Both the position numbers and the translations under genes were made by a program. The notes under the pieces are model-generated. The model had not been told where the DNA came from. It saw nothing but the letters and a program-made list of their open reading frames with translations, and made no database searches. Positions 1-62,121 of a stretch of 62,121 nt of DNA are shown here, one piece after another. Position 1 is the first letter of the stretch. Each line of letters starts with the position of its first letter. Source of the DNA: a virus (lineage: Duplodnaviria > Caudoviricetes); the IMG/VR virus record IMGVR_UViG_3300029787_000032, positions 1-62,121 of that record. One strand, written 5' to 3'.

Positions 1-77
1 TCAGAACCTAAACCGCTTCCAACACCAATCCTAAATTCATCTGCTGAATCATCAAGTCCTACAACAAAGTCAACTGC
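1..77. repeat. Exact 77-bp direct repeat, copy 1 (copy 2 at 61150..61226)
   Basis: tcagaacctaaacc...aaagtcaactgc is identical at both loci and diverges at base 78. Confidence 0.95.
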
Positions 78-260
78 GTTGCCATCAAACACTAATTTTG
101 CGTCCTCTGCTCCGCCATCACCAATCGTGAACGAAGGTGTAGTACCAGCTAGAGCAACGTCCCCGATAATGTTACCGTCTTTGATGGTTAGACCATCAAT
201 GGTTACACCGTTCGCGGATGTCTGTTCGCTAATAGTATCTACTTTTATTTCACTTGTCAT
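1..260 (-). CDS. Tail fibre protein, N-terminal part (runs off the left edge; not in ORF track)
   Basis: Hand translation from ATG at 260 gives MTSEIKVDTISEQTSANGVTIDGLTIKDG...GDGGAEDAKLVFDGNAVDFVVGLDDSADEFRIGVGSGLGS. The N-terminus matches the 56475..59420 fibre and the later module matches 59424..62121. AGGA lies upstream. Confidence 0.85.
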   Translation of the reverse strand, partial: MTSEIKVDTISEQTSANGVTIDGLTIKDGNIIGDVALAGTTPSFTIGDGGAEDAKLVFDGNAVDFVVGLDDSADEFRIGVGSGLGS

Positions 261-269
261 AATTTGTCC

Positions 270-2486
270 TTAACAATGCAACGTACAAGGCACGGTATAA
301 CTACCATCACTGTACGTTTCTACTTTAATATTTGAATTTACTTTGGCAACTGTCTTGCTTCTTATAATATCATCATCTTGTTTTTTAGCTGTACCATCAC
401 CATTAGATACAAGAAGATCACCAGCTTCTACAGTTACGTCTTTATGTACTCTTATAATAAATGTACCAACTTGTGCGATATTCATATCATTAACATCACC
501 ATCAAGTCCATCATCAGCATCATCCCAATTTGAAAATACACCATAAACTTTTTTACTGTCTGCTGTGTCAGATACTTTACATTTATTATGTTTAATGTCA
601 TCTTCTTTAACAATAGTTCCTGTAAACTCAGTTCCTTCAGATGTAAAAGTAATTGCATCACCAACAGATTTACTACCTAACGCTATTGATTCTTTTACTG
701 TGTACGCTGCTTCTTTAACATCACCAACAGTTTGAGTTGCTGCCCATCTTACATCACCAACTTCAACATCATCAGGTAAAGTGTTATCTTCTGTCCAAAG
801 AGTATCTTGAGTTTCTTTATCTTCAGCAGTCCATAAAATTGCAGGCACTTCTGCAACAGCTTGATACCAATCACACATTTCATCTATTGATTCCATTATA
901 GTTCCACGAAGTATTGTTGGTTTAGAATTATCAGCAAGTCTTGACCAGTGAGAGCCAGTAAAACCATTATAAGAAACAGTTGAACCACTAACTTCAATTG
1001 AACCTTCTTCTGTACCAGCTTGATGAAATTGAGCTATTGTTCCATCATTAGTTAATCTGTTTAAATACATAATAGTAGCAGCAGATACAGTTGCACTTAG
1101 TTTATCTGTAAACAACTCAACTCCAGCATTTGCAATTCCTGATGATGATTTACCTACCATAAATTCACCTGAACTATTAAGTCTCATTTTTATAGCACCA
1201 CTAGTACCAAACTTCATTTCGTCTGCACCGTGGTCGTAAGTTATAATTCCTCTATTAGCTGCACCATTATCAGCAAAATGTATGTTACCTGAAGTTGATG
1301 TACTAGAACCTATGGTCATTCCAGCATTACCATTTGACTCTAAAAATAATTCATCTGCGTCAGAATTTGGGCCTGCTGTACTATCAGAAGTTCTAACTGT
1401 TAATTTTGCTGGATCACTTGTTGAGCCTATTGAAATATTACCGCCACTAAAGAAACGCATTCTTTCAGTGTTGTTTGTAGTAATAGCTATTGTATTTCCT
1501 GAAACTTCTTCAATAAAAGTGTCTCCACCACCATCAAGATATAGTCTTGAAGTTGCAGAAATATCCATATTCCCTGCAACGGAAAATGTTTGTGAGGGAC
1601 TATTGGTTCCGATTCCTATTCTATCATTACCACCATCAACAAATATCATATGAGTATTACCATTAGATTCTACTCGGAAGTCCATATCAATAGAATCATC
1701 ATTAATAGAAAATTCACTTGTTGTGCCATCAGAATAATATTTCCAAAGACCAGTTAAACTTCCATCTTTCATTACATCTACCTGTATGCCACCATCTTCA
1801 GTGCCATCTGTTTCATCTCTAGCTCGTGCCATCATACTAGCGTAAACAACATCTTGTGAGTTATCATTACGGCCTTCAAAATCTATTTGACCTAAATTAT
1901 CTCCAACTGCTGGAGAACTAGAGTTTCTATACAATCTTAAATTTGGACCACTGTTTGCATCAGCGTCAGTTGATATTAAAGATAGTGTGTCTAAATTACC
2001 TGCAGCAGAAAGTTCTAAACCAGCATTATGAACATGGGTTAACAGAACTTCACTATCAGCACCAAACTTTATTGAGTCACCGTCAACAGGTAAATTAATT
2101 CCTGTGCTAGATGTTAAAAACTTTTTAGTGTTATCGTAATATAAATCTACTGAACCATTATTATTACAATCAATGTGTGTTTCATTCATTGCACCATTGG
2201 TAATTTGAACATCGTTTCCAGCAAGAGTAAGATTACCTGCACTAGCCTCTCTAATAATACTAGCTGTACCAGAATGATATATTTCAAAATCACTATCATC
2301 ACCAAAGAATGCTTTTGAGTTATCACCTAGTTTTACATCATGATTAAATGTAGCTGTACCAGCGTCTGACATATCAAAGACTAATGCTGATATTTCACTA
2401 CCATCATCATTACCTTTAATAGTTACATCACCATCACTCGTGGTGTTTTTAATTATACCGTTAACGCCGTCAAATTCTAAAGGCAT
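270..2486 (-). CDS. Tail fibre/receptor-binding protein with C-terminal autocleaving chaperone (peptidase G2-like)
   Basis: 738 aa, Gly/Ser/Asp-rich, with RIGIGTNSPS and ERMR fibre motifs. C-terminus is VYGVF...NIAQVG...GDLLVSNGDGTAKKQDDDIIRSKTVAKV. Confidence 0.8.
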   Translation of the reverse strand: MPLEFDGVNGIIKNTTSDGDVTIKGNDDGSEISALVFDMSDAGTATFNHDVKLGDNSKAFFGDDSDFEIYHSGTASIIREASAGNLTLAGNDVQITNGAMNETHIDCNNNGSVDLYYDNTKKFLTSSTGINLPVDGDSIKFGADSEVLLTHVHNAGLELSAAGNLDTLSLISTDADANSGPNLRLYRNSSSPAVGDNLGQIDFEGRNDNSQDVVYASMMARARDETDGTEDGGIQVDVMKDGSLTGLWKYYSDGTTSEFSINDDSIDMDFRVESNGNTHMIFVDGGNDRIGIGTNSPSQTFSVAGNMDISATSRLYLDGGGDTFIEEVSGNTIAITTNNTERMRFFSGGNISIGSTSDPAKLTVRTSDSTAGPNSDADELFLESNGNAGMTIGSSTSTSGNIHFADNGAANRGIITYDHGADEMKFGTSGAIKMRLNSSGEFMVGKSSSGIANAGVELFTDKLSATVSAATIMYLNRLTNDGTIAQFHQAGTEEGSIEVSGSTVSYNGFTGSHWSRLADNSKPTILRGTIMESIDEMCDWYQAVAEVPAILWTAEDKETQDTLWTEDNTLPDDVEVGDVRWAATQTVGDVKEAAYTVKESIALGSKSVGDAITFTSEGTEFTGTIVKEDDIKHNKCKVSDTADSKKVYGVFSNWDDADDGLDGDVNDMNIAQVGTFIIRVHKDVTVEAGDLLVSNGDGTAKKQDDDIIRSKTVAKVNSNIKVETYSDGSYTVPCTLHC

Positions 2487-2668
2487 TACATCACCACCAC
2501 GACACCTGTTATGGTTACGATGGCGTTAAATGTAATTGGTCCTGCAAGAACTGCATGACCTACAACTTGATTAACATCAACAGTAGCATCGTGTTCAGGT
2601 ATAACCTCTGATGCCATTCCACCTGATCCAACAAATAACGGACCACCTATTTCTTCTTTGTATGCCAT
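2486..2668 (-). CDS. Small tail-associated protein
   Basis: 60 aa, AGGAG RBS, coupled to the downstream fibre gene, C-terminal LAGPITF..TITG motif. Confidence 0.65.
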   Translation of the reverse strand: MAYKEEIGGPLFVGSGGMASEVIPEHDATVDVNQVVGHAVLAGPITFNAIVTITGVVVVM

Positions 2669-2677
2669 AGTTACTCC

Positions 2678-3007
2678 TTAACTAATTGCGTCAACTCTAC
2701 TTACCCAACAATCAAAACCGTTGGCTGTTCCGCTTTGTGCTTTCAATACGTCACCACTTTGCATAACAATTTTCGCACCACCTTGAATTATTTCAATTGA
2801 TGACGAAACCGGGACACTGACACCTTTGATTAAATATCTAGCAGTATCACTATCACCAGCGTCTGTAATAAATACATCTAGTGTGTCAGTTGTGGTTAGA
2901 ATATTAGCAAAACGAAGACCTACAACCGCATCATCGCTGTCTGCTGTAAAGATAGTGGTAGCAGAATTTGTTATTCTTTTACCATTTGATTCAAAATCTT
3001 GTGCCAT
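2678..3007 (-). CDS. Small virion/tail beta protein
   Basis: 109 aa, AGGAG RBS, LIKGVSVP..SS..GAKIVMQSGDVL pattern typical of fibre-adjacent proteins. Confidence 0.7.
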   Translation of the reverse strand: MAQDFESNGKRITNSATTIFTADSDDAVVGLRFANILTTTDTLDVFITDAGDSDTARYLIKGVSVPVSSSIEIIQGGAKIVMQSGDVLKAQSGTANGFDCWVSRVDAIS

Positions 3008-3029
3008 ATTTTTCTCCTATTTCCTTATA

Positions 3030-5894
3030 TCACAGCGCGATTGCCATTGCAACCGCCAGACCTTTACTAGCCTTTGTATCTAGCTGAGTCTGTATATTAG
3101 ATGTTACGCCGTCTGTATAGTTAAGTTCGGCTGTTGTCGCTGTAACTCCATCCATAATATTGAGTTCCGCAGTGGTTGCAGTGACTCCATCCATAATATT
3201 GAGTTCCGCAGCTGTAGCCGTAACGCCATCCAAGATGTTTAATTCAGCAGCTGTTGAGGTAACGTTGGTGCCACCTATATCTAATGTTGTCATGGACACT
3301 TCACCAGCCACAGTCAATATACCACTTGCAACGGTCATCAAGTCTGTATCGCCAGTGTGTCCTATAGTTGATCCATTTATTATGACATTGTCTACGGTCA
3401 ACGTAGTCAGTGTGCCCAAAGATGTAACATTTGCTTGAGCTGCTGTTTGTAGTGTACCAGCTAGTTGTGTAGCTGTAAGTCTGCCTGTGCTTGGATTGTA
3501 TGTAAAGTCTCCATCTGATTCTAAACCAACATTACCGGTAGCAGACTCATCTTCAATAAATGGTATTAAATTATTTTCATTTGTACTTTCATTATCAGCT
3601 ACAGATACATGAGCTGAGTTTGTTGCGTTTGTTGCATTTGTTACAGTAACGCCGGCGATAACTGTGTTGATAGCTGTGCCACCAATTGTGATCGCGTCAG
3701 CCTCTAGTGTTCCATCAATATCTGCATCACCCGATATATCTAAAGTTGCACCATCTAGTTCACCGGTAATTGTTAAGTTTCTAATACCAGTGTAATCTTT
3801 ATTAGAATCTAAAATAACTGCTTTAGAAGCAATCGCTGTACCAACTGCAGTAGAACCTAGATCTAATGCGTTAAGTTCGCCAACCACCGCTGTAACACCG
3901 TCAAGTGTATTTAACTCAGCTGTTGTAGCTGTCACACCGTCCATGATGTTTAACTCAGCTGTAGTTGATGTTACTCCATCAAGTATGTTAAGTTCTTCAG
4001 GTGTAGATGTAATCTGTGTAGTGCTTGCAGCTGCTAATACAGGTAATGTACCTGAAACGTTTGGTAGATTAATTGTTCTATCGCCAGTGGGATCTACAAT
4101 TGTAAGTGTAGTTTCATTTGCATCAGCAGTAGCACCTTCAAATATTATTGCGTTTTCAGCCTGCATTGTAACTGTGTCTACAGTCGTAGTTGTGCCTGCT
4201 ACAGTTAGTTTAGGTACAAGTAATTCTCCTGTGCTTGGATTATATCTTAGTGCCCCTGTGTCATCTAATAAACCATTTGACTCATCGTGAAATACAACAG
4301 GAAAGTTTGAGTTAGTTGTACTATCGCTAACTGTTACATTTGAGACTGTTGTTCCTGCGATCACACTTGCTAGAGCAGTACCGTTAACAGTTATTGCATC
4401 TGCCTCTAATGTACCGTCAATATCTGCATCACCACTTACGTCAAGAGAACCTGCATCAAGCTCACCTGTTAGTGTTATATTTCTAAATGATGCTACGTCT
4501 TTATTGGCATCTGCTGTTACAACTTTACTCGCAACCACTGTTCCAACGGCTGCTCCCGTATCACTATAGTTAAGTTCTGTTGCTGTTGCAGTTACACCAT
4601 CTAAAATGTTTAATTCAGCTGCTGTAGAAGTGACACCGTCTAATATATTAAGTTCCGCTGCTGTTGATGTTACACCATCTAAAATGTTTAGCTCGGCTGC
4701 TGTTGATGTTACCGTAGTACCATCAATTGAAAGTGCGTCTGTTTCTAACGTGCCATCAACATCCACATTGCCAGAAACATCTAAACTAGATGCTTCGATT
4801 TCACCACTTGCTTTAAATATTACATTGTCGCCACCAGACACTTCAAAGATAATTTGATTGTCTGTTCCAAATTTAATTCTGTTGTCTGCGTCTCTACCTA
4901 TTTCTAAACTTGTATTAACGACAGAAGTAATTCCTGTTTGTGCTGCATCGACTGCTAATGTAACTGTGTTAGAAGAAGCGCTTGAAGCTAGTCCTGTACC
5001 ACCGGCAACGGTTAACGTTTCACTGTCAAGGTCAATTGCAATCGTACCACTGTCAGTTGTTATATCTAAATCTTCAGCTGTTACTGATGCTGCCACAAAA
5101 GCTTTAATTGATTGTTGAGTAGCTAGTGCTGTTGCTGAGTCACTTGCCATGTCATCTTCATCTTTTATAGATGTAACAGTTGATCCACTTGCTAAAGTTA
5201 AACTTGTGCTAAGAGTAACTCCACCACCATCTACAATAACGATGGCATTGTCACCATCTGTAAATCCAATATTAGCTGTTTGTACTTCACCACCAACTTT
5301 TATATCTCCAGATACATCAACTCTTGTACTTGCATTTAAATCAATAATCGCTTCACCATCTATACGTAAAGTACCATCAGATGATTGTTGTATAAAAGAT
5401 GCTGTGTCACCAAATTGAATTTTTTCGGTGCTGTTCATTAATATGTCGTCAGAGAACAAGAAGTAGTCTTCGTCTTCTTTCCAAGTTATAACTCCGTCAT
5501 TACTTTCGCCGTCGAACGTAAGACTATAGTCAACACCAGCTGCTCCATTACCAATGACAAGACTATTACTACCATTTATGAAAGTTGATTTACTAGAAGG
5601 TAAAGTTACAAAAACATCTTTTGTTCCTGCACTAAAACTAACAGCACTATCACTGTTAGAACTTGAGATAACTGTAGTACGAGCTAATGTGTCAGGTGTT
5701 GCGTCAGCTACTGTGCCAATACCAAGTTCCCATTCATCAGCGTTACGATTAACAACTGCATAGTAAGTTGTATTACCATCACCTATTGCTGTAACAAAAG
5801 ATTGAAAGCCAGCTACTGCTCCGCCTAAACTGTATGTACCAGTTCCCGTTGTGGTTGTGGTCTCTCTGACTCTATCTTCTATTTTTAAAACCAT
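3030..5894 (-). CDS. Long tail fibre with 13-aa repeats
   Basis: 954 aa. N-terminal DRVRETTTTTGTGT anchor, 12 T(S/A)T(A/T)AELNI(L/M)DGV-type repeats in three blocks, C-terminal KGLAVAMAIAL. Confidence 0.85.
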   Translation of the reverse strand: MVLKIEDRVRETTTTTGTGTYSLGGAVAGFQSFVTAIGDGNTTYYAVVNRNADEWELGIGTVADATPDTLARTTVISSSNSDSAVSFSAGTKDVFVTLPSSKSTFINGSNSLVIGNGAAGVDYSLTFDGESNDGVITWKEDEDYFLFSDDILMNSTEKIQFGDTASFIQQSSDGTLRIDGEAIIDLNASTRVDVSGDIKVGGEVQTANIGFTDGDNAIVIVDGGGVTLSTSLTLASGSTVTSIKDEDDMASDSATALATQQSIKAFVAASVTAEDLDITTDSGTIAIDLDSETLTVAGGTGLASSASSNTVTLAVDAAQTGITSVVNTSLEIGRDADNRIKFGTDNQIIFEVSGGDNVIFKASGEIEASSLDVSGNVDVDGTLETDALSIDGTTVTSTAAELNILDGVTSTAAELNILDGVTSTAAELNILDGVTATATELNYSDTGAAVGTVVASKVVTADANKDVASFRNITLTGELDAGSLDVSGDADIDGTLEADAITVNGTALASVIAGTTVSNVTVSDSTTNSNFPVVFHDESNGLLDDTGALRYNPSTGELLVPKLTVAGTTTTVDTVTMQAENAIIFEGATADANETTLTIVDPTGDRTINLPNVSGTLPVLAAASTTQITSTPEELNILDGVTSTTAELNIMDGVTATTAELNTLDGVTAVVGELNALDLGSTAVGTAIASKAVILDSNKDYTGIRNLTITGELDGATLDISGDADIDGTLEADAITIGGTAINTVIAGVTVTNATNATNSAHVSVADNESTNENNLIPFIEDESATGNVGLESDGDFTYNPSTGRLTATQLAGTLQTAAQANVTSLGTLTTLTVDNVIINGSTIGHTGDTDLMTVASGILTVAGEVSMTTLDIGGTNVTSTAAELNILDGVTATAAELNIMDGVTATTAELNIMDGVTATTAELNYTDGVTSNIQTQLDTKASKGLAVAMAIAL

Positions 5895-5896
5895 AA

Positions 5897-6511
5897 CTAC
5901 CTAGTAAAGTTATCGCCACGTTTCAACGCAAGCTCACCGTTAACTGATTGAACGGCTTCTTGATACCGTTGTTGATAAACTTGTTGTTGAGCAGGGTTTT
6001 TATTATAAACAGCTGCTTCGATAAGAGAACCATAAAGTAGTGCATCATAAGCATGTTCTGTTAACCAATTTGTAGCTGTATCACTATCAAGAGCATCAAA
6101 TCTTCTTCTGTAATTAATTTCTAAATTTAAACCAGCGCTTGGAGTTGGTGCAACTATAAAAAAGTTATCATCCCAATCTGCATAGTATTTTGGAGTGCCA
6201 GTGCTTGTTCTAGTTGGCCAATACTCATTAATGTAACTAACATCTCTATATTCAAGAGGTGTTCTTGCTGCTGCTGAAGATAACACTTGAAAAGATATAG
6301 AAGAAACATAGTCTGATGGTTTGGTTATAAAAGGATCACTGGCTGTTAATGCAGAAGTAACGTGTTTTTGTAAACCGGGACAGTTCTCTAATTCTCTTGA
6401 TAGTCTTAATTCTGCTGTCGCTATAAACTGTAAACTTTCTGTTGCAAACGCTGAACTATTGTCCTCTGTTAAGTCAATTAAATCTTGTTTTAATATTGTA
6501 AATGTTGTCAT
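5897..6511 (-). CDS. Tail adaptor / tail tubular protein A-like
   Basis: 204 aa with GTPKYYA, VAPTP and NWL...AYDALLYGSL motifs of adaptor proteins. Confidence 0.7.
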   Translation of the reverse strand: MTTFTILKQDLIDLTEDNSSAFATESLQFIATAELRLSRELENCPGLQKHVTSALTASDPFITKPSDYVSSISFQVLSSAAARTPLEYRDVSYINEYWPTRTSTGTPKYYADWDDNFFIVAPTPSAGLNLEINYRRRFDALDSDTATNWLTEHAYDALLYGSLIEAAVYNKNPAQQQVYQQRYQEAVQSVNGELALKRGDNFTR

Positions 6512-6831
6512 GATACCGTCACTGTTCCAATTTTAAATAAAGCTGTTATGTCTTGTGCAACAGTTGCTGGTTGCATTGTGTCAGAAGAAAATACGCTGTC
6601 GGCACCTCTTCCAATTGAAACAAAAACAACATGTTGTTCTTGAGGTCTAGCATCTTTTAAAGCAATATCGTCTGCTTTGGCTCTTTTAGGCTCCAATTGT
6701 GGGTGCTTAGCTTCATATTCTGTTTTATGCACCAAAGAACCATTCCATTCTTTTACCATTTCTTTATAGGGAAATGATACTCCACTTCGATCAGAAATCG
6801 CTTTTGCGTATTTACCTTTTGCGTACGCCAT
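6508..6831 (-). CDS. Conserved virion morphogenesis protein
   Basis: MAYAKGKYAKAISDRSG...EWNG..V...EYEAKHPQL; GGAGG RBS. Confidence 0.6.
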   Translation of the reverse strand: MAYAKGKYAKAISDRSGVSFPYKEMVKEWNGSLVHKTEYEAKHPQLEPKRAKADDIALKDARPQEQHVVFVSIGRGADSVFSSDTMQPATVAQDITALFKIGTVTVS

Positions 6832-6904
6832 TTAACCTCCAAATTGTACAGTACTTAACATGTAACCAATAGTCAATAAGAAGATAATTAAGTAGAGTTT
6901 AAGC

Positions 6905-7135
6905 TCAAACACCTAGGTCTTCTGTAAGTATTTTGACAATTCTTTTTCTCCCCATGTCAATCTCTACTTCAGCCTCGACCTGCACGCACTGCATGTAAAC
7001 TCCCTCTTGTTCTGGGCCTATGTTTTGCATAGCTATACGTTTGGTCTTCAAACAATCAGCCATTCCTTCAGTCGGCACCGTCTCTATTATGGAACCGTTA
7101 GTTATCAATAATACTGCGAATAATGTTTCAATCAT
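6905..7135 (-). CDS. Small secreted/membrane protein (lysis region)
   Basis: Likely start MIETLFAVLL overlapping the upstream stop; hydrophobic N-terminus and two Cys. Confidence 0.5.
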   Translation of the reverse strand: MIETLFAVLLITNGSIIETVPTEGMADCLKTKRIAMQNIGPEQEGVYMQCVQVEAEVEIDMGRKRIVKILTEDLGV

Positions 7136-7523
7136 GTGATGTTCCGTTTGCTCTAAGTTTATCAATTAGTGTTTCTACGTCAATCATACGTTCTTCAATA
7201 AATTGTAACTGCATGTTTAGTTTTGCAATCTCTGGAATTTCTGAATTAACGTGTGTACGAAGTTCTTCTTGTGTTTTGGAAAGCCATTCCACCAACATGT
7301 AGAGTTCGTTTACTTGTGGACTGACCATGGTGCCTTTGGGGACTCCGTCTATAAAATCATTAGCAGCTTCCATGTCTTGTGCCATTAATTGTTGATTTGT
7401 TTCCAACGTATTTAAACGTTCAATCACAGAAAAATAGCTCATAGTGCCGATCGCCACGGCAGCCAAAATTGCCAGTAAGTTACGCGCCGGGAGTGAAATT
7501 GCTGTGTTATCTGACAGTTTCAT
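7128..7523 (-). CDS. Membrane-anchored coiled-coil protein (spanin-like candidate)
   Basis: N-terminal TM segment LLAILAAVAIGTMSYF followed by heptad-like region; lies in the lysis cassette. Confidence 0.5.
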   Translation of the reverse strand: MKLSDNTAISLPARNLLAILAAVAIGTMSYFSVIERLNTLETNQQLMAQDMEAANDFIDGVPKGTMVSPQVNELYMLVEWLSKTQEELRTHVNSEIPEIAKLNMQLQFIEERMIDVETLIDKLRANGTSHD

Positions 7524-7584
7524 AAAAACATAAAATAATTGCTACATAAAAAAAATAAATACCTAAACCAGAAAAATCCATCAT
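7507..7584 (-). CDS. 25-aa hydrophobic peptide (not in ORF track)
   Basis: MMDFSGLGIYFFYVAIILCFYETVR; ATGA overlap with the upstream stop and fills the intergenic gap. Confidence 0.4.
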   Translation of the reverse strand: MMDFSGLGIYFFYVAIILCFYETVR

Positions 7585-7811
7585 ACTTCGTCCATTTCTA
7601 CAAATCTGCCTTCACAAAAATATTCAAAGGATTGCATAGTCATTCCGTCTATATCTCTAAACTTTAGTAATAAACTATCTACCAGCATTACCTTATTGTC
7701 AAAAAGATAGTCTTGACAATGGTCTTCAGAAATAAATTGCATATCTTGAAGATGCGTATTTCTAGTTTGTTCGCCTTCGTACCACATCATTACGGTCAGT
7801 ACCCAAATCAT
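7581..7811 (-). CDS. Hypothetical protein, lysis region
   Basis: 76 aa, hydrophobic N-terminus, two Cys, ATGA coupling. Confidence 0.55.
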   Translation of the reverse strand: MIWVLTVMMWYEGEQTRNTHLQDMQFISEDHCQDYLFDNKVMLVDSLLLKFRDIDGMTMQSFEYFCEGRFVEMDEV

Positions 7812-8215
7812 TTTTTAAACTTTTTTAATGTTGATACACCGAAACTTCCTCCCACTATTGTGAGGATAATGACCCAATAATAATCGTTAGCTTGTGCCAA
7901 AATTTCCCATCCTCTATTCATATAAGGTTGTAGTGGCCCAATAAAATGACATATGAAAATACCACTAAATGTCAAAGTGAGCCATTCGTCTTTCCATGAG
8001 TTTTCTGTTTGGCGCACCTGTTCTAGTTGTACTCCAATCTTAGCTACATCTACATCTCTTGCAGCTTCTATCTCTTTAGCTTTAATTATTTTATCCTTCT
8101 CAAGCTTGTGACTTATAGCTCCGACAGTTTTTTCAGTTATAAGTTTTGCAACGGGATTACCAAGTAAACTACTGCCTAATCCAATTAAAGGTTTAATCAA
8201 TAACAAGGGATTCAT
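7808..8215 (-). CDS. Holin-like membrane protein
   Basis: SWKDEW motif followed by two TM segments and a basic C-terminus; adjacent to the endolysin. Confidence 0.7.
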   Translation of the reverse strand: MNPLLLIKPLIGLGSSLLGNPVAKLITEKTVGAISHKLEKDKIIKAKEIEAARDVDVAKIGVQLEQVRQTENSWKDEWLTLTFSGIFICHFIGPLQPYMNRGWEILAQANDYYWVIILTIVGGSFGVSTLKKFKK

Positions 8216-8637
8216 TATAAATTATCCTTTTTCCATTTTTGAACGTCAAATGATGGACATTCTTTTTCACTTATTTCATTATGACCAATAATATTAGCGT
8301 CTGGATATTGATCTTGTAGTTCTTTAACTAACACCAAAAGAGCTATCCATTGATGATTAGTAAAATTATTTTCAGCAGAATTATCATCAGCCATGCCTCC
8401 TACAAGACAAATACCTATGCTTTTGTGATTATATCCAGCAGCATGTGCTCCTGAATCACGAATATCTCGTCCGTCTTCAACTTCTCCCGAACGTTTTATT
8501 ACTTTGTGATAACCAATATCTCGCCATCCATTGCCATTGACATGCCAATCTTTTATGGTTGCTGCATCCACATCCATAGAAGTTTTTGTTGCCGCACAAT
8601 GGATAACGATTAACTCTGTTGAATTCCGTGGTTCCAT
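8215..8637 (-). CDS. Endolysin, N-acetylmuramoyl-L-alanine amidase (T7 lysozyme-like)
   Basis: IVIHCAAT, GWRDIGYH, GAHAAGYN..SIGICLVGG, GHNE...KECPSFDV with Zn ligands H/H/C. Confidence 0.95.
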   Translation of the reverse strand: MEPRNSTELIVIHCAATKTSMDVDAATIKDWHVNGNGWRDIGYHKVIKRSGEVEDGRDIRDSGAHAAGYNHKSIGICLVGGMADDNSAENNFTNHQWIALLVLVKELQDQYPDANIIGHNEISEKECPSFDVQKWKKDNL

Positions 8638-8747
8638 TATTTTACCAATGCAATAATAATTATAATTACAATGGCTGCTGCAATAATCTTTTTCTTCTTA
8701 TCAAGATTCATCGCCCAGTCTTTTATAAAAAGTAACTTACTAATCAT
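8637..8747 (-). CDS. 36-aa single-TM peptide
   Basis: AAAGGAGG RBS precedes MISKLL...KKKKIIAAAIVIIIIIALVK; the ORF-track start at 8849 is probably too long. Confidence 0.7.
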   Translation of the reverse strand: MISKLLFIKDWAMNLDKKKKIIAAAIVIIIIIALVK

Positions 8748-8757
8748 AAATCCTCCT

Positions 8758-9429
8758 TTAGTAGTTGTTAAAGTACCCTCGTCCGGGAACTGCTCTATAA
8801 CTAGAGCGTTCTCTATCTTCTTGTCGAGCTCGTTCAAATTCTTCGTCATACACTGCTTTCAACAATTGAATTTTTTCAGGCGCTTTTTTCATAGCTAGAT
8901 AATAAGCCATACCTGCAACTAAACAAGGCAAAAATCTAAATGAAACGTTAGGATCATCTGTTGGTAAATCAAGATCATCTAATCTTTTTAGATAATAATA
9001 ACGTACACTGTAGGTAGATAAATCAGGCGTTGGATATAAAAATAATGTTGGAGTTGTTGTTCTTTCAAAATAAAACTGAGAAGGCCTTCCTTCTGAACTT
9101 TTATTTGGCAGCATATGATAGTCAGCACGGCTAACTCTAGCTAAACTTGTGTCCAAACTGTTAGAGTCTCTAATTACAACCTCTAAAATATCAACAATAT
9201 TTGTGTCTAAAGTGTAGTCAGGGTCACTTGCTGTTGTTGCTTGTGTTCCAAGTTGAATAGTCCATAAATTAAGACCACGATTAGCCCACTCAGACATCAA
9301 CAAGTTCATACTACGTATTGCTGTACGCAAGTCTTTCCCAGTAATTTCTTGTAGCCCACAACGTTCGTAAGCTTCTTGAATTACTTCTGCAGCATCTATG
9401 CTAAAATCAGTAGAACCTGATACAGCCAT
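8758..9429 (-). CDS. Head-tail adaptor (P22 gp4-like)
   Basis: 223 aa with EAYERCG, EWANRGLNLWT, GRPSQFY, LYPTPD and RFLPCLVAGMAYYLA; downstream of the capsid genes. Confidence 0.75.
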   Translation of the reverse strand: MAVSGSTDFSIDAAEVIQEAYERCGLQEITGKDLRTAIRSMNLLMSEWANRGLNLWTIQLGTQATTASDPDYTLDTNIVDILEVVIRDSNSLDTSLARVSRADYHMLPNKSSEGRPSQFYFERTTTPTLFLYPTPDLSTYSVRYYYLKRLDDLDLPTDDPNVSFRFLPCLVAGMAYYLAMKKAPEKIQLLKAVYDEEFERARQEDRERSSYRAVPGRGYFNNY

Positions 9430-9442
9430 ACGTTACTCCCTG

Positions 9443-9856
9443 TTACACTGATCCAGTTTTAATAAACTCTGCTACAACTGTGTACATATTACCATCATCC
9501 GCTTGTCCCGGTATTACAATGTTAATATCACCATTTGTGTTAGCATCAGTGCTTGGTGGTAATCCACCAAATTCTCTAAAGTCCCAATAACCTGTTCCTG
9601 TTAAGCCAAGTAAAGGTCTGTCTCCATCTGAATCTTCAAAGTCTAAACGAGCAAAAGAATCTGCTCCATCTCCGGTGTCGCACGCAAACCAAATTCTTTG
9701 CAACGCTCCTCTTGTAGCTGCTCCTGCTACCGTTCTTGCTGAAGCATCATAAAGAACTGTTGTGCTTCCAGTGCCGTCTGATTCTATAACTATTTTTAAA
9801 GTAACCCTTTTATCGTTTTCTTGTACGACTTCTGGTCCTGTTACTGTGTCTGCCAT
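9443..9856 (-). CDS. Virion structural protein
   Basis: 137 aa, acidic, AAGGAGG RBS, DFREFGGL motif, late operon. Confidence 0.6.
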   Translation of the reverse strand: MADTVTGPEVVQENDKRVTLKIVIESDGTGSTTVLYDASARTVAGAATRGALQRIWFACDTGDGADSFARLDFEDSDGDRPLLGLTGTGYWDFREFGGLPPSTDANTNGDINIVIPGQADDGNMYTVVAEFIKTGSV

Positions 9857-9881
9857 GTGTTTCCCTCCTTAATTAAGAAAC

Positions 9882-9903
9882 ATGTGGGCCCGAAGGCCCA
9901 CAT
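9882..9903 (-). terminator. Hairpin with UUCG loop, probable weak terminator
   Basis: ATGTGGGCC-CGAA-GGCCCACAT; followed by GTTTCTT on the minus strand. Confidence 0.65.
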
Positions 9904-9914
9904 TAACGTTAATT

Positions 9915-10421
9915 TTATTGATCTGCAAATGCAGGTACATCTGCACCTTCTTGGTAACCCCAGATATAGTAATTAGTACTATCTTTAGCTAAAATATTAA
10001 TTTCAAACAAACCGAAGTCTGTAAGAGTTAAGCTTGAGTTAGAGTTTCCGTCTGAATATACAGATACGTTATCAGCATTAGAATCTAAGTGAACAATACC
10101 ACCAATGAAGAAATTAGTATTTCCCGGTGTTACAATAATTAGGTTCTCTGCTTCTTCTGCTGCGCCGCCATAAATAAGTTTATAGCATTGACCCGCAACT
10201 GGAGCTGGTAAAGTTATAGTTCTGTTAGCTGCTAGTGCAGGAACTACAAGTGTTCTTCCACTATGTGTTGCAGCATCAAGAGTTTTATTTTCATCTCCTA
10301 GTGCTACAGGTGCGTCACCCATAGTGATAATTTCAGTAATTGCTCCAGTAGTAGCATTTTTACTGATAGTTTTTAATGTGCTTTCCGATCTAATCGGACC
10401 GCTAAAAGTTGATTTTGCCAT
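9915..10421 (-). CDS. Capsid decoration / head fibre-like protein
   Basis: Start MAKSTFSGPIRS after an AAGGAG RBS; TITLPAP motif; directly after the MCP. Confidence 0.65.
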   Translation of the reverse strand: MAKSTFSGPIRSESTLKTISKNATTGAITEIITMGDAPVALGDENKTLDAATHSGRTLVVPALAANRTITLPAPVAGQCYKLIYGGAAEEAENLIIVTPGNTNFFIGGIVHLDSNADNVSVYSDGNSNSSLTLTDFGLFEINILAKDSTNYYIWGYQEGADVPAFADQ

Positions 10422-10507
10422 ATAGGTCTCCTTTTTTGTCAACACAGTCTGAGACGTTGTCTACTGCACGAGTCTGTGATGACTATTAATAAATATGCAG
10501 TGTGTGA

Positions 10508-10536
10508 ATTATACGCTTTTAATAGGGTGATTGCAA
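10508..10536 (-). promoter_or_regulatory. Sigma70-type promoter
   Basis: TTGCAA-17 bp-TATAAT on the minus strand. Confidence 0.7.
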
Positions 10537-10563
10537 ATAAAAAGGGGCGCCGAAACGCCCCTT
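10535..10563 (-). terminator. Intrinsic terminator after MCP
   Basis: AAGGGGCG-tttcgg-CGCCCCTT followed by a T-tract. Confidence 0.85.
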
Positions 10564-10588
10564 CTAAGTTCTTTATTGAAAAGAATTA

Positions 10589-11494
10589 TTACGCTCCTTC
10601 AGAAGCAAACATTCCTCTCCAATCAGAGAAACCAAAGCTGTAACGCTCTCTAGCCTTGTATTTCATATTTCCTGTTTCAAAGTCGCCTTCCATAGAAGTA
10701 GCGATCGGTGATCTTTGGAAATGTTTCATACCGTTAGGCACATCAGTTTTGATAAAGAACGCGTCTGTGTCAGTTAGGTAGTTGTTCACTACATAACCTT
10801 CAGGCACCATTCCTTTTGATGCTAGTGCGTTGATGTCGTTATCAGCAGTTCCAACTCTGTTTGCAGATTTCATTAATCTTTCTGCAGTGAATTGTAAAGC
10901 TGAAGGTATAATCAACTTACGAGCTTTAGCAGCAACTTTTAGACCTCTGTCATCAGCAAACGCAGCAATGTCAATCATTGCTTGTTCTAGTGATGTTTCG
11001 TTAAGGTCAGAAGCAGTTGCTAGTTCGTTTCTTTGGTTACCAGATGTAGTTGGGTGAGCTGAAGAAAATAGCTCAACGCCATCACCACCTGTAAAGCTAG
11101 AGTCGAAACCGTTGTTTAAAACGTTTGCAGCTTTAACTTGTTTTGTATGAGCCATTGAACGTGCAAGAGCTTTCGTATAACGAGTACTGATCTTGTCGTA
11201 AAGGTTATCCTCTACAGCTTCTTCAGTAATCTGGAAAGCCAGTGCCACTGTTTCATGAGAGTAACGAGCTGTGAAAGACTCAGTTGCGCTATCAAAGTTA
11301 ACAGAAGAACCTTCTGGTTTAACTGATGCAGAACCGAAGCCTGACAACATTACTTCTTCTTCGAAAGCTCTGTCAGAGTTTTCTGTGTCGAAGATTTCAG
11401 CGTGCTGATTCTCATAGCCTTGATATTCCAGTCCAAATAAGGCATTCAAACCGGGTTCCAACTCTTTTGCGAGTTGTGATCTATTTATAGCCAT
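10589..11494 (-). CDS. Major capsid protein (HK97 fold, Mu gpT-like family)
   Basis: MAINRSQLAKELEPGLNALFG, SDRAFEEEV, ITEEAVEDNLY and GDFETGNMKYKARERYSFG; strong RBS and terminator. Confidence 0.9.
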   Translation of the reverse strand: MAINRSQLAKELEPGLNALFGLEYQGYENQHAEIFDTENSDRAFEEEVMLSGFGSASVKPEGSSVNFDSATESFTARYSHETVALAFQITEEAVEDNLYDKISTRYTKALARSMAHTKQVKAANVLNNGFDSSFTGGDGVELFSSAHPTTSGNQRNELATASDLNETSLEQAMIDIAAFADDRGLKVAAKARKLIIPSALQFTAERLMKSANRVGTADNDINALASKGMVPEGYVVNNYLTDTDAFFIKTDVPNGMKHFQRSPIATSMEGDFETGNMKYKARERYSFGFSDWRGMFASEGA

Positions 11495-11508
11495 AGTTTA
11501 AATCCTCC

Positions 11509-12075
11509 CTATACGCCAGTTGTTAGTTTATACACATGCTCACCAGTGTTAAACACTACATACGCGTTAGCGTTTGCATTTGCTGTATCACTGTTATCAG
11601 GATCTTTTGAGATTCCGATTTGCTTAAAACCACCTGATGTACCAGAAGTAGAAGTATCAATCTCAGAAGTTGATTGTCCAGTAATAGTGCTTCCACCAGT
11701 ACCTACAAAATCAAAACCTGAATGATTCATAGCTGCTGTTCCAGTTCCATCATGTTGTGCTTCAAACACGATATGTGGATCTGAGTAAACATACGCAACG
11801 ATATCAGAAGCGTTAGTGCTTGCTGGATAAAATGCTTTGTATGTTGGTTTACTTGATGTCGGATCAGTATAAAAACAACCTCCAAAAACACCCAGTTGTT
11901 GAGTGTCTCCAGCTGCTGCATCTTCAATACCTCCGCCTGCCACTGCTTCTACAACTTGTCCGCTATAGATAGAAGTGCCGTAGTTAGCTGCAATTGCATA
12001 CTCTTCAGTACGAATCTCGCCACCACTTAAATGCCTTGCGGGTTTAAAACCAAAGGCTGCGTCTTTATTTGCCAT
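11509..12075 (-). CDS. Capsid cement/minor capsid protein
   Basis: MANKDAAFGFKP, GVFGGCFYTDP; immediately upstream of the MCP. Confidence 0.7.
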   Translation of the reverse strand: MANKDAAFGFKPARHLSGGEIRTEEYAIAANYGTSIYSGQVVEAVAGGGIEDAAAGDTQQLGVFGGCFYTDPTSSKPTYKAFYPASTNASDIVAYVYSDPHIVFEAQHDGTGTAAMNHSGFDFVGTGGSTITGQSTSEIDTSTSGTSGGFKQIGISKDPDNSDTANANANAYVVFNTGEHVYKLTTGV

Positions 12076-12159
12076 AATTATAGTCCTCCTTAGACTAATA
12101 AATTATTAGTTATTGTTAATAATCCAATTTAATTCTGGCAATGAATAGTGTAATAGAAA

Positions 12160-12624
12160 CTAATCTTGTTTCTTGGCACCGCCAAAAGATACTCTTGTTT
12201 GCCTAGTTGGATTGTCTATAGGCATACTAGGATGCTGCTCCCTTAACAAACTATTGTCAACAGCTTGCTGTTGATCTGATGTTTGTTGTGCAAAATAAGC
12301 TCTACGCTCATCTGCAATTTCATTTGGTATTTTGGCTAGCAGTAATCCACCTACAGCAACAACGCCTTTATGTGTTCCGTCTTCAACAGTTGGAGCATCA
12401 AAGCCACCTAATTCTTCGAGTCTAACAAGTTCATAACCTTCTCTAATACGAGAAGAAACGTTTTTCTTGTCTTCTTGACCCATAACTTCAGCTCGAATCC
12501 AACGATACTGAAATCCGTCAGGTGCTTGTGGCGCGTCTAATCTAGATGGTGGTCGCCATGGCTGCCTTTTGGCAGTTTTATCTCTAGTTTGAGATGAGCG
12601 TGAGGTTCTTGTTTTATCATTCAT
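12160..12624 (-). CDS. Conserved head-assembly protein
   Basis: WRPPSRLDAP..PDGFQYRWIR, REGYELV, GGLLLAKIP; lies between scaffold and capsid genes. Confidence 0.6.
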   Translation of the reverse strand: MNDKTRTSRSSQTRDKTAKRQPWRPPSRLDAPQAPDGFQYRWIRAEVMGQEDKKNVSSRIREGYELVRLEELGGFDAPTVEDGTHKGVVAVGGLLLAKIPNEIADERRAYFAQQTSDQQQAVDNSLLREQHPSMPIDNPTRQTRVSFGGAKKQD

Positions 12625-12629
12625 AATGC

Positions 12630-13604
12630 TTACTCCTTCACGTATTTAGCATATTCTTCTAATGGCACACCAAGTTTTTTCGCTATCGCAACTTGTGATG
12701 GTGTGAGTCTCACAGTGCGTTTTCCTTTTTTGGAAACTGATCTTACCGCAGGAGCCACTGTTTGGTCAACCTTTTTTTGCGGTTTTTCTGCCTCAAACTT
12801 ATTTGGAAATTGTTCTCTAATTCTACGATCAACTTGTTCGTAATAATCATCAGAACGTGGGTCATACCCTTCTTCTTCCACAAGTTTTCTATGAATCGCA
12901 AACGCTGTGTACGTCATTGCTTCATCTTGACCAAACCACGTGTTTTTCTCTGCCCAACTGTTTGCTTTCGGATCTGGAGCAGGTGCTGGCTGCTGTGGTT
13001 GTTGGTATTGTTGAGGTTGCTGTTGAGGTATTTCTCTTTGTTGCTGAAATTGTTGTGCTTGATATTCAAGTTGTTCTTTTTGAATTTTAGCACGTTCAGC
13101 ATTTAATGTTGCTTTAGCCAATGCACTTTGTGCTTCAGCTTGTATGTCAACATTGCCATCCTCAATAGCTTTTTTTAATTTTAATTTAGCTTCTTCTATT
13201 TGAGCTAATGACTCAGACTCAAGACTAGACACATAGTTTTGATTTGTGTCAGCATAACGTTGTTCAAGATCATCTTTTGTTTCTTTAAGACCTTGAGCAT
13301 ACTTCATCGCCGCTTCTTCACGACGTTCTGATTCTCTGAGTTTTCCTACAAGCTTTGCTATTCGTTTTTGAACTTTATCGCTGTAGTCTTGTAATTCACC
13401 GTTGTCCGTTGGCCGTTGTTCCTGAACATCATTGCTGACATCAGATTCCTCAACTGCGTCATCGGCGACAACACTCTCTTCTGGTTGCTCTTCATTATCT
13501 TCTACTGGGGTTACTTTTGATTCTTCTAGTTCAACATCAACGGCTTCTCCGCTAGTGTCAATATCGACAAGTTTATTGTCTTGTATTTTTTCTGCCTCTG
13601 GCAT
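12630..13604 (-). CDS. Capsid scaffolding protein
   Basis: Acidic coiled coil, YSDKVQKRI, W..KNTWFG, C-terminal LTPSQVAIAKKLGVPLEEYAK. Confidence 0.8.
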   Translation of the reverse strand: MPEAEKIQDNKLVDIDTSGEAVDVELEESKVTPVEDNEEQPEESVVADDAVEESDVSNDVQEQRPTDNGELQDYSDKVQKRIAKLVGKLRESERREEAAMKYAQGLKETKDDLEQRYADTNQNYVSSLESESLAQIEEAKLKLKKAIEDGNVDIQAEAQSALAKATLNAERAKIQKEQLEYQAQQFQQQREIPQQQPQQYQQPQQPAPAPDPKANSWAEKNTWFGQDEAMTYTAFAIHRKLVEEEGYDPRSDDYYEQVDRRIREQFPNKFEAEKPQKKVDQTVAPAVRSVSKKGKRTVRLTPSQVAIAKKLGVPLEEYAKYVKE

Positions 13605-13641
13605 GGTTCTTGTTCTCCATGGTTAATTATTGCAAGATGAC

Positions 13642-14151
13642 TTACATGTGTAAGATGTCAGTCGGATCCTGTATTATAGCAAGTATTTCGTCATCATTCA
13701 AGAGTCTTAAATCACCGCCGTCAATTTTTAATCTTGACCCCGCATAACGGGCAAAGATCACCCAATCACCCTTTTTGCACCACGGACCTTCAGGAAACTT
13801 GTTGGTATCGCCATACGCATCAGGGCCAGTGGCCACCACATAACCGCAAACGGTCGCTAATTGTTCTCTTTCTCGAGTTTGATCAGACAAAATAACACCA
13901 CCTTTTGTACGTTCAGCACCTAAATATGGTAAAATTAGAATCCTCCAACCAGTGGGACGAGGTAGCTTTTCAGCAATATCGCTGTCAATATTATCAGGGT
14001 CCAAGTATTTAGATTCTCGCTGTCCATATATTTCCTCTACTTCCTTTTGCTTTTTCTCTAATTCAGCTACTGTTTTACCTTCTTCAGCAACCTTTATTTT
14101 TTCTTTTTTTCTGGCTTTCGCCATGTGCGTGGGTAATATTAAATCATTCAT
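13642..14151 (-). CDS. groES: Co-chaperonin GroES (Cpn10) with N-terminal extension
   Basis: PTGWRILI, TKGGVIL mobile loop, VVATGP, GDWVIFARYAG and LLNDDEILA. Confidence 0.9.
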   Translation of the reverse strand: MNDLILPTHMAKARKKEKIKVAEEGKTVAELEKKQKEVEEIYGQRESKYLDPDNIDSDIAEKLPRPTGWRILILPYLGAERTKGGVILSDQTREREQLATVCGYVVATGPDAYGDTNKFPEGPWCKKGDWVIFARYAGSRLKIDGGDLRLLNDDEILAIIQDPTDILHM

Positions 14152-14341
14152 CGTTTTGTTCTCCTTGTTTCATTATGTCTTGTATTTCCCCTTCTATTTC
14201 TTCCAAAGCACGAAAACGGCCCATCATTTTTGCATAGTCTGTAGATTCTTCTACCGTACCCTGCATAACATAGTCCGTTGTCTGTTGTTTTTTGTTGCGT
14301 ATAATACGCAAAAGCTTTTCGCTTAAATATAATCCGTCCAT
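14144..14341 (-). CDS. Small conserved head-module protein
   Basis: 65 aa, helical, Y..M.G...AL pattern; between portal and groES. Confidence 0.6.
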   Translation of the reverse strand: MDGLYLSEKLLRIIRNKKQQTTDYVMQGTVEESTDYAKMMGRFRALEEIEGEIQDIMKQGEQNDE

Positions 14342-14348
14342 TATTTCT

Positions 14349-14606
14349 TTATAAGTTAGATCTAATCGCTCTGTACTTCTCTAATATATCTGCTATCCCA
14401 GAATTTGCAACATCATTGTGGCCAATGATCATCATGCCACCGTCCATTTTACTTTCTCTATCCATTAACGCAATATTACCTAAATCGTAAGAACCGCTTT
14501 GAGCCATTTCACTTATTCTTTGCATAGCCTCTTCTTGTGTCATGCCCATTTCCATTAAACGATTAAGAACAGCGCTTCCTTTAGAACTTAAACCAAACTC
14601 CTCCAC
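14349..14606 (-). CDS. Small protein with xxDGG motif
   Basis: 85 aa, SKMDGGMM; directly downstream of the portal. Confidence 0.55.
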   Translation of the reverse strand: MEEFGLSSKGSAVLNRLMEMGMTQEEAMQRISEMAQSGSYDLGNIALMDRESKMDGGMMIIGHNDVANSGIADILEKYRAIRSNL

Positions 14607-14608
14607 GA

Positions 14609-17074
14609 CTACATACCCCCAAACGTATCACTTAAATTTTTAGTAATCTTCTCTGCTTTGTCCAACACTTTTTGTTCTGCATCGTTCTCTAATTTCTCTA
14701 TAGCGATAGCCGAACGAATTGCAACAGCGTCTTTTTGTTGATCAATCTTTTCTTTATCAGTTTGTTCTCGTGCTTCAGCTTTGTCTTTTTCAAGTGCAAG
14801 TTTAGCTCGAGCTTCTTTTTCTTTACGTTCGTTTTCTTCACTTCGAATGTCTAGTTCTTTTTGTTTTAACTCAACAAGTGGGTCATCTTGAGTTACGTTT
14901 AACATTTCATCCATGTCCTCAATGTACTCAGCTATTAACTGCGACTGACGAACAGCAATTAAATTTTGCATTTCTGCCATAATTTGTTGTTGCATCTGTT
15001 GCATCTCTTCTGGAGACGATCCTTGTGCTTGTTCCATTTGCTCCTGCATGGATTCTTGCATTGATTCTTGTATATCTTCTTGAGCTAGTAATGAGATGTG
15101 TTGCATAATATGTGCCTGTATATTTGACATAGCTTGTGGGTTAGTTTTTGTAATTGCACTACCAAGTAACGCAATATGTGAAGCAATATGTGCTTGATGG
15201 TCTTGTCCCGGGAATGCTTGCGCTGTCATACCTGCCGTTAACTCTGCATTTTCTAATGCAGGATCTTTTGGTTGTGGTTGAGGTGGAGGCGGCATTAAAG
15301 CCTCAATGTTTTGTACACCCATGGCCTCATACATTCTTCTGTATGCTTCAGGTAAACTGTGCATTTGTGGTGCAGCCTGCGCTAATTGTAATTGTTGTTG
15401 CGCTAAAGTCACACGTTGTGTCACTGAAAAAATGTTTGGATCAGATACAGGTATTACATCAATACGTGCATCAAAGTCTTGAGACATAATTGTTTGGTCA
15501 GCACCTACAATTTGATAAGGGTAGTTTTGAGGTAGTGTTGATGCAAATAGTTTTGCTAATAACTTAAATTCTTTTCCTTGAGCAGAATGCATTCTTTTGT
15601 GAATTGCAGACATAACTTTCATGCCTCTCTCAAGAAGAGCCATAGTCGTGCCAACAGGATTTACTTCGTTACCTTCACCAAGTTTCATGTCAGCGACAGC
15701 AGCGAATGATTTGCCACTCTCAATAACAAAACCTAATAGTTGGTATAATGTGCCAGACGGTTCTTTATATGGTAGTGGTACAAGTGAGCTTGCAATATCT
15801 CCTGCTGGAGCATCCACATCTCTAAACTCTCCGGGAACTAAAGGCTGATCGTCATCACGGATACGTAAGCCTCTTGCTTTGAAACCAGAGGGTAAGTTGG
15901 CGAGTGTGCCGGCGTCAATGAGTTGTCGTAGTATAGAGGTTGCAGACTTTGATAAACCACCAAGCATATGAATAAGACCAAAACCATAAAAGCCAAGGCC
16001 GGGTAAAAATTTGTAGTGAACAAAATATTGTTTTTTGTTTTTAAATCTATCTGCTTCATTCCAGTTTCTACGTATTGACAGTACAGTTGATGAACTCTCA
16101 TCAATAGTTACAATATAAGGTAAACTAATTCCACTTTCTTCACCTGCCTCATTGGCATCTTCGTATCCGGGTAAATCTAAATCTGTATGTATTTCTAAAA
16201 TTGTATGTATATCGTCTTTTGTATAAATTCGTTTCTTACCATCAAGAGAATCAATTTTTTCACTCACCGAGTCTGTGTCTGGATCACCCGGCTCATCCAG
16301 TTCAATGTCTCTGTAAAAACCTGTTGCTTGATATTTACGTACGTCATTTGCTGCCATCTTAACAACATGAGTAATTCGCATACATGTCATTAGATCTGTT
16401 GCATCGTAAGGTACAACGAGATCTTGAGATGATACAAATTTAGAAACAGGTCTGCCTAGTTTTTCGTCAAAGTAAACTTTACGGAACGCCGAACCTGATA
16501 ATGGAAGATGAAATAACATTTGATCAAGTTCGGGTTCATACTCCTCCATGACATGGGAAAGTTGATAATTCATATATTCTTTTACACGTTTTGACTGTGC
16601 TTCGACTTGTGGATTAGTTGCACCCATAATTTGAGTTTTTACAGGACCGCCTGCTGGAAATAATTCTTTGTACGATTGTGCTTGAAATTGTGTCACTGAT
16701 TCTGCAAGTAGTGGATGTGTTACACCAGACGCACCGGGAAACGGGTCGCTTCTGTCTTCATACGTCATGCCTAATAATCCTAAACCTTCTGCGTAGGTAG
16801 ATGCCCATTCTGCTCTAGAATCGTTATCTGCTTCATACGCCTCCATCAACTCATCTGCTATTACAGCTAAATCAGACTCGTCCATAAATTCAGCTAAGTT
16901 AGAAGTATGTTCTTCTGCTACGGGAGCATCAGAACCAAAATTAATTGTAGCGCCGCCGTCTTCGTCTAGTTCGGGGTCGCCATTTAATAATTCAACATCT
17001 TCGGGTAAAACATTTTCTGCTTCTAAATTAAACTTCATTTGTTCATTTAAAGGCATATCTTTTTCTATCGGCAT
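14609..17074 (-). CDS. Portal protein (P22-like, with long C-terminal barrel)
   Basis: 821 aa, PFPGASGVTHPLLAE, LPLSGSAFRKVY, PGLGFYGFG, Gln-rich coiled-coil tail. Confidence 0.92.
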   Translation of the reverse strand: MPIEKDMPLNEQMKFNLEAENVLPEDVELLNGDPELDEDGGATINFGSDAPVAEEHTSNLAEFMDESDLAVIADELMEAYEADNDSRAEWASTYAEGLGLLGMTYEDRSDPFPGASGVTHPLLAESVTQFQAQSYKELFPAGGPVKTQIMGATNPQVEAQSKRVKEYMNYQLSHVMEEYEPELDQMLFHLPLSGSAFRKVYFDEKLGRPVSKFVSSQDLVVPYDATDLMTCMRITHVVKMAANDVRKYQATGFYRDIELDEPGDPDTDSVSEKIDSLDGKKRIYTKDDIHTILEIHTDLDLPGYEDANEAGEESGISLPYIVTIDESSSTVLSIRRNWNEADRFKNKKQYFVHYKFLPGLGFYGFGLIHMLGGLSKSATSILRQLIDAGTLANLPSGFKARGLRIRDDDQPLVPGEFRDVDAPAGDIASSLVPLPYKEPSGTLYQLLGFVIESGKSFAAVADMKLGEGNEVNPVGTTMALLERGMKVMSAIHKRMHSAQGKEFKLLAKLFASTLPQNYPYQIVGADQTIMSQDFDARIDVIPVSDPNIFSVTQRVTLAQQQLQLAQAAPQMHSLPEAYRRMYEAMGVQNIEALMPPPPQPQPKDPALENAELTAGMTAQAFPGQDHQAHIASHIALLGSAITKTNPQAMSNIQAHIMQHISLLAQEDIQESMQESMQEQMEQAQGSSPEEMQQMQQQIMAEMQNLIAVRQSQLIAEYIEDMDEMLNVTQDDPLVELKQKELDIRSEENERKEKEARAKLALEKDKAEAREQTDKEKIDQQKDAVAIRSAIAIEKLENDAEQKVLDKAEKITKNLSDTFGGM

Positions 17075-17083
17075 ATTTTTTTC

Positions 17084-17548
17084 CTATATAAATTCTTGTA
17101 TCTCTTCTGGAGTGTAACCAAACTCTAAAAGATCGTTAATGCTATACATTGCTCCTTCTTCACCTTCAATCATTTTGTCGTCCATTTTACCCAAATATTC
17201 GTAACCTATCTTATCAAAAACCATTTCGTGCTCATTGAGGCCTCCGCCATCCATCACGTCATACATTAACATTGGTATGCCCGCTAATCTTGACGTACCT
17301 CTCAAAAGGTTTTTTCCTGCATATTTTGCTGCGTTTTTTGCAACATTGCCTATGTTCGATAACATAGATCTTCCCGCGTCAGCGGAAACAACTCCTGCAT
17401 TAGCGTACCCTATACGTCCACCATCGGCCTCTAGCACTCGACCTGTAATCTGAAATATCTCAGCATCGATGTGAGAAAAATCTTCGCCTATTTCTTTTAA
17501 ATAACGTTTCTCATTTAACAGTTCTGATATTCTATTTTCCCCGGGCAT
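17084..17548 (-). CDS. Hypothetical cargo-like protein with GG motif
   Basis: 154 aa containing EADGGRIGYANAG. Confidence 0.55.
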   Translation of the reverse strand: MPGENRISELLNEKRYLKEIGEDFSHIDAEIFQITGRVLEADGGRIGYANAGVVSADAGRSMLSNIGNVAKNAAKYAGKNLLRGTSRLAGIPMLMYDVMDGGGLNEHEMVFDKIGYEYLGKMDDKMIEGEEGAMYSINDLLEFGYTPEEIQEFI

Positions 17549-18794
17549 CTTCTAGCTCTCTGTTAAGTTTTTGTCTAACTGCTTCAAAGTGCGGTTCCCA
17601 ATCTTCATCATTGCCTGTTTCAAAGTCACCAAATTCAATGTCGTTAATCCAGATTCTGTTGTCTGAAGTTTTAAGTGTATAGACAGGTTCTATTCTATCT
17701 GTAAGCACTCCGTGTTTACTATCTTCAACAGCAACAAAATTACCGTCTTCTATTACCCAGTGTGAACCAGAAACAAAAACGTCTTTGTAGTTATAAATTG
17801 TTTGTGGCAAACCTTGCATTGTCATTTGAACAATTCCGCCTTTGGTGTTATCTCCTAGTTCAACAGTGGTAATTTCTTTTGTAGTCCCGTCCGCCATTTC
17901 AATTAAAGTACCTGCAACAAAACAACTGCTTCCGCCGGGTCCGCCGGGTCCGCCGGGTCCGCCGGGTCCGCCGCCTCCGCCTCCGGGTCTATTTGGACCT
18001 TCTCCCGGTGGTGGTCCGGGATTATTAGGTGGTCGTGTTACAGGCGGTGCTGCCACGGGTGGAGGTGGAGGTGGTGGTATGTAAGGTTGAATGATATCAG
18101 GAGATTGATTTGCGAGCATCTCTTGTCTTTTTCTTATGGATTCAAAAAAATCTCTTTCAGCTTCTTGTTGTAAAATAGTTTTGTAATTAACTTCAGGTTG
18201 AATACTGTCTGGTCCAAACAACTGTTCTAATGTCGGAGTTGATGTTCCTTTCGTGTACGTAAGTGCATCTAAATTTCGTCTACCAAAATCTGCACTCGGT
18301 CCGTAACCGTATGTATAAGGATTAGGAACACTGAATGGAGAACTCCCCGGAGCTGGTAAACCACCGGGTCTTACAGGTGTTGGAGCAGTTGTTGGAGGTG
18401 GAGTTGGTCCTCCGGGAGGTCTTGGAGTAATAGGAGGTCCGCCTATAATTGGTAAAGGAACATTAATAGGAGGTGGTTTTTTACCTCCGGGTTTTTTACC
18501 TCCGGGTTTAGGTTTTGGTTTAGTAATAGGAAAAGGAACTGGATTAGGCATGATATTAATAGGGTAAGGTGTGATAGGAGATCCAAATGGAGGCATAGAG
18601 CCACCTGTGTATGTTGTGCTCCCGCCCGGTCCTTGTGTTTTCGTTCCACCACCTGCAAGATAGTTTGCCAAAGTTGCTGCACCGTCTGGATCAAGAGTGT
18701 TTTCTATTCCATAGTTTCCAGACACATTCATAATCTTTTGAAGAAGACCTCCTAGGCCATATCCCATTCGAAAAGATTTCATGCTGTAGCTCAT
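17532..18794 (-). CDS. Pro/Gly-rich protein with C-terminal Hint (Hedgehog/intein) domain
   Basis: SS|CFVAGTLIEMADGTTKEI..VELGD (block A), VSGSH (block B), VYTL...IWINDIEFGDF (block F/G). Confidence 0.85.
   Translation of the reverse strand: MSYSMKSFRMGYGLGGLLQKIMNVSGNYGIENTLDPDGAATLANYLAGGGTKTQGPGGSTTYTGGSMPPFGSPITPYPINIMPNPVPFPITKPKPKPGGKKPGGKKPPPINVPLPIIGGPPITPRPPGGPTPPPTTAPTPVRPGGLPAPGSSPFSVPNPYTYGYGPSADFGRRNLDALTYTKGTSTPTLEQLFGPDSIQPEVNYKTILQQEAERDFFESIRKRQEMLANQSPDIIQPYIPPPPPPPVAAPPVTRPPNNPGPPPGEGPNRPGGGGGGPGGPGGPGGPGGSSCFVAGTLIEMADGTTKEITTVELGDNTKGGIVQMTMQGLPQTIYNYKDVFVSGSHWVIEDGNFVAVEDSKHGVLTDRIEPVYTLKTSDNRIWINDIEFGDFETGNDEDWEPHFEAVRQKLNRELEDARGK
17932..17967. repeat. (CCGCCGGGT)4 coding tandem repeat
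   Basis: Encodes the GPGGPGGPG linker just before the Hint Cys. Confidence 0.9.
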
Positions 18795-18843
18795 TTGATG
18801 TTCCTATAACTTACCCTTGTAGTGCTGACTCAGAATACTGTTT

Positions 18844-18987
18844 TTATTGTTTCTCGTCAACTTTCTTTTCTTTGAGTCTGTCCCAAAACTCGTCTAAGGC
18901 GTTGTGCTCGCAGTTTGCACATTTGCATACAGCACACTGACCATTATTACCGCAATGACACTCGTGTTCGCAATTTCGGCACAACAC
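18844..18987 (-). CDS. Cys/His-rich metallothionein-like peptide (not in ORF track)
   Basis: GTG start 3 nt after the upstream stop: MLCRNCEHECHCGNNGQCAVCKCANCEHNALDEFWDRLKEKKVDEKQ. Confidence 0.7.
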   Translation of the reverse strand: MLCRNCEHECHCGNNGQCAVCKCANCEHNALDEFWDRLKEKKVDEKQ

Positions 18988-18990
18988 GTG

Positions 18991-19272
18991 TTAGCAATTC
19001 CATTTTCGTAAAGATTTATTGATCCTAGAATTTGGATCACGTGCTGTTTTTGCACTTGTGCGTCTTTTTTTCATGCCTTTCATACGTGCGCAAAACGATT
19101 TACGTCGTTTTGATGCTTTGGAACCTTTTTTTAATTTAGATGGTTTAGTTGTGACTGCTGTTTTTAATTTTGAATTGGGATTTGCAGCTCTGTATGACGC
19201 AACACCTTTTTTGTTTAGTCCTCCGGACTTACTTTTTCCTTCTTTTCGTTGCCATGCTGGTGTTTTTGCCAT
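18991..19272 (-). CDS. Small basic conserved protein (DUF6321-like)
   Basis: WQRKEGKSKSGGLN, RRKSFCARM, SLRKWNC. Confidence 0.7.
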   Translation of the reverse strand: MAKTPAWQRKEGKSKSGGLNKKGVASYRAANPNSKLKTAVTTKPSKLKKGSKASKRRKSFCARMKGMKKRRTSAKTARDPNSRINKSLRKWNC

Positions 19273-19363
19273 GTTTTCCTCTTATTTATTTTGTTTTTTA
19301 GCCTACTTATTGGAAAATTCTTGTAAGTTGACGTTATCCATTCATTTCCTACCTTTGTCGGCT

Positions 19364-19669
19364 TCACGGTTTCCTTAAATGCTGCTTGTATTTACGTATT
19401 GAGCCTCCATTTAAGGCTTTTTTGCGTTTTGCAAACGTTTTTACGTTTGTTGGCTTGCCTCCGGGATTACCCGCGGCTCGTTTTCTGCTGACAGCACTCG
19501 CCTTTTGCGACTTTGTCATTCGTGTGGCCTTTGCAAGTGGTACGCATTTTGGATATTTCCTCTTTGATCCCTTGCTTCTTCCGCATGGCTGGTATTTCCC
19601 ATTCTTCTTGGGTGCTCCAATGTCCACCCACTTCTCTTTGACCCATGCTCTTAACCCCTTCTTGGCCAT
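19364..19669 (-). CDS. Small basic conserved protein (DUF5872-like)
   Basis: GLRAWVKEKWVDI...CGR...YPKCVP. Confidence 0.65.
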   Translation of the reverse strand: MAKKGLRAWVKEKWVDIGAPKKNGKYQPCGRSKGSKRKYPKCVPLAKATRMTKSQKASAVSRKRAAGNPGGKPTNVKTFAKRKKALNGGSIRKYKQHLRKP

Positions 19670-19899
19670 CAGACATACTTGGTTACTTTACGACGGTTAC
19701 TCATAACCGCCCCACAACCTTTTGCTATACCACCTTTGCCCAAAGTGATACGTCCGCCTTGTGCTTTCTTTTTTTTCTTACCACCCGGTGTAACTTTGCC
19801 TGAACATACAGCTGATGCATACATATTAGCGTACGCTGAAGGATAAACCTTAAACTTACGCTTCGCTGCTGCTTTACCTTTTGGACAAAGTTTTCCCAT
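19669..19899 (-). CDS. Small basic protein (YPSAYAN motif)
   Basis: AKRKFKVYPSAYAN; C-terminal KAQGGRITLGKGGIAKGCG. Confidence 0.65.
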   Translation of the reverse strand: MGKLCPKGKAAAKRKFKVYPSAYANMYASAVCSGKVTPGGKKKKKAQGGRITLGKGGIAKGCGAVMSNRRKVTKYV

Positions 19900-20414
19900 T
19901 ATGCACTCTTAGTTGTTTTCTTTTTCTTTTTCTTTAAAAGAGCAAAATCTACTTTAGATATTTTACCGTCTTTGTTAGCGTCTAATTTTTTTTGACCCCC
20001 TACCAATTTGCCTTTTTTATACCCCTCACGACCTTTTCTCTTTTGAAGCCGTAAACGTGATTTGTCCGAAGTAGAAAGACGTTTTTTAGCCTGTCCTTTT
20101 GTTCCGGGTTTCTTTTTTACAGTATATTTTTTACCAACATTTTTAGCTTCACCTAAACCTAGTCTTGATCTTTGATTTTCTGCTTTAGATAGAAAACGCG
20201 CAGGGTCAATCATAAGTCCTTCTTTAGAAGTGTTAGTTCTTCTAGCTTTTGACAGTGCTTTTCTAAGCTGTTGTACAGGAGTTGATAAGTAAGAAGGTTT
20301 CTGTGGTGTCTTACGACTTTTTTTCTGAGACCCTCCTCTTGGTCTTGATGGTCTAATTCTTTTTGAGCCAATGTTATCCATAGTAGTTTTTCCTAATTGT
20401 GAACGGTTAATCAT
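19899..20414 (-). CDS. Basic protein with EF-hand-like loop
   Basis: Lys/Arg-rich; KLDANKDGKISKVDF. Confidence 0.6.
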   Translation of the reverse strand: MINRSQLGKTTMDNIGSKRIRPSRPRGGSQKKSRKTPQKPSYLSTPVQQLRKALSKARRTNTSKEGLMIDPARFLSKAENQRSRLGLGEAKNVGKKYTVKKKPGTKGQAKKRLSTSDKSRLRLQKRKGREGYKKGKLVGGQKKLDANKDGKISKVDFALLKKKKKKTTKSA

Positions 20415-20426
20415 AAATATAAACGA

Positions 20427-21065
20427 TTACTCTTGCTCTTTCAAGCCGTAAAAGTAATTATCGTCGTCGCCCGCTGTCCACTTACTCTCTGTCTCTACAT
20501 TATACTCAATCGTTGATACCTTAAAGTCAGGTACAGTAAGTTTCGCCGGGCTCAATGACTTGTCATAGAACAAGCATCGATTGTTAGGTTGCGCTGCAAA
20601 ATGTTTATTGTCAAGTAGCAAAATGTTAAATGACTTATGTTCCTCGGGAATTTCTGCATAGCCGGTGTTTAATGTGTTCTTATCAGCATGACAGTTGTCA
20701 ATGGTGAACAAATATTCCCCGGTGTGCCATTTTTTAGAGGGGGATAAATACTTAGCTTTGCATCCTGATATGGATGCTTTTTCAATTACAGCTAAGTCGT
20801 AATCAAAGGCGTCCCACAGCTCTAGTTCTTCAAGTGGTAAGTCTAGATCAGTTGGTTCATCTACAAAAGCGGAAATCGGAAGTTTATCATAAAGCGCACC
20901 GTACTCAGGCAAATAGGTTTCGAAGTAGAGCGCTCGACCTTGTATCGATTTGCACGTGATCCACACTCCTTCTGTGAACTCGCCGTGTCCTTTTTGATGA
21001 TCATAGAGATATTGTTTCTTAACGTGAACCTTAACGGGAGGAAGATTGGCAACGAGAAAGGCCAT
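20427..21065 (-). CDS. Conserved phage protein of unknown function
   Basis: 212 aa globular protein, YLYD..KGHGEF, GALYDKLPISAF, AAQPNNR. Confidence 0.65.
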   Translation of the reverse strand: MAFLVANLPPVKVHVKKQYLYDHQKGHGEFTEGVWITCKSIQGRALYFETYLPEYGALYDKLPISAFVDEPTDLDLPLEELELWDAFDYDLAVIEKASISGCKAKYLSPSKKWHTGEYLFTIDNCHADKNTLNTGYAEIPEEHKSFNILLLDNKHFAAQPNNRCLFYDKSLSPAKLTVPDFKVSTIEYNVETESKWTAGDDDNYFYGLKEQE

Positions 21066-21067
21066 GA

Positions 21068-21394
21068 CTATTTTAAATTTTTATGTTTGATAGGTTTGCT
21101 GCCTCCTGCAGCTCCTACGGCCACCACTCCAGCGCCAGCGCCAGCGGCGATTCCTGCACCTTGTTTAAGATTAGGCTTATTAAACCCTGTTGTGACTTTT
21201 GTTTCTGTTGTTTCTGTTGTTTTCTTTTTAGTTGTTTTCTTTTTAGTTGTTTTCTTTTTAGGTGTTTTCTTTTTAGGTTTTATTTTAGGTGTTTTCTTTT
21301 TAATTTTAATTTTAGGTTTCTTTTTTCCAGTAACTTTATTTACCACTTTTTTCGCAGCTTTTTTAGCTGTATCTAAAATTAATTTTTTTACCAT
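21068..21394 (-). CDS. Lys-rich histone H1-like protein
   Basis: KKKT(P/T) repeats from a 15-bp DNA unit; small hydrophobic Gly/Ala segment; AAGGAG RBS. Confidence 0.7.
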   Translation of the reverse strand: MVKKLILDTAKKAAKKVVNKVTGKKKPKIKIKKKTPKIKPKKKTPKKKTTKKKTTKKKTTETTETKVTTGFNKPNLKQGAGIAAGAGAGVVAVGAAGGSKPIKHKNLK

Positions 21395-21404
21395 TATCGT
21401 CTCC

Positions 21405-21743
21405 TTAATTTTTTAATAGACTTTTTAATATTTTTTTATTTTTTTCTTTAAACTTTAATCCAATTTCTGGTTTTGATCTACCCACTCTTCTATTTGGATT
21501 TCTGTTTTTGTATATTGCCTCTTGAATAGCTTTTGTTTTTTCTTTACCAGACAAAGATTTCTTCTTTGCAATCTGAGCTATTCTCCTTGTCCGTGGTGCG
21601 TTTTCCGGATTTGTTTTAGCGCCGCCACGAAGTTCTATCTTTTCTTTTTTAGGCTTAGTCTTCTTTTTAATCTTAGGCTTCTTTTTTCCAGTAACTTTGT
21701 CCGCTACTTTCTTTGCAACCTTTTTTATAATTTTTTTCTTCAT
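21405..21743 (-). CDS. Lys-rich basic protein
   Basis: Shares KVTGKKKPKIK with the neighbouring gene. Confidence 0.7.
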   Translation of the reverse strand: MKKKIIKKVAKKVADKVTGKKKPKIKKKTKPKKEKIELRGGAKTNPENAPRTRRIAQIAKKKSLSGKEKTKAIQEAIYKNRNPNRRVGRSKPEIGLKFKEKNKKILKSLLKN

Positions 21744-21745
21744 GA

Positions 21746-22216
21746 CTAATCTTTTTTTCTAAATAACGATCCTACTTTTTTTGGTTTCTTAGCTTTGGAC
21801 GTTACAGCTTTACCAGACTTATCACGGACCGCGAAACCTTTTTTGTCACGCACTGCATTTGATTTTGCACCACGTCCTTTAAACTTATCACGAGCATCAG
21901 GTAATGCTTTTGCTTTAACTTTTGCTTTAACTTTTGTCTTTGACTTTGTTCTAGACTCTGTAGGTAATTTACGTTTCGTTGGCTCTGCTTTGGCGTCTTT
22001 GTTACTTTTTAGTTTATTTAAAGTTCCAATAGTGGCTGCACCACCTAGACCTATTCCTAAAGCATATTTCTCTGCTCTGGTCATGTCTTTAACACTTTTA
22101 ATCTTTCTTGTTTTAAAGCTCTTAGGATTATTTAATTTAATTTTAGGTTTCTTTTTTGGTTTAAGAAAATCTTTTCCTTTTTTTATTACCTGTTTAGCAA
22201 TTTCTTTTTTCGCCAT
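21746..22216 (-). CDS. Lys-rich basic protein
   Basis: KKKPKIK; ALGIGLGGAATIG segment; AAGGAG RBS. Confidence 0.7.
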   Translation of the reverse strand: MAKKEIAKQVIKKGKDFLKPKKKPKIKLNNPKSFKTRKIKSVKDMTRAEKYALGIGLGGAATIGTLNKLKSNKDAKAEPTKRKLPTESRTKSKTKVKAKVKAKALPDARDKFKGRGAKSNAVRDKKGFAVRDKSGKAVTSKAKKPKKVGSLFRKKD

Positions 22217-22228
22217 GTTGTTCTCCTT

Positions 22229-23737
22229 TTAATAATAGACCTTTGGCCGTTGGTCGATGGGCGTGTCCTCATAATCTTGTCTCAATTGAATCAAGCCCGA
22301 TTGTCTGAATCTTAACAGAGCCTGTGTGACTGTGTCAACATAATCATCGTTCTCCCCAAATGGAAACGCCGCACACTCTTCTATCACTTCTTCAGCGAAA
22401 CGTCTACCCTCTGGATAATAAATCATGCCCGCTTCAAACATGGGTGATACTGCGTTGACCCTTGTTGTTTTATCGTTACCTCTGGTTGGTGTATAATTTG
22501 TTACGGGTATTCCTGATCGTCTAAGTTCATCGGACAACGGCATACCGCTTGACTTGGCCTCAATCAACACCATCTCAGGTTCCCAATAATTATATTCTTT
22601 GTAGGCAATCTCTTTTAGTTCAGGAAAGTCCCATCGTCCGCGCTGCGCATCCAACAAGATTAACGCTGGCCGGTGTTCGTCAGGACTGAATATACCCCAT
22701 GTTGTAATCGCACTGTAGTCAGCAGTCTCCTTCTTACTGAAGGCTGTATCGTAGCTTTGAATAATATATTGCAGAGCAGGAATATCTTTATCATCCCACG
22801 GCTGCCACCAGTCTCGTTTAAGGATAGCACCTTCTTCTGATGTCGGCTGCTGCATCCACTGTGCGTTCCATTTTGTAATCGCAAGTGATGCCTTAACACT
22901 CTCTAATTCTTCTAGCTTCCAATACTCAGGCCATGTTGGTCCACCACTGTCCATGATTGCCGGGAACTCGACAACCTCCCACTGATCGGCTTTTGGTTCA
23001 ACTTGTGCCTTTATCAATTGTCCTGTCAAATCAATCGTCGACCAACGTGTCATCACAAGAACGATTGCGCCGCCCGGCTGCAAACGTTGACGAGGACCTG
23101 ATGTATACCACTCGTAAGCGTTTTCCATGGCCGTTGTCGATAGTGCGTCTTGCTCTGAATGTGGATCATCAATAATTAATAAATCAGCACCACGACCTGT
23201 AATCGCACCACCGACACCGGCAGCGAAGTATTCGCCACCCGCACTTGTGTCCCAACGACCGGCAGCTTTTGAATCTGCTTGTAACATTGTTTCAGGAAAC
23301 ACTTCCTTATAATCACTTGAGTCAATCAACTGTTTGGTTTTACGACCGAACCGTTGTGAAAGTTCCGCGGTGTGAGACGTTTGTATAATTTTCGTTTGTG
23401 GATTTTTTCCCATAATATATGCAGGGAAAAGGTATGACGCAAACTCAGATTTGGTATGTCTAGGAGGCATATTAACTATAAGCCGCTTTAGGGTCCCATC
23501 TGCAATTTTATTAAATTTTTCTGCAATAATTTTATGGTGTCTACCTTCCACGAACCCCGGCCAAACGGATTTTACAAAAGACATAAAATCTTCTTTTGCA
23601 TTCTGATTTAATTCTATTTTTTTATTTCGTTTATATAATTCAAGGAAACGCTTAACTTCTTTATCGCCTAGTTTTTTTCTTAACTCGGGATTTGTTAAAA
23701 TTTCGTTTAATCTTTCTTCCAAACCAATTTCTGGCAT
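22229..23737 (-). CDS. terL: Terminase large subunit
   Basis: Walker A-like MPPRHTKS, Walker B LLIIDD, VMTRW coupling motif, nuclease SYDTA and DDYVD. Confidence 0.97.
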   Translation of the reverse strand: MPEIGLEERLNEILTNPELRKKLGDKEVKRFLELYKRNKKIELNQNAKEDFMSFVKSVWPGFVEGRHHKIIAEKFNKIADGTLKRLIVNMPPRHTKSEFASYLFPAYIMGKNPQTKIIQTSHTAELSQRFGRKTKQLIDSSDYKEVFPETMLQADSKAAGRWDTSAGGEYFAAGVGGAITGRGADLLIIDDPHSEQDALSTTAMENAYEWYTSGPRQRLQPGGAIVLVMTRWSTIDLTGQLIKAQVEPKADQWEVVEFPAIMDSGGPTWPEYWKLEELESVKASLAITKWNAQWMQQPTSEEGAILKRDWWQPWDDKDIPALQYIIQSYDTAFSKKETADYSAITTWGIFSPDEHRPALILLDAQRGRWDFPELKEIAYKEYNYWEPEMVLIEAKSSGMPLSDELRRSGIPVTNYTPTRGNDKTTRVNAVSPMFEAGMIYYPEGRRFAEEVIEECAAFPFGENDDYVDTVTQALLRFRQSGLIQLRQDYEDTPIDQRPKVYY

Positions 23738-23891
23738 ACTCTATGTCCACATTGTTATAACACAGTATATACAAAACATTCTGCGCAAAAGGGGGTGTTG
23801 ACGAATTTTACAGCAATCAATCTAGTTTGGCAAGAGTTACAGGTACCCTACAGCTTTTCAGGGTGGGTGGGCCCTCGAGCTAGCAGGCGTA

Positions 23892-23937
23892 TACTACATG
23901 TAGTAGGTAGCCCGAAGGCTACCCACTAGATGATGTG
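23892..23937. promoter_or_regulatory. Pair of NrdR-box-like palindromes upstream of terL
   Basis: TACTACATGTAGTA (23892-23905) and CACTAGATGATGTG (23924-23937), 32 bp apart, flanking a GGTAGCC-CGAA-GGCTACC hairpin. Confidence 0.45.
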
Positions 23938-23947
23938 TCAAGAGAAA

Positions 23948-24790
23948 TTAGGCTACTAATTGCATAAAGTCTTGAGACTGTAACAATTTTGTCACATCCA
24001 TTTGACGAGACAAGTACACGTTATTAACGTCTGCGGTCTTGCGTGCCTCGTGATGCGTTGCCCACTCGGTTACACCATTGTAGACGCTGTATAAGTCAAT
24101 CTTATCAATAGAGCCTCGGTTATTACTCTCGACGTATTCCATGATTTGATTTTCTTTTACTTCATTCTTTGCAATGGTATTTTTAAGAGTGTTTCTAATC
24201 GTCTTAAGATCTACCACTGTATTAGCATAAGTTTGAAGTTGTTTATCAAAATGATCTACAGCACTTTTAAACATACTAATTTTATTGTACTCGTTTCCAA
24301 ATACATCGCTGTTAGTGTGTTTTTTAAATGCTTGAACACCAGAGTCTTTATCTAATGCAACCATTCCGTTTAAACATACAAGACGCATTAAGCCAAAACA
24401 TATAGAGGCTTTCCTTGAGCCGTCATAACTATTGATTAAAGTTATTTGAGCTTTTACGGCATCGCCTTCAACTGGGTTAATAACTTCTCTATTAAATGTC
24501 ATAGTTCGAGAATTAACCCCACCATATGCCCATTTGCGGTCGACTATTCCTACGTCCGCTATATTAACACCATTCTCAATTAATCGAGCGTTGATGTTTT
24601 CTAGCATAGTATCAGTTCTATTAATGTGATACTGACCAGCAAAATTGCCTATTCGTTTATTATTAACAAACACGTCTTGCCCTAAGTACTGCATGCCATC
24701 GATTACGGCATTAGTTCTCATTTCAATTTGATCGTCTTGAAATACTGACAAATCATGAATGTTACTATGTTTTACTTTTACGTTTTCCAT
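23948..24790 (-). CDS. DUF932-family protein
   Basis: LINSYDGS...RLVCLNGMV..KKHT and LYSVYNGVTEWATH. Confidence 0.8.
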   Translation of the reverse strand: MENVKVKHSNIHDLSVFQDDQIEMRTNAVIDGMQYLGQDVFVNNKRIGNFAGQYHINRTDTMLENINARLIENGVNIADVGIVDRKWAYGGVNSRTMTFNREVINPVEGDAVKAQITLINSYDGSRKASICFGLMRLVCLNGMVALDKDSGVQAFKKHTNSDVFGNEYNKISMFKSAVDHFDKQLQTYANTVVDLKTIRNTLKNTIAKNEVKENQIMEYVESNNRGSIDKIDLYSVYNGVTEWATHHEARKTADVNNVYLSRQMDVTKLLQSQDFMQLVA

Positions 24791-25144
24791 ATTATTACTT
24801 TCTGAGATCTTTGATCCCTGTTAGATTACGGGCGCATTATTGCTCCCGCTTGTTTGAGATTTAAGAGCTTAGGCTCCGAGCTGGAAACCAGATTGAGTAT
24901 ATAGCTAATCAAAGTCCGATTTTGTAAACTATATAAACCGCCTACCAGACAACGAAAATTATATAGATTTATACTATATAAGCAAGTACTTTATATTAAA
25001 TAATATAGGTCTATATCTTGTATGTATCAGACTGATATACACAAGTTCAATTTTTTTTTTTTTTTGTAATGGTGGGTGGGCCCTAGAGTTGTCAAGCGTA
25101 ATGGTGGGTGGGCCCTAGAGTTGTCAAGCGTTAAAAAATAACGC

Positions 25145-25173
25145 TTGTCATCTTTCGTTATCTACTATAGAAT
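25145..25173 (+). promoter_or_regulatory. Sigma70-type promoter
   Basis: TTGTCA-17 bp-TAGAAT, followed by an AGAAAGGAGG RBS. Confidence 0.7.
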
Positions 25174-25201
25174 ATGGGATATTAGAAAGGAGGTGATTAG
25201 A

Positions 25202-25507
25202 ATGGACAGAGACCCAAGGAAACACTCCTACACAACTACAGTGATTGAGCTGATAGAGTGGGAGCGCTTCGATAACACAGGACACACGCCCAAAGAATGG
25301 GCGCTGGTTCGAATGATGGAAGCGGCTAAAATTGAGTTAGCACGCATTGAAGATGCTAAAGAAAACGGATACGAAATCGGTTTAACTAAAAAGTATATTG
25401 ATGCGTTCAAAAAACTCAACAACGATCTGTTGGACAAGTACCATGAGTTGACGGGCGGAGACGCACACAGTTACTACATGGAAACAGATCCTAAGTACCA
25501 AGACTGA
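25202..25507 (+). CDS. Hypothetical early protein
   Basis: True start MDRDPRK follows a strong RBS; has its own promoter and terminator. Confidence 0.75.
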   Translation: MDRDPRKHSYTTTVIELIEWERFDNTGHTPKEWALVRMMEAAKIELARIEDAKENGYEIGLTKKYIDAFKKLNNDLLDKYHELTGGDAHSYYMETDPKYQD

Positions 25508-25516
25508 ACCGCGCGC

Positions 25517-25546
25517 GGGGGAGAGATAAGACTCTCCCCCTTTTTA
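25517..25546 (+). terminator. Intrinsic terminator
   Basis: GGGGGAGAG-ataaga-CTCTCCCCC-TTTTT. Confidence 0.85.
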
Positions 25547-25743
25547 TTTATTTTTTAGGGAGGGTGGGCCCGTTGGCCGTCAAGCGTCAACCGTGGTTCG
25601 TTGTCCACGGTTGACGGTCGTTCTCTAACGGGAAACCTTTTCTTTGACGAGGTGTCGTTTAATTTCGACGCCTCTCTGTTTCGCTTTCCGTTCTCCTTCT
25701 TTCACTTTCTGTTGGACAAGGGACAACAGTTCTTTGAAAGTAA

Positions 25744-26235
25744 TCATGATGCTTCCCTGTCTAAGTAGTCTACGTATGAAAGACAGACCACATCTCTTAT
25801 CGGACATACCATAGATTCTTTCCGTGTCGAACGTACCGAGTGGAATAGTCCGTCAGTCCAGTCTGAGGTGTTGCCGTCAGATGAGATCTTTTCCATTGGA
25901 TGAGCAGATCGATTTTGTTGAGGTGGGGAGTCTGTTAGGTTGTATAACGCACAAAGGACAGCAACTACATATTTATCATATGGCTTACGTGCTGTCTTGC
26001 AAAAGTCGAACGCCTCTCCTTTCTTTTTAGTGATGAGGAATGTTTCGTGGCTGTCTTCACCTAGTCCATTGAACCAGACACGATCGCCGTTTACCTCTGG
26101 CTTTCCGCCGTCACCGAACCCGTCAGATAATATACCTTCGTTATCTGCTATGATTAAGTTTGTTAGTCGAACAAATTCTTCCCATTCAGCGTCTGTAAAG
26201 TCTCTGTTCTGTCTCCAGTAATGAGTGTAGCCCAT
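25744..26235 (-). CDS. Conserved early protein (MGYTHYW / FCKT.RKPYD family)
   Basis: AGGAGG RBS; characteristic motifs. Confidence 0.7.
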   Translation of the reverse strand: MGYTHYWRQNRDFTDAEWEEFVRLTNLIIADNEGILSDGFGDGGKPEVNGDRVWFNGLGEDSHETFLITKKKGEAFDFCKTARKPYDKYVVAVLCALYNLTDSPPQQNRSAHPMEKISSDGNTSDWTDGLFHSVRSTRKESMVCPIRDVVCLSYVDYLDREAS

Positions 26236-26693
26236 TATTTATCCTCCTTTTTTTGTTTTTCAATAATATCATTATTATATACGCCAACCCTTTCTAATAC
26301 TTCAGTCCAAGTATCGCAAAAATGTTCCTCGTAATATGGATCAGCTTCATCACCACTATCATAATGGCCATAAACAAAAAATACCCCTGACTCATTAATG
26401 TCTAGTATGATATCTTTATGCTTGTTAATCATTTTTTTAGCCATTGCTTTCATATCAAATTCATAGTCAATTACTTCGCTATTTACTTTATATGGTCTTT
26501 GTAATTCTTGAATATCTTCTATTTTCATTTCAAGTGCAGTAATTTGTTGTTGCAACTTTGAAATTCTAAAATCATATTCTTGAACTTTTTGATCTGATTT
26601 TTCTTTAATGCTTAAAAGAAAAGAATCGTGACTATAAAACTCATCTCTTTTAACATCTACTGATTTTGCTGTGTTAAGTATTCTATGTAACAT
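26235..26693 (-). CDS. Hypothetical early protein with coiled coil
   Basis: 152 aa; AAGGA RBS; TTGACC..TATGTT promoter-like sequence upstream. Confidence 0.65.
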   Translation of the reverse strand: MLHRILNTAKSVDVKRDEFYSHDSFLLSIKEKSDQKVQEYDFRISKLQQQITALEMKIEDIQELQRPYKVNSEVIDYEFDMKAMAKKMINKHKDIILDINESGVFFVYGHYDSGDEADPYYEEHFCDTWTEVLERVGVYNNDIIEKQKKEDK

Positions 26694-26810
26694 TATTTTT
26701 CCTTTGTTAGATTTAATGTAAACATAGCATAATCAAGGATAAGGTCAACAACTATTTTCTTTTTGTTATCTACTGTGGCATTTATGCAACACCCTCGTCA
26801 GACAACGTAA

Positions 26811-26826
26811 TGTTTCACGTGAAACA
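26811..26826. promoter_or_regulatory. parS: parS centromere-like site
   Basis: Exact palindrome TGTTTCACGTGAAACA, the bacterial chromosomal parS consensus; intergenic. Confidence 0.75.
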
Positions 26827-26935
26827 ATTTAATAGGGCGGGTGGGCCCATGAACCGTCAAGCGTAGGGAGGGTGGGCCCTTGAAGCGTCAAGCGTTGTCC
26901 ACGGTCAATGACCGTGGACAACGGATCGTGGTTAA

Positions 26936-27205
26936 CTAAACCTCGTAGACACCCAACGTACCCGGGTCGTACCATTCGGCGTACAGGCCATGCTTGTCCA
27001 AGATAGTGTTGATCTTTGGATTAACTCCAAAGTCATCTAAGCCCAACTCAGCTTCGTTGAAACCAATCGCCCAGTAGTCTGCCCAGTTCTCTCCAGTCTC
27101 AGCATTAATGCGGAAACGGTCTGGGTTGTCGTTCATGTCTCCTTGGATAACAGGAACACCGATTGCTTTTAATTCGTTGTATGCTTTTTCGTATTGTTTT
27201 TTCAT
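26936..27205 (-). CDS. Hypothetical early protein
   Basis: 89 aa, AAGGA RBS, WADYW..FGVNP..L.KHGLYAEW motif. Confidence 0.7.
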   Translation of the reverse strand: MKKQYEKAYNELKAIGVPVIQGDMNDNPDRFRINAETGENWADYWAIGFNEAELGLDDFGVNPKINTILDKHGLYAEWYDPGTLGVYEV

Positions 27206-27490
27206 ATCATTTTTCCTTGTTTGTTAGAGTTACCTTAGCCTAGCAGATTGTGGGATAGATACAACCCCTTTTTTCACTTTCTTTCACTTTTATTATCTAC
27301 TGTGACATTTATGCCACACTGTATAACGAGCTGTTATGTCAGACAACGTAGTTTCACTTGGGGAGGGAGGGCCCGTGAGCCGTCATGCGTGATTCAGGGA
27401 GGGTGGGCCCGTGAACCGTCAAGCGTGGACAACGAACCACGGACAAGGGTGGGTGGGCCCGTGAACCGTCAGGCGTAGATTAGAATGATT

Positions 27491-27880
27491 CTAAACTAGA
27501 AGATCTTGGAGCATGTCCCATTGGACAAGGTCATGCGTATCGTGGACAACGAACAACGGCTCGTGGTTCGTTAATTTTACTCGTGGTTCGCTAGCTAGTG
27601 TACCTTGAAAAAGTTTTACGGCTGACTGACAACGGCTCGTTGTCATAATAAATTTGGAGCCGTAATTGGTCAGATGAAAGGCGACTTGGTGGGCTGAAAA
27701 CACTATCGTATCGGAGGCATTTGTTACTTTAAGTTCCACTGTAAAAAAATGGCTATTGGCTTGGCTTCCAATAAGGTCTGGGAAGCCTCGATTGACAGAA
27801 TTTTCTATTCTATTCCAACGAATTCTGGGGGTACGTTGTTTAATGAGTTTCCATAATTTTGTTTCGTTTTTACCACTCAT
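27491..27880 (-). CDS. PD-(D/E)XK nuclease, VRR-NUC/Holliday junction resolvase-like
   Basis: E..LW, RIEN....GFPDL, VELK, SAHQVAFH. Confidence 0.8.
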   Translation of the reverse strand: MSGKNETKLWKLIKQRTPRIRWNRIENSVNRGFPDLIGSQANSHFFTVELKVTNASDTIVFSAHQVAFHLTNYGSKFIMTTSRCQSAVKLFQGTLASEPRVKLTNHEPLFVVHDTHDLVQWDMLQDLLV

Positions 27881-27921
27881 TATTCAACGGAACATTCCTT
27901 TATTACATTTGATTATTTAGC

Positions 27922-28351
27922 GAGAGAGAGCATACTCAGTAGCCACAGGTTTAAACTGATTTTGGATATCCTCGGCTGTACACTCCCTCTCCATTAAATG
28001 CTTGAGGCTACTCGTCAGCAGTCTAACCTTGCACTTAAATATTTTAGCGAGAGAGTTGCAAGTTGCGGTACCTTAGATTGCCTCTCATATGTATCTTACA
28101 ACTCTCTCTTTACGGCCTTGCGACCTTGCACCTTGGACTACCCTTTCGTTTGTTATATAGACACTTATTAATGTGTCAGCATTCCAAGGCTTGGTATCTG
28201 GTGATTGTTCTGTTTCATTTGTGTTCTGTTCAATCAACAACATAGGTATTAAGATGTACGCCTATGTAGAACCCAGAATATTGTATCGAGAGTTGCAAGT
28301 TGCGATGTACTCATGTTTATCTTACAACTCTCTCTTTTCCTCTAACAAGGA
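27922..28351 (-). ncRNA. Candidate structured RNA cluster (three related hairpins)
   Basis: Stems at 28288-28332, 28049-28108 and 27922-27991; G-U pairs work only on the minus strand; promoter immediately upstream. Confidence 0.55.
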
Positions 28352-28357
28352 ATATTT

Positions 28358-28386
28358 TTTATAGTCTTTGTATCCCATAATGTCAA
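28358..28386 (-). promoter_or_regulatory. Sigma70-type promoter
   Basis: TTGACA-17 bp-TATAAA on the minus strand. Confidence 0.7.
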
Positions 28387-29895
28387 GTACTTTTATATAT
28401 TTTTTTAAAAATAATTAGTCCTTGTTGTCTGGTGTACTCTGGTTCGTTGTATGCTCTATGCTCTCTGTTTGTCCAACGGAGCCATCTATCAAAATTTTCA
28501 TCTTTGGACTGTTCGTTGTTGTATTCAAACTTAAGATCACTTTCCATTATACAACGTCCTCTCCATCTACTAGCACCAACGTAGCTGTTTGATAGCTCTT
28601 GTAGTCTAACCCACATAGTTCGCCATCTATCGAAAGTCCACCTTCTTTAACCAAAATTTCTCTTGCCTTCTCTTCGCTGTCTGCTGTAATTGTGTACCTA
28701 AACCAAGCGGGTACTTCAAACTCGTATGTCATACTCCCCACCCCCAAAAAATAATAGCTCGTACAGGGAAGTAAACGGCTCCCAAAATAACTACAATGTA
28801 CAACCAACCCATATTGCTTATATAACGAGTATATTTTTTCATTCAGCTTTCCTTTTCCATTGATTAAAAAACGTTTTATGAACCCAATTTAAAACTAATT
28901 GTTTGTCTTCCTTTGTTTTAAATTCAAGGTCATTAAGTATTGGCATTATTTTATTTGCGTGTTCATTCATTTTGCCAAAGTCTTTTCTAATATTAATATA
29001 TCTATTATACATTTATTGTACTGTCTCCCCTTGTCTAAGTTCAAAACCAATTATCTTTTCTACCTCAAACAATGACCACATGCTAGATACTACAATGTCA
29101 TCATGTAAGTCCGATAGTACCTCATCTACTGTGACTAGTCCGTGTCTAAGGTGAGTAATTTTCTGATTGATACGTTCCTCAGATAAATCAAACATCTTTT
29201 GTTTGTACATGCTCATTGATCGTACCCCTCTATAATATGATTATCAATATCTCTATAAATGTTAGCGATTGTTTCGTCAGACAACACAACACTATTGAAC
29301 ACTTTGGATACATCACCATCAAATATCACTTCAACTTTGATCTTGCTTAGTTCGTATCTTGGCTCTGCATTATGCTTGTCATCTAACGGAATTGTGTCGC
29401 CATTGTAGTCTACTTCATACATATTACTCATCATACCCCCCATCATATTCGCATTCAAAGTCTTCTTCTCCGTATTGACGGAAATCGTCTTCCTTGATTG
29501 TCGTAAGCTCTTCAACATTAATTTCATTTGACTCACAACGAACCCCTTGAAACAATATATTCTCTCCATCACCAAAAGATTTATCAAACCTGTTATCAAA
29601 CATAATATCAGTAGCTTCGTCTTCACTATCTGCCATAACTCTATAATGCTCGACAAGGTATTCGCCTACTTTTATGTCATAGATTTTTTTACCTATGTGT
29701 TCTTTTTTTATATCTAATTTACTCATTGTTCTTCCTTTCTATAATTCTAATATAAAGATCAACGTCTTCTTTCTTGGCTTCTTGTTCGTCATTAAAACAG
29801 TCAATATTAAATCTGTCTAAAATTTGTTCAAACTGTTCTAACATCTCGTAGTGTCCTTCTTCAGCAGAATAAACTTGTATATTGAGTTCTTTCAT
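28383..29895 (-). other. Run of tightly coupled small early ORFs
   Basis: Includes MESDLKFE.. (ends 28383), MTYEFEVP.. (ends 28547), a TM peptide MKKYTRY.., MYNRYINI.., 29013..29216, MSNMYEV.. (ends 29213), 29424..29726 and 29719..29895. Stops and starts overlap. Confidence 0.6.
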
Positions 29896-29898
29896 TAT

Positions 29899-30267
29899 CT
29901 AACACTCCGCCTCAAACACACATTGACTATTTTCTTCTACACATTTTAAAATTTTTTCACCTAATTCTAATCGTGCATACCACTCGAGCATTGTCCCGTC
30001 TGTTAGATTGATCTCTTCTTCTAACATCTTGTCGTTATAGCCGTCATTCTTTTCAAAAAAGTCGTCCAGTTTTTTCTTCCAATCCCCTAATCTTTCTTTG
30101 CACTCGTCAATGCCTCTTTTTATGTCATCTAAGTTATCTTCATCAAAATAGTATTCTAGTAAACTAGGTGTCGTACCTTCAACACCAAAAAAATCTGCGT
30201 CATTACTATCTTGAACAGCAACCCAAAATTTGCCTTCTATGTCACCATGAAAATATCTACCCATCAT
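29899..30267 (-). CDS. Conserved early protein (MGRY..GDIEGKFW family)
   Basis: 122 aa, acidic, AAAGGA RBS; TTGACT..TATGAT promoter upstream. Confidence 0.7.
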   Translation of the reverse strand: MMGRYFHGDIEGKFWVAVQDSNDADFFGVEGTTPSLLEYYFDEDNLDDIKRGIDECKERLGDWKKKLDDFFEKNDGYNDKMLEEEINLTDGTMLEWYARLELGEKILKCVEENSQCVFEAEC

Positions 30268-30353
30268 TCTTCCTTTCTAATAAATTATTTTGAATCATAA
30301 TCTGATTTGTTTCCCATAGTCAATAGCATTTTATAATTATTTTATTTTTTTTA

Positions 30354-30384
30354 TTGACTTTTTCCACAACCACTAGATATAGTA
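30354..30384 (+). promoter_or_regulatory. terS promoter overlapped by an NrdR-like box
   Basis: TTGACT-18 bp-TATAGT; CACTAGATATAGTA at 30371-30384. Confidence 0.55.
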
Positions 30385-30407
30385 GCTTCAAGGAGAACAG
30401 ATACTAG

Positions 30408-30938
30408 ATGTCGAGAAGAAAGCACCTTACACCCCAACAACTAAAATTCGTTAATCTTTTGGTATACAACGAAGGACGTTTAACGGCTACAGAATGTGCT
30501 GTCCAAAGCGGTTACGCTAAAGAACGAGCAAGGTCGTCAGCTAGTGAACTACAGAATTCAAATTACTATCCTCTCGTTGTACAAGAAATCAACAAGCTCA
30601 GAAAAGAAGTGAACGAGAAATATCGAGCATCTCTGGAAACCCACATGCGCGATTTAGCGGACATCAAGCGTAGAGCACTAGAAGAGAACTCATTTTCGGC
30701 GGCTGTACAAGCAGAAGTTGCAAGAGGCAAAGCGGCAGGACTGTACCACGAAACTAAGACCATCATGCATGGAAAGATAGATCAGCTATCGGCTGAAGAA
30801 GTTCGCAAAGAACTAGAGTCAATAGCCAACCAAATCAATCCAAAGATTGTTGAAGGCAAGGCAGAAGAAATTATAAACAAGAGAAAGATCAAGCGTAATG
30901 AAAAAGAAAAGCAGACCACAAGTAGTGAAGACGCCTGA
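30408..30938 (+). CDS. terS: Terminase small subunit
   Basis: LTPQQLKFV..ATECAVQSGY HTH, SAAVQAEVARGKAAGLY, KIDQLS.EEV. Confidence 0.8.
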   Translation: MSRRKHLTPQQLKFVNLLVYNEGRLTATECAVQSGYAKERARSSASELQNSNYYPLVVQEINKLRKEVNEKYRASLETHMRDLADIKRRALEENSFSAAVQAEVARGKAAGLYHETKTIMHGKIDQLSAEEVRKELESIANQINPKIVEGKAEEIINKRKIKRNEKEKQTTSSEDA

Positions 30939-31290
30939 AGGCGAACCAGAACTAGTCAAAGTAGGCTATAGAGACATACGAATTGAATGGGTGGCGCCCG
31001 ATTTTAGGACAGATGAGCTCACAGACTGCTATGGGCAGTACAAATCTAGAGAAGGACTTATTCAAATACAACATAATCTGTGCGGACAAGAGAAATCTAA
31101 CACTTTATTACACGAAGTAATGCACGCGTGCGCTTACGGATCCGGCCTCAATCAAGCTAACGGCCCTCTCAAGGAGGAGGACGCTGAAGAACTTACAATA
31201 AATCAGCTCAGCAACTATCTAATGGGTGTCTTCAGAGACAACCCTTGGTTCCTTGACTATCTAAAGAAGAACATAGAAAAAGACCTCTAA
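30898..31290 (+). CDS. HEXXH zinc metallopeptidase-like protein
   Basis: YG....GLIQI...NTLLHEVMH...EE. Confidence 0.75.
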   Translation: MKKKSRPQVVKTPEGEPELVKVGYRDIRIEWVAPDFRTDELTDCYGQYKSREGLIQIQHNLCGQEKSNTLLHEVMHACAYGSGLNQANGPLKEEDAEELTINQLSNYLMGVFRDNPWFLDYLKKNIEKDL

Positions 31291-31528
31291 GAGTATTTCT
31301 GCCAGAAATATTTTTAAACAAAATAAAGTTCCGCCCACACGACTCTACAGTAAATTACCTGTAATATGCTAAAATTACCTGTAAATTACCCTAAAATTAC
31401 TTTAATAAACTGTATTAACCTATTGATATATATACATTACGTATAAAAAATTACCAAATTACCTGTAAAATTATTTTTTTTCTCGGTCAGAATATTTTCT
31501 GGCAAAAAAACTCTATAGAGGTAATTTT
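31283..31528. repeat. AT-rich iteron region flanked by inverted repeats (candidate origin)
   Basis: About 7 AAATTAC(CTGTAA) copies; TGCCAGAAATATT / AATATTTTCTGGCA and ACCTCTAAGAG / CTCTATAGAGGT arms. Confidence 0.6.
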
Positions 31529-31732
31529 TGTCCCTTGGCCGTAGACCGTGAGCCGTATACCGTAGACAATGAACCCCCATCTATTCATCAAGACCATAAT
31601 AATACCATATATCGCTGACTTGATCGCGCAGTATCTGTATCTCAGATGAGCACCAGTTCACATCAAGGTATCGATATTGATTGATCGACATAGATGTCAA
31701 CAGCACCATGATCGCAAATAAAAATAATGTTT

Positions 31733-32014
31733 TCATTTTTTTGCTTTTGGTCTCCCCTTTGGTTTACCAGTATATCTGCTTTTTAGGTGTCCGTGAACCT
31801 TTAAATACGCTGTACTGCACCGGTCAGAACAATACTTTTTTTGCCTTTGCCATCTGTTGATTGCGAACTCTTCTTCACAAACAACACAAACTTTGGTGCC
31901 TATAATTCCTACCGCATCACTCATAGGCTTTGCCCCATGACTTTTGTATGTACTTAATAAACTCCTCATCAATGTCTTTGTTGTAGAACGCCTTCCACAA
32001 TCGTCTGATCTCAT
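31733..32014 (-). CDS. Small Zn-finger-like protein (start probably internal, MSDAVG)
   Basis: CVVCEEEF...KYCSDRC, basic tail. Confidence 0.55.
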   Translation of the reverse strand: MRSDDCGRRSTTKTLMRSLLSTYKSHGAKPMSDAVGIIGTKVCVVCEEEFAINRWQRQKKYCSDRCSTAYLKVHGHLKSRYTGKPKGRPKAKK

Positions 32015-32038
32015 TTGCTGTAAACATAATATTCCTTT

Positions 32039-32230
32039 CTATGGATAATAAGCCATGACCAATTCTTTATCTGCCACGGCCTTGTCTAAATAAGCTACTG
32101 CATCACGAACTTTTTTGCTGACTCCTTTTCCATGGTGATCATCAACAAAATGACACAATGTATTTATTGCCTCACACAATTCGTGTTGTGTGATGTAGTT
32201 GTCTCTATCAAAATCTGCGCTTGTTAGCAT
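32039..32230 (-). CDS. Hypothetical protein
   Basis: 63 aa, AAAGGA RBS. Confidence 0.55.
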   Translation of the reverse strand: MLTSADFDRDNYITQHELCEAINTLCHFVDDHHGKGVSKKVRDAVAYLDKAVADKELVMAYYP

Positions 32231-32258
32231 AAGTATTCCTTTCTGTCTTTCCCCTTAT

Positions 32259-32378
32259 TTAAAGTTCATCAAACCAATAATCATCTTGAAGCAACTCTTT
32301 CTCCAGTTGTTGCATTAAATTTAGAAGTTCTATGATTTTATCTTTACTTATATTGTTTAAATCTATTTCTATTGTCAT
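32259..32378 (-). CDS. 39-aa peptide (not in ORF track)
   Basis: AAGGAG RBS, MTIEIDLNNISKDKIIELL..; TTGACA-17-TATATA promoter upstream near 32470-32496. Confidence 0.55.
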   Translation of the reverse strand: MTIEIDLNNISKDKIIELLNLMQQLEKELLQDDYWFDEL

Positions 32379-32645
32379 GTTACTCCTTCTTTGCGCTGTC
32401 TCGTTTTGGGTTTTCATGTCAAGCATTGCTACACTACTAAAGCCAAAACGAGAACAATTAATGTACTATATAATGCTAGTTCTTATATCTGTCAAGTATT
32501 TTTTATCGTTGTCTTCCTTGACCACGATATGGTTTAAAAGAACGGCGCTTGCTCTTGTTCATTGTGCTTGTGATGGGGTTGCGGCCTTGACTTGTGCCCT
32601 TGAACGTTGGTTCGTGGTGCGTTTCTCGTTGAAATTTTTTAGCCA

Positions 32646-32864
32646 CTAGATAATACCACTTTTGCGCGCTTCCATAATCTTTTGTTCGGCAAGTGCGGCC
32701 TCTTGATCGCGTTGAATTTTTTTGCGCTTCTCTAATAAAGCATACAGATGCCCACCCCAGATAGTCTTCATACTGACGGGCGTTGTAAGGTCATCATACT
32801 TTTGTTGCAGTCTTGTTATCCTGCGGTTCAATGTGATTTGATCTTTAAGTCTTTTGTTAATCAT
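32646..32864 (-). CDS. Hypothetical protein
   Basis: 72 aa, GGAG RBS, coupled to neighbours. Confidence 0.55.
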   Translation of the reverse strand: MINKRLKDQITLNRRITRLQQKYDDLTTPVSMKTIWGGHLYALLEKRKKIQRDQEAALAEQKIMEARKSGII

Positions 32865-33039
32865 TGGTTCTCCCTTCTACGTTGACATGATATACTAAAA
32901 CCTCTGCTGTACACTTAGGGCACGATAAGTTTGTGACGACCATGTGCTGTTCTTCTTCGTTGTCTTCCCACTCGGTGTCGTGATCACCACCCCAAATCAA
33001 TTCGTGTCCACAGCTCCAACATTTCATTTGTCTATACAC
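32857..33039 (-). CDS. Zinc-ribbon protein
   Basis: CWSCGHELIWGGDHD...NLSCPKC. Confidence 0.7.
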   Translation of the reverse strand: MYRQMKCWSCGHELIWGGDHDTEWEDNEEEQHMVVTNLSCPKCTAEVLVYHVNVEGRTND

Positions 33040-33263
33040 AATCCGTTATCTAAAACTATTTTTTCATCTGTTTCAATCCAGACTCTTGCACCACAAGATA
33101 AAGGCTTGTCCTTAGCGTAAACCACTTTAGATGGCCCTTGTATGTCCACTTCATGAGCATAATTATTTGACTTGTACGTTTTGACTGTCAACACAGGCTC
33201 GTTAGTGTTGTTCTTTTTATTGCTTCTTATCTTATGCATATTTACATGTATTATTTTTTTCAT
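33024..33263 (-). CDS. Conserved phage protein
   Basis: IHVN.H.I..N, GPSKVVY..DKPLSCGARVWIET. Confidence 0.7.
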   Translation of the reverse strand: MKKIIHVNMHKIRSNKKNNTNEPVLTVKTYKSNNYAHEVDIQGPSKVVYAKDKPLSCGARVWIETDEKIVLDNGLCIDK

Positions 33264-33483
33264 CTATAGTTCTTGTATTACAATTATTAAACGATACTTT
33301 TCTTTTGCACCTATAATAGTGTTCGGTACAAGATCAATCTTTTTTATGTCAAATGATGTGTTAGGCCGTGAACCAAATCCCATGGGTACAGCAAGAGATA
33401 CTCTGGCGTTCGCACCTTCCGGGCTTGTACAAAACTTTTCTAATACAGACACTAGTTCTTTTGTTGTCCAACGTACGCTCATA
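33264..33483 (-). CDS. Hypothetical protein
   Basis: Likely start MSVRWTT after GAAAGGA; start coordinate approximate. Confidence 0.5.
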
Positions 33484-34222
33484 AATCTTCCTTTCGTTCC
33501 TCTGATTGCAACCAAAATACCAATAGATAGCGATCACCGTCTTCGACTGGTAAACCCCTGTGTAAGTGAGTAAAACTAGGAAAAATAAGACCATGTCCGT
33601 TAGGCAACGGCGGTACAACTCCTCGTCCAAAGAACTCTGTACCTCCACCTTTGTAATCTCCGGTGTTCAACGGCACCACCATACTGATGTCAGCGCTCGT
33701 GTCATGGTGCCATGCTGTCTGACTGATGTCTCGTGGGTTGTAGTTCGCGACTTGAATGCCACCGCCCACAACTTCTCTGTTCCACAACGTTTGAAAGACC
33801 ACATTGATTTTAGAGATAACAAGTTTCATTAACGACAGATACAGGTCTCTCGCATCATTTTGTAAAACAAACTCATTGATCTGATGTTGTTTTAGTTCGC
33901 TGTAGTTTGGTTCAAATGTAAATTGTTTTTCCATGTTCCGCACTTCGTCCATGAATACAGAGCAAAACTCTTCTGAAAAGATAGGCAAGGTAAACACCTC
34001 ATTCAACGGTTCGTTGATCGTGTTTCGTAGTTTGGTAGGCTCGGGATCTTCAAGGCCTTCTTCGTTCTCGAAACGTTGCATAACCGGTAGCGCACCATTG
34101 ATCAAAGGCAATGTCTTATCATCGATGAACCATTCAGAGGCCATCAACAACAACGCGTTCTTGTAGATGTACGGTCGCCCAAAGTTTTTTTGAAATCGTG
34201 GTAGTTCAGTTATGTTATACAT
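33479..34222 (-). CDS. 2OG-Fe(II) dioxygenase (PLOD/lysyl-hydroxylase-like domain)
   Basis: P.FSEEFC, WHHD (HxD), YKGGGTEF, HLHRGLPV..GDRYLLV. Confidence 0.88.
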   Translation of the reverse strand: MYNITELPRFQKNFGRPYIYKNALLLMASEWFIDDKTLPLINGALPVMQRFENEEGLEDPEPTKLRNTINEPLNEVFTLPIFSEEFCSVFMDEVRNMEKQFTFEPNYSELKQHQINEFVLQNDARDLYLSLMKLVISKINVVFQTLWNREVVGGGIQVANYNPRDISQTAWHHDTSADISMVVPLNTGDYKGGGTEFFGRGVVPPLPNGHGLIFPSFTHLHRGLPVEDGDRYLLVFWLQSEERKEDL

Positions 34223-34916
34223 CGTGTTCGTTGTAATATTTTTCGCATCGCTTTAGCCATTTGTATTTGTAGTCATCTAACCGTTGGCCGTTGATCGTGA
34301 ACATTTGTAGATCCATACCACGCGACGCCATGAGAACCACACCGGCTTTCATTTCTGTACCATACAGTGCATCGTGCGCCATGCAGTACGCCGCCAACTG
34401 TGTAAAGTAATCATCAATCCACTCTTCTTTCTTCGGTTTGTTTGTCTGCTTAAAATCAATAACTGCGGGCTGTTCACGCCAAACTCCTACACAGTCTGCT
34501 GTGCCACCATAGAACGTGGGGTAGTAAAGAGGAACTTCTGTGCCCCAGTATTCGTCCATTGATGGTAAAGCATTCTTAATAATTGTTTGTGCCATTCTCT
34601 TGGCTATAATACCAATATTACTTTTATCATCATAACCAACACCCTTTATATGACACTCGAGAAATTTGTGCATAGCGGTACCAACAGAAGCCGCTTGATG
34701 CATAACTGCATCTGCTTCTGCGTCGCCAACTTTGTCTCTCCATCGTTGAAGACCCGCCTTATCTTTCTCATCTTTTGTTGCAGATATAACCGTTGTGACC
34801 GAAGGAAGAAGTTTGTTCTCTCCCTCGTAATATCGTTTTCCGTTCACCTTCTTACGTCGAACATCTTTGTAGTCATAACGTTCGGTGATTAATGACTCAA
34901 GATTTTGAATGGCCAT
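34215..34916 (-). CDS. PD-(D/E)XK exonuclease (MGME1/Cas4-like)
   Basis: LPSVTTVI, GTAMH, E, GTAD, IDFK, YFTQLAAY. Confidence 0.88.
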   Translation of the reverse strand: MAIQNLESLITERYDYKDVRRKKVNGKRYYEGENKLLPSVTTVISATKDEKDKAGLQRWRDKVGDAEADAVMHQAASVGTAMHKFLECHIKGVGYDDKSNIGIIAKRMAQTIIKNALPSMDEYWGTEVPLYYPTFYGGTADCVGVWREQPAVIDFKQTNKPKKEEWIDDYFTQLAAYCMAHDALYGTEMKAGVVLMASRGMDLQMFTINGQRLDDYKYKWLKRCEKYYNEHDV

Positions 34917-35079
34917 TCAATCCTAGTTGCTTTGCTTTCTGTGTTGCTAGGTGCTCAATGGTCTTAGCCAAAGATACTTTCATTCCTAACTCAGTTGATA
35001 ACGCAGCAGATACTGCCTTTAGTTCTTTGTATGTCTTTTTATTCACAGAGACAGAACTGTACTTAAGAATGTCGGGCAT
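34897..35079 (-). CDS. Ribbon-helix-helix-like DNA-binding protein
   Basis: YSSVSVNKKTYKELK...SLAKTIEHL. Confidence 0.55.
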   Translation of the reverse strand: MPDILKYSSVSVNKKTYKELKAVSAALSTELGMKVSLAKTIEHLATQKAKQLGLNGHSKS

Positions 35080-35109
35080 TCTTGTTCCTTTCTTTATGTA
35101 TTTCGTCCT

Positions 35110-35298
35110 TTATCTAACGTTAGAGAACTTTTTAGGACCTGTTGCTTGCTCTAAACAAACTTTTAGCTCCTTTAATTGCTCAGTCAAAGAACGATTTTGT
35201 AGTCGTAAGTGTTCGTTCTCCATAACCAAAGCGTTTTTCTCTGTCCAGTTGTTTAAATTGGACGCTAAATTATCGTTATAATCCATGGAAACCTCCAT
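35110..35298 (-). CDS. Small coiled-coil protein (start probably MDYN after GGAGG)
   Basis: Heptad pattern. Confidence 0.5.
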   Translation of the reverse strand: MEVSMDYNDNLASNLNNWTEKNALVMENEHLRLQNRSLTEQLKELKVCLEQATGPKKFSNVR

Positions 35299-35304
35299 AT
35301 TTTA

Positions 35305-35334
35305 TTGTAATCTACTACTAGATGTAGTAGATTA
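35305..35334 (+). promoter_or_regulatory. Promoter with an 11-bp inverted repeat / NrdR-like box
   Basis: TTGTAA-17 bp-TAGATT; TAATCTACTAC-tagat-GTAGTAGATTA. Confidence 0.6.
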
Positions 35335-35365
35335 TGGAAAATTGTCAACAAAAAAAGGAAGAATT

Positions 35366-35671
35366 ATGAGATCAGAATTAGCAGACCGTAGGCCGTGTTA
35401 CGCATTCACTATACAAGACAACAATGGAACACCATACAGACTCACAGTTTCGTTTGAAAATGATGTTGTTAAAGAGGTTTGGATCAATGGTGGAGGCAAA
35501 GCCGGGACAGAACGGTTTGATATATTAACTGAGTTTGGAAGATTAGTTTCAGTTGCATTGCAAAACGGTACACCTCTTGAAGAATTAAAATCGTGCGCAA
35601 CGTTTCATACTGACGGTAGGCCGTCGACAATTGTTGGTGAAGTATTTAATCAGTTAGAAAAACTTAGTTAA
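35366..35671 (+). CDS. Stand-alone TSCPD domain (class II RNR C-terminal, NrdJb-like)
   Basis: R..LADRR...Y.LTVSF...KEVWI..GGKAGT......GRLVSVALQNGTPLEEL...S.IV; start after AAGGA. Confidence 0.7.
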   Translation: MRSELADRRPCYAFTIQDNNGTPYRLTVSFENDVVKEVWINGGGKAGTERFDILTEFGRLVSVALQNGTPLEELKSCATFHTDGRPSTIVGEVFNQLEKLS

Positions 35672-36017
35672 CTTTGTCAGGGTCAAAGTCAGGCTCAAAA
35701 TCAATGTCGAACTCAAGTTCATCGTCTGGTTCAGGTTCTTCATCTTCTTTGTATTTTTCAAAGATTACTTTTAAACGTGAATCTAATTCTTTCATGGCCT
35801 CTGCTGTTCGATCAGAATTAAATGTAAATAAAATTTTATTGTCATCCATGGTCTCAGCCACAGCGAGAGGTATATAAATTAATTTACCATTTTTAAACTG
35901 TTTAAATTTTTGATGACATAATCTACAGAAATAAATGTTGTCTTCAAGGGGTTTCATGTGAGTCAAATGACTACAACCCGGACATAAGCAGACATTGATA
36001 ATGTTATCCTCAGTCAC
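35664..36017 (-). CDS. Zinc-ribbon protein with acidic tail
   Basis: CPGC...CRLC; C-terminal DDELEFDIDFEPDFDP. Confidence 0.6.
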   Translation of the reverse strand: MTEDNIINVCLCPGCSHLTHMKPLEDNIYFCRLCHQKFKQFKNGKLIYIPLAVAETMDDNKILFTFNSDRTAEAMKELDSRLKVIFEKYKEDEEPEPDDELEFDIDFEPDFDPDKVN

Positions 36018-37917
36018 CTTTTGCGTCTCCCCAGTTCTTGGCTAGAATGTATTCAACCTTACTGGGTACATGCAAAGGCGAGTCTCCCGGCATACAGTCT
36101 TCCATTTTTTGTGCAATCATTTTTGCTTGCTCCTCACTCTCAATTGAGATGTTAAGTTCATCATGAACTTGTATATGTGGTATGATACCATCTTGTTCAT
36201 ACAAGTCCACCATTGCTTGTTTGGTTTGATCTGCCGCAGACCCTTGAATTAGTTTGTTTAATGCTTTGTAGGTGTAAGCTTTTTTATAATTATATTTGCC
36301 CCACTCTGCCTCTGCTTCTTTTTCTGTTTTAAAAAATCCTTTTACATTCCATTGCTTTGAAACATAACCAAAAGAACGACAACGCCGACCACCTATCGTG
36401 GTTACAAAACCATTCTCATCCATTGCGCCCATAGCATATTGAGACAGTTGTTTCACAAAAGGAACCTTTTGATTGTATTCATCGATCAATTGTTCAGCAG
36501 TCTCTTGATCAATGCCTAGTTCCTCTGTAAGTTTGGCTTTACCCATACCATAAAATAATCCTAAATTAATTGTTTTTGCAATCTTACGATCAATGCCCGC
36601 CATCTTAGCGACCATAGTGTGGAAGTCAGCATCTCCCTTGCGATACCCTTTAATAAATTCTTTGGTGGCCATCGTTGGCCGTTTTGAGTTGTGCGTATAC
36701 CCATCTACTTCATTAACTTTCTCTGCAAAATGCACCACCAGTCGTGGTTCTTGCTGTGAATAGTCAAAGCTTCCCCATTGTGTTCCTTCTTCTGGTATAA
36801 ACAAAGAACGTATTTTGTTTTTAATGTCTTCGTTTCGTGCAGGAATCTGTTGCAAATTAGGTTTGCTGTAACTAAAACGTCCAGTCACAGTTCCGCCGTT
36901 GTCACTCCTCATCTGATGTATCTCAGAATGAATGCGTCCTTTGTGTTGATGTTTTAATATACTGTCAATAAATGTTGTGTGCGCCTTGTTTGTTTCTCGT
37001 GCTTTAACAATTAATTTTGCTAAAGGAGATCCGTTGGTGTTTAAAAAATTTTTTGTGAAAGAAGGTTTTCCTGTTGGTGTTGTTTCATACTTCACATTCA
37101 TATTATCAAATGCTTTTGCAACAGAAGCTGCGGCCCAAATATCAACGTCTACATTTGATAATTTTTTTATCTCAAACAATGCTTGTTTTTCTTGACTCAA
37201 CAATTCTGCTTTTGCAATCGCGGCTCCGTCAAGATCTACACGAACACCGTGAGCTCTCATGTCTATCAAACAAGGTTGTAGTCTGCATTCTAAATCATAA
37301 ATTTTATAAAGGTCTTGATCCTCAATTTCTTTTTGGTTGTGAAAGTATAAGTCATACGTTAATCGTGCGTCCATTTCTGCATACTTGCCTACATACATTG
37401 CCGGAACCTTGTACATCTCAGCTTTGGGATCAATGCCTTTTGACTTTGCAAACTCCACAAGAACATCTTCGTTCTTTGTTTGTCCCAATTTATCTTTAGC
37501 TAAACTGTTTAAAGTAAAAGAAAAACGATTTTCATCAATCAAAGCACTTGAAATCATTGTGTCATGTATTGTACCATTGACGGTTATGCCTGCGTTTCGT
37601 AACCAACCTACATCGTAGGACGCATTGTGAAATATTTTAGGCATGGGATAAGATAAAGTTTTCTTTATCCAAGAAATAACTTTATCTTTTTCGTAGTTAC
37701 CTTCTTCGTGAGCTATTGGGTAGTACCCCTCCCAGTCTGCTGTGGCTAGTGCAAATCCAGTTATATAACCTTTGCCGGTAGCCCAACCTGCTCCATGTGT
37801 CATCAAATGTATGTCACATGTTTCTAAGTCAACCGCTAGATAAGGAACTTTGGACAGATCAGGAAAATTGTCGTCAGCAACCCACTCAGTCCATTTAACT
37901 TGATTATTCATTAACAA
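36010..37917 (-). CDS. polA: DNA polymerase family A (3'-5' exonuclease + polymerase)
   Basis: DLET, HNASYD and YAEMD exonuclease motifs; TGRFS, NLQQIP, DYSQQEPR, RKIAKTINLGLFYG, QGSAAD, VHDE. Confidence 0.97.
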   Translation of the reverse strand: MLMNNQVKWTEWVADDNFPDLSKVPYLAVDLETCDIHLMTHGAGWATGKGYITGFALATADWEGYYPIAHEEGNYEKDKVISWIKKTLSYPMPKIFHNASYDVGWLRNAGITVNGTIHDTMISSALIDENRFSFTLNSLAKDKLGQTKNEDVLVEFAKSKGIDPKAEMYKVPAMYVGKYAEMDARLTYDLYFHNQKEIEDQDLYKIYDLECRLQPCLIDMRAHGVRVDLDGAAIAKAELLSQEKQALFEIKKLSNVDVDIWAAASVAKAFDNMNVKYETTPTGKPSFTKNFLNTNGSPLAKLIVKARETNKAHTTFIDSILKHQHKGRIHSEIHQMRSDNGGTVTGRFSYSKPNLQQIPARNEDIKNKIRSLFIPEEGTQWGSFDYSQQEPRLVVHFAEKVNEVDGYTHNSKRPTMATKEFIKGYRKGDADFHTMVAKMAGIDRKIAKTINLGLFYGMGKAKLTEELGIDQETAEQLIDEYNQKVPFVKQLSQYAMGAMDENGFVTTIGGRRCRSFGYVSKQWNVKGFFKTEKEAEAEWGKYNYKKAYTYKALNKLIQGSAADQTKQAMVDLYEQDGIIPHIQVHDELNISIESEEQAKMIAQKMEDCMPGDSPLHVPSKVEYILAKNWGDAKGD

Positions 37918-38122
37918 TACTCTTTAATTTATTTATGTACCAAATAGATTTATCTAGATCCTCTTGTGCTTTGCCCTTATGTTGATAGCGCCATAAATAT
38001 TTCATAGCGTTTCCTTGCAAATAAAATTTAAAGCCTTCGCCCAAACAAGATGCAATGGCATCAATGCACTCTACGTCTCCTTGTTTATAATGAGGAGGAT
38101 GGTTGACGTTATCAACTTTCAT
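37904..38122 (-). CDS. DUF3310 protein
   Basis: DNVNHPPHY..G.VECID, GNAMKYLWR...K..QEDLDK. Confidence 0.9.
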   Translation of the reverse strand: MKVDNVNHPPHYKQGDVECIDAIASCLGEGFKFYLQGNAMKYLWRYQHKGKAQEDLDKSIWYINKLKSIVNE

Positions 38123-39703
38123 TTATGCTACTTTTTTTCTTTCGTTGTATTGCTTGAACACTCTATCAAAATTAAATCGATATGGCAAATCAGAACACAT
38201 ATAAACATACATAGCTTTCTTTGCTCTTGTGCTACCAACATAAAACATTCTTATAATAGCGTCTCGTTCATCAGATTCGCTGCTTCTGTATTTGTTATAA
38301 AAAGGTTGCTCCATGTTACCAACTAAAACAACATTATCGTCTTCGCCGCCTTTCATACCGTGTATGGTCGACATCTTGATCGCAGGTTTTTTTGTAAATA
38401 TATCAACGTTGTTATCAATACAATCTTTTATATAACGAAACTTTTTTTTCCATTCTGGATTGTTCACATTTGAAAAATGTTCCTTCCAATCTATTGAAAA
38501 ATCAAAGTCAAACATCTCCTCCAATTGTTTCCCGTTGTACAACTGATCTTTGTCTAACCCTTCCAATTGTTTCGGCATAAAGTTTTTTGGTTTGACTAGT
38601 GTCCTGTATATAAGAAGATCTGATTTAGAAACGTACTTGCCTTCTTGTAAATTAAAATAACATTTCAACGCTGATAATATTTTAGACCCTACAGGATAAT
38701 GAACATAACCTCTAGCAGTGGTTTGTTTAAACCATAATCTTTTTCTCATCATTATGTTTTTCATTTCATCCATAATCCGTGAGCCGGTGACCATGATTGT
38801 CCAAGACTCACCATTGTCTACCGGTATTGACATAAAGCTACCTGTGTATTGCAAGTAACCTTTCTCTTCTTTTTTTGCAACATACTTTTTTTGCTGTCTT
38901 GTTTTTATAGTTTCACTAATCAAACTTGCAAAGTCTATGTGCTCTTGAGACAATCTATGTGATTCTGTTAAAGAAACATTTTCGCATATGTTTGAGTATT
39001 TATTTAGAAAATAATTAACTTCGCCTCCGTTCCAATCAAAAATTGCTTGATCATCATCTCCGGCGATGTACAAGTAATCAACAGAGTTTTTCTCCAACAG
39101 TTTGTCAATGACTTGCCACTGGCACCACGAGGAATCTTGAGCTTCATCTAAGAATACAGCTTTGTATTTTTGAAACTGATTGGCTTCCAAAGCAAATAAA
39201 ATTTGATCTGTAAAATCATGTAACTTATTGTTTTCTTTATACTTATGCCAGCTTTCTACATAATACTTAACATACTTCCATTTGTAATTTCTTTCGTTAA
39301 TCTTTATAAAAGATTGTTCCAACGAAGTGTTTGATACCCTTTGCAGATTGTAAAGTTGCACAATAAAATTATTGTCGTGATCTCCTCCGTACTCTTTTTT
39401 TACATCGCCTCGTTCTGATTTAGCCCAATACTCAAAGTCTGATGATTCAACTAACTTTGAACTTTCGCCCTTTATGTATCGATTACACAAACCGTGAATC
39501 GTGGCAAACGATTCATAGCCCTCTGTCTTTTTAAGAACTCCTAAACGTTCTCTTACTTCGTCAATACCTTTGTTTGTAAATGTGATGTAACAAATATCTT
39601 TTGGATGTATTTTCTTGTTGTCAATAATATCCATTAATTTTGTAATTAAATAATTTGTTTTACCTGTTCCCGGAGGACCAAATATTTTTTGTGCTTCTAT
39701 CAT
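38123..39703 (-). CDS. Superfamily 1 (UvrD-like) helicase
   Basis: GPPGTGKT, TFTN, TIHG, DEAQD, GDDDQAIF, STIHGMKGGE, YVGSTRAK. Confidence 0.93.
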   Translation of the reverse strand: MIEAQKIFGPPGTGKTNYLITKLMDIIDNKKIHPKDICYITFTNKGIDEVRERLGVLKKTEGYESFATIHGLCNRYIKGESSKLVESSDFEYWAKSERGDVKKEYGGDHDNNFIVQLYNLQRVSNTSLEQSFIKINERNYKWKYVKYYVESWHKYKENNKLHDFTDQILFALEANQFQKYKAVFLDEAQDSSWCQWQVIDKLLEKNSVDYLYIAGDDDQAIFDWNGGEVNYFLNKYSNICENVSLTESHRLSQEHIDFASLISETIKTRQQKKYVAKKEEKGYLQYTGSFMSIPVDNGESWTIMVTGSRIMDEMKNIMMRKRLWFKQTTARGYVHYPVGSKILSALKCYFNLQEGKYVSKSDLLIYRTLVKPKNFMPKQLEGLDKDQLYNGKQLEEMFDFDFSIDWKEHFSNVNNPEWKKKFRYIKDCIDNNVDIFTKKPAIKMSTIHGMKGGEDDNVVLVGNMEQPFYNKYRSSESDERDAIIRMFYVGSTRAKKAMYVYMCSDLPYRFNFDRVFKQYNERKKVA

Positions 39704-41400
39704 TAAAACGCCCTTTCTTTTATAATTTCTTTTGGTTCAACGTTGTCTCCTGAAAGATCAAACAATCTTGAATCTACCACCCACACGTGAATAGTTTTTT
39801 TATTTACAGTTTTCTTTGTCTGCTCTCCATTCAAACCCGGATTTTTAACTCGTTCTGTTTTACCATCAATCTGTATTTCGTACGGCTTCTTTACAAAATC
39901 ATATAACAAAGAAGATTCTTTTTGTGTGTCTCTAATAATTTTTGTTGACACCAATGCCGAACGCAAATCTTCAAACTTAAAGAATATTTTATTTTTCTTT
40001 TCATCGTAGAAAGAACTACCTTGCAATAAACCTTCAACATCATCTCCACGTCCTGTGCCAGACAACCAGTCCTCAACTCCTTTGTATATTCTATTGTTTC
40101 TTCCAACACCTTCTGGCAACTCCATAATATCTAAGTGCTCTCTCATGTGATGATTAATATATGTATCAAAATCGTCTGCGCCCATTCGTGCAGGCTTAAA
40201 ATCTAAGGTCACACCAACTTTTTTCCTCCAATTTTTTTCTTCAAAAATGTCATCAACTTCTGCTTTCATAACAACACCGTTCTCAAACGTCACATAATAA
40301 AAAACAGGGTCATCTAATACTTTATGTATCTGAGATATGTCTGTTTGATTATCGTCACCGTCCGTTGTCCGTGTTACGCCGTACTTTCTAGGTATACACT
40401 CTTCACGATTGCAGTAACTTTTCATAGGCTCTTGCTTACACAGATAGTGATAGCTTGAAGTGCTCTCTTCGTCTAAGTGTTCTCCCTCTTCCGTGATAGA
40501 GTTTACTGAGGATTCTGTATGACTTGTGACTGAAGAATATATTCTAGACACCTCTGTTGGTGATAAAGGATTTGTTATGTATTTTTGATTTGCTTCTTGA
40601 AGTTTAGAAAACCAGTCCTCTCCGCTCTCTTCGTACATTTTTTTATACATTACAGCCACATTAAAAAGATACATGTTACGACCGCCTTCAGCGCAACCAC
40701 GAAGAGCTATACAATTATTACACGGAGGACCATCAGGAAATACAGTGTCAGTTTTTATTACAAATTTATCTATTGATTCAACAAGTGTGTTCTCGTACAC
40801 TGCAAAAAATTCCTGCAACGACAACTGTTTTATTTTCTCGTTGTCATCCAACACCATCGCATAACGATCTGGATTATCCGCATTAAAATACGGAGTGTTG
40901 ACGTAGTTGCCGAAGAAACCTGTCGGTAATTCACTTTGCTTTGGAAATATCTCTTGACCTTTAAATCCAAGCAAAGAGGCGGCCTTGTCTAATTTCTTTC
41001 TCAATGCTTTTGCTTTGACAGGATTTTTAAAAAATATGTAAACGTGAGCTCCACCACTTTTAGATTTAAAAACAATAAAAGGAAGCTTTGCTCTTTTGAT
41101 ACTTACAAGAAGTTGCCTGTGATCAAATCCTTTGTAACTATCAATATCAATGCACCCCCAAAAACATTCGTGTTGTTTGTTAATTGGAATGACACCTATA
41201 CTTTGAACACCATCTAGATGATTCTTCCATAGTGTTTCGTCTTCAGATAACACCTCTCCCTCTGGCAGAGGCAAGGTCTTACAAGAACCTTTTGCTTTTC
41301 CTCTGGAGTCTACTTCTCCAGATGGAACGTAGGTGCCGTAAGCGTTCTCGTTTCCTTTGAATACTTGTCTAATAAATAATCTATCTTTCATGAACCCCAC
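39703..41400 (-). CDS. Primase (AEP-type with C-terminal PriCT-like region)
   Basis: WGCIDID, SKSGGAHVYIF, EIFPKQ, GNYVNTPY, GPPC..EGGRN. Confidence 0.8.
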   Translation of the reverse strand: MGFMKDRLFIRQVFKGNENAYGTYVPSGEVDSRGKAKGSCKTLPLPEGEVLSEDETLWKNHLDGVQSIGVIPINKQHECFWGCIDIDSYKGFDHRQLLVSIKRAKLPFIVFKSKSGGAHVYIFFKNPVKAKALRKKLDKAASLLGFKGQEIFPKQSELPTGFFGNYVNTPYFNADNPDRYAMVLDDNEKIKQLSLQEFFAVYENTLVESIDKFVIKTDTVFPDGPPCNNCIALRGCAEGGRNMYLFNVAVMYKKMYEESGEDWFSKLQEANQKYITNPLSPTEVSRIYSSVTSHTESSVNSITEEGEHLDEESTSSYHYLCKQEPMKSYCNREECIPRKYGVTRTTDGDDNQTDISQIHKVLDDPVFYYVTFENGVVMKAEVDDIFEEKNWRKKVGVTLDFKPARMGADDFDTYINHHMREHLDIMELPEGVGRNNRIYKGVEDWLSGTGRGDDVEGLLQGSSFYDEKKNKIFFKFEDLRSALVSTKIIRDTQKESSLLYDFVKKPYEIQIDGKTERVKNPGLNGEQTKKTVNKKTIHVWVVDSRLFDLSGDNVEPKEIIKERAF

Positions 41401-41428
41401 AAAAAGAAAGGGCGGCTATCGCCGCCCT
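41401..41428 (-). terminator. Intrinsic terminator after SSB
   Basis: AGGGCGGC-gata-GCCGCCCT followed by TTCTTTTT. Confidence 0.8.
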
Positions 41429-41435
41429 GTTCTAA

Positions 41436-42227
41436 CTAAAACGCTTTCTTTTGTGAGACTTGCGCTTCGTCCGAGTGCTCCACTTTCACAGCGTTTTTAT
41501 TAACGCCTTGTGCGAAATGTTTTGCGGCATCATACACGCCCTGTGACTGAACTGGGCCAATCTTAAAGACTTCCCAACCAAACCACGTTCCTTTAGAATT
41601 GGACTGCGGTATAGTTTTAATTCTGTACACATGACTGTATGATGGTGGGGTAAAAGATTTACCGTCCGGACCCTGCATCTTAACTTGAAGCATCATAGAG
41701 TTCCACTTACGAGAAACTTTTCTTTGTGTTGATTTCATAGTAATCAAAGCTTGTTCAAAGCCTCCATCACCATCTAAGACCAATACAAAGTGATTTGCAG
41801 TTTCTTCTACAATGTTACCGTTCGGCAACCTGTTTTGAAAACCTGCGTCTCTCGGAGCTTGACTAATGTCATAGTCAGAGTCGTGAATTGCAATAGGAGC
41901 TCCGCTCCCTGTGCCTCTCTCGCCCCACTCTATATACTCTCGTTTGTAGAAACAAGGAACGATATCGATCCCTTCTTCTCCGTCATAGAGTTTGCCACTA
42001 ACACTATTATAGATCATGCCGGGTTCAGCACCTTCCACAAAATTGTTACTGGTCTTGTTGCACTGCGGCGATAGTTGGCTCAATACTTTTAAGAAAGGCA
42101 GTGCCAAGTCATCTGCGGAGTTCACGTTTTCGAGCCCCGATAATGATTCAGCGTCTGATATGATTGAGTCAAGACTAACTGCAGTGAGTGCTTGCCCGTT
42201 GCTTTTTGTTTTTGCTACTTTATTCAT
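41436..42227 (-). CDS. ssDNA-binding protein (probable)
   Basis: DDLALPFLKVL..LSP, MKSTQ.KVSRKWNS, KGTWFGW, C-terminal Phe; replication module. Confidence 0.65.
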   Translation of the reverse strand: MNKVAKTKSNGQALTAVSLDSIISDAESLSGLENVNSADDLALPFLKVLSQLSPQCNKTSNNFVEGAEPGMIYNSVSGKLYDGEEGIDIVPCFYKREYIEWGERGTGSGAPIAIHDSDYDISQAPRDAGFQNRLPNGNIVEETANHFVLVLDGDGGFEQALITMKSTQRKVSRKWNSMMLQVKMQGPDGKSFTPPSYSHVYRIKTIPQSNSKGTWFGWEVFKIGPVQSQGVYDAAKHFAQGVNKNAVKVEHSDEAQVSQKKAF

Positions 42228-42229
42228 TG

Positions 42230-42790
42230 TTATTTTTTCCTTATAACTTTTGCTTGTCTACCCACAAACGTTTTAAATATCTCTTCTGGTGGTAGAGCCG
42301 CACCTTTTTCGTGCAGTTCCCTAAGAGTTGCTTTTAGAGTCATAGGCTCAACTTTTAAATTTTGTTCAACCTCATACCCATTTGCGGTGGCTAACTTGGC
42401 AAATTCCAACGCCTTCCCGTCTTCGTTACGTCCAAACCTAGCGGCAATCTCATTCTTAATAAGATCACCAAGGTTGTTGTCTCGAAGCCATTGATACGCC
42501 GTGGACCGTTGATCGGGGTCCTTTGGTATCGTAATTCCATAAAAATTCTTTATGTCAATTGAACTACCGTCATTCAGTTTCAACTGCGATAAATTTTTAT
42601 CTTGCATCCATTCTGGAATCTTGACTTGCCTAATATCCAGAGCGTGCTCTTGTTTTTGTTTTAATAATTCTTTTAGTGAATCAATCTCTGCTTCTGTGTC
42701 AACTAACTCTTGACAAAGTGCACCGATTGTTGCGGCATCGTCGTTTGTGACTTGCTCTATTTCATCTTCTTTAAAATTGATCTTCTCCAT
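42230..42790 (-). CDS. Conserved replication-module protein
   Basis: IPE.M..L.DG, WLRDN..GDLIKN, VEPMTLKA. Confidence 0.65.
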   Translation of the reverse strand: MEKINFKEDEIEQVTNDDAATIGALCQELVDTEAEIDSLKELLKQKQEHALDIRQVKIPEWMQDKNLSQLKLNDGSSIDIKNFYGITIPKDPDQRSTAYQWLRDNNLGDLIKNEIAARFGRNEDGKALEFAKLATANGYEVEQNLKVEPMTLKATLRELHEKGAALPPEEIFKTFVGRQAKVIRKK

Positions 42791-43130
42791 TATTCTCTTC
42801 TTTCTGATATAAGTTTACACTCAATGGATAATACTTAGCAGATTCTCGATCCCATTTCAACATCTTAAATTTACCGTTGTTGATATCGGAAACTACAGCA
42901 CTAGTAGCAGCAATGATAGCAGGATCACCCACAAGAAGTAGATAATCTTCGTCATTAAAATTTTCAAGTTTCTTTCTAAGTTCATGTATAAGTGCACCGG
43001 CACTATATACCAACTGTGCTCTTTCTGTAAACAAAAATTTTACATCTCCAAAAGGTAATGCTTTCATCACATCCATTTTTGGTGTACCTCTTGATGTTCC
43101 CGGTGGTTCTTGCACACAGTAAACTGTCAT
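42771..43130 (-). CDS. Conserved phage protein
   Basis: VYCVQEP, DYLLLVGDP, LKWDR. Confidence 0.65.
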   Translation of the reverse strand: MTVYCVQEPPGTSRGTPKMDVMKALPFGDVKFLFTERAQLVYSAGALIHELRKKLENFNDEDYLLLVGDPAIIAATSAVVSDINNGKFKMLKWDRESAKYYPLSVNLYQKEENNGEDQF

Positions 43131-43195
43131 ATTTTTCTTTCTTGACTATTTGTAAATGTTTCTTATTATATATTCTTTAGAAAGAAAGACAATAT

Positions 43196-44650
43196 ATGAA
43201 TTACAAGTTCAAAACGAAGCCGTACAAGCATCAATTGACGGCTTTGAAAAAAAGTTGGGACAAGAAAAACTACGCGTTATTCTGTGAGATGGGTACGGGT
43301 AAGTCTAAGATATTGTTAGATAATATAGCTATGCTGTATGATCACGGAAAAATAAATGCCGCTGTTATTGTTGCACCAAAAGGTGTTTACAAAAACTGGG
43401 TAGAACAAGAGATACCTAAACATATTCCTAAACATATACAATGCAGAACGTTTTATTGGGTAGCACCTAGTTCTCGTTCTAAAGATGATAAAGAAATGTT
43501 GTCTCAATTATATTCAAAAACAAGAGATCCTCACCTTACATTTTTTGTGATTAACGTAGAAGCGTTTTCTACTAAACCCGGTCGTGATGAAGCTGAAAAA
43601 TTCTTGTGGGCATATAAAGCAATGATGGCAGTAGATGAAAGCACATCTATTAAAACGCCTACGGCTCAAAGAACAAGAAACATATTGTCTGTTGGCATGA
43701 ACGCTGAGTATAAAAGAATTATGACAGGAAGCCCTGTTACTAAAAGTCCTTTGGACCTGTATTCTCAATGTGATTTTTTAGATTCTGAATTGTTAGGACA
43801 AGATTCTTTTGTAGCGTTTCGTAATCGATACGCTCACATGCAAACAATTAATGTGAACGGACGTTTTGTAAATATAGTAAGGCCTCACGACAGCTACCGT
43901 AACTTGGCAGAACTATCCGATATTGTATCTCAATTTTCTTACAGAATATTAAAAGAAGATTGTTTGGACTTACCAGAAAAAGTTTATCAAAAACGTATTA
44001 TTGAAATGACACCGGAACAAAGAAAAACGTATGATTCGATGAAAGCAATTGCACTGGCAGAACTTGACGGTAAAGTTTGTTCTACGATGAGTGTGTTGAC
44101 ACAGCTGTTAAGACTTCATCAAATAACATGTGGCACATTTAAAGCTGATGATGGAACAATTAAACAACTTAAAAACAACAGAATGTCAGAACTGATGTCT
44201 GTTCTTGAAGAAACGGATGGCAAGGTCATAATATGGGCAACTTACGTTGCAGACATAGAAAATATAGTTGCTGCTTTAAAAAAAGCTTACGGAGAAGCCT
44301 CTACAGTGGCATATTACGGTGCAGTGAATGCAAAGGTCCGCCAAAAACAAATCACTCTGTTTCAAGAGAAAAAAGGCCCTACACGCTATTTCGTTGGAAA
44401 CCCCTCTACTGGAGGGTACGGAATTACACTTACAGCGGCTAACACGGTAGTATACTACTCAAACAGCTACGACTTAGAAAAAAGACTGCAATCAGAAGAT
44501 CGCGCGCATAGAATAGGTCAAGAACATAAAGTTAATTATGTGGATTTAATATGTGAAAACACTGTTGATGAAAAAATTGTGAAAGCATTACGTTCTAAAA
44601 TAAATATTGCAAATGAAATATTAGGCGAAGAACTTAAAGAGTGGCTATAA
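43196..44650 (+). CDS. SNF2-family helicase
   Basis: PYKHQ, EMGTGKS, DES, MTGSP, LLRLHQI, GGYGITLT, QSEDRAHRIGQ. Confidence 0.95.
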   Translation: MNYKFKTKPYKHQLTALKKSWDKKNYALFCEMGTGKSKILLDNIAMLYDHGKINAAVIVAPKGVYKNWVEQEIPKHIPKHIQCRTFYWVAPSSRSKDDKEMLSQLYSKTRDPHLTFFVINVEAFSTKPGRDEAEKFLWAYKAMMAVDESTSIKTPTAQRTRNILSVGMNAEYKRIMTGSPVTKSPLDLYSQCDFLDSELLGQDSFVAFRNRYAHMQTINVNGRFVNIVRPHDSYRNLAELSDIVSQFSYRILKEDCLDLPEKVYQKRIIEMTPEQRKTYDSMKAIALAELDGKVCSTMSVLTQLLRLHQITCGTFKADDGTIKQLKNNRMSELMSVLEETDGKVIIWATYVADIENIVAALKKAYGEASTVAYYGAVNAKVRQKQITLFQEKKGPTRYFVGNPSTGGYGITLTAANTVVYYSNSYDLEKRLQSEDRAHRIGQEHKVNYVDLICENTVDEKIVKALRSKINIANEILGEELKEWL

Positions 44651-44946
44651 GCAAACAACAAAAAGGTATACGCAACGAATTGCTCGCAGCAATAGAATTT
44701 TTATCTCGACCCTATCATCATGTCTATTATGATTTAGGAGGCAAAGGTCCTTGCGATCTTGTTGTAATAGATTCAAAAATTGGAACCATTGATTTGTATG
44801 ATGTGAAAACACATAGTGAACGAATGGACAAAGGCAAAATGAGAAGAATTAATAGAACAAAAAACAAGTCAGCAAAAAATTTAACTGTTAGAATAATATA
44901 TGTTAAAGAAGTTTCTGGAACACCCACACAATACTCAGTAGAATAG
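44641..44946 (+). CDS. Small PD-(D/E)XK endonuclease
   Basis: KG..NEL.A, GPCDLV, DVKT. Confidence 0.7.
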   Translation: MAISKQQKGIRNELLAAIEFLSRPYHHVYYDLGGKGPCDLVVIDSKIGTIDLYDVKTHSERMDKGKMRRINRTKNKSAKNLTVRIIYVKEVSGTPTQYSVE

Positions 44947-45130
44947 ATATTGCAGCGAACGACGCTGCTGCACCCATAAACCACGTCATCATTTGCCTTA
45001 ATTCAAATGTGTGTTTGTTTATTTTTTCTTGTTGTATTTGAACGTTATCAAGTTTTTCTTCAAACACTTCATACCGTAATTGACATTCAGCCAAGTGTGT
45101 TTCTAACGCTGCTTTTGTGTCATCGCTCAT
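44903..45130 (-). CDS. Small coiled-coil + TM protein (XhlA/holin-like)
   Basis: H..EC..RY...KLD followed by a C-terminal TM segment. Confidence 0.55.
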   Translation of the reverse strand: MSDDTKAALETHLAECQLRYEVFEEKLDNVQIQQEKINKHTFELRQMMTWFMGAAASFAAISILLSIVWVFQKLL

Positions 45131-48100
45131 GCTAAATCCTTTAAAAACTCATCGTCTCTAATAATTCTTTGCCTTAAATTACCAGAAGATAAACCCCCCA
45201 ATGGCTGTGTCATGCCAGTTACTTTCGCTGAAGGAGTATTTAACGGTGAACCGCCGGCCGTTGTCCCTTGCCCCTGTATCGCTGTTCTTTGAGCTATTCT
45301 TTCGTTTCTATTTTTTTCTTTATTTTTTATTATACCACGAACTTTGTCTAAAGATTGAAGTAAATCTACATTACGATACTGTCTTTCAATAGCCCTTGTT
45401 GTGCTTGTTGGAAACAATAATCTTCTAGAAATACCTCTATCTTTTGCAATTTTTTCAAAACGTTGATCATTAAAAAATGTCTCCCATTTTGGAGGAACAA
45501 AACGATCTCGTCTTAGTGTTTTTACAATATCTTTTCTTACTTTCCTTTGTTTAAAATATTTGTTTATATATTTTTTTTCAAAACCTAAAAGTTCTAAGTC
45601 ATTTAATATTTTTTTCATTTCATTATATTCTTTGTATGAACCTTCAACATACTCTTTGTACGCAGAAGCTACAGTATTTGGCGTAACATTTGCTGCAAAA
45701 ATTTGTGCTCCAGCTCTACTTTTTAAAGTTTGAATAGATCTAAGATGGTTGTTAATACTAAAATTTAAATTATTTTTCATGTCTGCTTCATACACTCGAA
45801 CTCCTGAAAGCAAAGCAATTAGCTCATCACTAAGATCATATTGTTTTCCGTATGGAGTAACATTCTTGGCAACTGCTTCAGAAACATTTGCAGCTTGAGT
45901 AAAAACTCCGGGAGAAATGCCTTTTAACATATGTGTAAACGAACGAACTATTATATCTCCCGCATCATCCACATTTTTGTCCCATATTCTTTTCCCTGTA
46001 TTTGTGGATCCTCTAAGAACATCTAAAGACCTTTCTGTAAAAATAGCCTCTCCTATAAAAGGTTGAAACAAAGAAGACACACTTTGCAAAGCGGATCTTA
46101 CGAATCTATCTTCGTGATCTAAACCCATTTTTCCTGTTGCACTGTACTCTCCAAAAAAATTATAAATAGGAGATCGAATATAGTCGTAAGGATTTTGGTA
46201 AGCAAAATTTAAATATTTGTATTTTACATTACCGTCTTTATCTTTTTGTTTACCAACCATAATAAGATCACTAAATTGATTCCATTCTGCAACTTGTGAT
46301 TCTCTCAAGGCTTCGTATTGTTCTTCTGTCATTCCTAACATTTTCATAGAGTATGTTGCTAATATTGGTCCAGAAGAATATCCTGCCATCTGACCTAATA
46401 ATCTTCTTGATCCCATTTTTCTAACCGCTGTGTTTAATACTTCGTTTTTCGTTGCAATACTTAATTCTCTTCCTGTTAACACAGCTAAATTACTAGACGT
46501 TCTTAGTATTTCAGCGGGGAAAGAAATAAAGTTTCCAATTGGAAGACGTCTTAGTTCTCTAATTGCTTGAGAAACATACGAGTAATTAGGGTATGTATTC
46601 TTTACATATTCTGCAGCAAACTCTTCCATCAGTTCTTTTCTAGCTTTATATTCTGTTCCTAAAGTACCAAATTTTTTTCCGCGTTCTGCTCCTTCTTTTA
46701 AAATATTTGGACGACGTTTAAATAAATGAACATGCGCCTCCTCTATAAGTTCTGCTATTTCTTTTTGTGTATAATTTTGTTTTGTTATTGGATTTAAAGA
46801 AGTTATATCAGGCAAAGCTTCATTTAATTGAGACATGGTGTACCTGTAGCCATAATCTTTCCAAAAATCATCACCCTTTGAATAAAATTGATTTGCTTTG
46901 TTGTATGTGCTTTTAGTAAAATCTGTTATATTCTGAACACTTTTTTCTGATGCGCCTCTTAAAGCTTTAAATTTTTTACTATTGTAGACAGAATTAAATA
47001 GCCCGTCAGTAGTCTTATAATTGCTTTTAGTTCTAGCAATGTCTAAAAGAATATCATCAATTTCTCCTTGAACCAAACTTCCTGATGTCACTCCTAATTC
47101 TAACTTTCTTCTGGCTTCTTGAGCCATTTTTTGAAGCCCTGCTTGATCAACAACACCTTTTGGAAATAATTCATCTATGTGAGTTTTTAATACGTCTGTT
47201 ATAGAAAACTCTCCTTTTCCAAAAGGATTTCCAAAATGACCATTATGTAAAGCAAAAAAAGCAGCTGAAGTAAAGTTACGAATCTGTGTAACAGGACTGA
47301 GTATAGTTTTACCTATTTGAGTTCCTCCTTTGGCCATTAAAAAACTTCTATAGAAAGGCATGGTCAAAAGAGTGTCTGTCATTTCTCTCATACCATTTAA
47401 ATTTTGAGCAATTTGTTCCGTAGTGTAAAAAGTTCCTCCTTGTTTTTGAGGATTTATTGCATCATAAATTCCAAACACATCTTCTTCTACAGCTTTTGTT
47501 CCTTTAAATTTGTTTGGTCCGGTCAAAACTAATTCTGGAACTTTTTCTATATCTAACCCATATTCTTTTGCCACTTGTCTTCTAAGATCTAATGACACTT
47601 CTGCCGTAGCTAAATCTTCCGTTATGCCTTTTTCTTTCATTAATGTTTTAGCATCTTTAGTTGGTTTAAAAAATATTTTTTCCATCCTGTTCGCAACAGC
47701 TTCTCCCAAAGATTTATTGTGATTAACTAAACTGTTAATATAACGTTTCATACCTAACTGTTGACCTAAAGCCATATACTTGTCTTCAAAACCTTTTAAA
47801 GGAGCAAATTCAGCGCCTAATAAATTTTTTAATCGTAAGGAGTATTTGTCTCCTTCTTTAAAAAATCTTTTGTTTATCATGTCTTTACTTATTGTAGAAA
47901 AATATTTTTCTGTTGCACCTTCTTTATCTCCAATTGCTTTCCTTATTCTTAATTCATGAAAAAAAGACCCTTCGCTTCTTTGGTTTTCTGCTAAAGTTAT
48001 TAATTGCCTTACTTGATTTTTTGCGTTTTCTCTTAAGACTTCATCACTTGTTTTAGTAAATTTTTTTCCTGAATTTTTTGCTTGTGTTTCAAGGTTTTTT

Positions 48101-49524
48101 TGCCTTGCTTTTAACACTTGAAAAGCTTCTTCTACAGCGGCTTTCTTTTTAATTTCAAATTCTTTTCCTGAAAATTTATACTTAACTCCTTTGTCAAAGG
48201 CAGCAAAATAATTTGCTGAGTCTCTTACTAACGTGGCTTCTATAGCTTCGTTTATTTCACTCTTTAATTTTTTTGTAGTTGCCTTGTTTAATTTTTTTTC
48301 TTTAAATGCAGCTAGAACAGACTTTGTTATTCTTGTTCTAATGTTTCTTACATTTTTTACAGCGTTTACAAAATTTTCTAACTCTTCCCCTTTAAGTCCT
48401 CTATCAATAAACATTTTTTCAAGTTCTTTTAAACGCAAAGCTCCTCCTTCTGCAGCGTCACCACTTAAAACTCTATTCACATCTTTAAGAACCGCTTGTT
48501 CCCGTGTAAGTGTAGTAGGGCCAGTTGTGTTTAAATTTATTTTAGAGGTGTTAGCTACAGCCTTTACTTGTTCTGATAGTTTCGGTAAAAATATATTTAA
48601 ATCACTTCTAATTGCTTTTAAAGCATCTGTTGCTCCCGCTAATCTAGATTGAACTTCTCTTGGATTTATGCCTTCAGGAGCTAAATAACGTCCAAGCATT
48701 GATCTAAATTTTTCGCCTAAAGTTTTTTCGTTTTCTGCAACAAATTTTAATTGTCTTATAGATAGTGGGGCTACTTTTTGTTTTGCAGTTTTAATATATC
48801 CCAATGTTTTTCTAGTCAAATCTCCTACTGCAGGTTTTGCAAGAATGTTCTGAAGAGGATTTATAACAAGAGGAGACACAATTTTTCCTGCACCAGACGC
48901 TCCTTTTGCTCCTAATTTAAATGTAGTTTTAATTGCAGGGCCAGCTGCAGTTGAAATAAGTCCTCCTAAAACTCCTCCTTCTATACCTGTCAATACTTTT
49001 TGTTTTAAAACTTCTTCTGCCTTTTCTCTTCCTTCCTTGCCTTCAACTTGAGTTTCATAGTCACTATAAAGACCAAAAGCTTCTCCTAATGTTGCATCTC
49101 TAGCTGATCCAGTAACAGAGTCCGCAATAACAGCAGGTGCTCCGTAATATCCCATTTTTCCAGCAATTCTAGATGCAGTGTTAGCTTTGGTTGCACTACC
49201 GAGATCGCGCATTTTTTTCATTGCTCCCATTTTACTACCAATCTTTAACGCTGCTCCGTAAGGAACTCCGTATTGAAGAGCAATTTCTACAAATTTACCA
49301 ACTCCGTCAGTAACATTAATTTTTGGGTAATTTTCTTCTAATGCAGTTACAAGGTTTGTGTCAGCAGCATAATCAACAAACCCCGCTCCTAACTCTAAAA
49401 TTGCTTCAGGTATTTTTAAAAGACCTGATGCTACTCCTAAACCTATATTTTCAAAAACATTAAACTCAGGACCTTTGGTCCCTTCTTCAGTGCCAAATAA
49501 ATAAAATCTGTCTTTCTTTGCCAT
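45127..49524 (-). CDS. Large internal virion (ejection) protein
   Basis: 1465 aa, helical; KT.LSP.TQIRN, GDDFWK, PIGNFISFPAEILRT; last gene of the ejection cluster. Confidence 0.75.
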   Translation of the reverse strand: MAKKDRFYLFGTEEGTKGPEFNVFENIGLGVASGLLKIPEAILELGAGFVDYAADTNLVTALEENYPKINVTDGVGKFVEIALQYGVPYGAALKIGSKMGAMKKMRDLGSATKANTASRIAGKMGYYGAPAVIADSVTGSARDATLGEAFGLYSDYETQVEGKEGREKAEEVLKQKVLTGIEGGVLGGLISTAAGPAIKTTFKLGAKGASGAGKIVSPLVINPLQNILAKPAVGDLTRKTLGYIKTAKQKVAPLSIRQLKFVAENEKTLGEKFRSMLGRYLAPEGINPREVQSRLAGATDALKAIRSDLNIFLPKLSEQVKAVANTSKINLNTTGPTTLTREQAVLKDVNRVLSGDAAEGGALRLKELEKMFIDRGLKGEELENFVNAVKNVRNIRTRITKSVLAAFKEKKLNKATTKKLKSEINEAIEATLVRDSANYFAAFDKGVKYKFSGKEFEIKKKAAVEEAFQVLKARQKNLETQAKNSGKKFTKTSDEVLRENAKNQVRQLITLAENQRSEGSFFHELRIRKAIGDKEGATEKYFSTISKDMINKRFFKEGDKYSLRLKNLLGAEFAPLKGFEDKYMALGQQLGMKRYINSLVNHNKSLGEAVANRMEKIFFKPTKDAKTLMKEKGITEDLATAEVSLDLRRQVAKEYGLDIEKVPELVLTGPNKFKGTKAVEEDVFGIYDAINPQKQGGTFYTTEQIAQNLNGMREMTDTLLTMPFYRSFLMAKGGTQIGKTILSPVTQIRNFTSAAFFALHNGHFGNPFGKGEFSITDVLKTHIDELFPKGVVDQAGLQKMAQEARRKLELGVTSGSLVQGEIDDILLDIARTKSNYKTTDGLFNSVYNSKKFKALRGASEKSVQNITDFTKSTYNKANQFYSKGDDFWKDYGYRYTMSQLNEALPDITSLNPITKQNYTQKEIAELIEEAHVHLFKRRPNILKEGAERGKKFGTLGTEYKARKELMEEFAAEYVKNTYPNYSYVSQAIRELRRLPIGNFISFPAEILRTSSNLAVLTGRELSIATKNEVLNTAVRKMGSRRLLGQMAGYSSGPILATYSMKMLGMTEEQYEALRESQVAEWNQFSDLIMVGKQKDKDGNVKYKYLNFAYQNPYDYIRSPIYNFFGEYSATGKMGLDHEDRFVRSALQSVSSLFQPFIGEAIFTERSLDVLRGSTNTGKRIWDKNVDDAGDIIVRSFTHMLKGISPGVFTQAANVSEAVAKNVTPYGKQYDLSDELIALLSGVRVYEADMKNNLNFSINNHLRSIQTLKSRAGAQIFAANVTPNTVASAYKEYVEGSYKEYNEMKKILNDLELLGFEKKYINKYFKQRKVRKDIVKTLRRDRFVPPKWETFFNDQRFEKIAKDRGISRRLLFPTSTTRAIERQYRNVDLLQSLDKVRGIIKNKEKNRNERIAQRTAIQGQGTTAGGSPLNTPSAKVTGMTQPLGGLSSGNLRQRIIRDDEFLKDLA

Positions 49525-51122
49525 TACAACATTCCATCTGTTGAGGCCTCATCTTCAGCAAGTGGCATAGTTACTTGAACATTATATTTTTGTTCAAATC
49601 TATTTAAATCTTCTATGGTTTGCGCTTCTGCTAAATCCATCAATGCTTCTGGACTGTTGACTAATAGTCTTACAACATCGTCGTTAATATAATCTGGTAA
49701 CTGAGCTCTTAATTCTTCAAACGTAATGGACTCTGTTTCGGTTTGCGCTGTTGGAGCAATTTGATTAGGAGCTGATAAAAGATCCGTTGTCGCTTGTCCT
49801 CCCACGTTTAAACCCACTCTACCTCCTTTAGCACTAGGTGTTCTGTCTGGCACAGCAAATGGGTTTGCAGTAACAGTGTCTGCCGTAATTGTTTTGTCAA
49901 GCAAACTATCAGAAGAGCCTCCAACAAGGCCTTTTGTTGCAACTTCAAATGCTTCTGCAAAACTTGCACCTTTGTTTTCACTTATATAGTCCGCTATTTG
50001 TTCCATAAGAACATCATTTCCCATAGCCTGTAAAATCATATTGTTTTCAAAATCAGTGGTTCCTGTTAAAAGCTCTAAAACTTTTTGTTGAGGAATACCT
50101 CTGTTAATAAAGTATTCTGCTAATTCAACTTGAGCTCCCGGTCTTTCAGGAGTTAGTCCTGTGTCGGCTCTAGTAGCATATCTATCGTAGACATCTTTAT
50201 CGTACTCAGCTTCCGTTGCATACAGTTCTTTCATAGGATCTTGAAAAGATTTTGCTAACATAGGAATTAAAGATTGTCCTCTTTGTACAGGATCTGCTGC
50301 TCCTATATTTATTAAAGATGTATTTAAAGCTTGTTTTTTTGCTTTCTCATCTATACCTAATTGTTCTCGAGCTCCAAGTATTTTGTTAATGTAGTCTTCT
50401 CTAAATTCATCTGTTGTCTGATCTCTTCCCATTAAACTGTCTCTATCAACAAGAGAAGTAAGTCCTGCATCAGTTTCACCACCGCCAACATCTTCACTAC
50501 CACCAACATCTTCACCACTTTCATCTAAAGTAGGTGGTATTTCTATTTTCGCTGTTAAATTACCTCCAGATTTTTCATTTAATTCTGTTTCTTGTTTTTT
50601 TATTTTTTCTGCAAAGTCTGTTAAATTTACTTTGACCCTACTGTTAATTGAATTTGTAATTGCTTTTAAAGCATTGTTTATAGTGTAGTCACCACCAAAA
50701 TTTTGTTGAACTACATCTATTGGAACAGAGTATTTATCAGAGATATCATTAAGAATTGTAGTGTTAAGTTCTTGCGCTATTATTTCCTGTTGTTCTTTTG
50801 GAAGAGAAAAAAAAGTTTCTTTTAAATTTCTATCATTTAATTCTTTATTTAATCTAAAATAATATTCTTTTGCCGCTAAACTTAAACTGTTAATATCAGC
50901 TGGATTTAACAGAAAAGGTTTATTTCTTCCTTTAAACAAAGATTCTTTAGCTTTTATAGTTTGCCCTTCTGCAACAGTCTGTGAAATTAGGTCCCCACCT
51001 TTATTCAATTTTACCCGTCCGCCGACCGCGAACTCTTGTCTTTCGACTAACCCAGAAGCTATTCCTGTACCATAATGATGATACGGCGTGTGTGTAAATA
51101 ATTTTCTATTAAAAACTGACAT
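49524..51122 (-). CDS. Internal virion (ejection) protein
   Basis: 532 aa, N-terminal NRKLF..GTGIASGL, two GG-R-V-x4-GG motifs, ELRAQLP..I.DDVV. Confidence 0.7.
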   Translation of the reverse strand: MSVFNRKLFTHTPYHHYGTGIASGLVERQEFAVGGRVKLNKGGDLISQTVAEGQTIKAKESLFKGRNKPFLLNPADINSLSLAAKEYYFRLNKELNDRNLKETFFSLPKEQQEIIAQELNTTILNDISDKYSVPIDVVQQNFGGDYTINNALKAITNSINSRVKVNLTDFAEKIKKQETELNEKSGGNLTAKIEIPPTLDESGEDVGGSEDVGGGETDAGLTSLVDRDSLMGRDQTTDEFREDYINKILGAREQLGIDEKAKKQALNTSLINIGAADPVQRGQSLIPMLAKSFQDPMKELYATEAEYDKDVYDRYATRADTGLTPERPGAQVELAEYFINRGIPQQKVLELLTGTTDFENNMILQAMGNDVLMEQIADYISENKGASFAEAFEVATKGLVGGSSDSLLDKTITADTVTANPFAVPDRTPSAKGGRVGLNVGGQATTDLLSAPNQIAPTAQTETESITFEELRAQLPDYINDDVVRLLVNSPEALMDLAEAQTIEDLNRFEQKYNVQVTMPLAEDEASTDGML

Positions 51123-51868
51123 TATCCCATTTGTCCTAAAGATCTTCCAATTCCAATGCCACCTATACCTCCTTGAAACACGTTAGGCATATTTGGTTGT
51201 TGGAACATAGGCATACCAAATGTTGCTTGCTGTAAGAAAGCAGCTTGATTCATAGGTAATTGATATGAGAGTCGTGCTCTTTCAGCATCATAGCCTCTTC
51301 TTGTTTGTCCTAAATTGAATAACGCGTTGACGTCTCCTAGTCTTTGTTGCTGCATTTGAGAACCAAGTCCAGCCATTAAACCTGATGCGTTTTGCGCTGC
51401 TTGTTGTGATTGTTGAAACCCTTGATTGTATAAATCACCAATGGTGTTTCTCATTGTATTCGCTTGTTCTCCTTTTAACGCTGCATCAAACACAGCTCCA
51501 CGAGTTCCAGACCCTGCAAATGATCCAGATTGAATAGCTCGTTGATCAGCTTGTGCTTGTTGTAAGCCAAATTGTTTGTTTAAATCAGTCATTGTGTTTT
51601 GAACCACGTTTTGAGTGTATGGGTTCATAAATGCAGAAGCTCCTTGAGGTCCCGCGTATTGAGCTGCTTTTTCAATATAAGGCATGTACGAGCCAAGACC
51701 TTGAGTTAATATTCCTGCCGCTCCTGATTGATACGGATCAAAGCCCGGAGACATTGCTCCAACATTAACAGGCCTACTTGCAAGATTAGATGCTTGACCG
51801 ATTGTTTTTTGATAAGCTTCTTGAAGAAACTTAGGCATGTTGGTGTAATCGCCAGCTGGTGTAGCCAT
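51122..51868 (-). CDS. DNA pilot/ejection protein
   Basis: Gln/Ala/Gly-rich, FMNPYTQNVV, GSFAGSGTR, C-terminal Gly-rich hydrophobic segment. Confidence 0.75.
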   Translation of the reverse strand: MATPAGDYTNMPKFLQEAYQKTIGQASNLASRPVNVGAMSPGFDPYQSGAAGILTQGLGSYMPYIEKAAQYAGPQGASAFMNPYTQNVVQNTMTDLNKQFGLQQAQADQRAIQSGSFAGSGTRGAVFDAALKGEQANTMRNTIGDLYNQGFQQSQQAAQNASGLMAGLGSQMQQQRLGDVNALFNLGQTRRGYDAERARLSYQLPMNQAAFLQQATFGMPMFQQPNMPNVFQGGIGGIGIGRSLGQMG

Positions 51869-51872
51869 AACT

Positions 51873-53114
51873 TTATCCTCTTCCTTGGTTTTCTAAACTG
51901 TGCATCATATTATACATACGTTTTGCACCTTCATTAATACTACCACCACCTGCTGCTCGTACAGCGTCAGCGGTCATTACAAATTCATTTTTCGCCAACA
52001 TTGCTGGCACATCATCTTTACGTTCTTTTGCTCCCATTGGAATAAAACCTCCACCTCTACCATCTAACTGTTGTCCTTGTGGCACCATTGATGTCTGTGG
52101 TATACTACCAAGTCCGCCCATATTATAGTTTGTTCGTGCTTCAATCATACCACCGTCTGCTTGATTTGTCCTTAGATATTGTTGCATTATGTGTAGCAAC
52201 ATTTTTCTTGTTTGTGCATCAGATGCTCCTAACATATCTGCAAGTTCCATTCTATGTTGTGGGTTTCGTACGTCATACATTCCGCCCGCAGATGAGTTCA
52301 TTATAGATAAGAATTCTCTGTTCAATTGATCGTAGCCGTCTGGAACAGCTGCCGCAGCTGTGTTTCTACCTCCTTCATCTTCATCTTCATCTCCAAATCC
52401 AAGTAAATCAGACAGTCCACCTAAAAATCCATGAACTCTGCCGCCATCTTGATAGACAGCTGCTGGATCATAATTTACACTGGCTAATGGGTTTTCTTGT
52501 TGTAGTTCTGCTAAAGATTTGTTAAAACCACTGCCTGCTATTTTTTTCTCCATGTCTTTTTTAGCAAAATAAGACTCTAGTGCTCCTGCACCGCCAAACA
52601 ATAGATCTTTCATTGTTATTCCAAGATTACCTTTTCCAAACAATATATCACTTAATCCGCCACCGCCCGGTCTTCCTTGACCATACTGTTTAATTTGTCT
52701 TCCATACTCATCGTACGCAACTGGAGGCTGTTCTCCAGTAAACCCTGTTTTCAATAGATTACCAAATTTACCGCCCTGACCTTGAATGTTTTTAAATATG
52801 CTTCCGATTCCTTGTCCTAAATTACTCCCTGCAATTTGACCTACGCCCGGAATGTTTTTTAATCCACCAACTAGTGCATCACTGATGCCCCCACCAAATT
52901 GAGGCATTCCCGCACCTTTGGCAAATGACCCTAGGCCGTAGGCTCCAAGCCCCGACATAGCTGCCTTCATTAAATTTCCTTCTCGAATTCCACCTGCAAC
53001 ACCCATCATGGCGCCAAGAGCTGGATTGAACATACCAACTATAGGAGCTAATCCTCCTACTTCTTTTGGTATAACTTTTTTAGCTATTTTCTTTAATGAT
53101 TTTCCAATACCCAT
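51873..53114 (-). CDS. Internal virion/ejection protein with membrane-active N-terminus
   Basis: KKIAKKV followed by Gly-rich hydrophobic helices; GG motifs; C-terminal DDVPAMLAKNEFVMTADAVR. Confidence 0.75.
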   Translation of the reverse strand: MGIGKSLKKIAKKVIPKEVGGLAPIVGMFNPALGAMMGVAGGIREGNLMKAAMSGLGAYGLGSFAKGAGMPQFGGGISDALVGGLKNIPGVGQIAGSNLGQGIGSIFKNIQGQGGKFGNLLKTGFTGEQPPVAYDEYGRQIKQYGQGRPGGGGLSDILFGKGNLGITMKDLLFGGAGALESYFAKKDMEKKIAGSGFNKSLAELQQENPLASVNYDPAAVYQDGGRVHGFLGGLSDLLGFGDEDEDEGGRNTAAAAVPDGYDQLNREFLSIMNSSAGGMYDVRNPQHRMELADMLGASDAQTRKMLLHIMQQYLRTNQADGGMIEARTNYNMGGLGSIPQTSMVPQGQQLDGRGGGFIPMGAKERKDDVPAMLAKNEFVMTADAVRAAGGGSINEGAKRMYNMMHSLENQGRG

Positions 53115-53117
53115 AAA

Positions 53118-53801
53118 TTAACTCGCTGCATAGAGTGGCATGTAGTATGTTGTACCACCTTGTTTAACTTTTATATATCTTGAAATTGAACCAACAGAGC
53201 CAGTCTCTACGCTACTACCTGATCCTGCTGTACCATCAAAATCAATAAACGGTGCATCGGTATCATCTTGATCCAATGTAAGGCAGGGATTGCCACTTGA
53301 CCCTGAGTATTGTAACTTAGCGGCAGTACCGGAAGCGTTGACAGTTAGACCTGACAAGGTTCCTACACTAGTTATAGCAGTCTGCGCTGCTGTGGTCAAC
53401 GTTAAATCAGACACATATGTCTTAATTCTTGACGCTGTAACCTTCTTATTATCACTGTTAGCGTATGTTTCTGTGCCTAGATTTAAGTCTAACATAAAGA
53501 ATACATCATTATTGTTAATAGCGTCACCTTGAGTTGTAGCTCCAGCAAGGTCTAATTTTGTTATATCTATATCAGCAACTGAGCTTACTTGAGCGTTAGC
53601 TACTGTTGCTGAACCAATTGCTGGTGCTTCAAAACCAGTGTCAAGGTCTAAGTCTTCTGTTGCTACAGCACGATCTATTTCAAGAATGTTTTGCTCAATT
53701 ACACTTGTAAGAAGATTTATATGCTCACCTAAGACATCCGTTGTCGGTTGGCCGTTAAGCGCTGTAAATCGTGGTAATGATCTAAATCGTGATCCTGACA
53801 T
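53118..53801 (-). CDS. Tail needle/short fibre-like protein
   Basis: TAAQTAITSVGTLSGLTV motif shared with the 3030..5894 fibre; C-terminal YIKV....YYMPLY. Confidence 0.6.
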   Translation of the reverse strand: MSGSRFRSLPRFTALNGQPTTDVLGEHINLLTSVIEQNILEIDRAVATEDLDLDTGFEAPAIGSATVANAQVSSVADIDITKLDLAGATTQGDAINNNDVFFMLDLNLGTETYANSDNKKVTASRIKTYVSDLTLTTAAQTAITSVGTLSGLTVNASGTAAKLQYSGSSGNPCLTLDQDDTDAPFIDFDGTAGSGSSVETGSVGSISRYIKVKQGGTTYYMPLYAAS

Positions 53802-55303
53802 TATCGTTTACCATCAGGTTGAATGTTTAAACGAATGTCACCAAGTCTCCAGTGTGAACTAGTTGCGTTACTTGATAAGATAACAGACATCTGTCGTCCA
53901 CGTGCTCTGATACTTGCAAACTCAGTTGTCGTTGCTAATGTTTCAGTTGCTTCTGTTATTTGAGAAGCATTTGGATATATTCTAAATTTTAAATTCATAC
54001 TGACTGAACCAACTTGATCATCAAAGTCTGGTATAACTTTGTCTACAAACATAATATCGTCACCGTCTTGAATGTCCATTTCTCCAGACGTCAACGTACA
54101 AGACATAGCAGATGATTCATCGTCTGTGCCAAACTCGTGTTTGTAAATGTATGAAGACGTTGCAGCAACTGAACTTGCGATAGGATTATCGTAAATACCT
54201 TCAGGTGCCCACGCTCCTCTGACTAATGACCCGATAGACCATACTCGTTCTTTATAGTTGTAGATGACGTATTTATTTATATCTTCAGCGTCGTCATTAG
54301 TTCCCGCTGGATAAAACCACCATACTTCATTAAACTTAGGATTAATGCCAGCAAAACATTTTATCTTTTGTTGTTTGGTTAGATTATCAAATACATGACG
54401 TTCTACTGAACAAGGTATCTGTTGTACACCACCTGCATATTGATAGAAGCCATCATTGCCCATCCAAAACACTGTGCCGTTAAACTCGGCTGCTGCCTGC
54501 GGCCCAACAATACCTGCATTTTCTGCAACTTGTTGAAATGCAAACACATCAGGTTGTCCAACAAATGTCATGGTAAATACTGACGTATCAGAAAACAAAA
54601 GAATAGCTCCTCTTGTTCGTATGCCACCAAGAAGTAAGTTACCTCCAGTTAAGACTTGTGCGCCTGCAAAGTTAGAAGTAGCAGGAACAAAATCTGTAAT
54701 GTCTTGAAGATCAGAAAACGCTACGTTCATCGGGTTTGCTGCTGTACCGTCATGTGCTCCATACAGCACTACTTGTCTTGATGCAGAATTTACAATCACG
54801 CCATTTGCAGAAGCTGGAACTCCTGTAGTTGTTTCTGTAACAGCATTGGTTGCTGCGTTTGATTGAAAAGCACTTGTATCTAATCTTACAAGTCGTCCAC
54901 CAATACCGTTGACGCCAATTAAATCTTCACCAAACATATCCAATGTCCATACAGTATTGTATGTGTATGCTCCTGAACTGATCGTTGTGTGTTGTGCACC
55001 AGCTGTGTAGTTTGAAGCGGGTGTAATATCTACATAGCTGCCCGCACCATCATCATATAAATAAAGATGACTGTGTGTGCCGATGCCAATATAACGTTTT
55101 GAGTTGTTGGCACGAAATGGAAGCAGTGCTCGAACCACTCCACTTGCAATATTGTCAGTGTCTAGTTTTGCCCAACCACCTATTTTTTCTGGTCTATTCT
55201 GTAAGAATCTAATTTTATCTGCATCGATATACCTGCCTTCTTGAGAGTAAGCGCTCTCATCTTTAAATATTCCCGGAGCTATTTCTAGTTTTGATAAAGG
55301 CAT
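53801..55303 (-). CDS. Tail nozzle / DNA stabilisation protein (P22 gp10-like)
   Basis: PGI, KIRF..RPEKIGGW, FWMG..GFY, FNEVWWFYP, WRLG.IR..IQPDGKR. Confidence 0.8.
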   Translation of the reverse strand: MPLSKLEIAPGIFKDESAYSQEGRYIDADKIRFLQNRPEKIGGWAKLDTDNIASGVVRALLPFRANNSKRYIGIGTHSHLYLYDDGAGSYVDITPASNYTAGAQHTTISSGAYTYNTVWTLDMFGEDLIGVNGIGGRLVRLDTSAFQSNAATNAVTETTTGVPASANGVIVNSASRQVVLYGAHDGTAANPMNVAFSDLQDITDFVPATSNFAGAQVLTGGNLLLGGIRTRGAILLFSDTSVFTMTFVGQPDVFAFQQVAENAGIVGPQAAAEFNGTVFWMGNDGFYQYAGGVQQIPCSVERHVFDNLTKQQKIKCFAGINPKFNEVWWFYPAGTNDDAEDINKYVIYNYKERVWSIGSLVRGAWAPEGIYDNPIASSVAATSSYIYKHEFGTDDESSAMSCTLTSGEMDIQDGDDIMFVDKVIPDFDDQVGSVSMNLKFRIYPNASQITEATETLATTTEFASIRARGRQMSVILSSNATSSHWRLGDIRLNIQPDGKR

Positions 55304-55725
55304 TAGCTTACCCTTATTAAGGCTGTTGTCGCTGACGCTGTTGGTAATGTTATTGTTAATGTGCCACTAGATACTGACTTTGTAGAGCCAAAATCTATGA
55401 CTGCTATAGCTCTATTACTAGCAGATGAATTGTATATCAAAGCTCCTGCAGCATCACTGATTGTTGCACTTGTAAAAGACACATTGTCAAAATCAACAAA
55501 AGCCGTAGTGCCTGATAAGGATACAGCAACGTTTGCAAGTGTTGCACCGCCTGCTGTGTACCCTGTGCCACTTGATTCGTTTGTTGTAGAATATGCTGTA
55601 GTCGTTGCACCAAGTGTAGCACTTGACGTAAATAATGCCATCTTTAATGTATGCCCATCAAGGTCATGTAGACCTTGTAGAAGTTCTTGTTTGAATGAAT
55701 TACATAGTGCTTGTGTTATTGCCAT
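55303..55725 (-). CDS. Conserved virion structural protein
   Basis: MAITQALCNSFKQELL, NE.SGTGYTAGG, GALIYN, V.DFG. Confidence 0.75.
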   Translation of the reverse strand: MAITQALCNSFKQELLQGLHDLDGHTLKMALFTSSATLGATTTAYSTTNESSGTGYTAGGATLANVAVSLSGTTAFVDFDNVSFTSATISDAAGALIYNSSASNRAIAVIDFGSTKSVSSGTLTITLPTASATTALIRVS

Positions 55726-55734
55726 AATATCTCC

Positions 55735-55971
55735 TTACGGACTAATAGATGTCCATGATTCACCCGTGCCACCTGCGTTGACCGTTGACCATGTTTCTCC
55801 TGTCCCTGATGCGCTGATCTCTGTCCATAATTCGACTGAAGTGTCAACGCTACCTGCAAATGATACTACACCAAAAGCGTTTTCACCAAAAGTAGAAGTT
55901 TCTATTTTTTGAACAAGGTCGGTTGATATAGCCGAAAGAACGTATACCGGTGACCAATGTTCAGTGGCCAT
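55735..55971 (-). CDS. Small tail protein with Trp repeats
   Basis: (E/T)W(T/S)x(I/V)x5-6 repeated three times; FG..AFG. Confidence 0.6.
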   Translation of the reverse strand: MATEHWSPVYVLSAISTDLVQKIETSTFGENAFGVVSFAGSVDTSVELWTEISASGTGETWSTVNAGGTGESWTSISP

Positions 55972-56147
55972 TACTCAGCCTCTTGATCTTCTGACTTTTC
56001 CTCAGTTTCTTTATCTTGTGCAGCAGTCTCCGCTCTAAGCACATCCAATTCGGCTTGAAGTTTTGCATTAACATCAAGTGCTTGGTTTCTTTGCTTAGTA
56101 AGCATACTTATAAGACCGTTCACATAATTTTGAGTTTTTTCGTCCAT
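55971..56147 (-). CDS. 58-aa coiled-coil protein (not in ORF track)
   Basis: MDEKTQNYVNGLISMLTKQRNQAL..AKLQAEL; AAAGG RBS; TAATG coupling to the next gene. Confidence 0.7.
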   Translation of the reverse strand: MDEKTQNYVNGLISMLTKQRNQALDVNAKLQAELDVLRAETAAQDKETEEKSEDQEAE

Positions 56148-56170
56148 TTCTATACCTTTCGTAAGTTATA

Positions 56171-56473
56171 TTAACTATCGTTTAATGTACTTATATCGAA
56201 CGAATTGTCAACTGTATCTACTGCTGGCGGGTTCTTGTGTACGTTATGTTTTTTATTAAACATATCATCCCAATGTGCCTCGTCCATAAGTGCTAGTATC
56301 TCAGCTTTAGTATAGCTACCCGGTGCTTTTGATGGTGTGTCTATCTTTTCAGATTTACTGAATGTATGAGAAAAGTCACCGTCAGTATATTTATACTCAA
56401 CGGACCATTCTGTTACATTACCATCAGCATTCTTTTTTGGTTTAGCTGATACCCATGTTTTAGTTACTGCCAT
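56171..56473 (-). CDS. Tail fibre-associated small protein
   Basis: 100 aa, AAGGAG RBS, follows a fibre gene. Confidence 0.6.
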   Translation of the reverse strand: MAVTKTWVSAKPKKNADGNVTEWSVEYKYTDGDFSHTFSKSEKIDTPSKAPGSYTKAEILALMDEAHWDDMFNKKHNVHKNPPAVDTVDNSFDISTLNDS

Positions 56474-56474
56474 A

Positions 56475-59420
56475 TTATTCTCCTTTTAGAGTGTTTACTT
56501 CATTTTGTAGAGTTGTTACTTGAGCCGACAACTCTTGTACGGCTTTTATTAATGGCATAGTCAATGTTTCATACTGAATAGACTGTTTACTTGAGTATGC
56601 AACTTGATGACCAGAAAAACTGACACCAAGTTCTTTACAAACAGCTTCAACTTCTTGAGCTATTAAACCATCAAATACATTATCTTTTTCTTCTTCTTTA
56701 ATTGGTTCTTTATTGCTATCTTCAAAAATATCAGCATACTCTGCTGGATCACGTCTTTTAAATTTTCGAGGTTTTAGTTTATTTACAAACTCTAAACCTA
56801 AATCAGTATCAACAATATCTTTTTTAATTCTTTCATCAGAATATGTGCCAAAAGAAACTTGTCCTTTAATTGCAGTAACAGATGTGTTTCCAATGTGTAC
56901 TTCATTACCTTGTCCTGATGTTATGCCAGAACCAAGGACTGTTGTGTTATCTTCATTGTCTGCTGATGAATGAGGTCTTGATCCAAAACCTACAATAGTA
57001 CAATTACTTCCACTTCCTACATAAGAGCCACCAGCATCTCTACCTATTAAAGTATTATTATCTCCTGTATCCATACCTTGAGCGGCAAGTCTACCTACAA
57101 CAGTGTTTCCAGCTCCGGTTGTTAGATCTTCGGCAGTATCTTGACCAATAATAGTATTAGAAAAACCAGTATTTATATTATCACCAGCTCCATATCCTAC
57201 AGCAACATTGTTATCACCAGAAGTTAAATTTTGTAATGCAAAATTTCCTACTGCTGTGTTGTATTCACCACCATTTACTCCAACAGACATACTTTGTAAC
57301 CCAATAGCTACGTTATGTCCTTCATCGTCACCAGTCTTATATGCCTCTCTACCGATAGCAAGTATTCCAGAACCACTTGTATTAGCTAATGCAGCTTCAG
57401 AACCAAATGCAGTACATTCGTGAGCTGTGTTTGCTACTCCAGCATTGTAGCCTACCAATGTAGTATTTTGAGCAGTGGTTTGTACCTTCCCAGCACCGTA
57501 ACCTACAAGGGTTGCTTTAAGTCCAGTAGTCACTGCACTTCCAGCTTCATAACCTACAGCAGTACAAAAGTCAGCAGACGTCAAAGCATCGAGTGCAACA
57601 TTACCAATAGCTACATTGTATTCACCACCAGCAATATTTCCGCCCAATGCATTTTTACCAATACCTAAGTTGTTTGTTTCAGCATCGTGATGATCACCAG
57701 CAGCAGTACCTACAAAAATGTTATCTCCACCAGTTGTGATTCTTTCACCAGCACCTTGACCAATTAAAACATTGTTGTCTGCTGTTGTTTGTTCTAGCCC
57801 AGCATCTTCTCCAATAATAATATTACCATCAGCAGATGTCATATTGTAACCAGCAAGTTTTCCAATCACCACATTGTTGGCTCCAGTAAATGTTCCACTT
57901 TGTACCGCATAAGTACCGACAATAGTGTTTCCAGCGGCAGTCGTGGTAGCTTGTCCAGCACCAGATCCTATAAAAATGTTATTATCTGATGTTGTTAATG
58001 CAGTACCAGCATTGTAACCCAATGCGGTGTTGTTATCTCCAGACGTCAAAGCATCTAAAGTGTAGTTACCGATAGCTACGTTAAATTCTCCGCCACCATT
58101 AACTACGTTTAATGCGTTTAAACCAACAGCTAAGTTGTGAGTTTCAGTATCAGAAGTTTCTAATGCTCCACTACCAAACACATTATTTCCTAATCCAGTT
58201 GTAATTGCTGCACCAGCCTTGTTACCAACACAAGTTGTATTACTTGCTTCTGTAAGTGCTTGGCCAGCAGTTCTTCCAATTAAAACTGTTTGATTAGCAG
58301 TTGTAACCGCAGTTCCAGCTTGATAACCTATTGCAGTATTTTCATCACCAGAAGTCAAAGCATCTAATGAGTAGTTTCCTATTGCTACGTTGTATTCTCC
58401 GCCAGCTACAGGGCCACTAAGTGCTAAATAACCAACAGCTGTGTTATGACTTTCTGTATCATATCCATCACCAGCAAAACCACCTATAAGTGTATTGTAA
58501 GCAGCGTTAGTTATAGAAAGACCAGCTTGATAACCTAGCATTACATTATAAGAGTCACCATCATAGTTAAGTGCTTTACCAGCTTGAAAACCTACAAGAG
58601 TATTACCATCTGCACTAGCCATGGCTTCTCCAGCTTCCATACCAAGAACAACGTTTCCGTTTGCAGATGTAAAAGATAAACCAGCGTCTTTACCAATAAC
58701 CACATTGTTATCACCAGTAACAACACCATTAGCCGCTGCGTTCATACCAATAATTACATTTGCACTGTGTGTAGTTCCTTGTCTAGCAGCATCTGAACCA
58801 ATAACAACATTATCTGAATCTGTTAATGCATTGCCTGCTCTGTAGCCAATAAGTACATTGTTTGTGTCATCAGTTAAAGCAGCACCAGCAACGTAACCCA
58901 TAATAGTGTTGTTGCCTCCAGTGTTTATAGCTCCACCAGCACCGTACCCAATTACACTATTGTAGTCAGCAGAAGTTAAAGCATCTAAACTTAAGTTACC
59001 AATAGCTATGTTATATTCTCCACCAGCTACACTACTACCAAGAGCAGCTTGACCAATTGATAAGTTGTTACTTTCTGTGTCAGCACCAAAATTAGCTTGA
59101 ACACCTATTGAAATATTACTAGCCCCAGTAGTGTTAGCAGATAAAGATTCTTTACCAATTGCTATGTTGTGATCACCAGTTGTAATAGCATCTAAAGCTG
59201 AAAAACCATATGCAGTATTATTTTCTGCCGTGTTGTCTGTGCCTGACACATCGTGTGTGTATAAAGAGTTGTTTGATGATACTGAATAAAACGGAATACC
59301 TGCAACACTAGTCGCGGTACCTGTTGCACCTACGTTGCCGTCTTTAATAGTTACACCGTCAACGGCTACACCGTTCGCGGATGTTTTTTCTGATATAGTA
59401 TCGACTCTTATTTCACTCAT
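56475..59420 (-). CDS. Tail fibre/spike with N.A.G..A beta-roll repeats and peptidase S74 chaperone
   Basis: Many ~14-aa N(T/V)A(I/V)G repeats; SDERIKKDI, GLIAQEV, LIKAVQEL. Confidence 0.9.
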   Translation of the reverse strand: MSEIRVDTISEKTSANGVAVDGVTIKDGNVGATGTATSVAGIPFYSVSSNNSLYTHDVSGTDNTAENNTAYGFSALDAITTGDHNIAIGKESLSANTTGASNISIGVQANFGADTESNNLSIGQAALGSSVAGGEYNIAIGNLSLDALTSADYNSVIGYGAGGAINTGGNNTIMGYVAGAALTDDTNNVLIGYRAGNALTDSDNVVIGSDAARQGTTHSANVIIGMNAAANGVVTGDNNVVIGKDAGLSFTSANGNVVLGMEAGEAMASADGNTLVGFQAGKALNYDGDSYNVMLGYQAGLSITNAAYNTLIGGFAGDGYDTESHNTAVGYLALSGPVAGGEYNVAIGNYSLDALTSGDENTAIGYQAGTAVTTANQTVLIGRTAGQALTEASNTTCVGNKAGAAITTGLGNNVFGSGALETSDTETHNLAVGLNALNVVNGGGEFNVAIGNYTLDALTSGDNNTALGYNAGTALTTSDNNIFIGSGAGQATTTAAGNTIVGTYAVQSGTFTGANNVVIGKLAGYNMTSADGNIIIGEDAGLEQTTADNNVLIGQGAGERITTGGDNIFVGTAAGDHHDAETNNLGIGKNALGGNIAGGEYNVAIGNVALDALTSADFCTAVGYEAGSAVTTGLKATLVGYGAGKVQTTAQNTTLVGYNAGVANTAHECTAFGSEAALANTSGSGILAIGREAYKTGDDEGHNVAIGLQSMSVGVNGGEYNTAVGNFALQNLTSGDNNVAVGYGAGDNINTGFSNTIIGQDTAEDLTTGAGNTVVGRLAAQGMDTGDNNTLIGRDAGGSYVGSGSNCTIVGFGSRPHSSADNEDNTTVLGSGITSGQGNEVHIGNTSVTAIKGQVSFGTYSDERIKKDIVDTDLGLEFVNKLKPRKFKRRDPAEYADIFEDSNKEPIKEEEKDNVFDGLIAQEVEAVCKELGVSFSGHQVAYSSKQSIQYETLTMPLIKAVQELSAQVTTLQNEVNTLKGE

Positions 59421-59423
59421 AGT

Positions 59424-62121
59424 TTATCCTTCCAATGCTGCCACTTTAGTTTCTAAAGTTTCAATTCTTGTTTGTGCTTCTTGTAATGCTTTTATAGCTT
59501 TCATATACAAAATAGAATAATTAACACGCTTAACTTGTTCTGTTATTTCTTTTACATCACCGATTTGTTTTGTAGATGCTTTAGATTGAATTTTAACATC
59601 ACCAACATTTTTAGCACCATCAATAACTTCTTGGTCTTCAGCAGTATATAAAACTTCTTCTACTGCGTCTTGAGTTTCTGGATCATCTGCTGTCCAAAGA
59701 GTTCCAAAACTAGAATCAGAAAGTATATCATTAGGACTTGGGTCGTTGTGTCTAATTAATTTTGGACTTACAGCTTCTAGTTCTTGTGCTACAACTCCAA
59801 TTTGTTCCCAAGCATTATCACCATATTGTCTAACATCATCTTTCTTTTTAAAGTTTCTAACCTTAACAGCTTTGATGTCATCCCATTGTGAATTACTATC
59901 TCTAATGTCTTGTTTAATTCTTTCATCAGAGGTTGATCCGTATGAATTATCGTGGTTTTGCACATCTCCGTCTGAAAGAACTTGCATTCTAGTAGTACCT
60001 GAATCTTGAGCTAAGAAAAATTGATTTCCACTACCATCAGGAGCACACGATGTATATTTCATAAATATACCAAAAGCATCACTTGTATGTTGATTTAGAA
60101 ACCTTGTTAGATAGTTACTAACAGTGTACTGTACTTTTAAAGGTGAGTCTGGTTCGTGAGTCCCTATGCCGACCATACCATCGTGTTGAACAGTCATTCT
60201 TACAGCATAAGTTCCCCCACCTTTTGTGCCAAAACCTAAATCTCCATCTTCGTTACCATTATTTACTTCTCTAGCTATACATACAATTTGTGAAAATACC
60301 TCTGCGTTGCCACCATCATCTTGTCCAATAAAATTAATTAAACCAACTTCATCACCATCTGCTGGTGAACTACTCTTTTTTTGAAGAATAAGAGAAGGAG
60401 CAACAGTATTAGCGTTTGTATTACAAATTCTAACAGGAGTGTTTGTACCACTACTGTAAACTGCAAGAACATCAGATGATTCTATTGTTGCAGAACCAAT
60501 ATGAACTGAATTATTACCAGCATCAACCAATAACATATTAGTATTACCATCAGATTCTACTCGGAAGTCATGGTCTTTAGAGCCTTCATTAACAACAGTT
60601 TCAGGGCCACTAATTGTAAGCATCTGATTTAAAGCACCAGCGTTCATTACTTTGAGTGTAAGTGTAGCATCTTCACTGCCATCAGTAGCATCTGTAATTG
60701 TAACTGCTGCTGATGCATAATCAGTTAAACCACCTCCAGCATCTTGTCCAGCCCAATCAATAGTTCCTATTGCATCACTTGCTGCTCCAGCAACGGCTCT
60801 GTATAGTCTAAGGTTTGGGCCAATATTAGCATCAGTGTCTGTTGTTTTTAATGTAAGATTATCGTTGTTACCAGAACTTATTATGGTAACTGAGTTATCA
60901 GGAAACTCTACATTAGTGTTTTCGTCCATTGTAAACCCAGGATATGTACCAAGAGCATTACCAAGACCAATAGTTAATTTATCAGTTGAATCATCTAGTC
61001 CTATGTGAAAATTATGTGCGTTGCCATCAAATAATATTTTAGCATCTTCAGCTCCGCCATCACCAACTGTTACTGTTGGTGTGCTTCCTGCAAAATGAAC
61101 AGCTTTTTGAAAAGTAGAAACTCCTGATGAATTAATCTCAAATACTCTATCAGAACCTAAACCGCTTCCAACACCAATCCTAAATTCATCTGCTGAATCA
61201 TCAAGTCCTACAACAAAGTCAACTGCATTACCGTCAAATACAATCTTAGTGTCTTCCGCTCCAGCGTCACCGATTGTAAGTGTGGGAGTTGTTCCACCAA
61301 GAATTAAACCAGTGTCATGAACATGTGTTAAAGTAATTTCACTATCAGCACCAAAATGAATGACAGCACCATCACTTAACATCTTTAAGTCGTCACCCAT
61401 AACTGTATCTTTAGTAACGGATAAACCGCCTGCTGTAGCTATGGATCCATCTGAAGTAGTTGTTGCTTCAGTTCCACCTGCTACAACTACTCGCGAACTT
61501 ACGTCTAATGTGCCTGTAAGGTTGCCACCTTCAGCATCTGTAACGAATCTAGCAACATTATCATGATAAAGTTCACAACCAGCATCAGTATCAAAAAACG
61601 CCATTGTTTCAGTTGTGCCTTTTTGAAATGATATGGCATTACCATTTGAAATAATTTTTAAATCACCTGCTCCATTGTCTTGTATGTAAGAGTTAGTGCC
61701 ATCATGATAAATCTGTAAATCATTACTACCACCGAAAACTGCAAAATCGCCATCACCAAAATATACATGGTCATTAACAGTTATACCTTTTAGAAAAACA
61801 GCTTGTCCACCACTAGACATATCAAGAGTAAGGGCTGTGATTGCAGAGCCGCCATCGTTGCCTTTAAATACAATATCGCCATCTGAAATACTTGAGTGAA
61901 TGTTTAAACTATTACCTGATAAATTAAATTTTCCATACTCAGCACCTGAACCTTTTAAACTTATGTCTCCACCACCAACGTCAAGTGTAATATCCGCGGC
62001 AGAGTCTAGTGTAAAATCTCCATCAGAGTCTATGGTTATTAAACTGTTACTCCCAACCGTTGACCCCGATCCGATGATCAAGTTATCTGCTGAGTCGTCA
62101 AGTCCTATATAATAGTCTAAC
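59424..62121 (-). CDS. Tail fibre with peptidase S74 chaperone, open at the right edge
   Basis: The frame stays open to 62121 (LDYYIGLDDSADNLIIG); SDERIKQDI, GVVAQE, KAIKALQE. Confidence 0.88.
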   Translation of the reverse strand, partial: LDYYIGLDDSADNLIIGSGSTVGSNSLITIDSDGDFTLDSAADITLDVGGGDISLKGSGAEYGKFNLSGNSLNIHSSISDGDIVFKGNDGGSAITALTLDMSSGGQAVFLKGITVNDHVYFGDGDFAVFGGSNDLQIYHDGTNSYIQDNGAGDLKIISNGNAISFQKGTTETMAFFDTDAGCELYHDNVARFVTDAEGGNLTGTLDVSSRVVVAGGTEATTTSDGSIATAGGLSVTKDTVMGDDLKMLSDGAVIHFGADSEITLTHVHDTGLILGGTTPTLTIGDAGAEDTKIVFDGNAVDFVVGLDDSADEFRIGVGSGLGSDRVFEINSSGVSTFQKAVHFAGSTPTVTVGDGGAEDAKILFDGNAHNFHIGLDDSTDKLTIGLGNALGTYPGFTMDENTNVEFPDNSVTIISSGNNDNLTLKTTDTDANIGPNLRLYRAVAGAASDAIGTIDWAGQDAGGGLTDYASAAVTITDATDGSEDATLTLKVMNAGALNQMLTISGPETVVNEGSKDHDFRVESDGNTNMLLVDAGNNSVHIGSATIESSDVLAVYSSGTNTPVRICNTNANTVAPSLILQKKSSSPADGDEVGLINFIGQDDGGNAEVFSQIVCIAREVNNGNEDGDLGFGTKGGGTYAVRMTVQHDGMVGIGTHEPDSPLKVQYTVSNYLTRFLNQHTSDAFGIFMKYTSCAPDGSGNQFFLAQDSGTTRMQVLSDGDVQNHDNSYGSTSDERIKQDIRDSNSQWDDIKAVKVRNFKKKDDVRQYGDNAWEQIGVVAQELEAVSPKLIRHNDPSPNDILSDSSFGTLWTADDPETQDAVEEVLYTAEDQEVIDGAKNVGDVKIQSKASTKQIGDVKEITEQVKRVNYSILYMKAIKALQEAQTRIETLETKVAALEG
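61150..61226. repeat. Exact 77-bp direct repeat, copy 2
   Basis: Identical to 1..77. Confidence 0.95.

Follow-up and report, generated by a model that had tools for sequence, protein, structure and literature searches.

Organization of the array

What occupies about 500 bp of a phage genome that contain no orf longer than 63 amino acids? The question is raised by positions 27881-28386 of a 62,121-nucleotide viral contig (IMGVR_UViG_3300029787_000032; the whole contig is referred to as the window), which had been described correctly as lacking long orfs and for which a promoter-driven array of three related RNA hairpins had been predicted. The three hairpins are real: they are present on the minus strand with the sequences that were given for them (A, 28332-28288; B, 28108-28049; C, 27991-27922), and the pattern GAGAGTTGTAAG-N15-45-CTTGCAACTCTC matches the window twice, compared with 0.00 matches expected from 100 shuffles. 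The sequence CTCTCGCTAAA has exactly two copies in the window, which are the 3′ feet of B and C. Stem mismatches on the minus strand are G-U as predicted (three in C and a single one each in A and B), and the minus strand of 27881-28400 folds with a z-score of -4.56, none of 100 shuffles being as good, versus -1.56 for the plus strand.

The hairpins are parts of larger modules. Three abutting units span 28355-27916 on the minus strand, and hairpins A, B and C are their P2 arms; the original prediction was right about these arms but missed the hairpin upstream of each (P1), the conserved single-stranded joints and the true boundaries of the units. The consensus of a unit is 5′-(UAAA)AUAUU, a P1 hairpin, AUA, a long P2 hairpin with the base GAGAG/CUCUC, and G(CUAAA)-3′. 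The P2 stems are 12-15 bp long, and their feet are followed by GCUAAAAUAUU, GAUACAAUAUU or GCUAAAUAAUC.

Unit 1 (28288-28355) consists of an AUAUU box (28355-28351), a P1 hairpin with the stem CCUU/GAGG (28350-28339), a junction (28338-28333) and P2 (hairpin A, 28332-28288), after which GAUACA leads to the next AUAUU box. The covariance model R1 (see below), for which unit 1 was a seed, matches it at 28282-28358 (55.4 bits, E = 1.4e-7). Unit 2 (28043-28281) has an AUAUU box (28281-28277), a long branched P1 closed by CUGG...CCAG (28276-28198) and AUA (28197-28195), and its 3′ part comprises an inserted domain (28194-28109), P2 (hairpin B, 28108-28049) and the tail GCUAAA (28048-28043); it folds with a z-score of -3.2 and is matched by R1 at 28043-28159 (E = 7.5e-4). 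Unit 3 (27916-28042) has an AUAUU box (28042-28038), the P1 hairpin UAAGUGC...GCAUUUA (28037-27995), the junction AUG (27994-27992), P2 (hairpin C, 27991-27922) with an inner AGCC/GGCU stem and an outer stem of 14 pairs including the three G-U, and the tail GCUAAA (27921-27916); it was assigned from the common joints and the parse, as R1 gave no match there. Two home-made unit parsers proved too permissive, returning hundreds of false units, and were used solely for the coordinates of units recognized by eye.

Unit 2 carries a second undescribed RNA motif, here called motif X (28131-28189, minus strand), in which a closing stem CCUUGGA/UCCAAGG surrounds a core of about 45 nt, GCUGACACAUUAAUAAGUGUCUAUAUAACAAACGAAAGGGUAG. 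It is followed by a GGUC-GCAA-GGCC hairpin (28125-28114). A pattern for 24 nt of the core matched 30 viral contigs, and RNAalifold found that 11 of 19 pairs keep pairing via double changes, all of them in the closing stem; motif X has no match in Rfam. A 41-nt piece of it matches an RNA-library contig of depth 2570. Motif X is very abundant in one metatranscriptome.

Covariation and strand

The model R1 was built on alignment A1, because in four rows of alignment A2, which was set aside, the 3′ strand of P2 was in the wrong place. When 36 sources (270,683 bases) were searched with R1, 29 matches were obtained at E ≤ 0.0051, 18 of them to its own seeds and 11 to other sequences, and all 29 lie on the gene-sense strand; three matches with E-values of 0.78-0.9 were judged spurious. 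Among a further 23 sources (199,333 bases), only L120 was matched (twice), with no match in the other 22, and the whole genome of HTVC106P has no R1 match.

The covariation that the original prediction anticipated was found on the gene-sense strand and involves both stems: in an alignment that was fitted to the model, so that the counts lean towards structure, 84.3% of cells are paired versus 68.0% in shuffles (none of 500 shuffles reaches it), 15 of 17 pairs have double changes, the covariation score is 0.370 versus 0.134, and sliding the partner by 1-3 columns leaves 38-60% able to pair. For 26 of the 28 distinct units the sense fold is more stable than the antisense fold (mean difference 5.4 kcal/mol; p = 9e-6 by the Wilcoxon test), and G-U outnumbers A-C by 40 to 22 in 448 cells. 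The compensatory changes indicate that selection acts on pairing, and the results together support a hairpin family in which selection maintains pairing on the minus (gene-sense) strand.

Matches in L090, L107 and L117 were rejected as chance matches inside coding sequence with unconvincing stems; they were dropped from the strand and G-U counts, and with a plus-strand match in the window this removed three of 31 distinct rows. The strand bias and the tolerance of G-T would also fit hairpins of single-stranded DNA.

Distribution and turnover

Units were found in 12 IMG/VR contigs and in 20 of 22 metagenome loci. Relatives of the window phage that are of the HTVC023P type have arrays of one to six units, and the same architecture is found in quite different gene contexts in an unrelated lineage with 38.7-kb genomes (HTVC106P-like). 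There are three units in the window, two each in L004, L006, L009 and L102, one each in L007 and L011/12, six in G001 (with two more at the other end of the contig) and three in L120/121 (with a second site), while L008 and L010 have none, nor has the fetched locus in HTVC027P, 023Pt_psg01 or DSL-LC04; among cultured phages (these three and HTVC106P, which R1 did not match), none was seen to carry units. Every array that was read starts about 0-90 nt after a same-strand stop codon; the HTVC106P-like arrays sit at convergent gene junctions, and some arrays are followed by a ribosome-binding site and a small orf. Such placement also suits cis-acting 3′-end elements. One class of P2 has a conserved arm-specific internal loop, GARGUCG. 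All motif and R1 matches within the 62-kb window fall in 28036-28358, and this single locus argues against general transcript punctuation.

The two-hairpin modules are an undescribed RNA family of ocean phages related to SAR11 viruses. No description of them was found by literature searches, which covered main articles, and comparison with 50,697 phage records detected no DNA similarity to 27400-28700 (distant mode) or to 20000-36000 (near mode). The units are restricted to phages: two unit patterns had no match in 185,579 prokaryote species genomes, a result by which a host or cellular repeat was rejected.

The arrays are hypervariable, and their arms have been exchanged across two phage lineages. 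The flanks of the L102 and L006 arrays are 93-98.5% identical to the window, yet within the array, which is 441 nt long, the alignment extends over just the initial 40 or 81 nt. At the position where L008 lacks units, its sister L007 carries a single one, accompanied by a short TAGA flank repeat. The 82-nt P1 of unit 2 of the window is 98.8% identical to P1 of unit 4 of the unrelated phage G001, in which the swapped P1 is directly followed by AUA and a different P2; likewise, P2 of unit 1 of the window is 95.7% identical to a P2 of L004. Mosaic remnants of units are located at 6750-6880 of L120, and contig G001 has alternative arrays at its two ends.

Presence in RNA libraries

The array is present in RNA libraries (metatranscriptomes) from two studies. 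This evidence consists of assembled contigs, from which starts, ends and strand are not readable, and RNA libraries can carry DNA. In library X15, a 349-nt contig corresponds without differences to 27992-28340, and in library X16, a 272-nt contig corresponds to 28011-28279; both lie wholly inside the array. Neither the lack of contig cover over the flanking genes in these two libraries nor the contig ends at 28340 and 28279 are evidence of RNA ends. Library X17, from another study, holds 27913-28111 of an array variant, and a fourth library (X18) covers just the flanks of a relative. One RNA-library contig crosses two unit joints uncut.

Promoter and upstream gene

The sigma-70-like promoter TTGACA-17-TATAAA that was predicted ahead of the array is present by direct reading at 28358-28386 of the minus strand (TTGACA 28386-28381, a 17-nt spacer and TATAAA 28363-28358); it was not listed by the promoter scanner, which requires T as the final base of the -10 hexamer. 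Transcription initiated some 7 nt past the -10 hexamer would begin in the AUAUU box. The promoter is identical in L102 and L103, and L006 does not retain its -10 hexamer. In a second lineage (L011/L012), TTGACA-17-TATAAT occupies the corresponding position, followed by ATAAATATTGG, so that a sigma-70 consensus is placed in two lineages where the start would fall in the AUAUU box. Direct reading of the internal joints of the window found a -10-like TAAAAT with no -35 sequence at 16-18 nt, and internal promoters were rejected for want of a properly spaced -35. The TAAAAT of the internal joints would also accommodate a reading of these joints at the level of DNA.

The upstream gene (28383-28616, minus strand) encodes 77 amino acids, has no assigned function and is conserved in relatives; its TGA stop codon lies inside the -35 hexamer, so that it abuts the promoter and the array. 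Homologous C-termini are encoded upstream of the arrays in L006, L009, L010, L011 and L102. Within the array, a minus-strand orf of 52 aa (28243-28085) ends prematurely in the same arm of another phage, where it has about 20 codons. Of the AUG triplets noted in the loops, that of loop A is present, but relatives have GUG (the loop stem AUG/CAU of unit 1 is GUG/CAC in L003 and L004), and it is therefore not a conserved start codon. A conserved peptide was rejected, as neither the 52-aa orf nor the loop AUGs are conserved.

Downstream nuclease gene and search for a partner

The gene downstream of the array (27491-27880, minus strand) was predicted to encode a PD-(D/E)XK nuclease, and the fold assignment holds. 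Its 129-aa product is Holliday-junction-resolvase-like: residues E26, P34-D35 and E49-L50-K51 are invariant in 15 sequences, the AF2 model (pLDDT 79.1) was matched by Foldseek to the SPARDA nuclease domain (E = 1.5e-4), Hjc (1ob9, E = 1.2e-3) and RecU (1zp7, E = 3.1e-3) with TMq of 0.4-0.57, and PHROGs places it in phrog_2165 (3e-10); sequence searches of Pfam and PDB returned nothing. A functional tie between the nuclease and the array is not supported, and the gene is best regarded as a neighbour. The gene family, with a match in 597 of the 599 viral contig stretches that were candidates, is widespread without units (an R1 scan of 20 more distant loci of the family found none in any of the 20), and the units of HTVC106P-like phages are in other gene contexts.

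No partner protein emerged from co-occurrence. By blastp, the orfs common to the window and G001 are a lysis cassette, pieces of tail fibre, a few tiny orfs and one HExxH protein, and this small peptidase-like protein is the sole non-structural, non-lysis protein common to both lineages. Its gene adjoins the arrays in HTVC106P-like phages; no link to the array is claimed, because in the window the gene is 2.5 kb away on the other strand. A search of the loops for complementarity to phage sequences had been suggested; the longest word that the array has in common with its own genome is 12 nt, and 30 shuffles gave 12-15 nt. This chance-level match speaks against a guide role within the phage, and a guide RNA against its own genome was rejected.

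Comparison with known RNA and repeat classes

A resemblance to Y RNA had been entertained, and neither Y RNA nor any other family was recognized. Rfam 15, whose models cover Y RNA, known self-cleaving ribozymes, IMES, Gut-1 and riboswitches, has no match at gathering score in the whole window; at E ≤ 10, the region 27700-28600 has four chance-level matches to eukaryotic families (13-17 bits versus gathering scores of 60-75), and at E ≤ 0.1 there is no match in L093, L119, L120, L143 or L132. ARAGORN found no tRNA or tmRNA gene in the window. Nor are the hairpins simple terminators, an alternative that the original prediction itself had raised: there is no terminator-like site in 27000-29500, and the P2 feet are not followed at once by the U tract that an intrinsic terminator has behind its G+C-rich hairpin. 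The array does not resemble CRISPR, its conserved parts being joints of 5-12 nt at the feet of helices, with a spacing of 65-240 nt that is base-paired. The near-identical repeats of about 34-45 nt upstream of ToxN/AbiQ that characterize type III antitoxin arrays were not found, and no ToxN-like neighbour is among the proteins scanned with Pfam and PHROGs. As for REP/BIME elements, PF01797 is in none of four phage records (control genomes scored), and there are no cellular copies of the units.

Several known systems are partly similar. RNase III sites of T7 early mRNA are single, occur at about ten separate gene boundaries, and leave behind a 3′ hairpin with a protective effect; like them, the P2 arms are related hairpins after stop codons in phage polycistronic RNA, with local sequence in common, but the units occupy only one or two loci per genome, number up to six, and have a second hairpin and conserved single-stranded joints. 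The REP/BIME elements of enterobacteria are near-identical copies across a cellular genome, accompanied by a RAYT transposase; they share with the phage arrays the fixed linkers between hairpins, the location at operon ends or convergent junctions and the variable number of units, whereas the stems of the phage units differ and covary, with no Y1 transposase and no cellular copies. Phage tRNA arrays, together with the small stable RNAs that are co-transcribed in T4, are head-to-tail clusters of structured RNA. The units are comparable in having one architecture, invariant junction nucleotides, covarying stems, short A/U-rich spacers and a content that differs widely among relatives, and differ from tRNA in having two hairpins, no cloverleaf and no CCA-like end. 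ToxI arrays and phage pseudo-ToxI are tandem structured RNA repeats of variable copy number; the phage-borne units, also tandem, structured and variable in copy number, may likewise be cut at an A-rich site, but they are not identical, are 2-6 times longer and have no adjacent toxin gene.

The promoter-early stem-loops (PeSLs) of T4-type phages each consist of a full -35/-10 promoter plus one stem-loop and flank an orf (Arbiol et al. 2010, PMC2839356), and a later study attributes shuffling to them (Comeau et al. 2014, PMC4122927). The units are similar to PeSLs in being conserved composite intergenic stem-loop motifs of hyperplastic phage regions, sites of indels and replacements among relatives, near small accessory orfs and linked to a sigma-70-type promoter sequence. 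They seem to differ from PeSLs in having a full promoter before the first unit alone (window, L102, L103 and L011/12), two covarying hairpins per unit with fixed joints, a head-to-tail arrangement with no orf between them, and a distribution common to unrelated lineages.

Possible functions of the array

The leading explanation, to which a probability of about 0.45 may be assigned, is that the array encodes a group of modular small RNAs that are processed and stable and have one recognition core in common. In the window, the TTGACA-17-TATAAA promoter would drive minus-strand transcription of the array; in other phages, read-through from the adjacent upstream gene would do so. A unit folds as P1 plus P2 with invariant joints, namely the leader (UAAA)AUAUU, the bridge AUA, and the GAGAG/CUCUC foot plus G. 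A host endonuclease similar to RNase E might cut in the A/U-rich leaders between units (the predicted cut is ...AAU|AUUC), freeing stable RNAs of about 70-240 nt that may act in trans; the invariant joints could serve as a common docking platform for one protein, and the exchangeable arms would carry roles specific to each unit, most likely in conflict between phage and host or between phages. The architecture, covariation and strand bias of the units are observed features, as are their confinement to phages, their hypervariability and swapping of arms, and the occurrence of the array in RNA libraries. It is possible, if doubtful, that the units go further and constitute a new class of RNA cassettes, each with one junction core (read by a single protein, or catalytic) and two swappable arms with cargo motifs, of which motif X would be one, in fast-turning arrays that are traded between unrelated phages and supply decoys or sponges in phage-host conflict.

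The units could instead be cis-acting mRNA elements (RNase III or RNase E processing sites, barriers to 3′ exonucleases, or attenuators) that uncouple upstream and downstream messages, much like the RNase III signals of T7 early RNA or PeSL stem-loops. The consistent start of the arrays about 0-90 nt behind a stop codon on their own strand, several times at convergent junctions and sometimes ahead of a ribosome-binding site and small orf, agrees with this, as does the length of the 12-15 bp P2 stems, plausible substrates of a double-strand RNase; moreover, the stem-loops of PeSLs were shown to terminate transcription (PMC2839356, which used lacZ-type fusions). This explanation is nonetheless rather unlikely, given one locus in a 62-kb window instead of many gene boundaries, up to six units with no gene between them, the lack of canonical intrinsic terminators in 27000-29500, and conserved arm-specific internal loops (GARGUCG in one P2 class) that suggest more than a generic barrier. 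A DNA-level function would treat the units as recombination or mobility cassettes resembling PeSLs or REP/BIME elements and partly selfish, with joints as crossover points or single-stranded DNA hairpin sites. The wholesale replacement of arrays between near-identical genomes, recombination of arms at joints, the mosaic remnants in L120 (6750-6880), the one-unit difference with a TAGA repeat between L007 and L008, and the alternative arrays of G001 are as expected of such cassettes, and PeSLs mediate such shuffling (PMC2839356 and PMC4122927). However, homologous recombination at joints does not need two covarying hairpins, the compensatory changes mark selection on pairing, a Y1/HUH transposase is encoded in none of four phage records (G000, G001, G003 and G005), no copies were found by the two patterns in 185,579 species genomes, and shuffling may be a consequence of repeats and not a function; a DNA-level function of the units is distinctly improbable.

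Two further proposals concern what the RNA itself might do. Self-cleaving ribozymes are known to cluster in phage-like regions, and the tandem clustering of units in phage genomes, with about 20 invariant nucleotides concentrated at helix junctions while distal stems vary freely, would befit a new small class that cuts in or near the conserved leader and uses the joints as its catalytic core. That proposal is very unlikely to be correct, since no likeness to an Rfam ribozyme was detected at E ≤ 10 in the window region or at E ≤ 0.1 in five other loci, no tertiary pairing between joints could be written, and a contig from an RNA library spans two joints uncut. ToxN cuts at AAAU, and expansion of pseudo-ToxI is known in a phage, so a tandem phage RNA array with an AAAU-containing joint and a copy number that varies among relatives recalls an antitoxin-RNA mimic (ToxI-like or pseudo-ToxI) that neutralizes a host endoribonuclease toxin. 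Such a mimic would, however, be a set of near-identical repeats of about 36 nt and not heterogeneous units of 65-240 nt, and around the arrays lie a gene with a PD-(D/E)XK fold, one for an HExxH protein and several small orfs, with no adjacent ToxN/AbiQ-like gene, making it the most far-fetched of the explanations considered.

Significance

To our knowledge, almost nothing is known of noncoding RNA in SAR11 phages; in two pelagiphage papers, the words intergenic, hairpin and noncoding do not occur. One report (PMC12753301) describes the phages related to HTVC023P as the pelagiphage group of greatest abundance. The present RNA family is structurally well supported, occurs in RNA libraries, is completely renewed between near-identical genomes and crosses phage lineages; it offers a concrete way into the question of what these viruses compete for. 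The family further demonstrates that arrays of the "hairpin plus fixed linker" type can consist of two-arm modules that are heterogeneous and accommodate further RNA motifs. Should the joints prove to be a signal for processing or for protein binding, they would define a new activity in the handling of RNA, in a host whose regulatory repertoire is very small, and if the RNA cassette explanation is true, the arrays would be an RNA-level counterpart of accessory-gene islands in phages of the ocean's most abundant bacteria.

The locus and its flanking genes

The window, a complete 62,121-base IMG/VR virus record, carries nearly all of its genes on the minus strand, and encodes a large terminase (60-65% identical to those of Pelagibacter phages HTVC027P and HTVC023P), a portal, a family-A DNA polymerase, a primase and helicases. 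A 1465-aa ORF (45127-49524, minus strand) has no PHROGs family at E <= 1e-5. The roughly 500 nt that separate a 77-aa ORF (28616-28383) from a 129-aa ORF (27880-27491) contain no conserved ORF; there the sequence exactly matches the three hairpins A, B and C of the original prediction, and the promoter TTGACA-17-TATAAA is present at 28386-28358 as had been proposed. The pattern common to hairpins A and B occurs twice in the window (0.00 expected by chance), and the array folds much better than shuffled sequences on the minus strand (z = -4.56) but not on the plus strand (z = -1.56). At 27881-27915 (minus strand), the 129-aa gene is directly preceded by 21 nt (AAGGAATGTTCCGTTGAATAA) that correspond to the 3′ end of a 46-codon ORF. 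In the related loci L102 and L006 (compared over L006 3845-4000) this ORF is present and overlaps the next start codon as TAATG; in the window the remainder was lost and the 3′ end alone is left.

The 129-aa protein has no sequence match in Pfam or PDB, and its earlier identification as a PD-(D/E)XK nuclease holds on invariant motif residues (E26, P34-D35 and E49-x-K51 in a 15-sequence alignment) and fold matches of the AlphaFold model (pLDDT 79) to the SPARDA nuclease domain and the Holliday-junction resolvases Hjc and RecU (E 1.5e-4 to 3e-3, TMq about 0.5). The homologues at HTVC027P 16216-16491 and 023Pt_psg01 15021-15287 have no annotated feature, and that of DSL-LC04 lies under a CDS named terminase small subunit. 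Members of this gene family abound in marine viral contigs (of 599 candidate stretches, 597 were confirmed), mostly without units, and units also occur without the gene adjoining; thus no functional coupling of array and nuclease is indicated.

Architecture of the two-hairpin unit

Loci were gathered by scanning with the hairpin A pattern, through the downstream protein, and with joint-based patterns. Hairpins A-C are as originally described, but the relatives reveal that each is only half of the true unit, the other parts being a preceding hairpin and the joints. The order in every copy is (UAAA)AUAUU, a first hairpin (P1), usually opening with C-G, a bridge AUA (occasionally AAA, ACA or AAUA), a long second hairpin (P2) with the foot GAGAG.../...CUCUC, and G, usually GCUAAA, so that adjoining units meet in the joint CUCUC-GCUAAA-AUAUUC. 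Aligning 28 distinct units gives the consensus nAnATATTc-P1-ggAtA-GAGAGag...ctCTCTc-GcTAaA. On the minus strand of the window, unit 1 (28355-28288) has a P1 of 4 bp and hairpin A as its P2, unit 2 (28281-28043) has a branched P1 of 79 nt, an insert of 86 nt and hairpin B, and unit 3 (28042-27916) has a P1 of 43 nt and hairpin C. P1 can be as small as a 3-bp hairpin or as large as a domain of some 130 nt, P2 measures about 35 to 90 nt, and certain arm classes keep unpaired motifs, such as GARGUCG in one P2 class.

Selection on structure and strand

A covariance model (R1) was built from 18 units (alignment A1) with the structure supplied by hand. In 36 sources (270,683 b) it had 29 matches at E <= 0.0051 (its 18 seeds and 11 non-seed units), all in the same orientation as the flanking genes; among weaker matches, three (E 0.78-0.9) were judged spurious. 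Another 23 sources (199,333 b) gave two matches, both in the phage locus L120, and none in the whole genome of Pelagibacter phage HTVC106P or at 20 more distant loci with the 129-aa gene family. In the alignment fitted to R1, which is biased towards structure, 84.3% of paired cells can pair versus 68.0% in shuffles (0 of 500 as high), 15 of 17 pairs have changes on both sides, and shifting the partner by 1-3 columns lowers pairing to 38-60%. Compensation is also readable by eye in the distal stem of hairpin A (AUG/CAU versus GUG/CAC), in a P2 foot (GAGAACCA/UGGUUCUC versus CAGAACCA/UGGUUCUG) and in P1 (CCGUA/UACGG, CUGUA/UGCAG, CGGUG/CACCG). In 26 of 28 distinct units the sense strand forms the more stable fold of the two strands (mean difference 5.4 kcal/mol, p = 9e-6), and there are 40 G-U cells to 22 A-C cells. 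The strand bias and the G-U excess fit an RNA made from the gene-sense strand; both would also fit hairpins in single-stranded DNA of that strand.

Distribution in phages

As far as searched, units are restricted to phage-like sequence; two joint-based patterns had no match in 185,579 prokaryote species (one genome per species). Two phage lineages carry them. Relatives of the window have arrays of 1-3 units between the 77-aa and 129-aa genes, and in two sub-lineages (the window with L102 and L103; L011 with L012) the first unit is immediately preceded by a consensus sigma-70 promoter. Units are absent from the sister loci L008 and L010 and from the corresponding loci of HTVC027P, 023Pt_psg01 and DSL-LC04, which are cultured or named phages. 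The other lineage is typified by a 38.7-kb contig, G001, which has few proteins in common with the window and a portal 52% identical to that of HTVC106P; here 1-6 units lie between the stop codon of an upstream gene and a small convergent HExxH gene, which they abut.

In every HTVC106P-like locus read, the convergent gene next to the array is the HExxH homologue (G001 38067-38420). Its counterpart in the window (30898-31290, plus strand; 47% identity), with weak M78/SprT-like Pfam matches, overlaps a terminase-small-subunit-like gene (30408-30938) and is 2.5 kb from the array on the opposite strand. L120 has a second unit site at another convergent junction, with mosaic unit remnants; the degenerate unit at L120 6750-6880 fuses the interior of one type of P2 with the 3′ half of a second type, a scar of recombination between units.

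Turnover and exchange of arms

Over the 400 nt on each side of the array, L102 and L006 share 93-98.5% identity with the window, whereas only the first 40 or 81 of the 441 nt of the array itself can be aligned. L007 differs from L008 by exactly one unit, present in L007. The G001 contig has alternative arrays at its two ends; the HExxH gene is repeated there (L093 1-200; L094 3300-3674), each time with a different version of the array, and population heterogeneity is likely to have broken the assembly at a hypervariable locus. P1 of unit 2 (82 nt) is 98.8% identical to P1 of the fourth unit of G001, where a different P2 follows, and P2 of unit 1 is 95.7% identical to that of L004, matches by which individual arms are judged to move between the two lineages. 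Both lineages also possess a lysis-type cassette with 72-91% protein identity (window 6905-8637, minus strand; G001 30327-34676), consisting of an amidase_2 protein of 140 aa, a coiled-coil protein of 131 aa and an 86-aa protein. Its presence in an otherwise unrelated HTVC106P-like phage suggests recent transfer across lineages and fits co-infection of one host by both.

Presence in RNA libraries and possible function

Part of the stretch occurs in 20 of 24 listed public marine runs, from 14 studies (two entries are possibly the source of the window DNA), six of the runs being RNA libraries. When contigs of four RNA libraries were aligned to the window, a 349-nt contig of X15 was identical to 27992-28340, a 272-nt contig of X16 (same study) lay on 28011-28279, and a contig of X17 (another study) lay on 27913-28111 and continued into the small ORF seen in L006, and therefore comes from a variant array. 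The array is thus present in RNA libraries, as assembled contigs that say nothing of strand, ends or level and could include DNA carry-over.

The reading that we favor, with a probability of roughly 0.45, is that the array is a cluster of modular small RNAs. Transcription would start from the promoter in the window and arise by read-through in other phages, and cuts would fall in the A/U-rich leaders, where AAU/AUUC fits an RNase E-type site (RN/WUU, the slash marking the cut). Recognition would take place at the invariant joints, as a platform common to all units, and the swappable arms would be the variable business end. The main rival, a cis-acting processing, stability or attenuator element, is favored by the constant position of units after stop codons and at convergent junctions, and is a serious though improbable alternative; a dedicated RNA locus is favored over generic punctuation because there is a single locus in 62 kb, because up to six units follow one another with no gene between them, and because some arm classes conserve unpaired motifs (GARGUCG).

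It is less probable again that the array is a recombination cassette acting at the DNA level, like the promoter-early stem-loops (PeSLs) of T4-type phages, although this may well be the way in which arrays evolve, whatever the reason for their retention. PeSLs are the closest described system (PMC2839356, PMC4122927), and have in common with the units a hyperplastic setting, stem-loops, a similar role in indels and, to a degree, promoter association, a full promoter standing only before the first unit of some arrays; they differ from the units, which are two-hairpin modules with invariant joints, form ORF-free tandem arrays and are spread over unrelated lineages. No description of the units was found in the main texts of the literature searched. 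That the units are a new self-cleaving ribozyme is a long shot, and that they mimic an antitoxin is a longer one still. Apart from these readings of the array as a whole, unit 2 contains a second element.

A distinct motif within unit 2

The 86-nt insert of unit 2 holds motif X (28189-28131, minus strand), in which a strongly covarying closing stem surrounds a near-invariant core of about 45 nt, GCUGRCACAUUAAUAAGUGUCUAURUAACAAACGAAAGGGU. A search with a 24-nt core pattern located it in 30 viral contigs (it occurs in L123-L152 and at L043 3514-3554), and there is no match in Rfam. In a 20-copy alignment, whose 24 searched columns are invariant by construction, 11 of 19 pairs maintain pairing through double changes. 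Motif X is often within 10-25 nt ahead of a ribosome-binding site and start codon or directly after a promoter-like site. A very deep RNA-library contig (depth 2570) matches 41 nt of the motif, though the flanks differ. Motif X could be a cis-regulator, a ribozyme or an abundant small RNA, and merits separate study.
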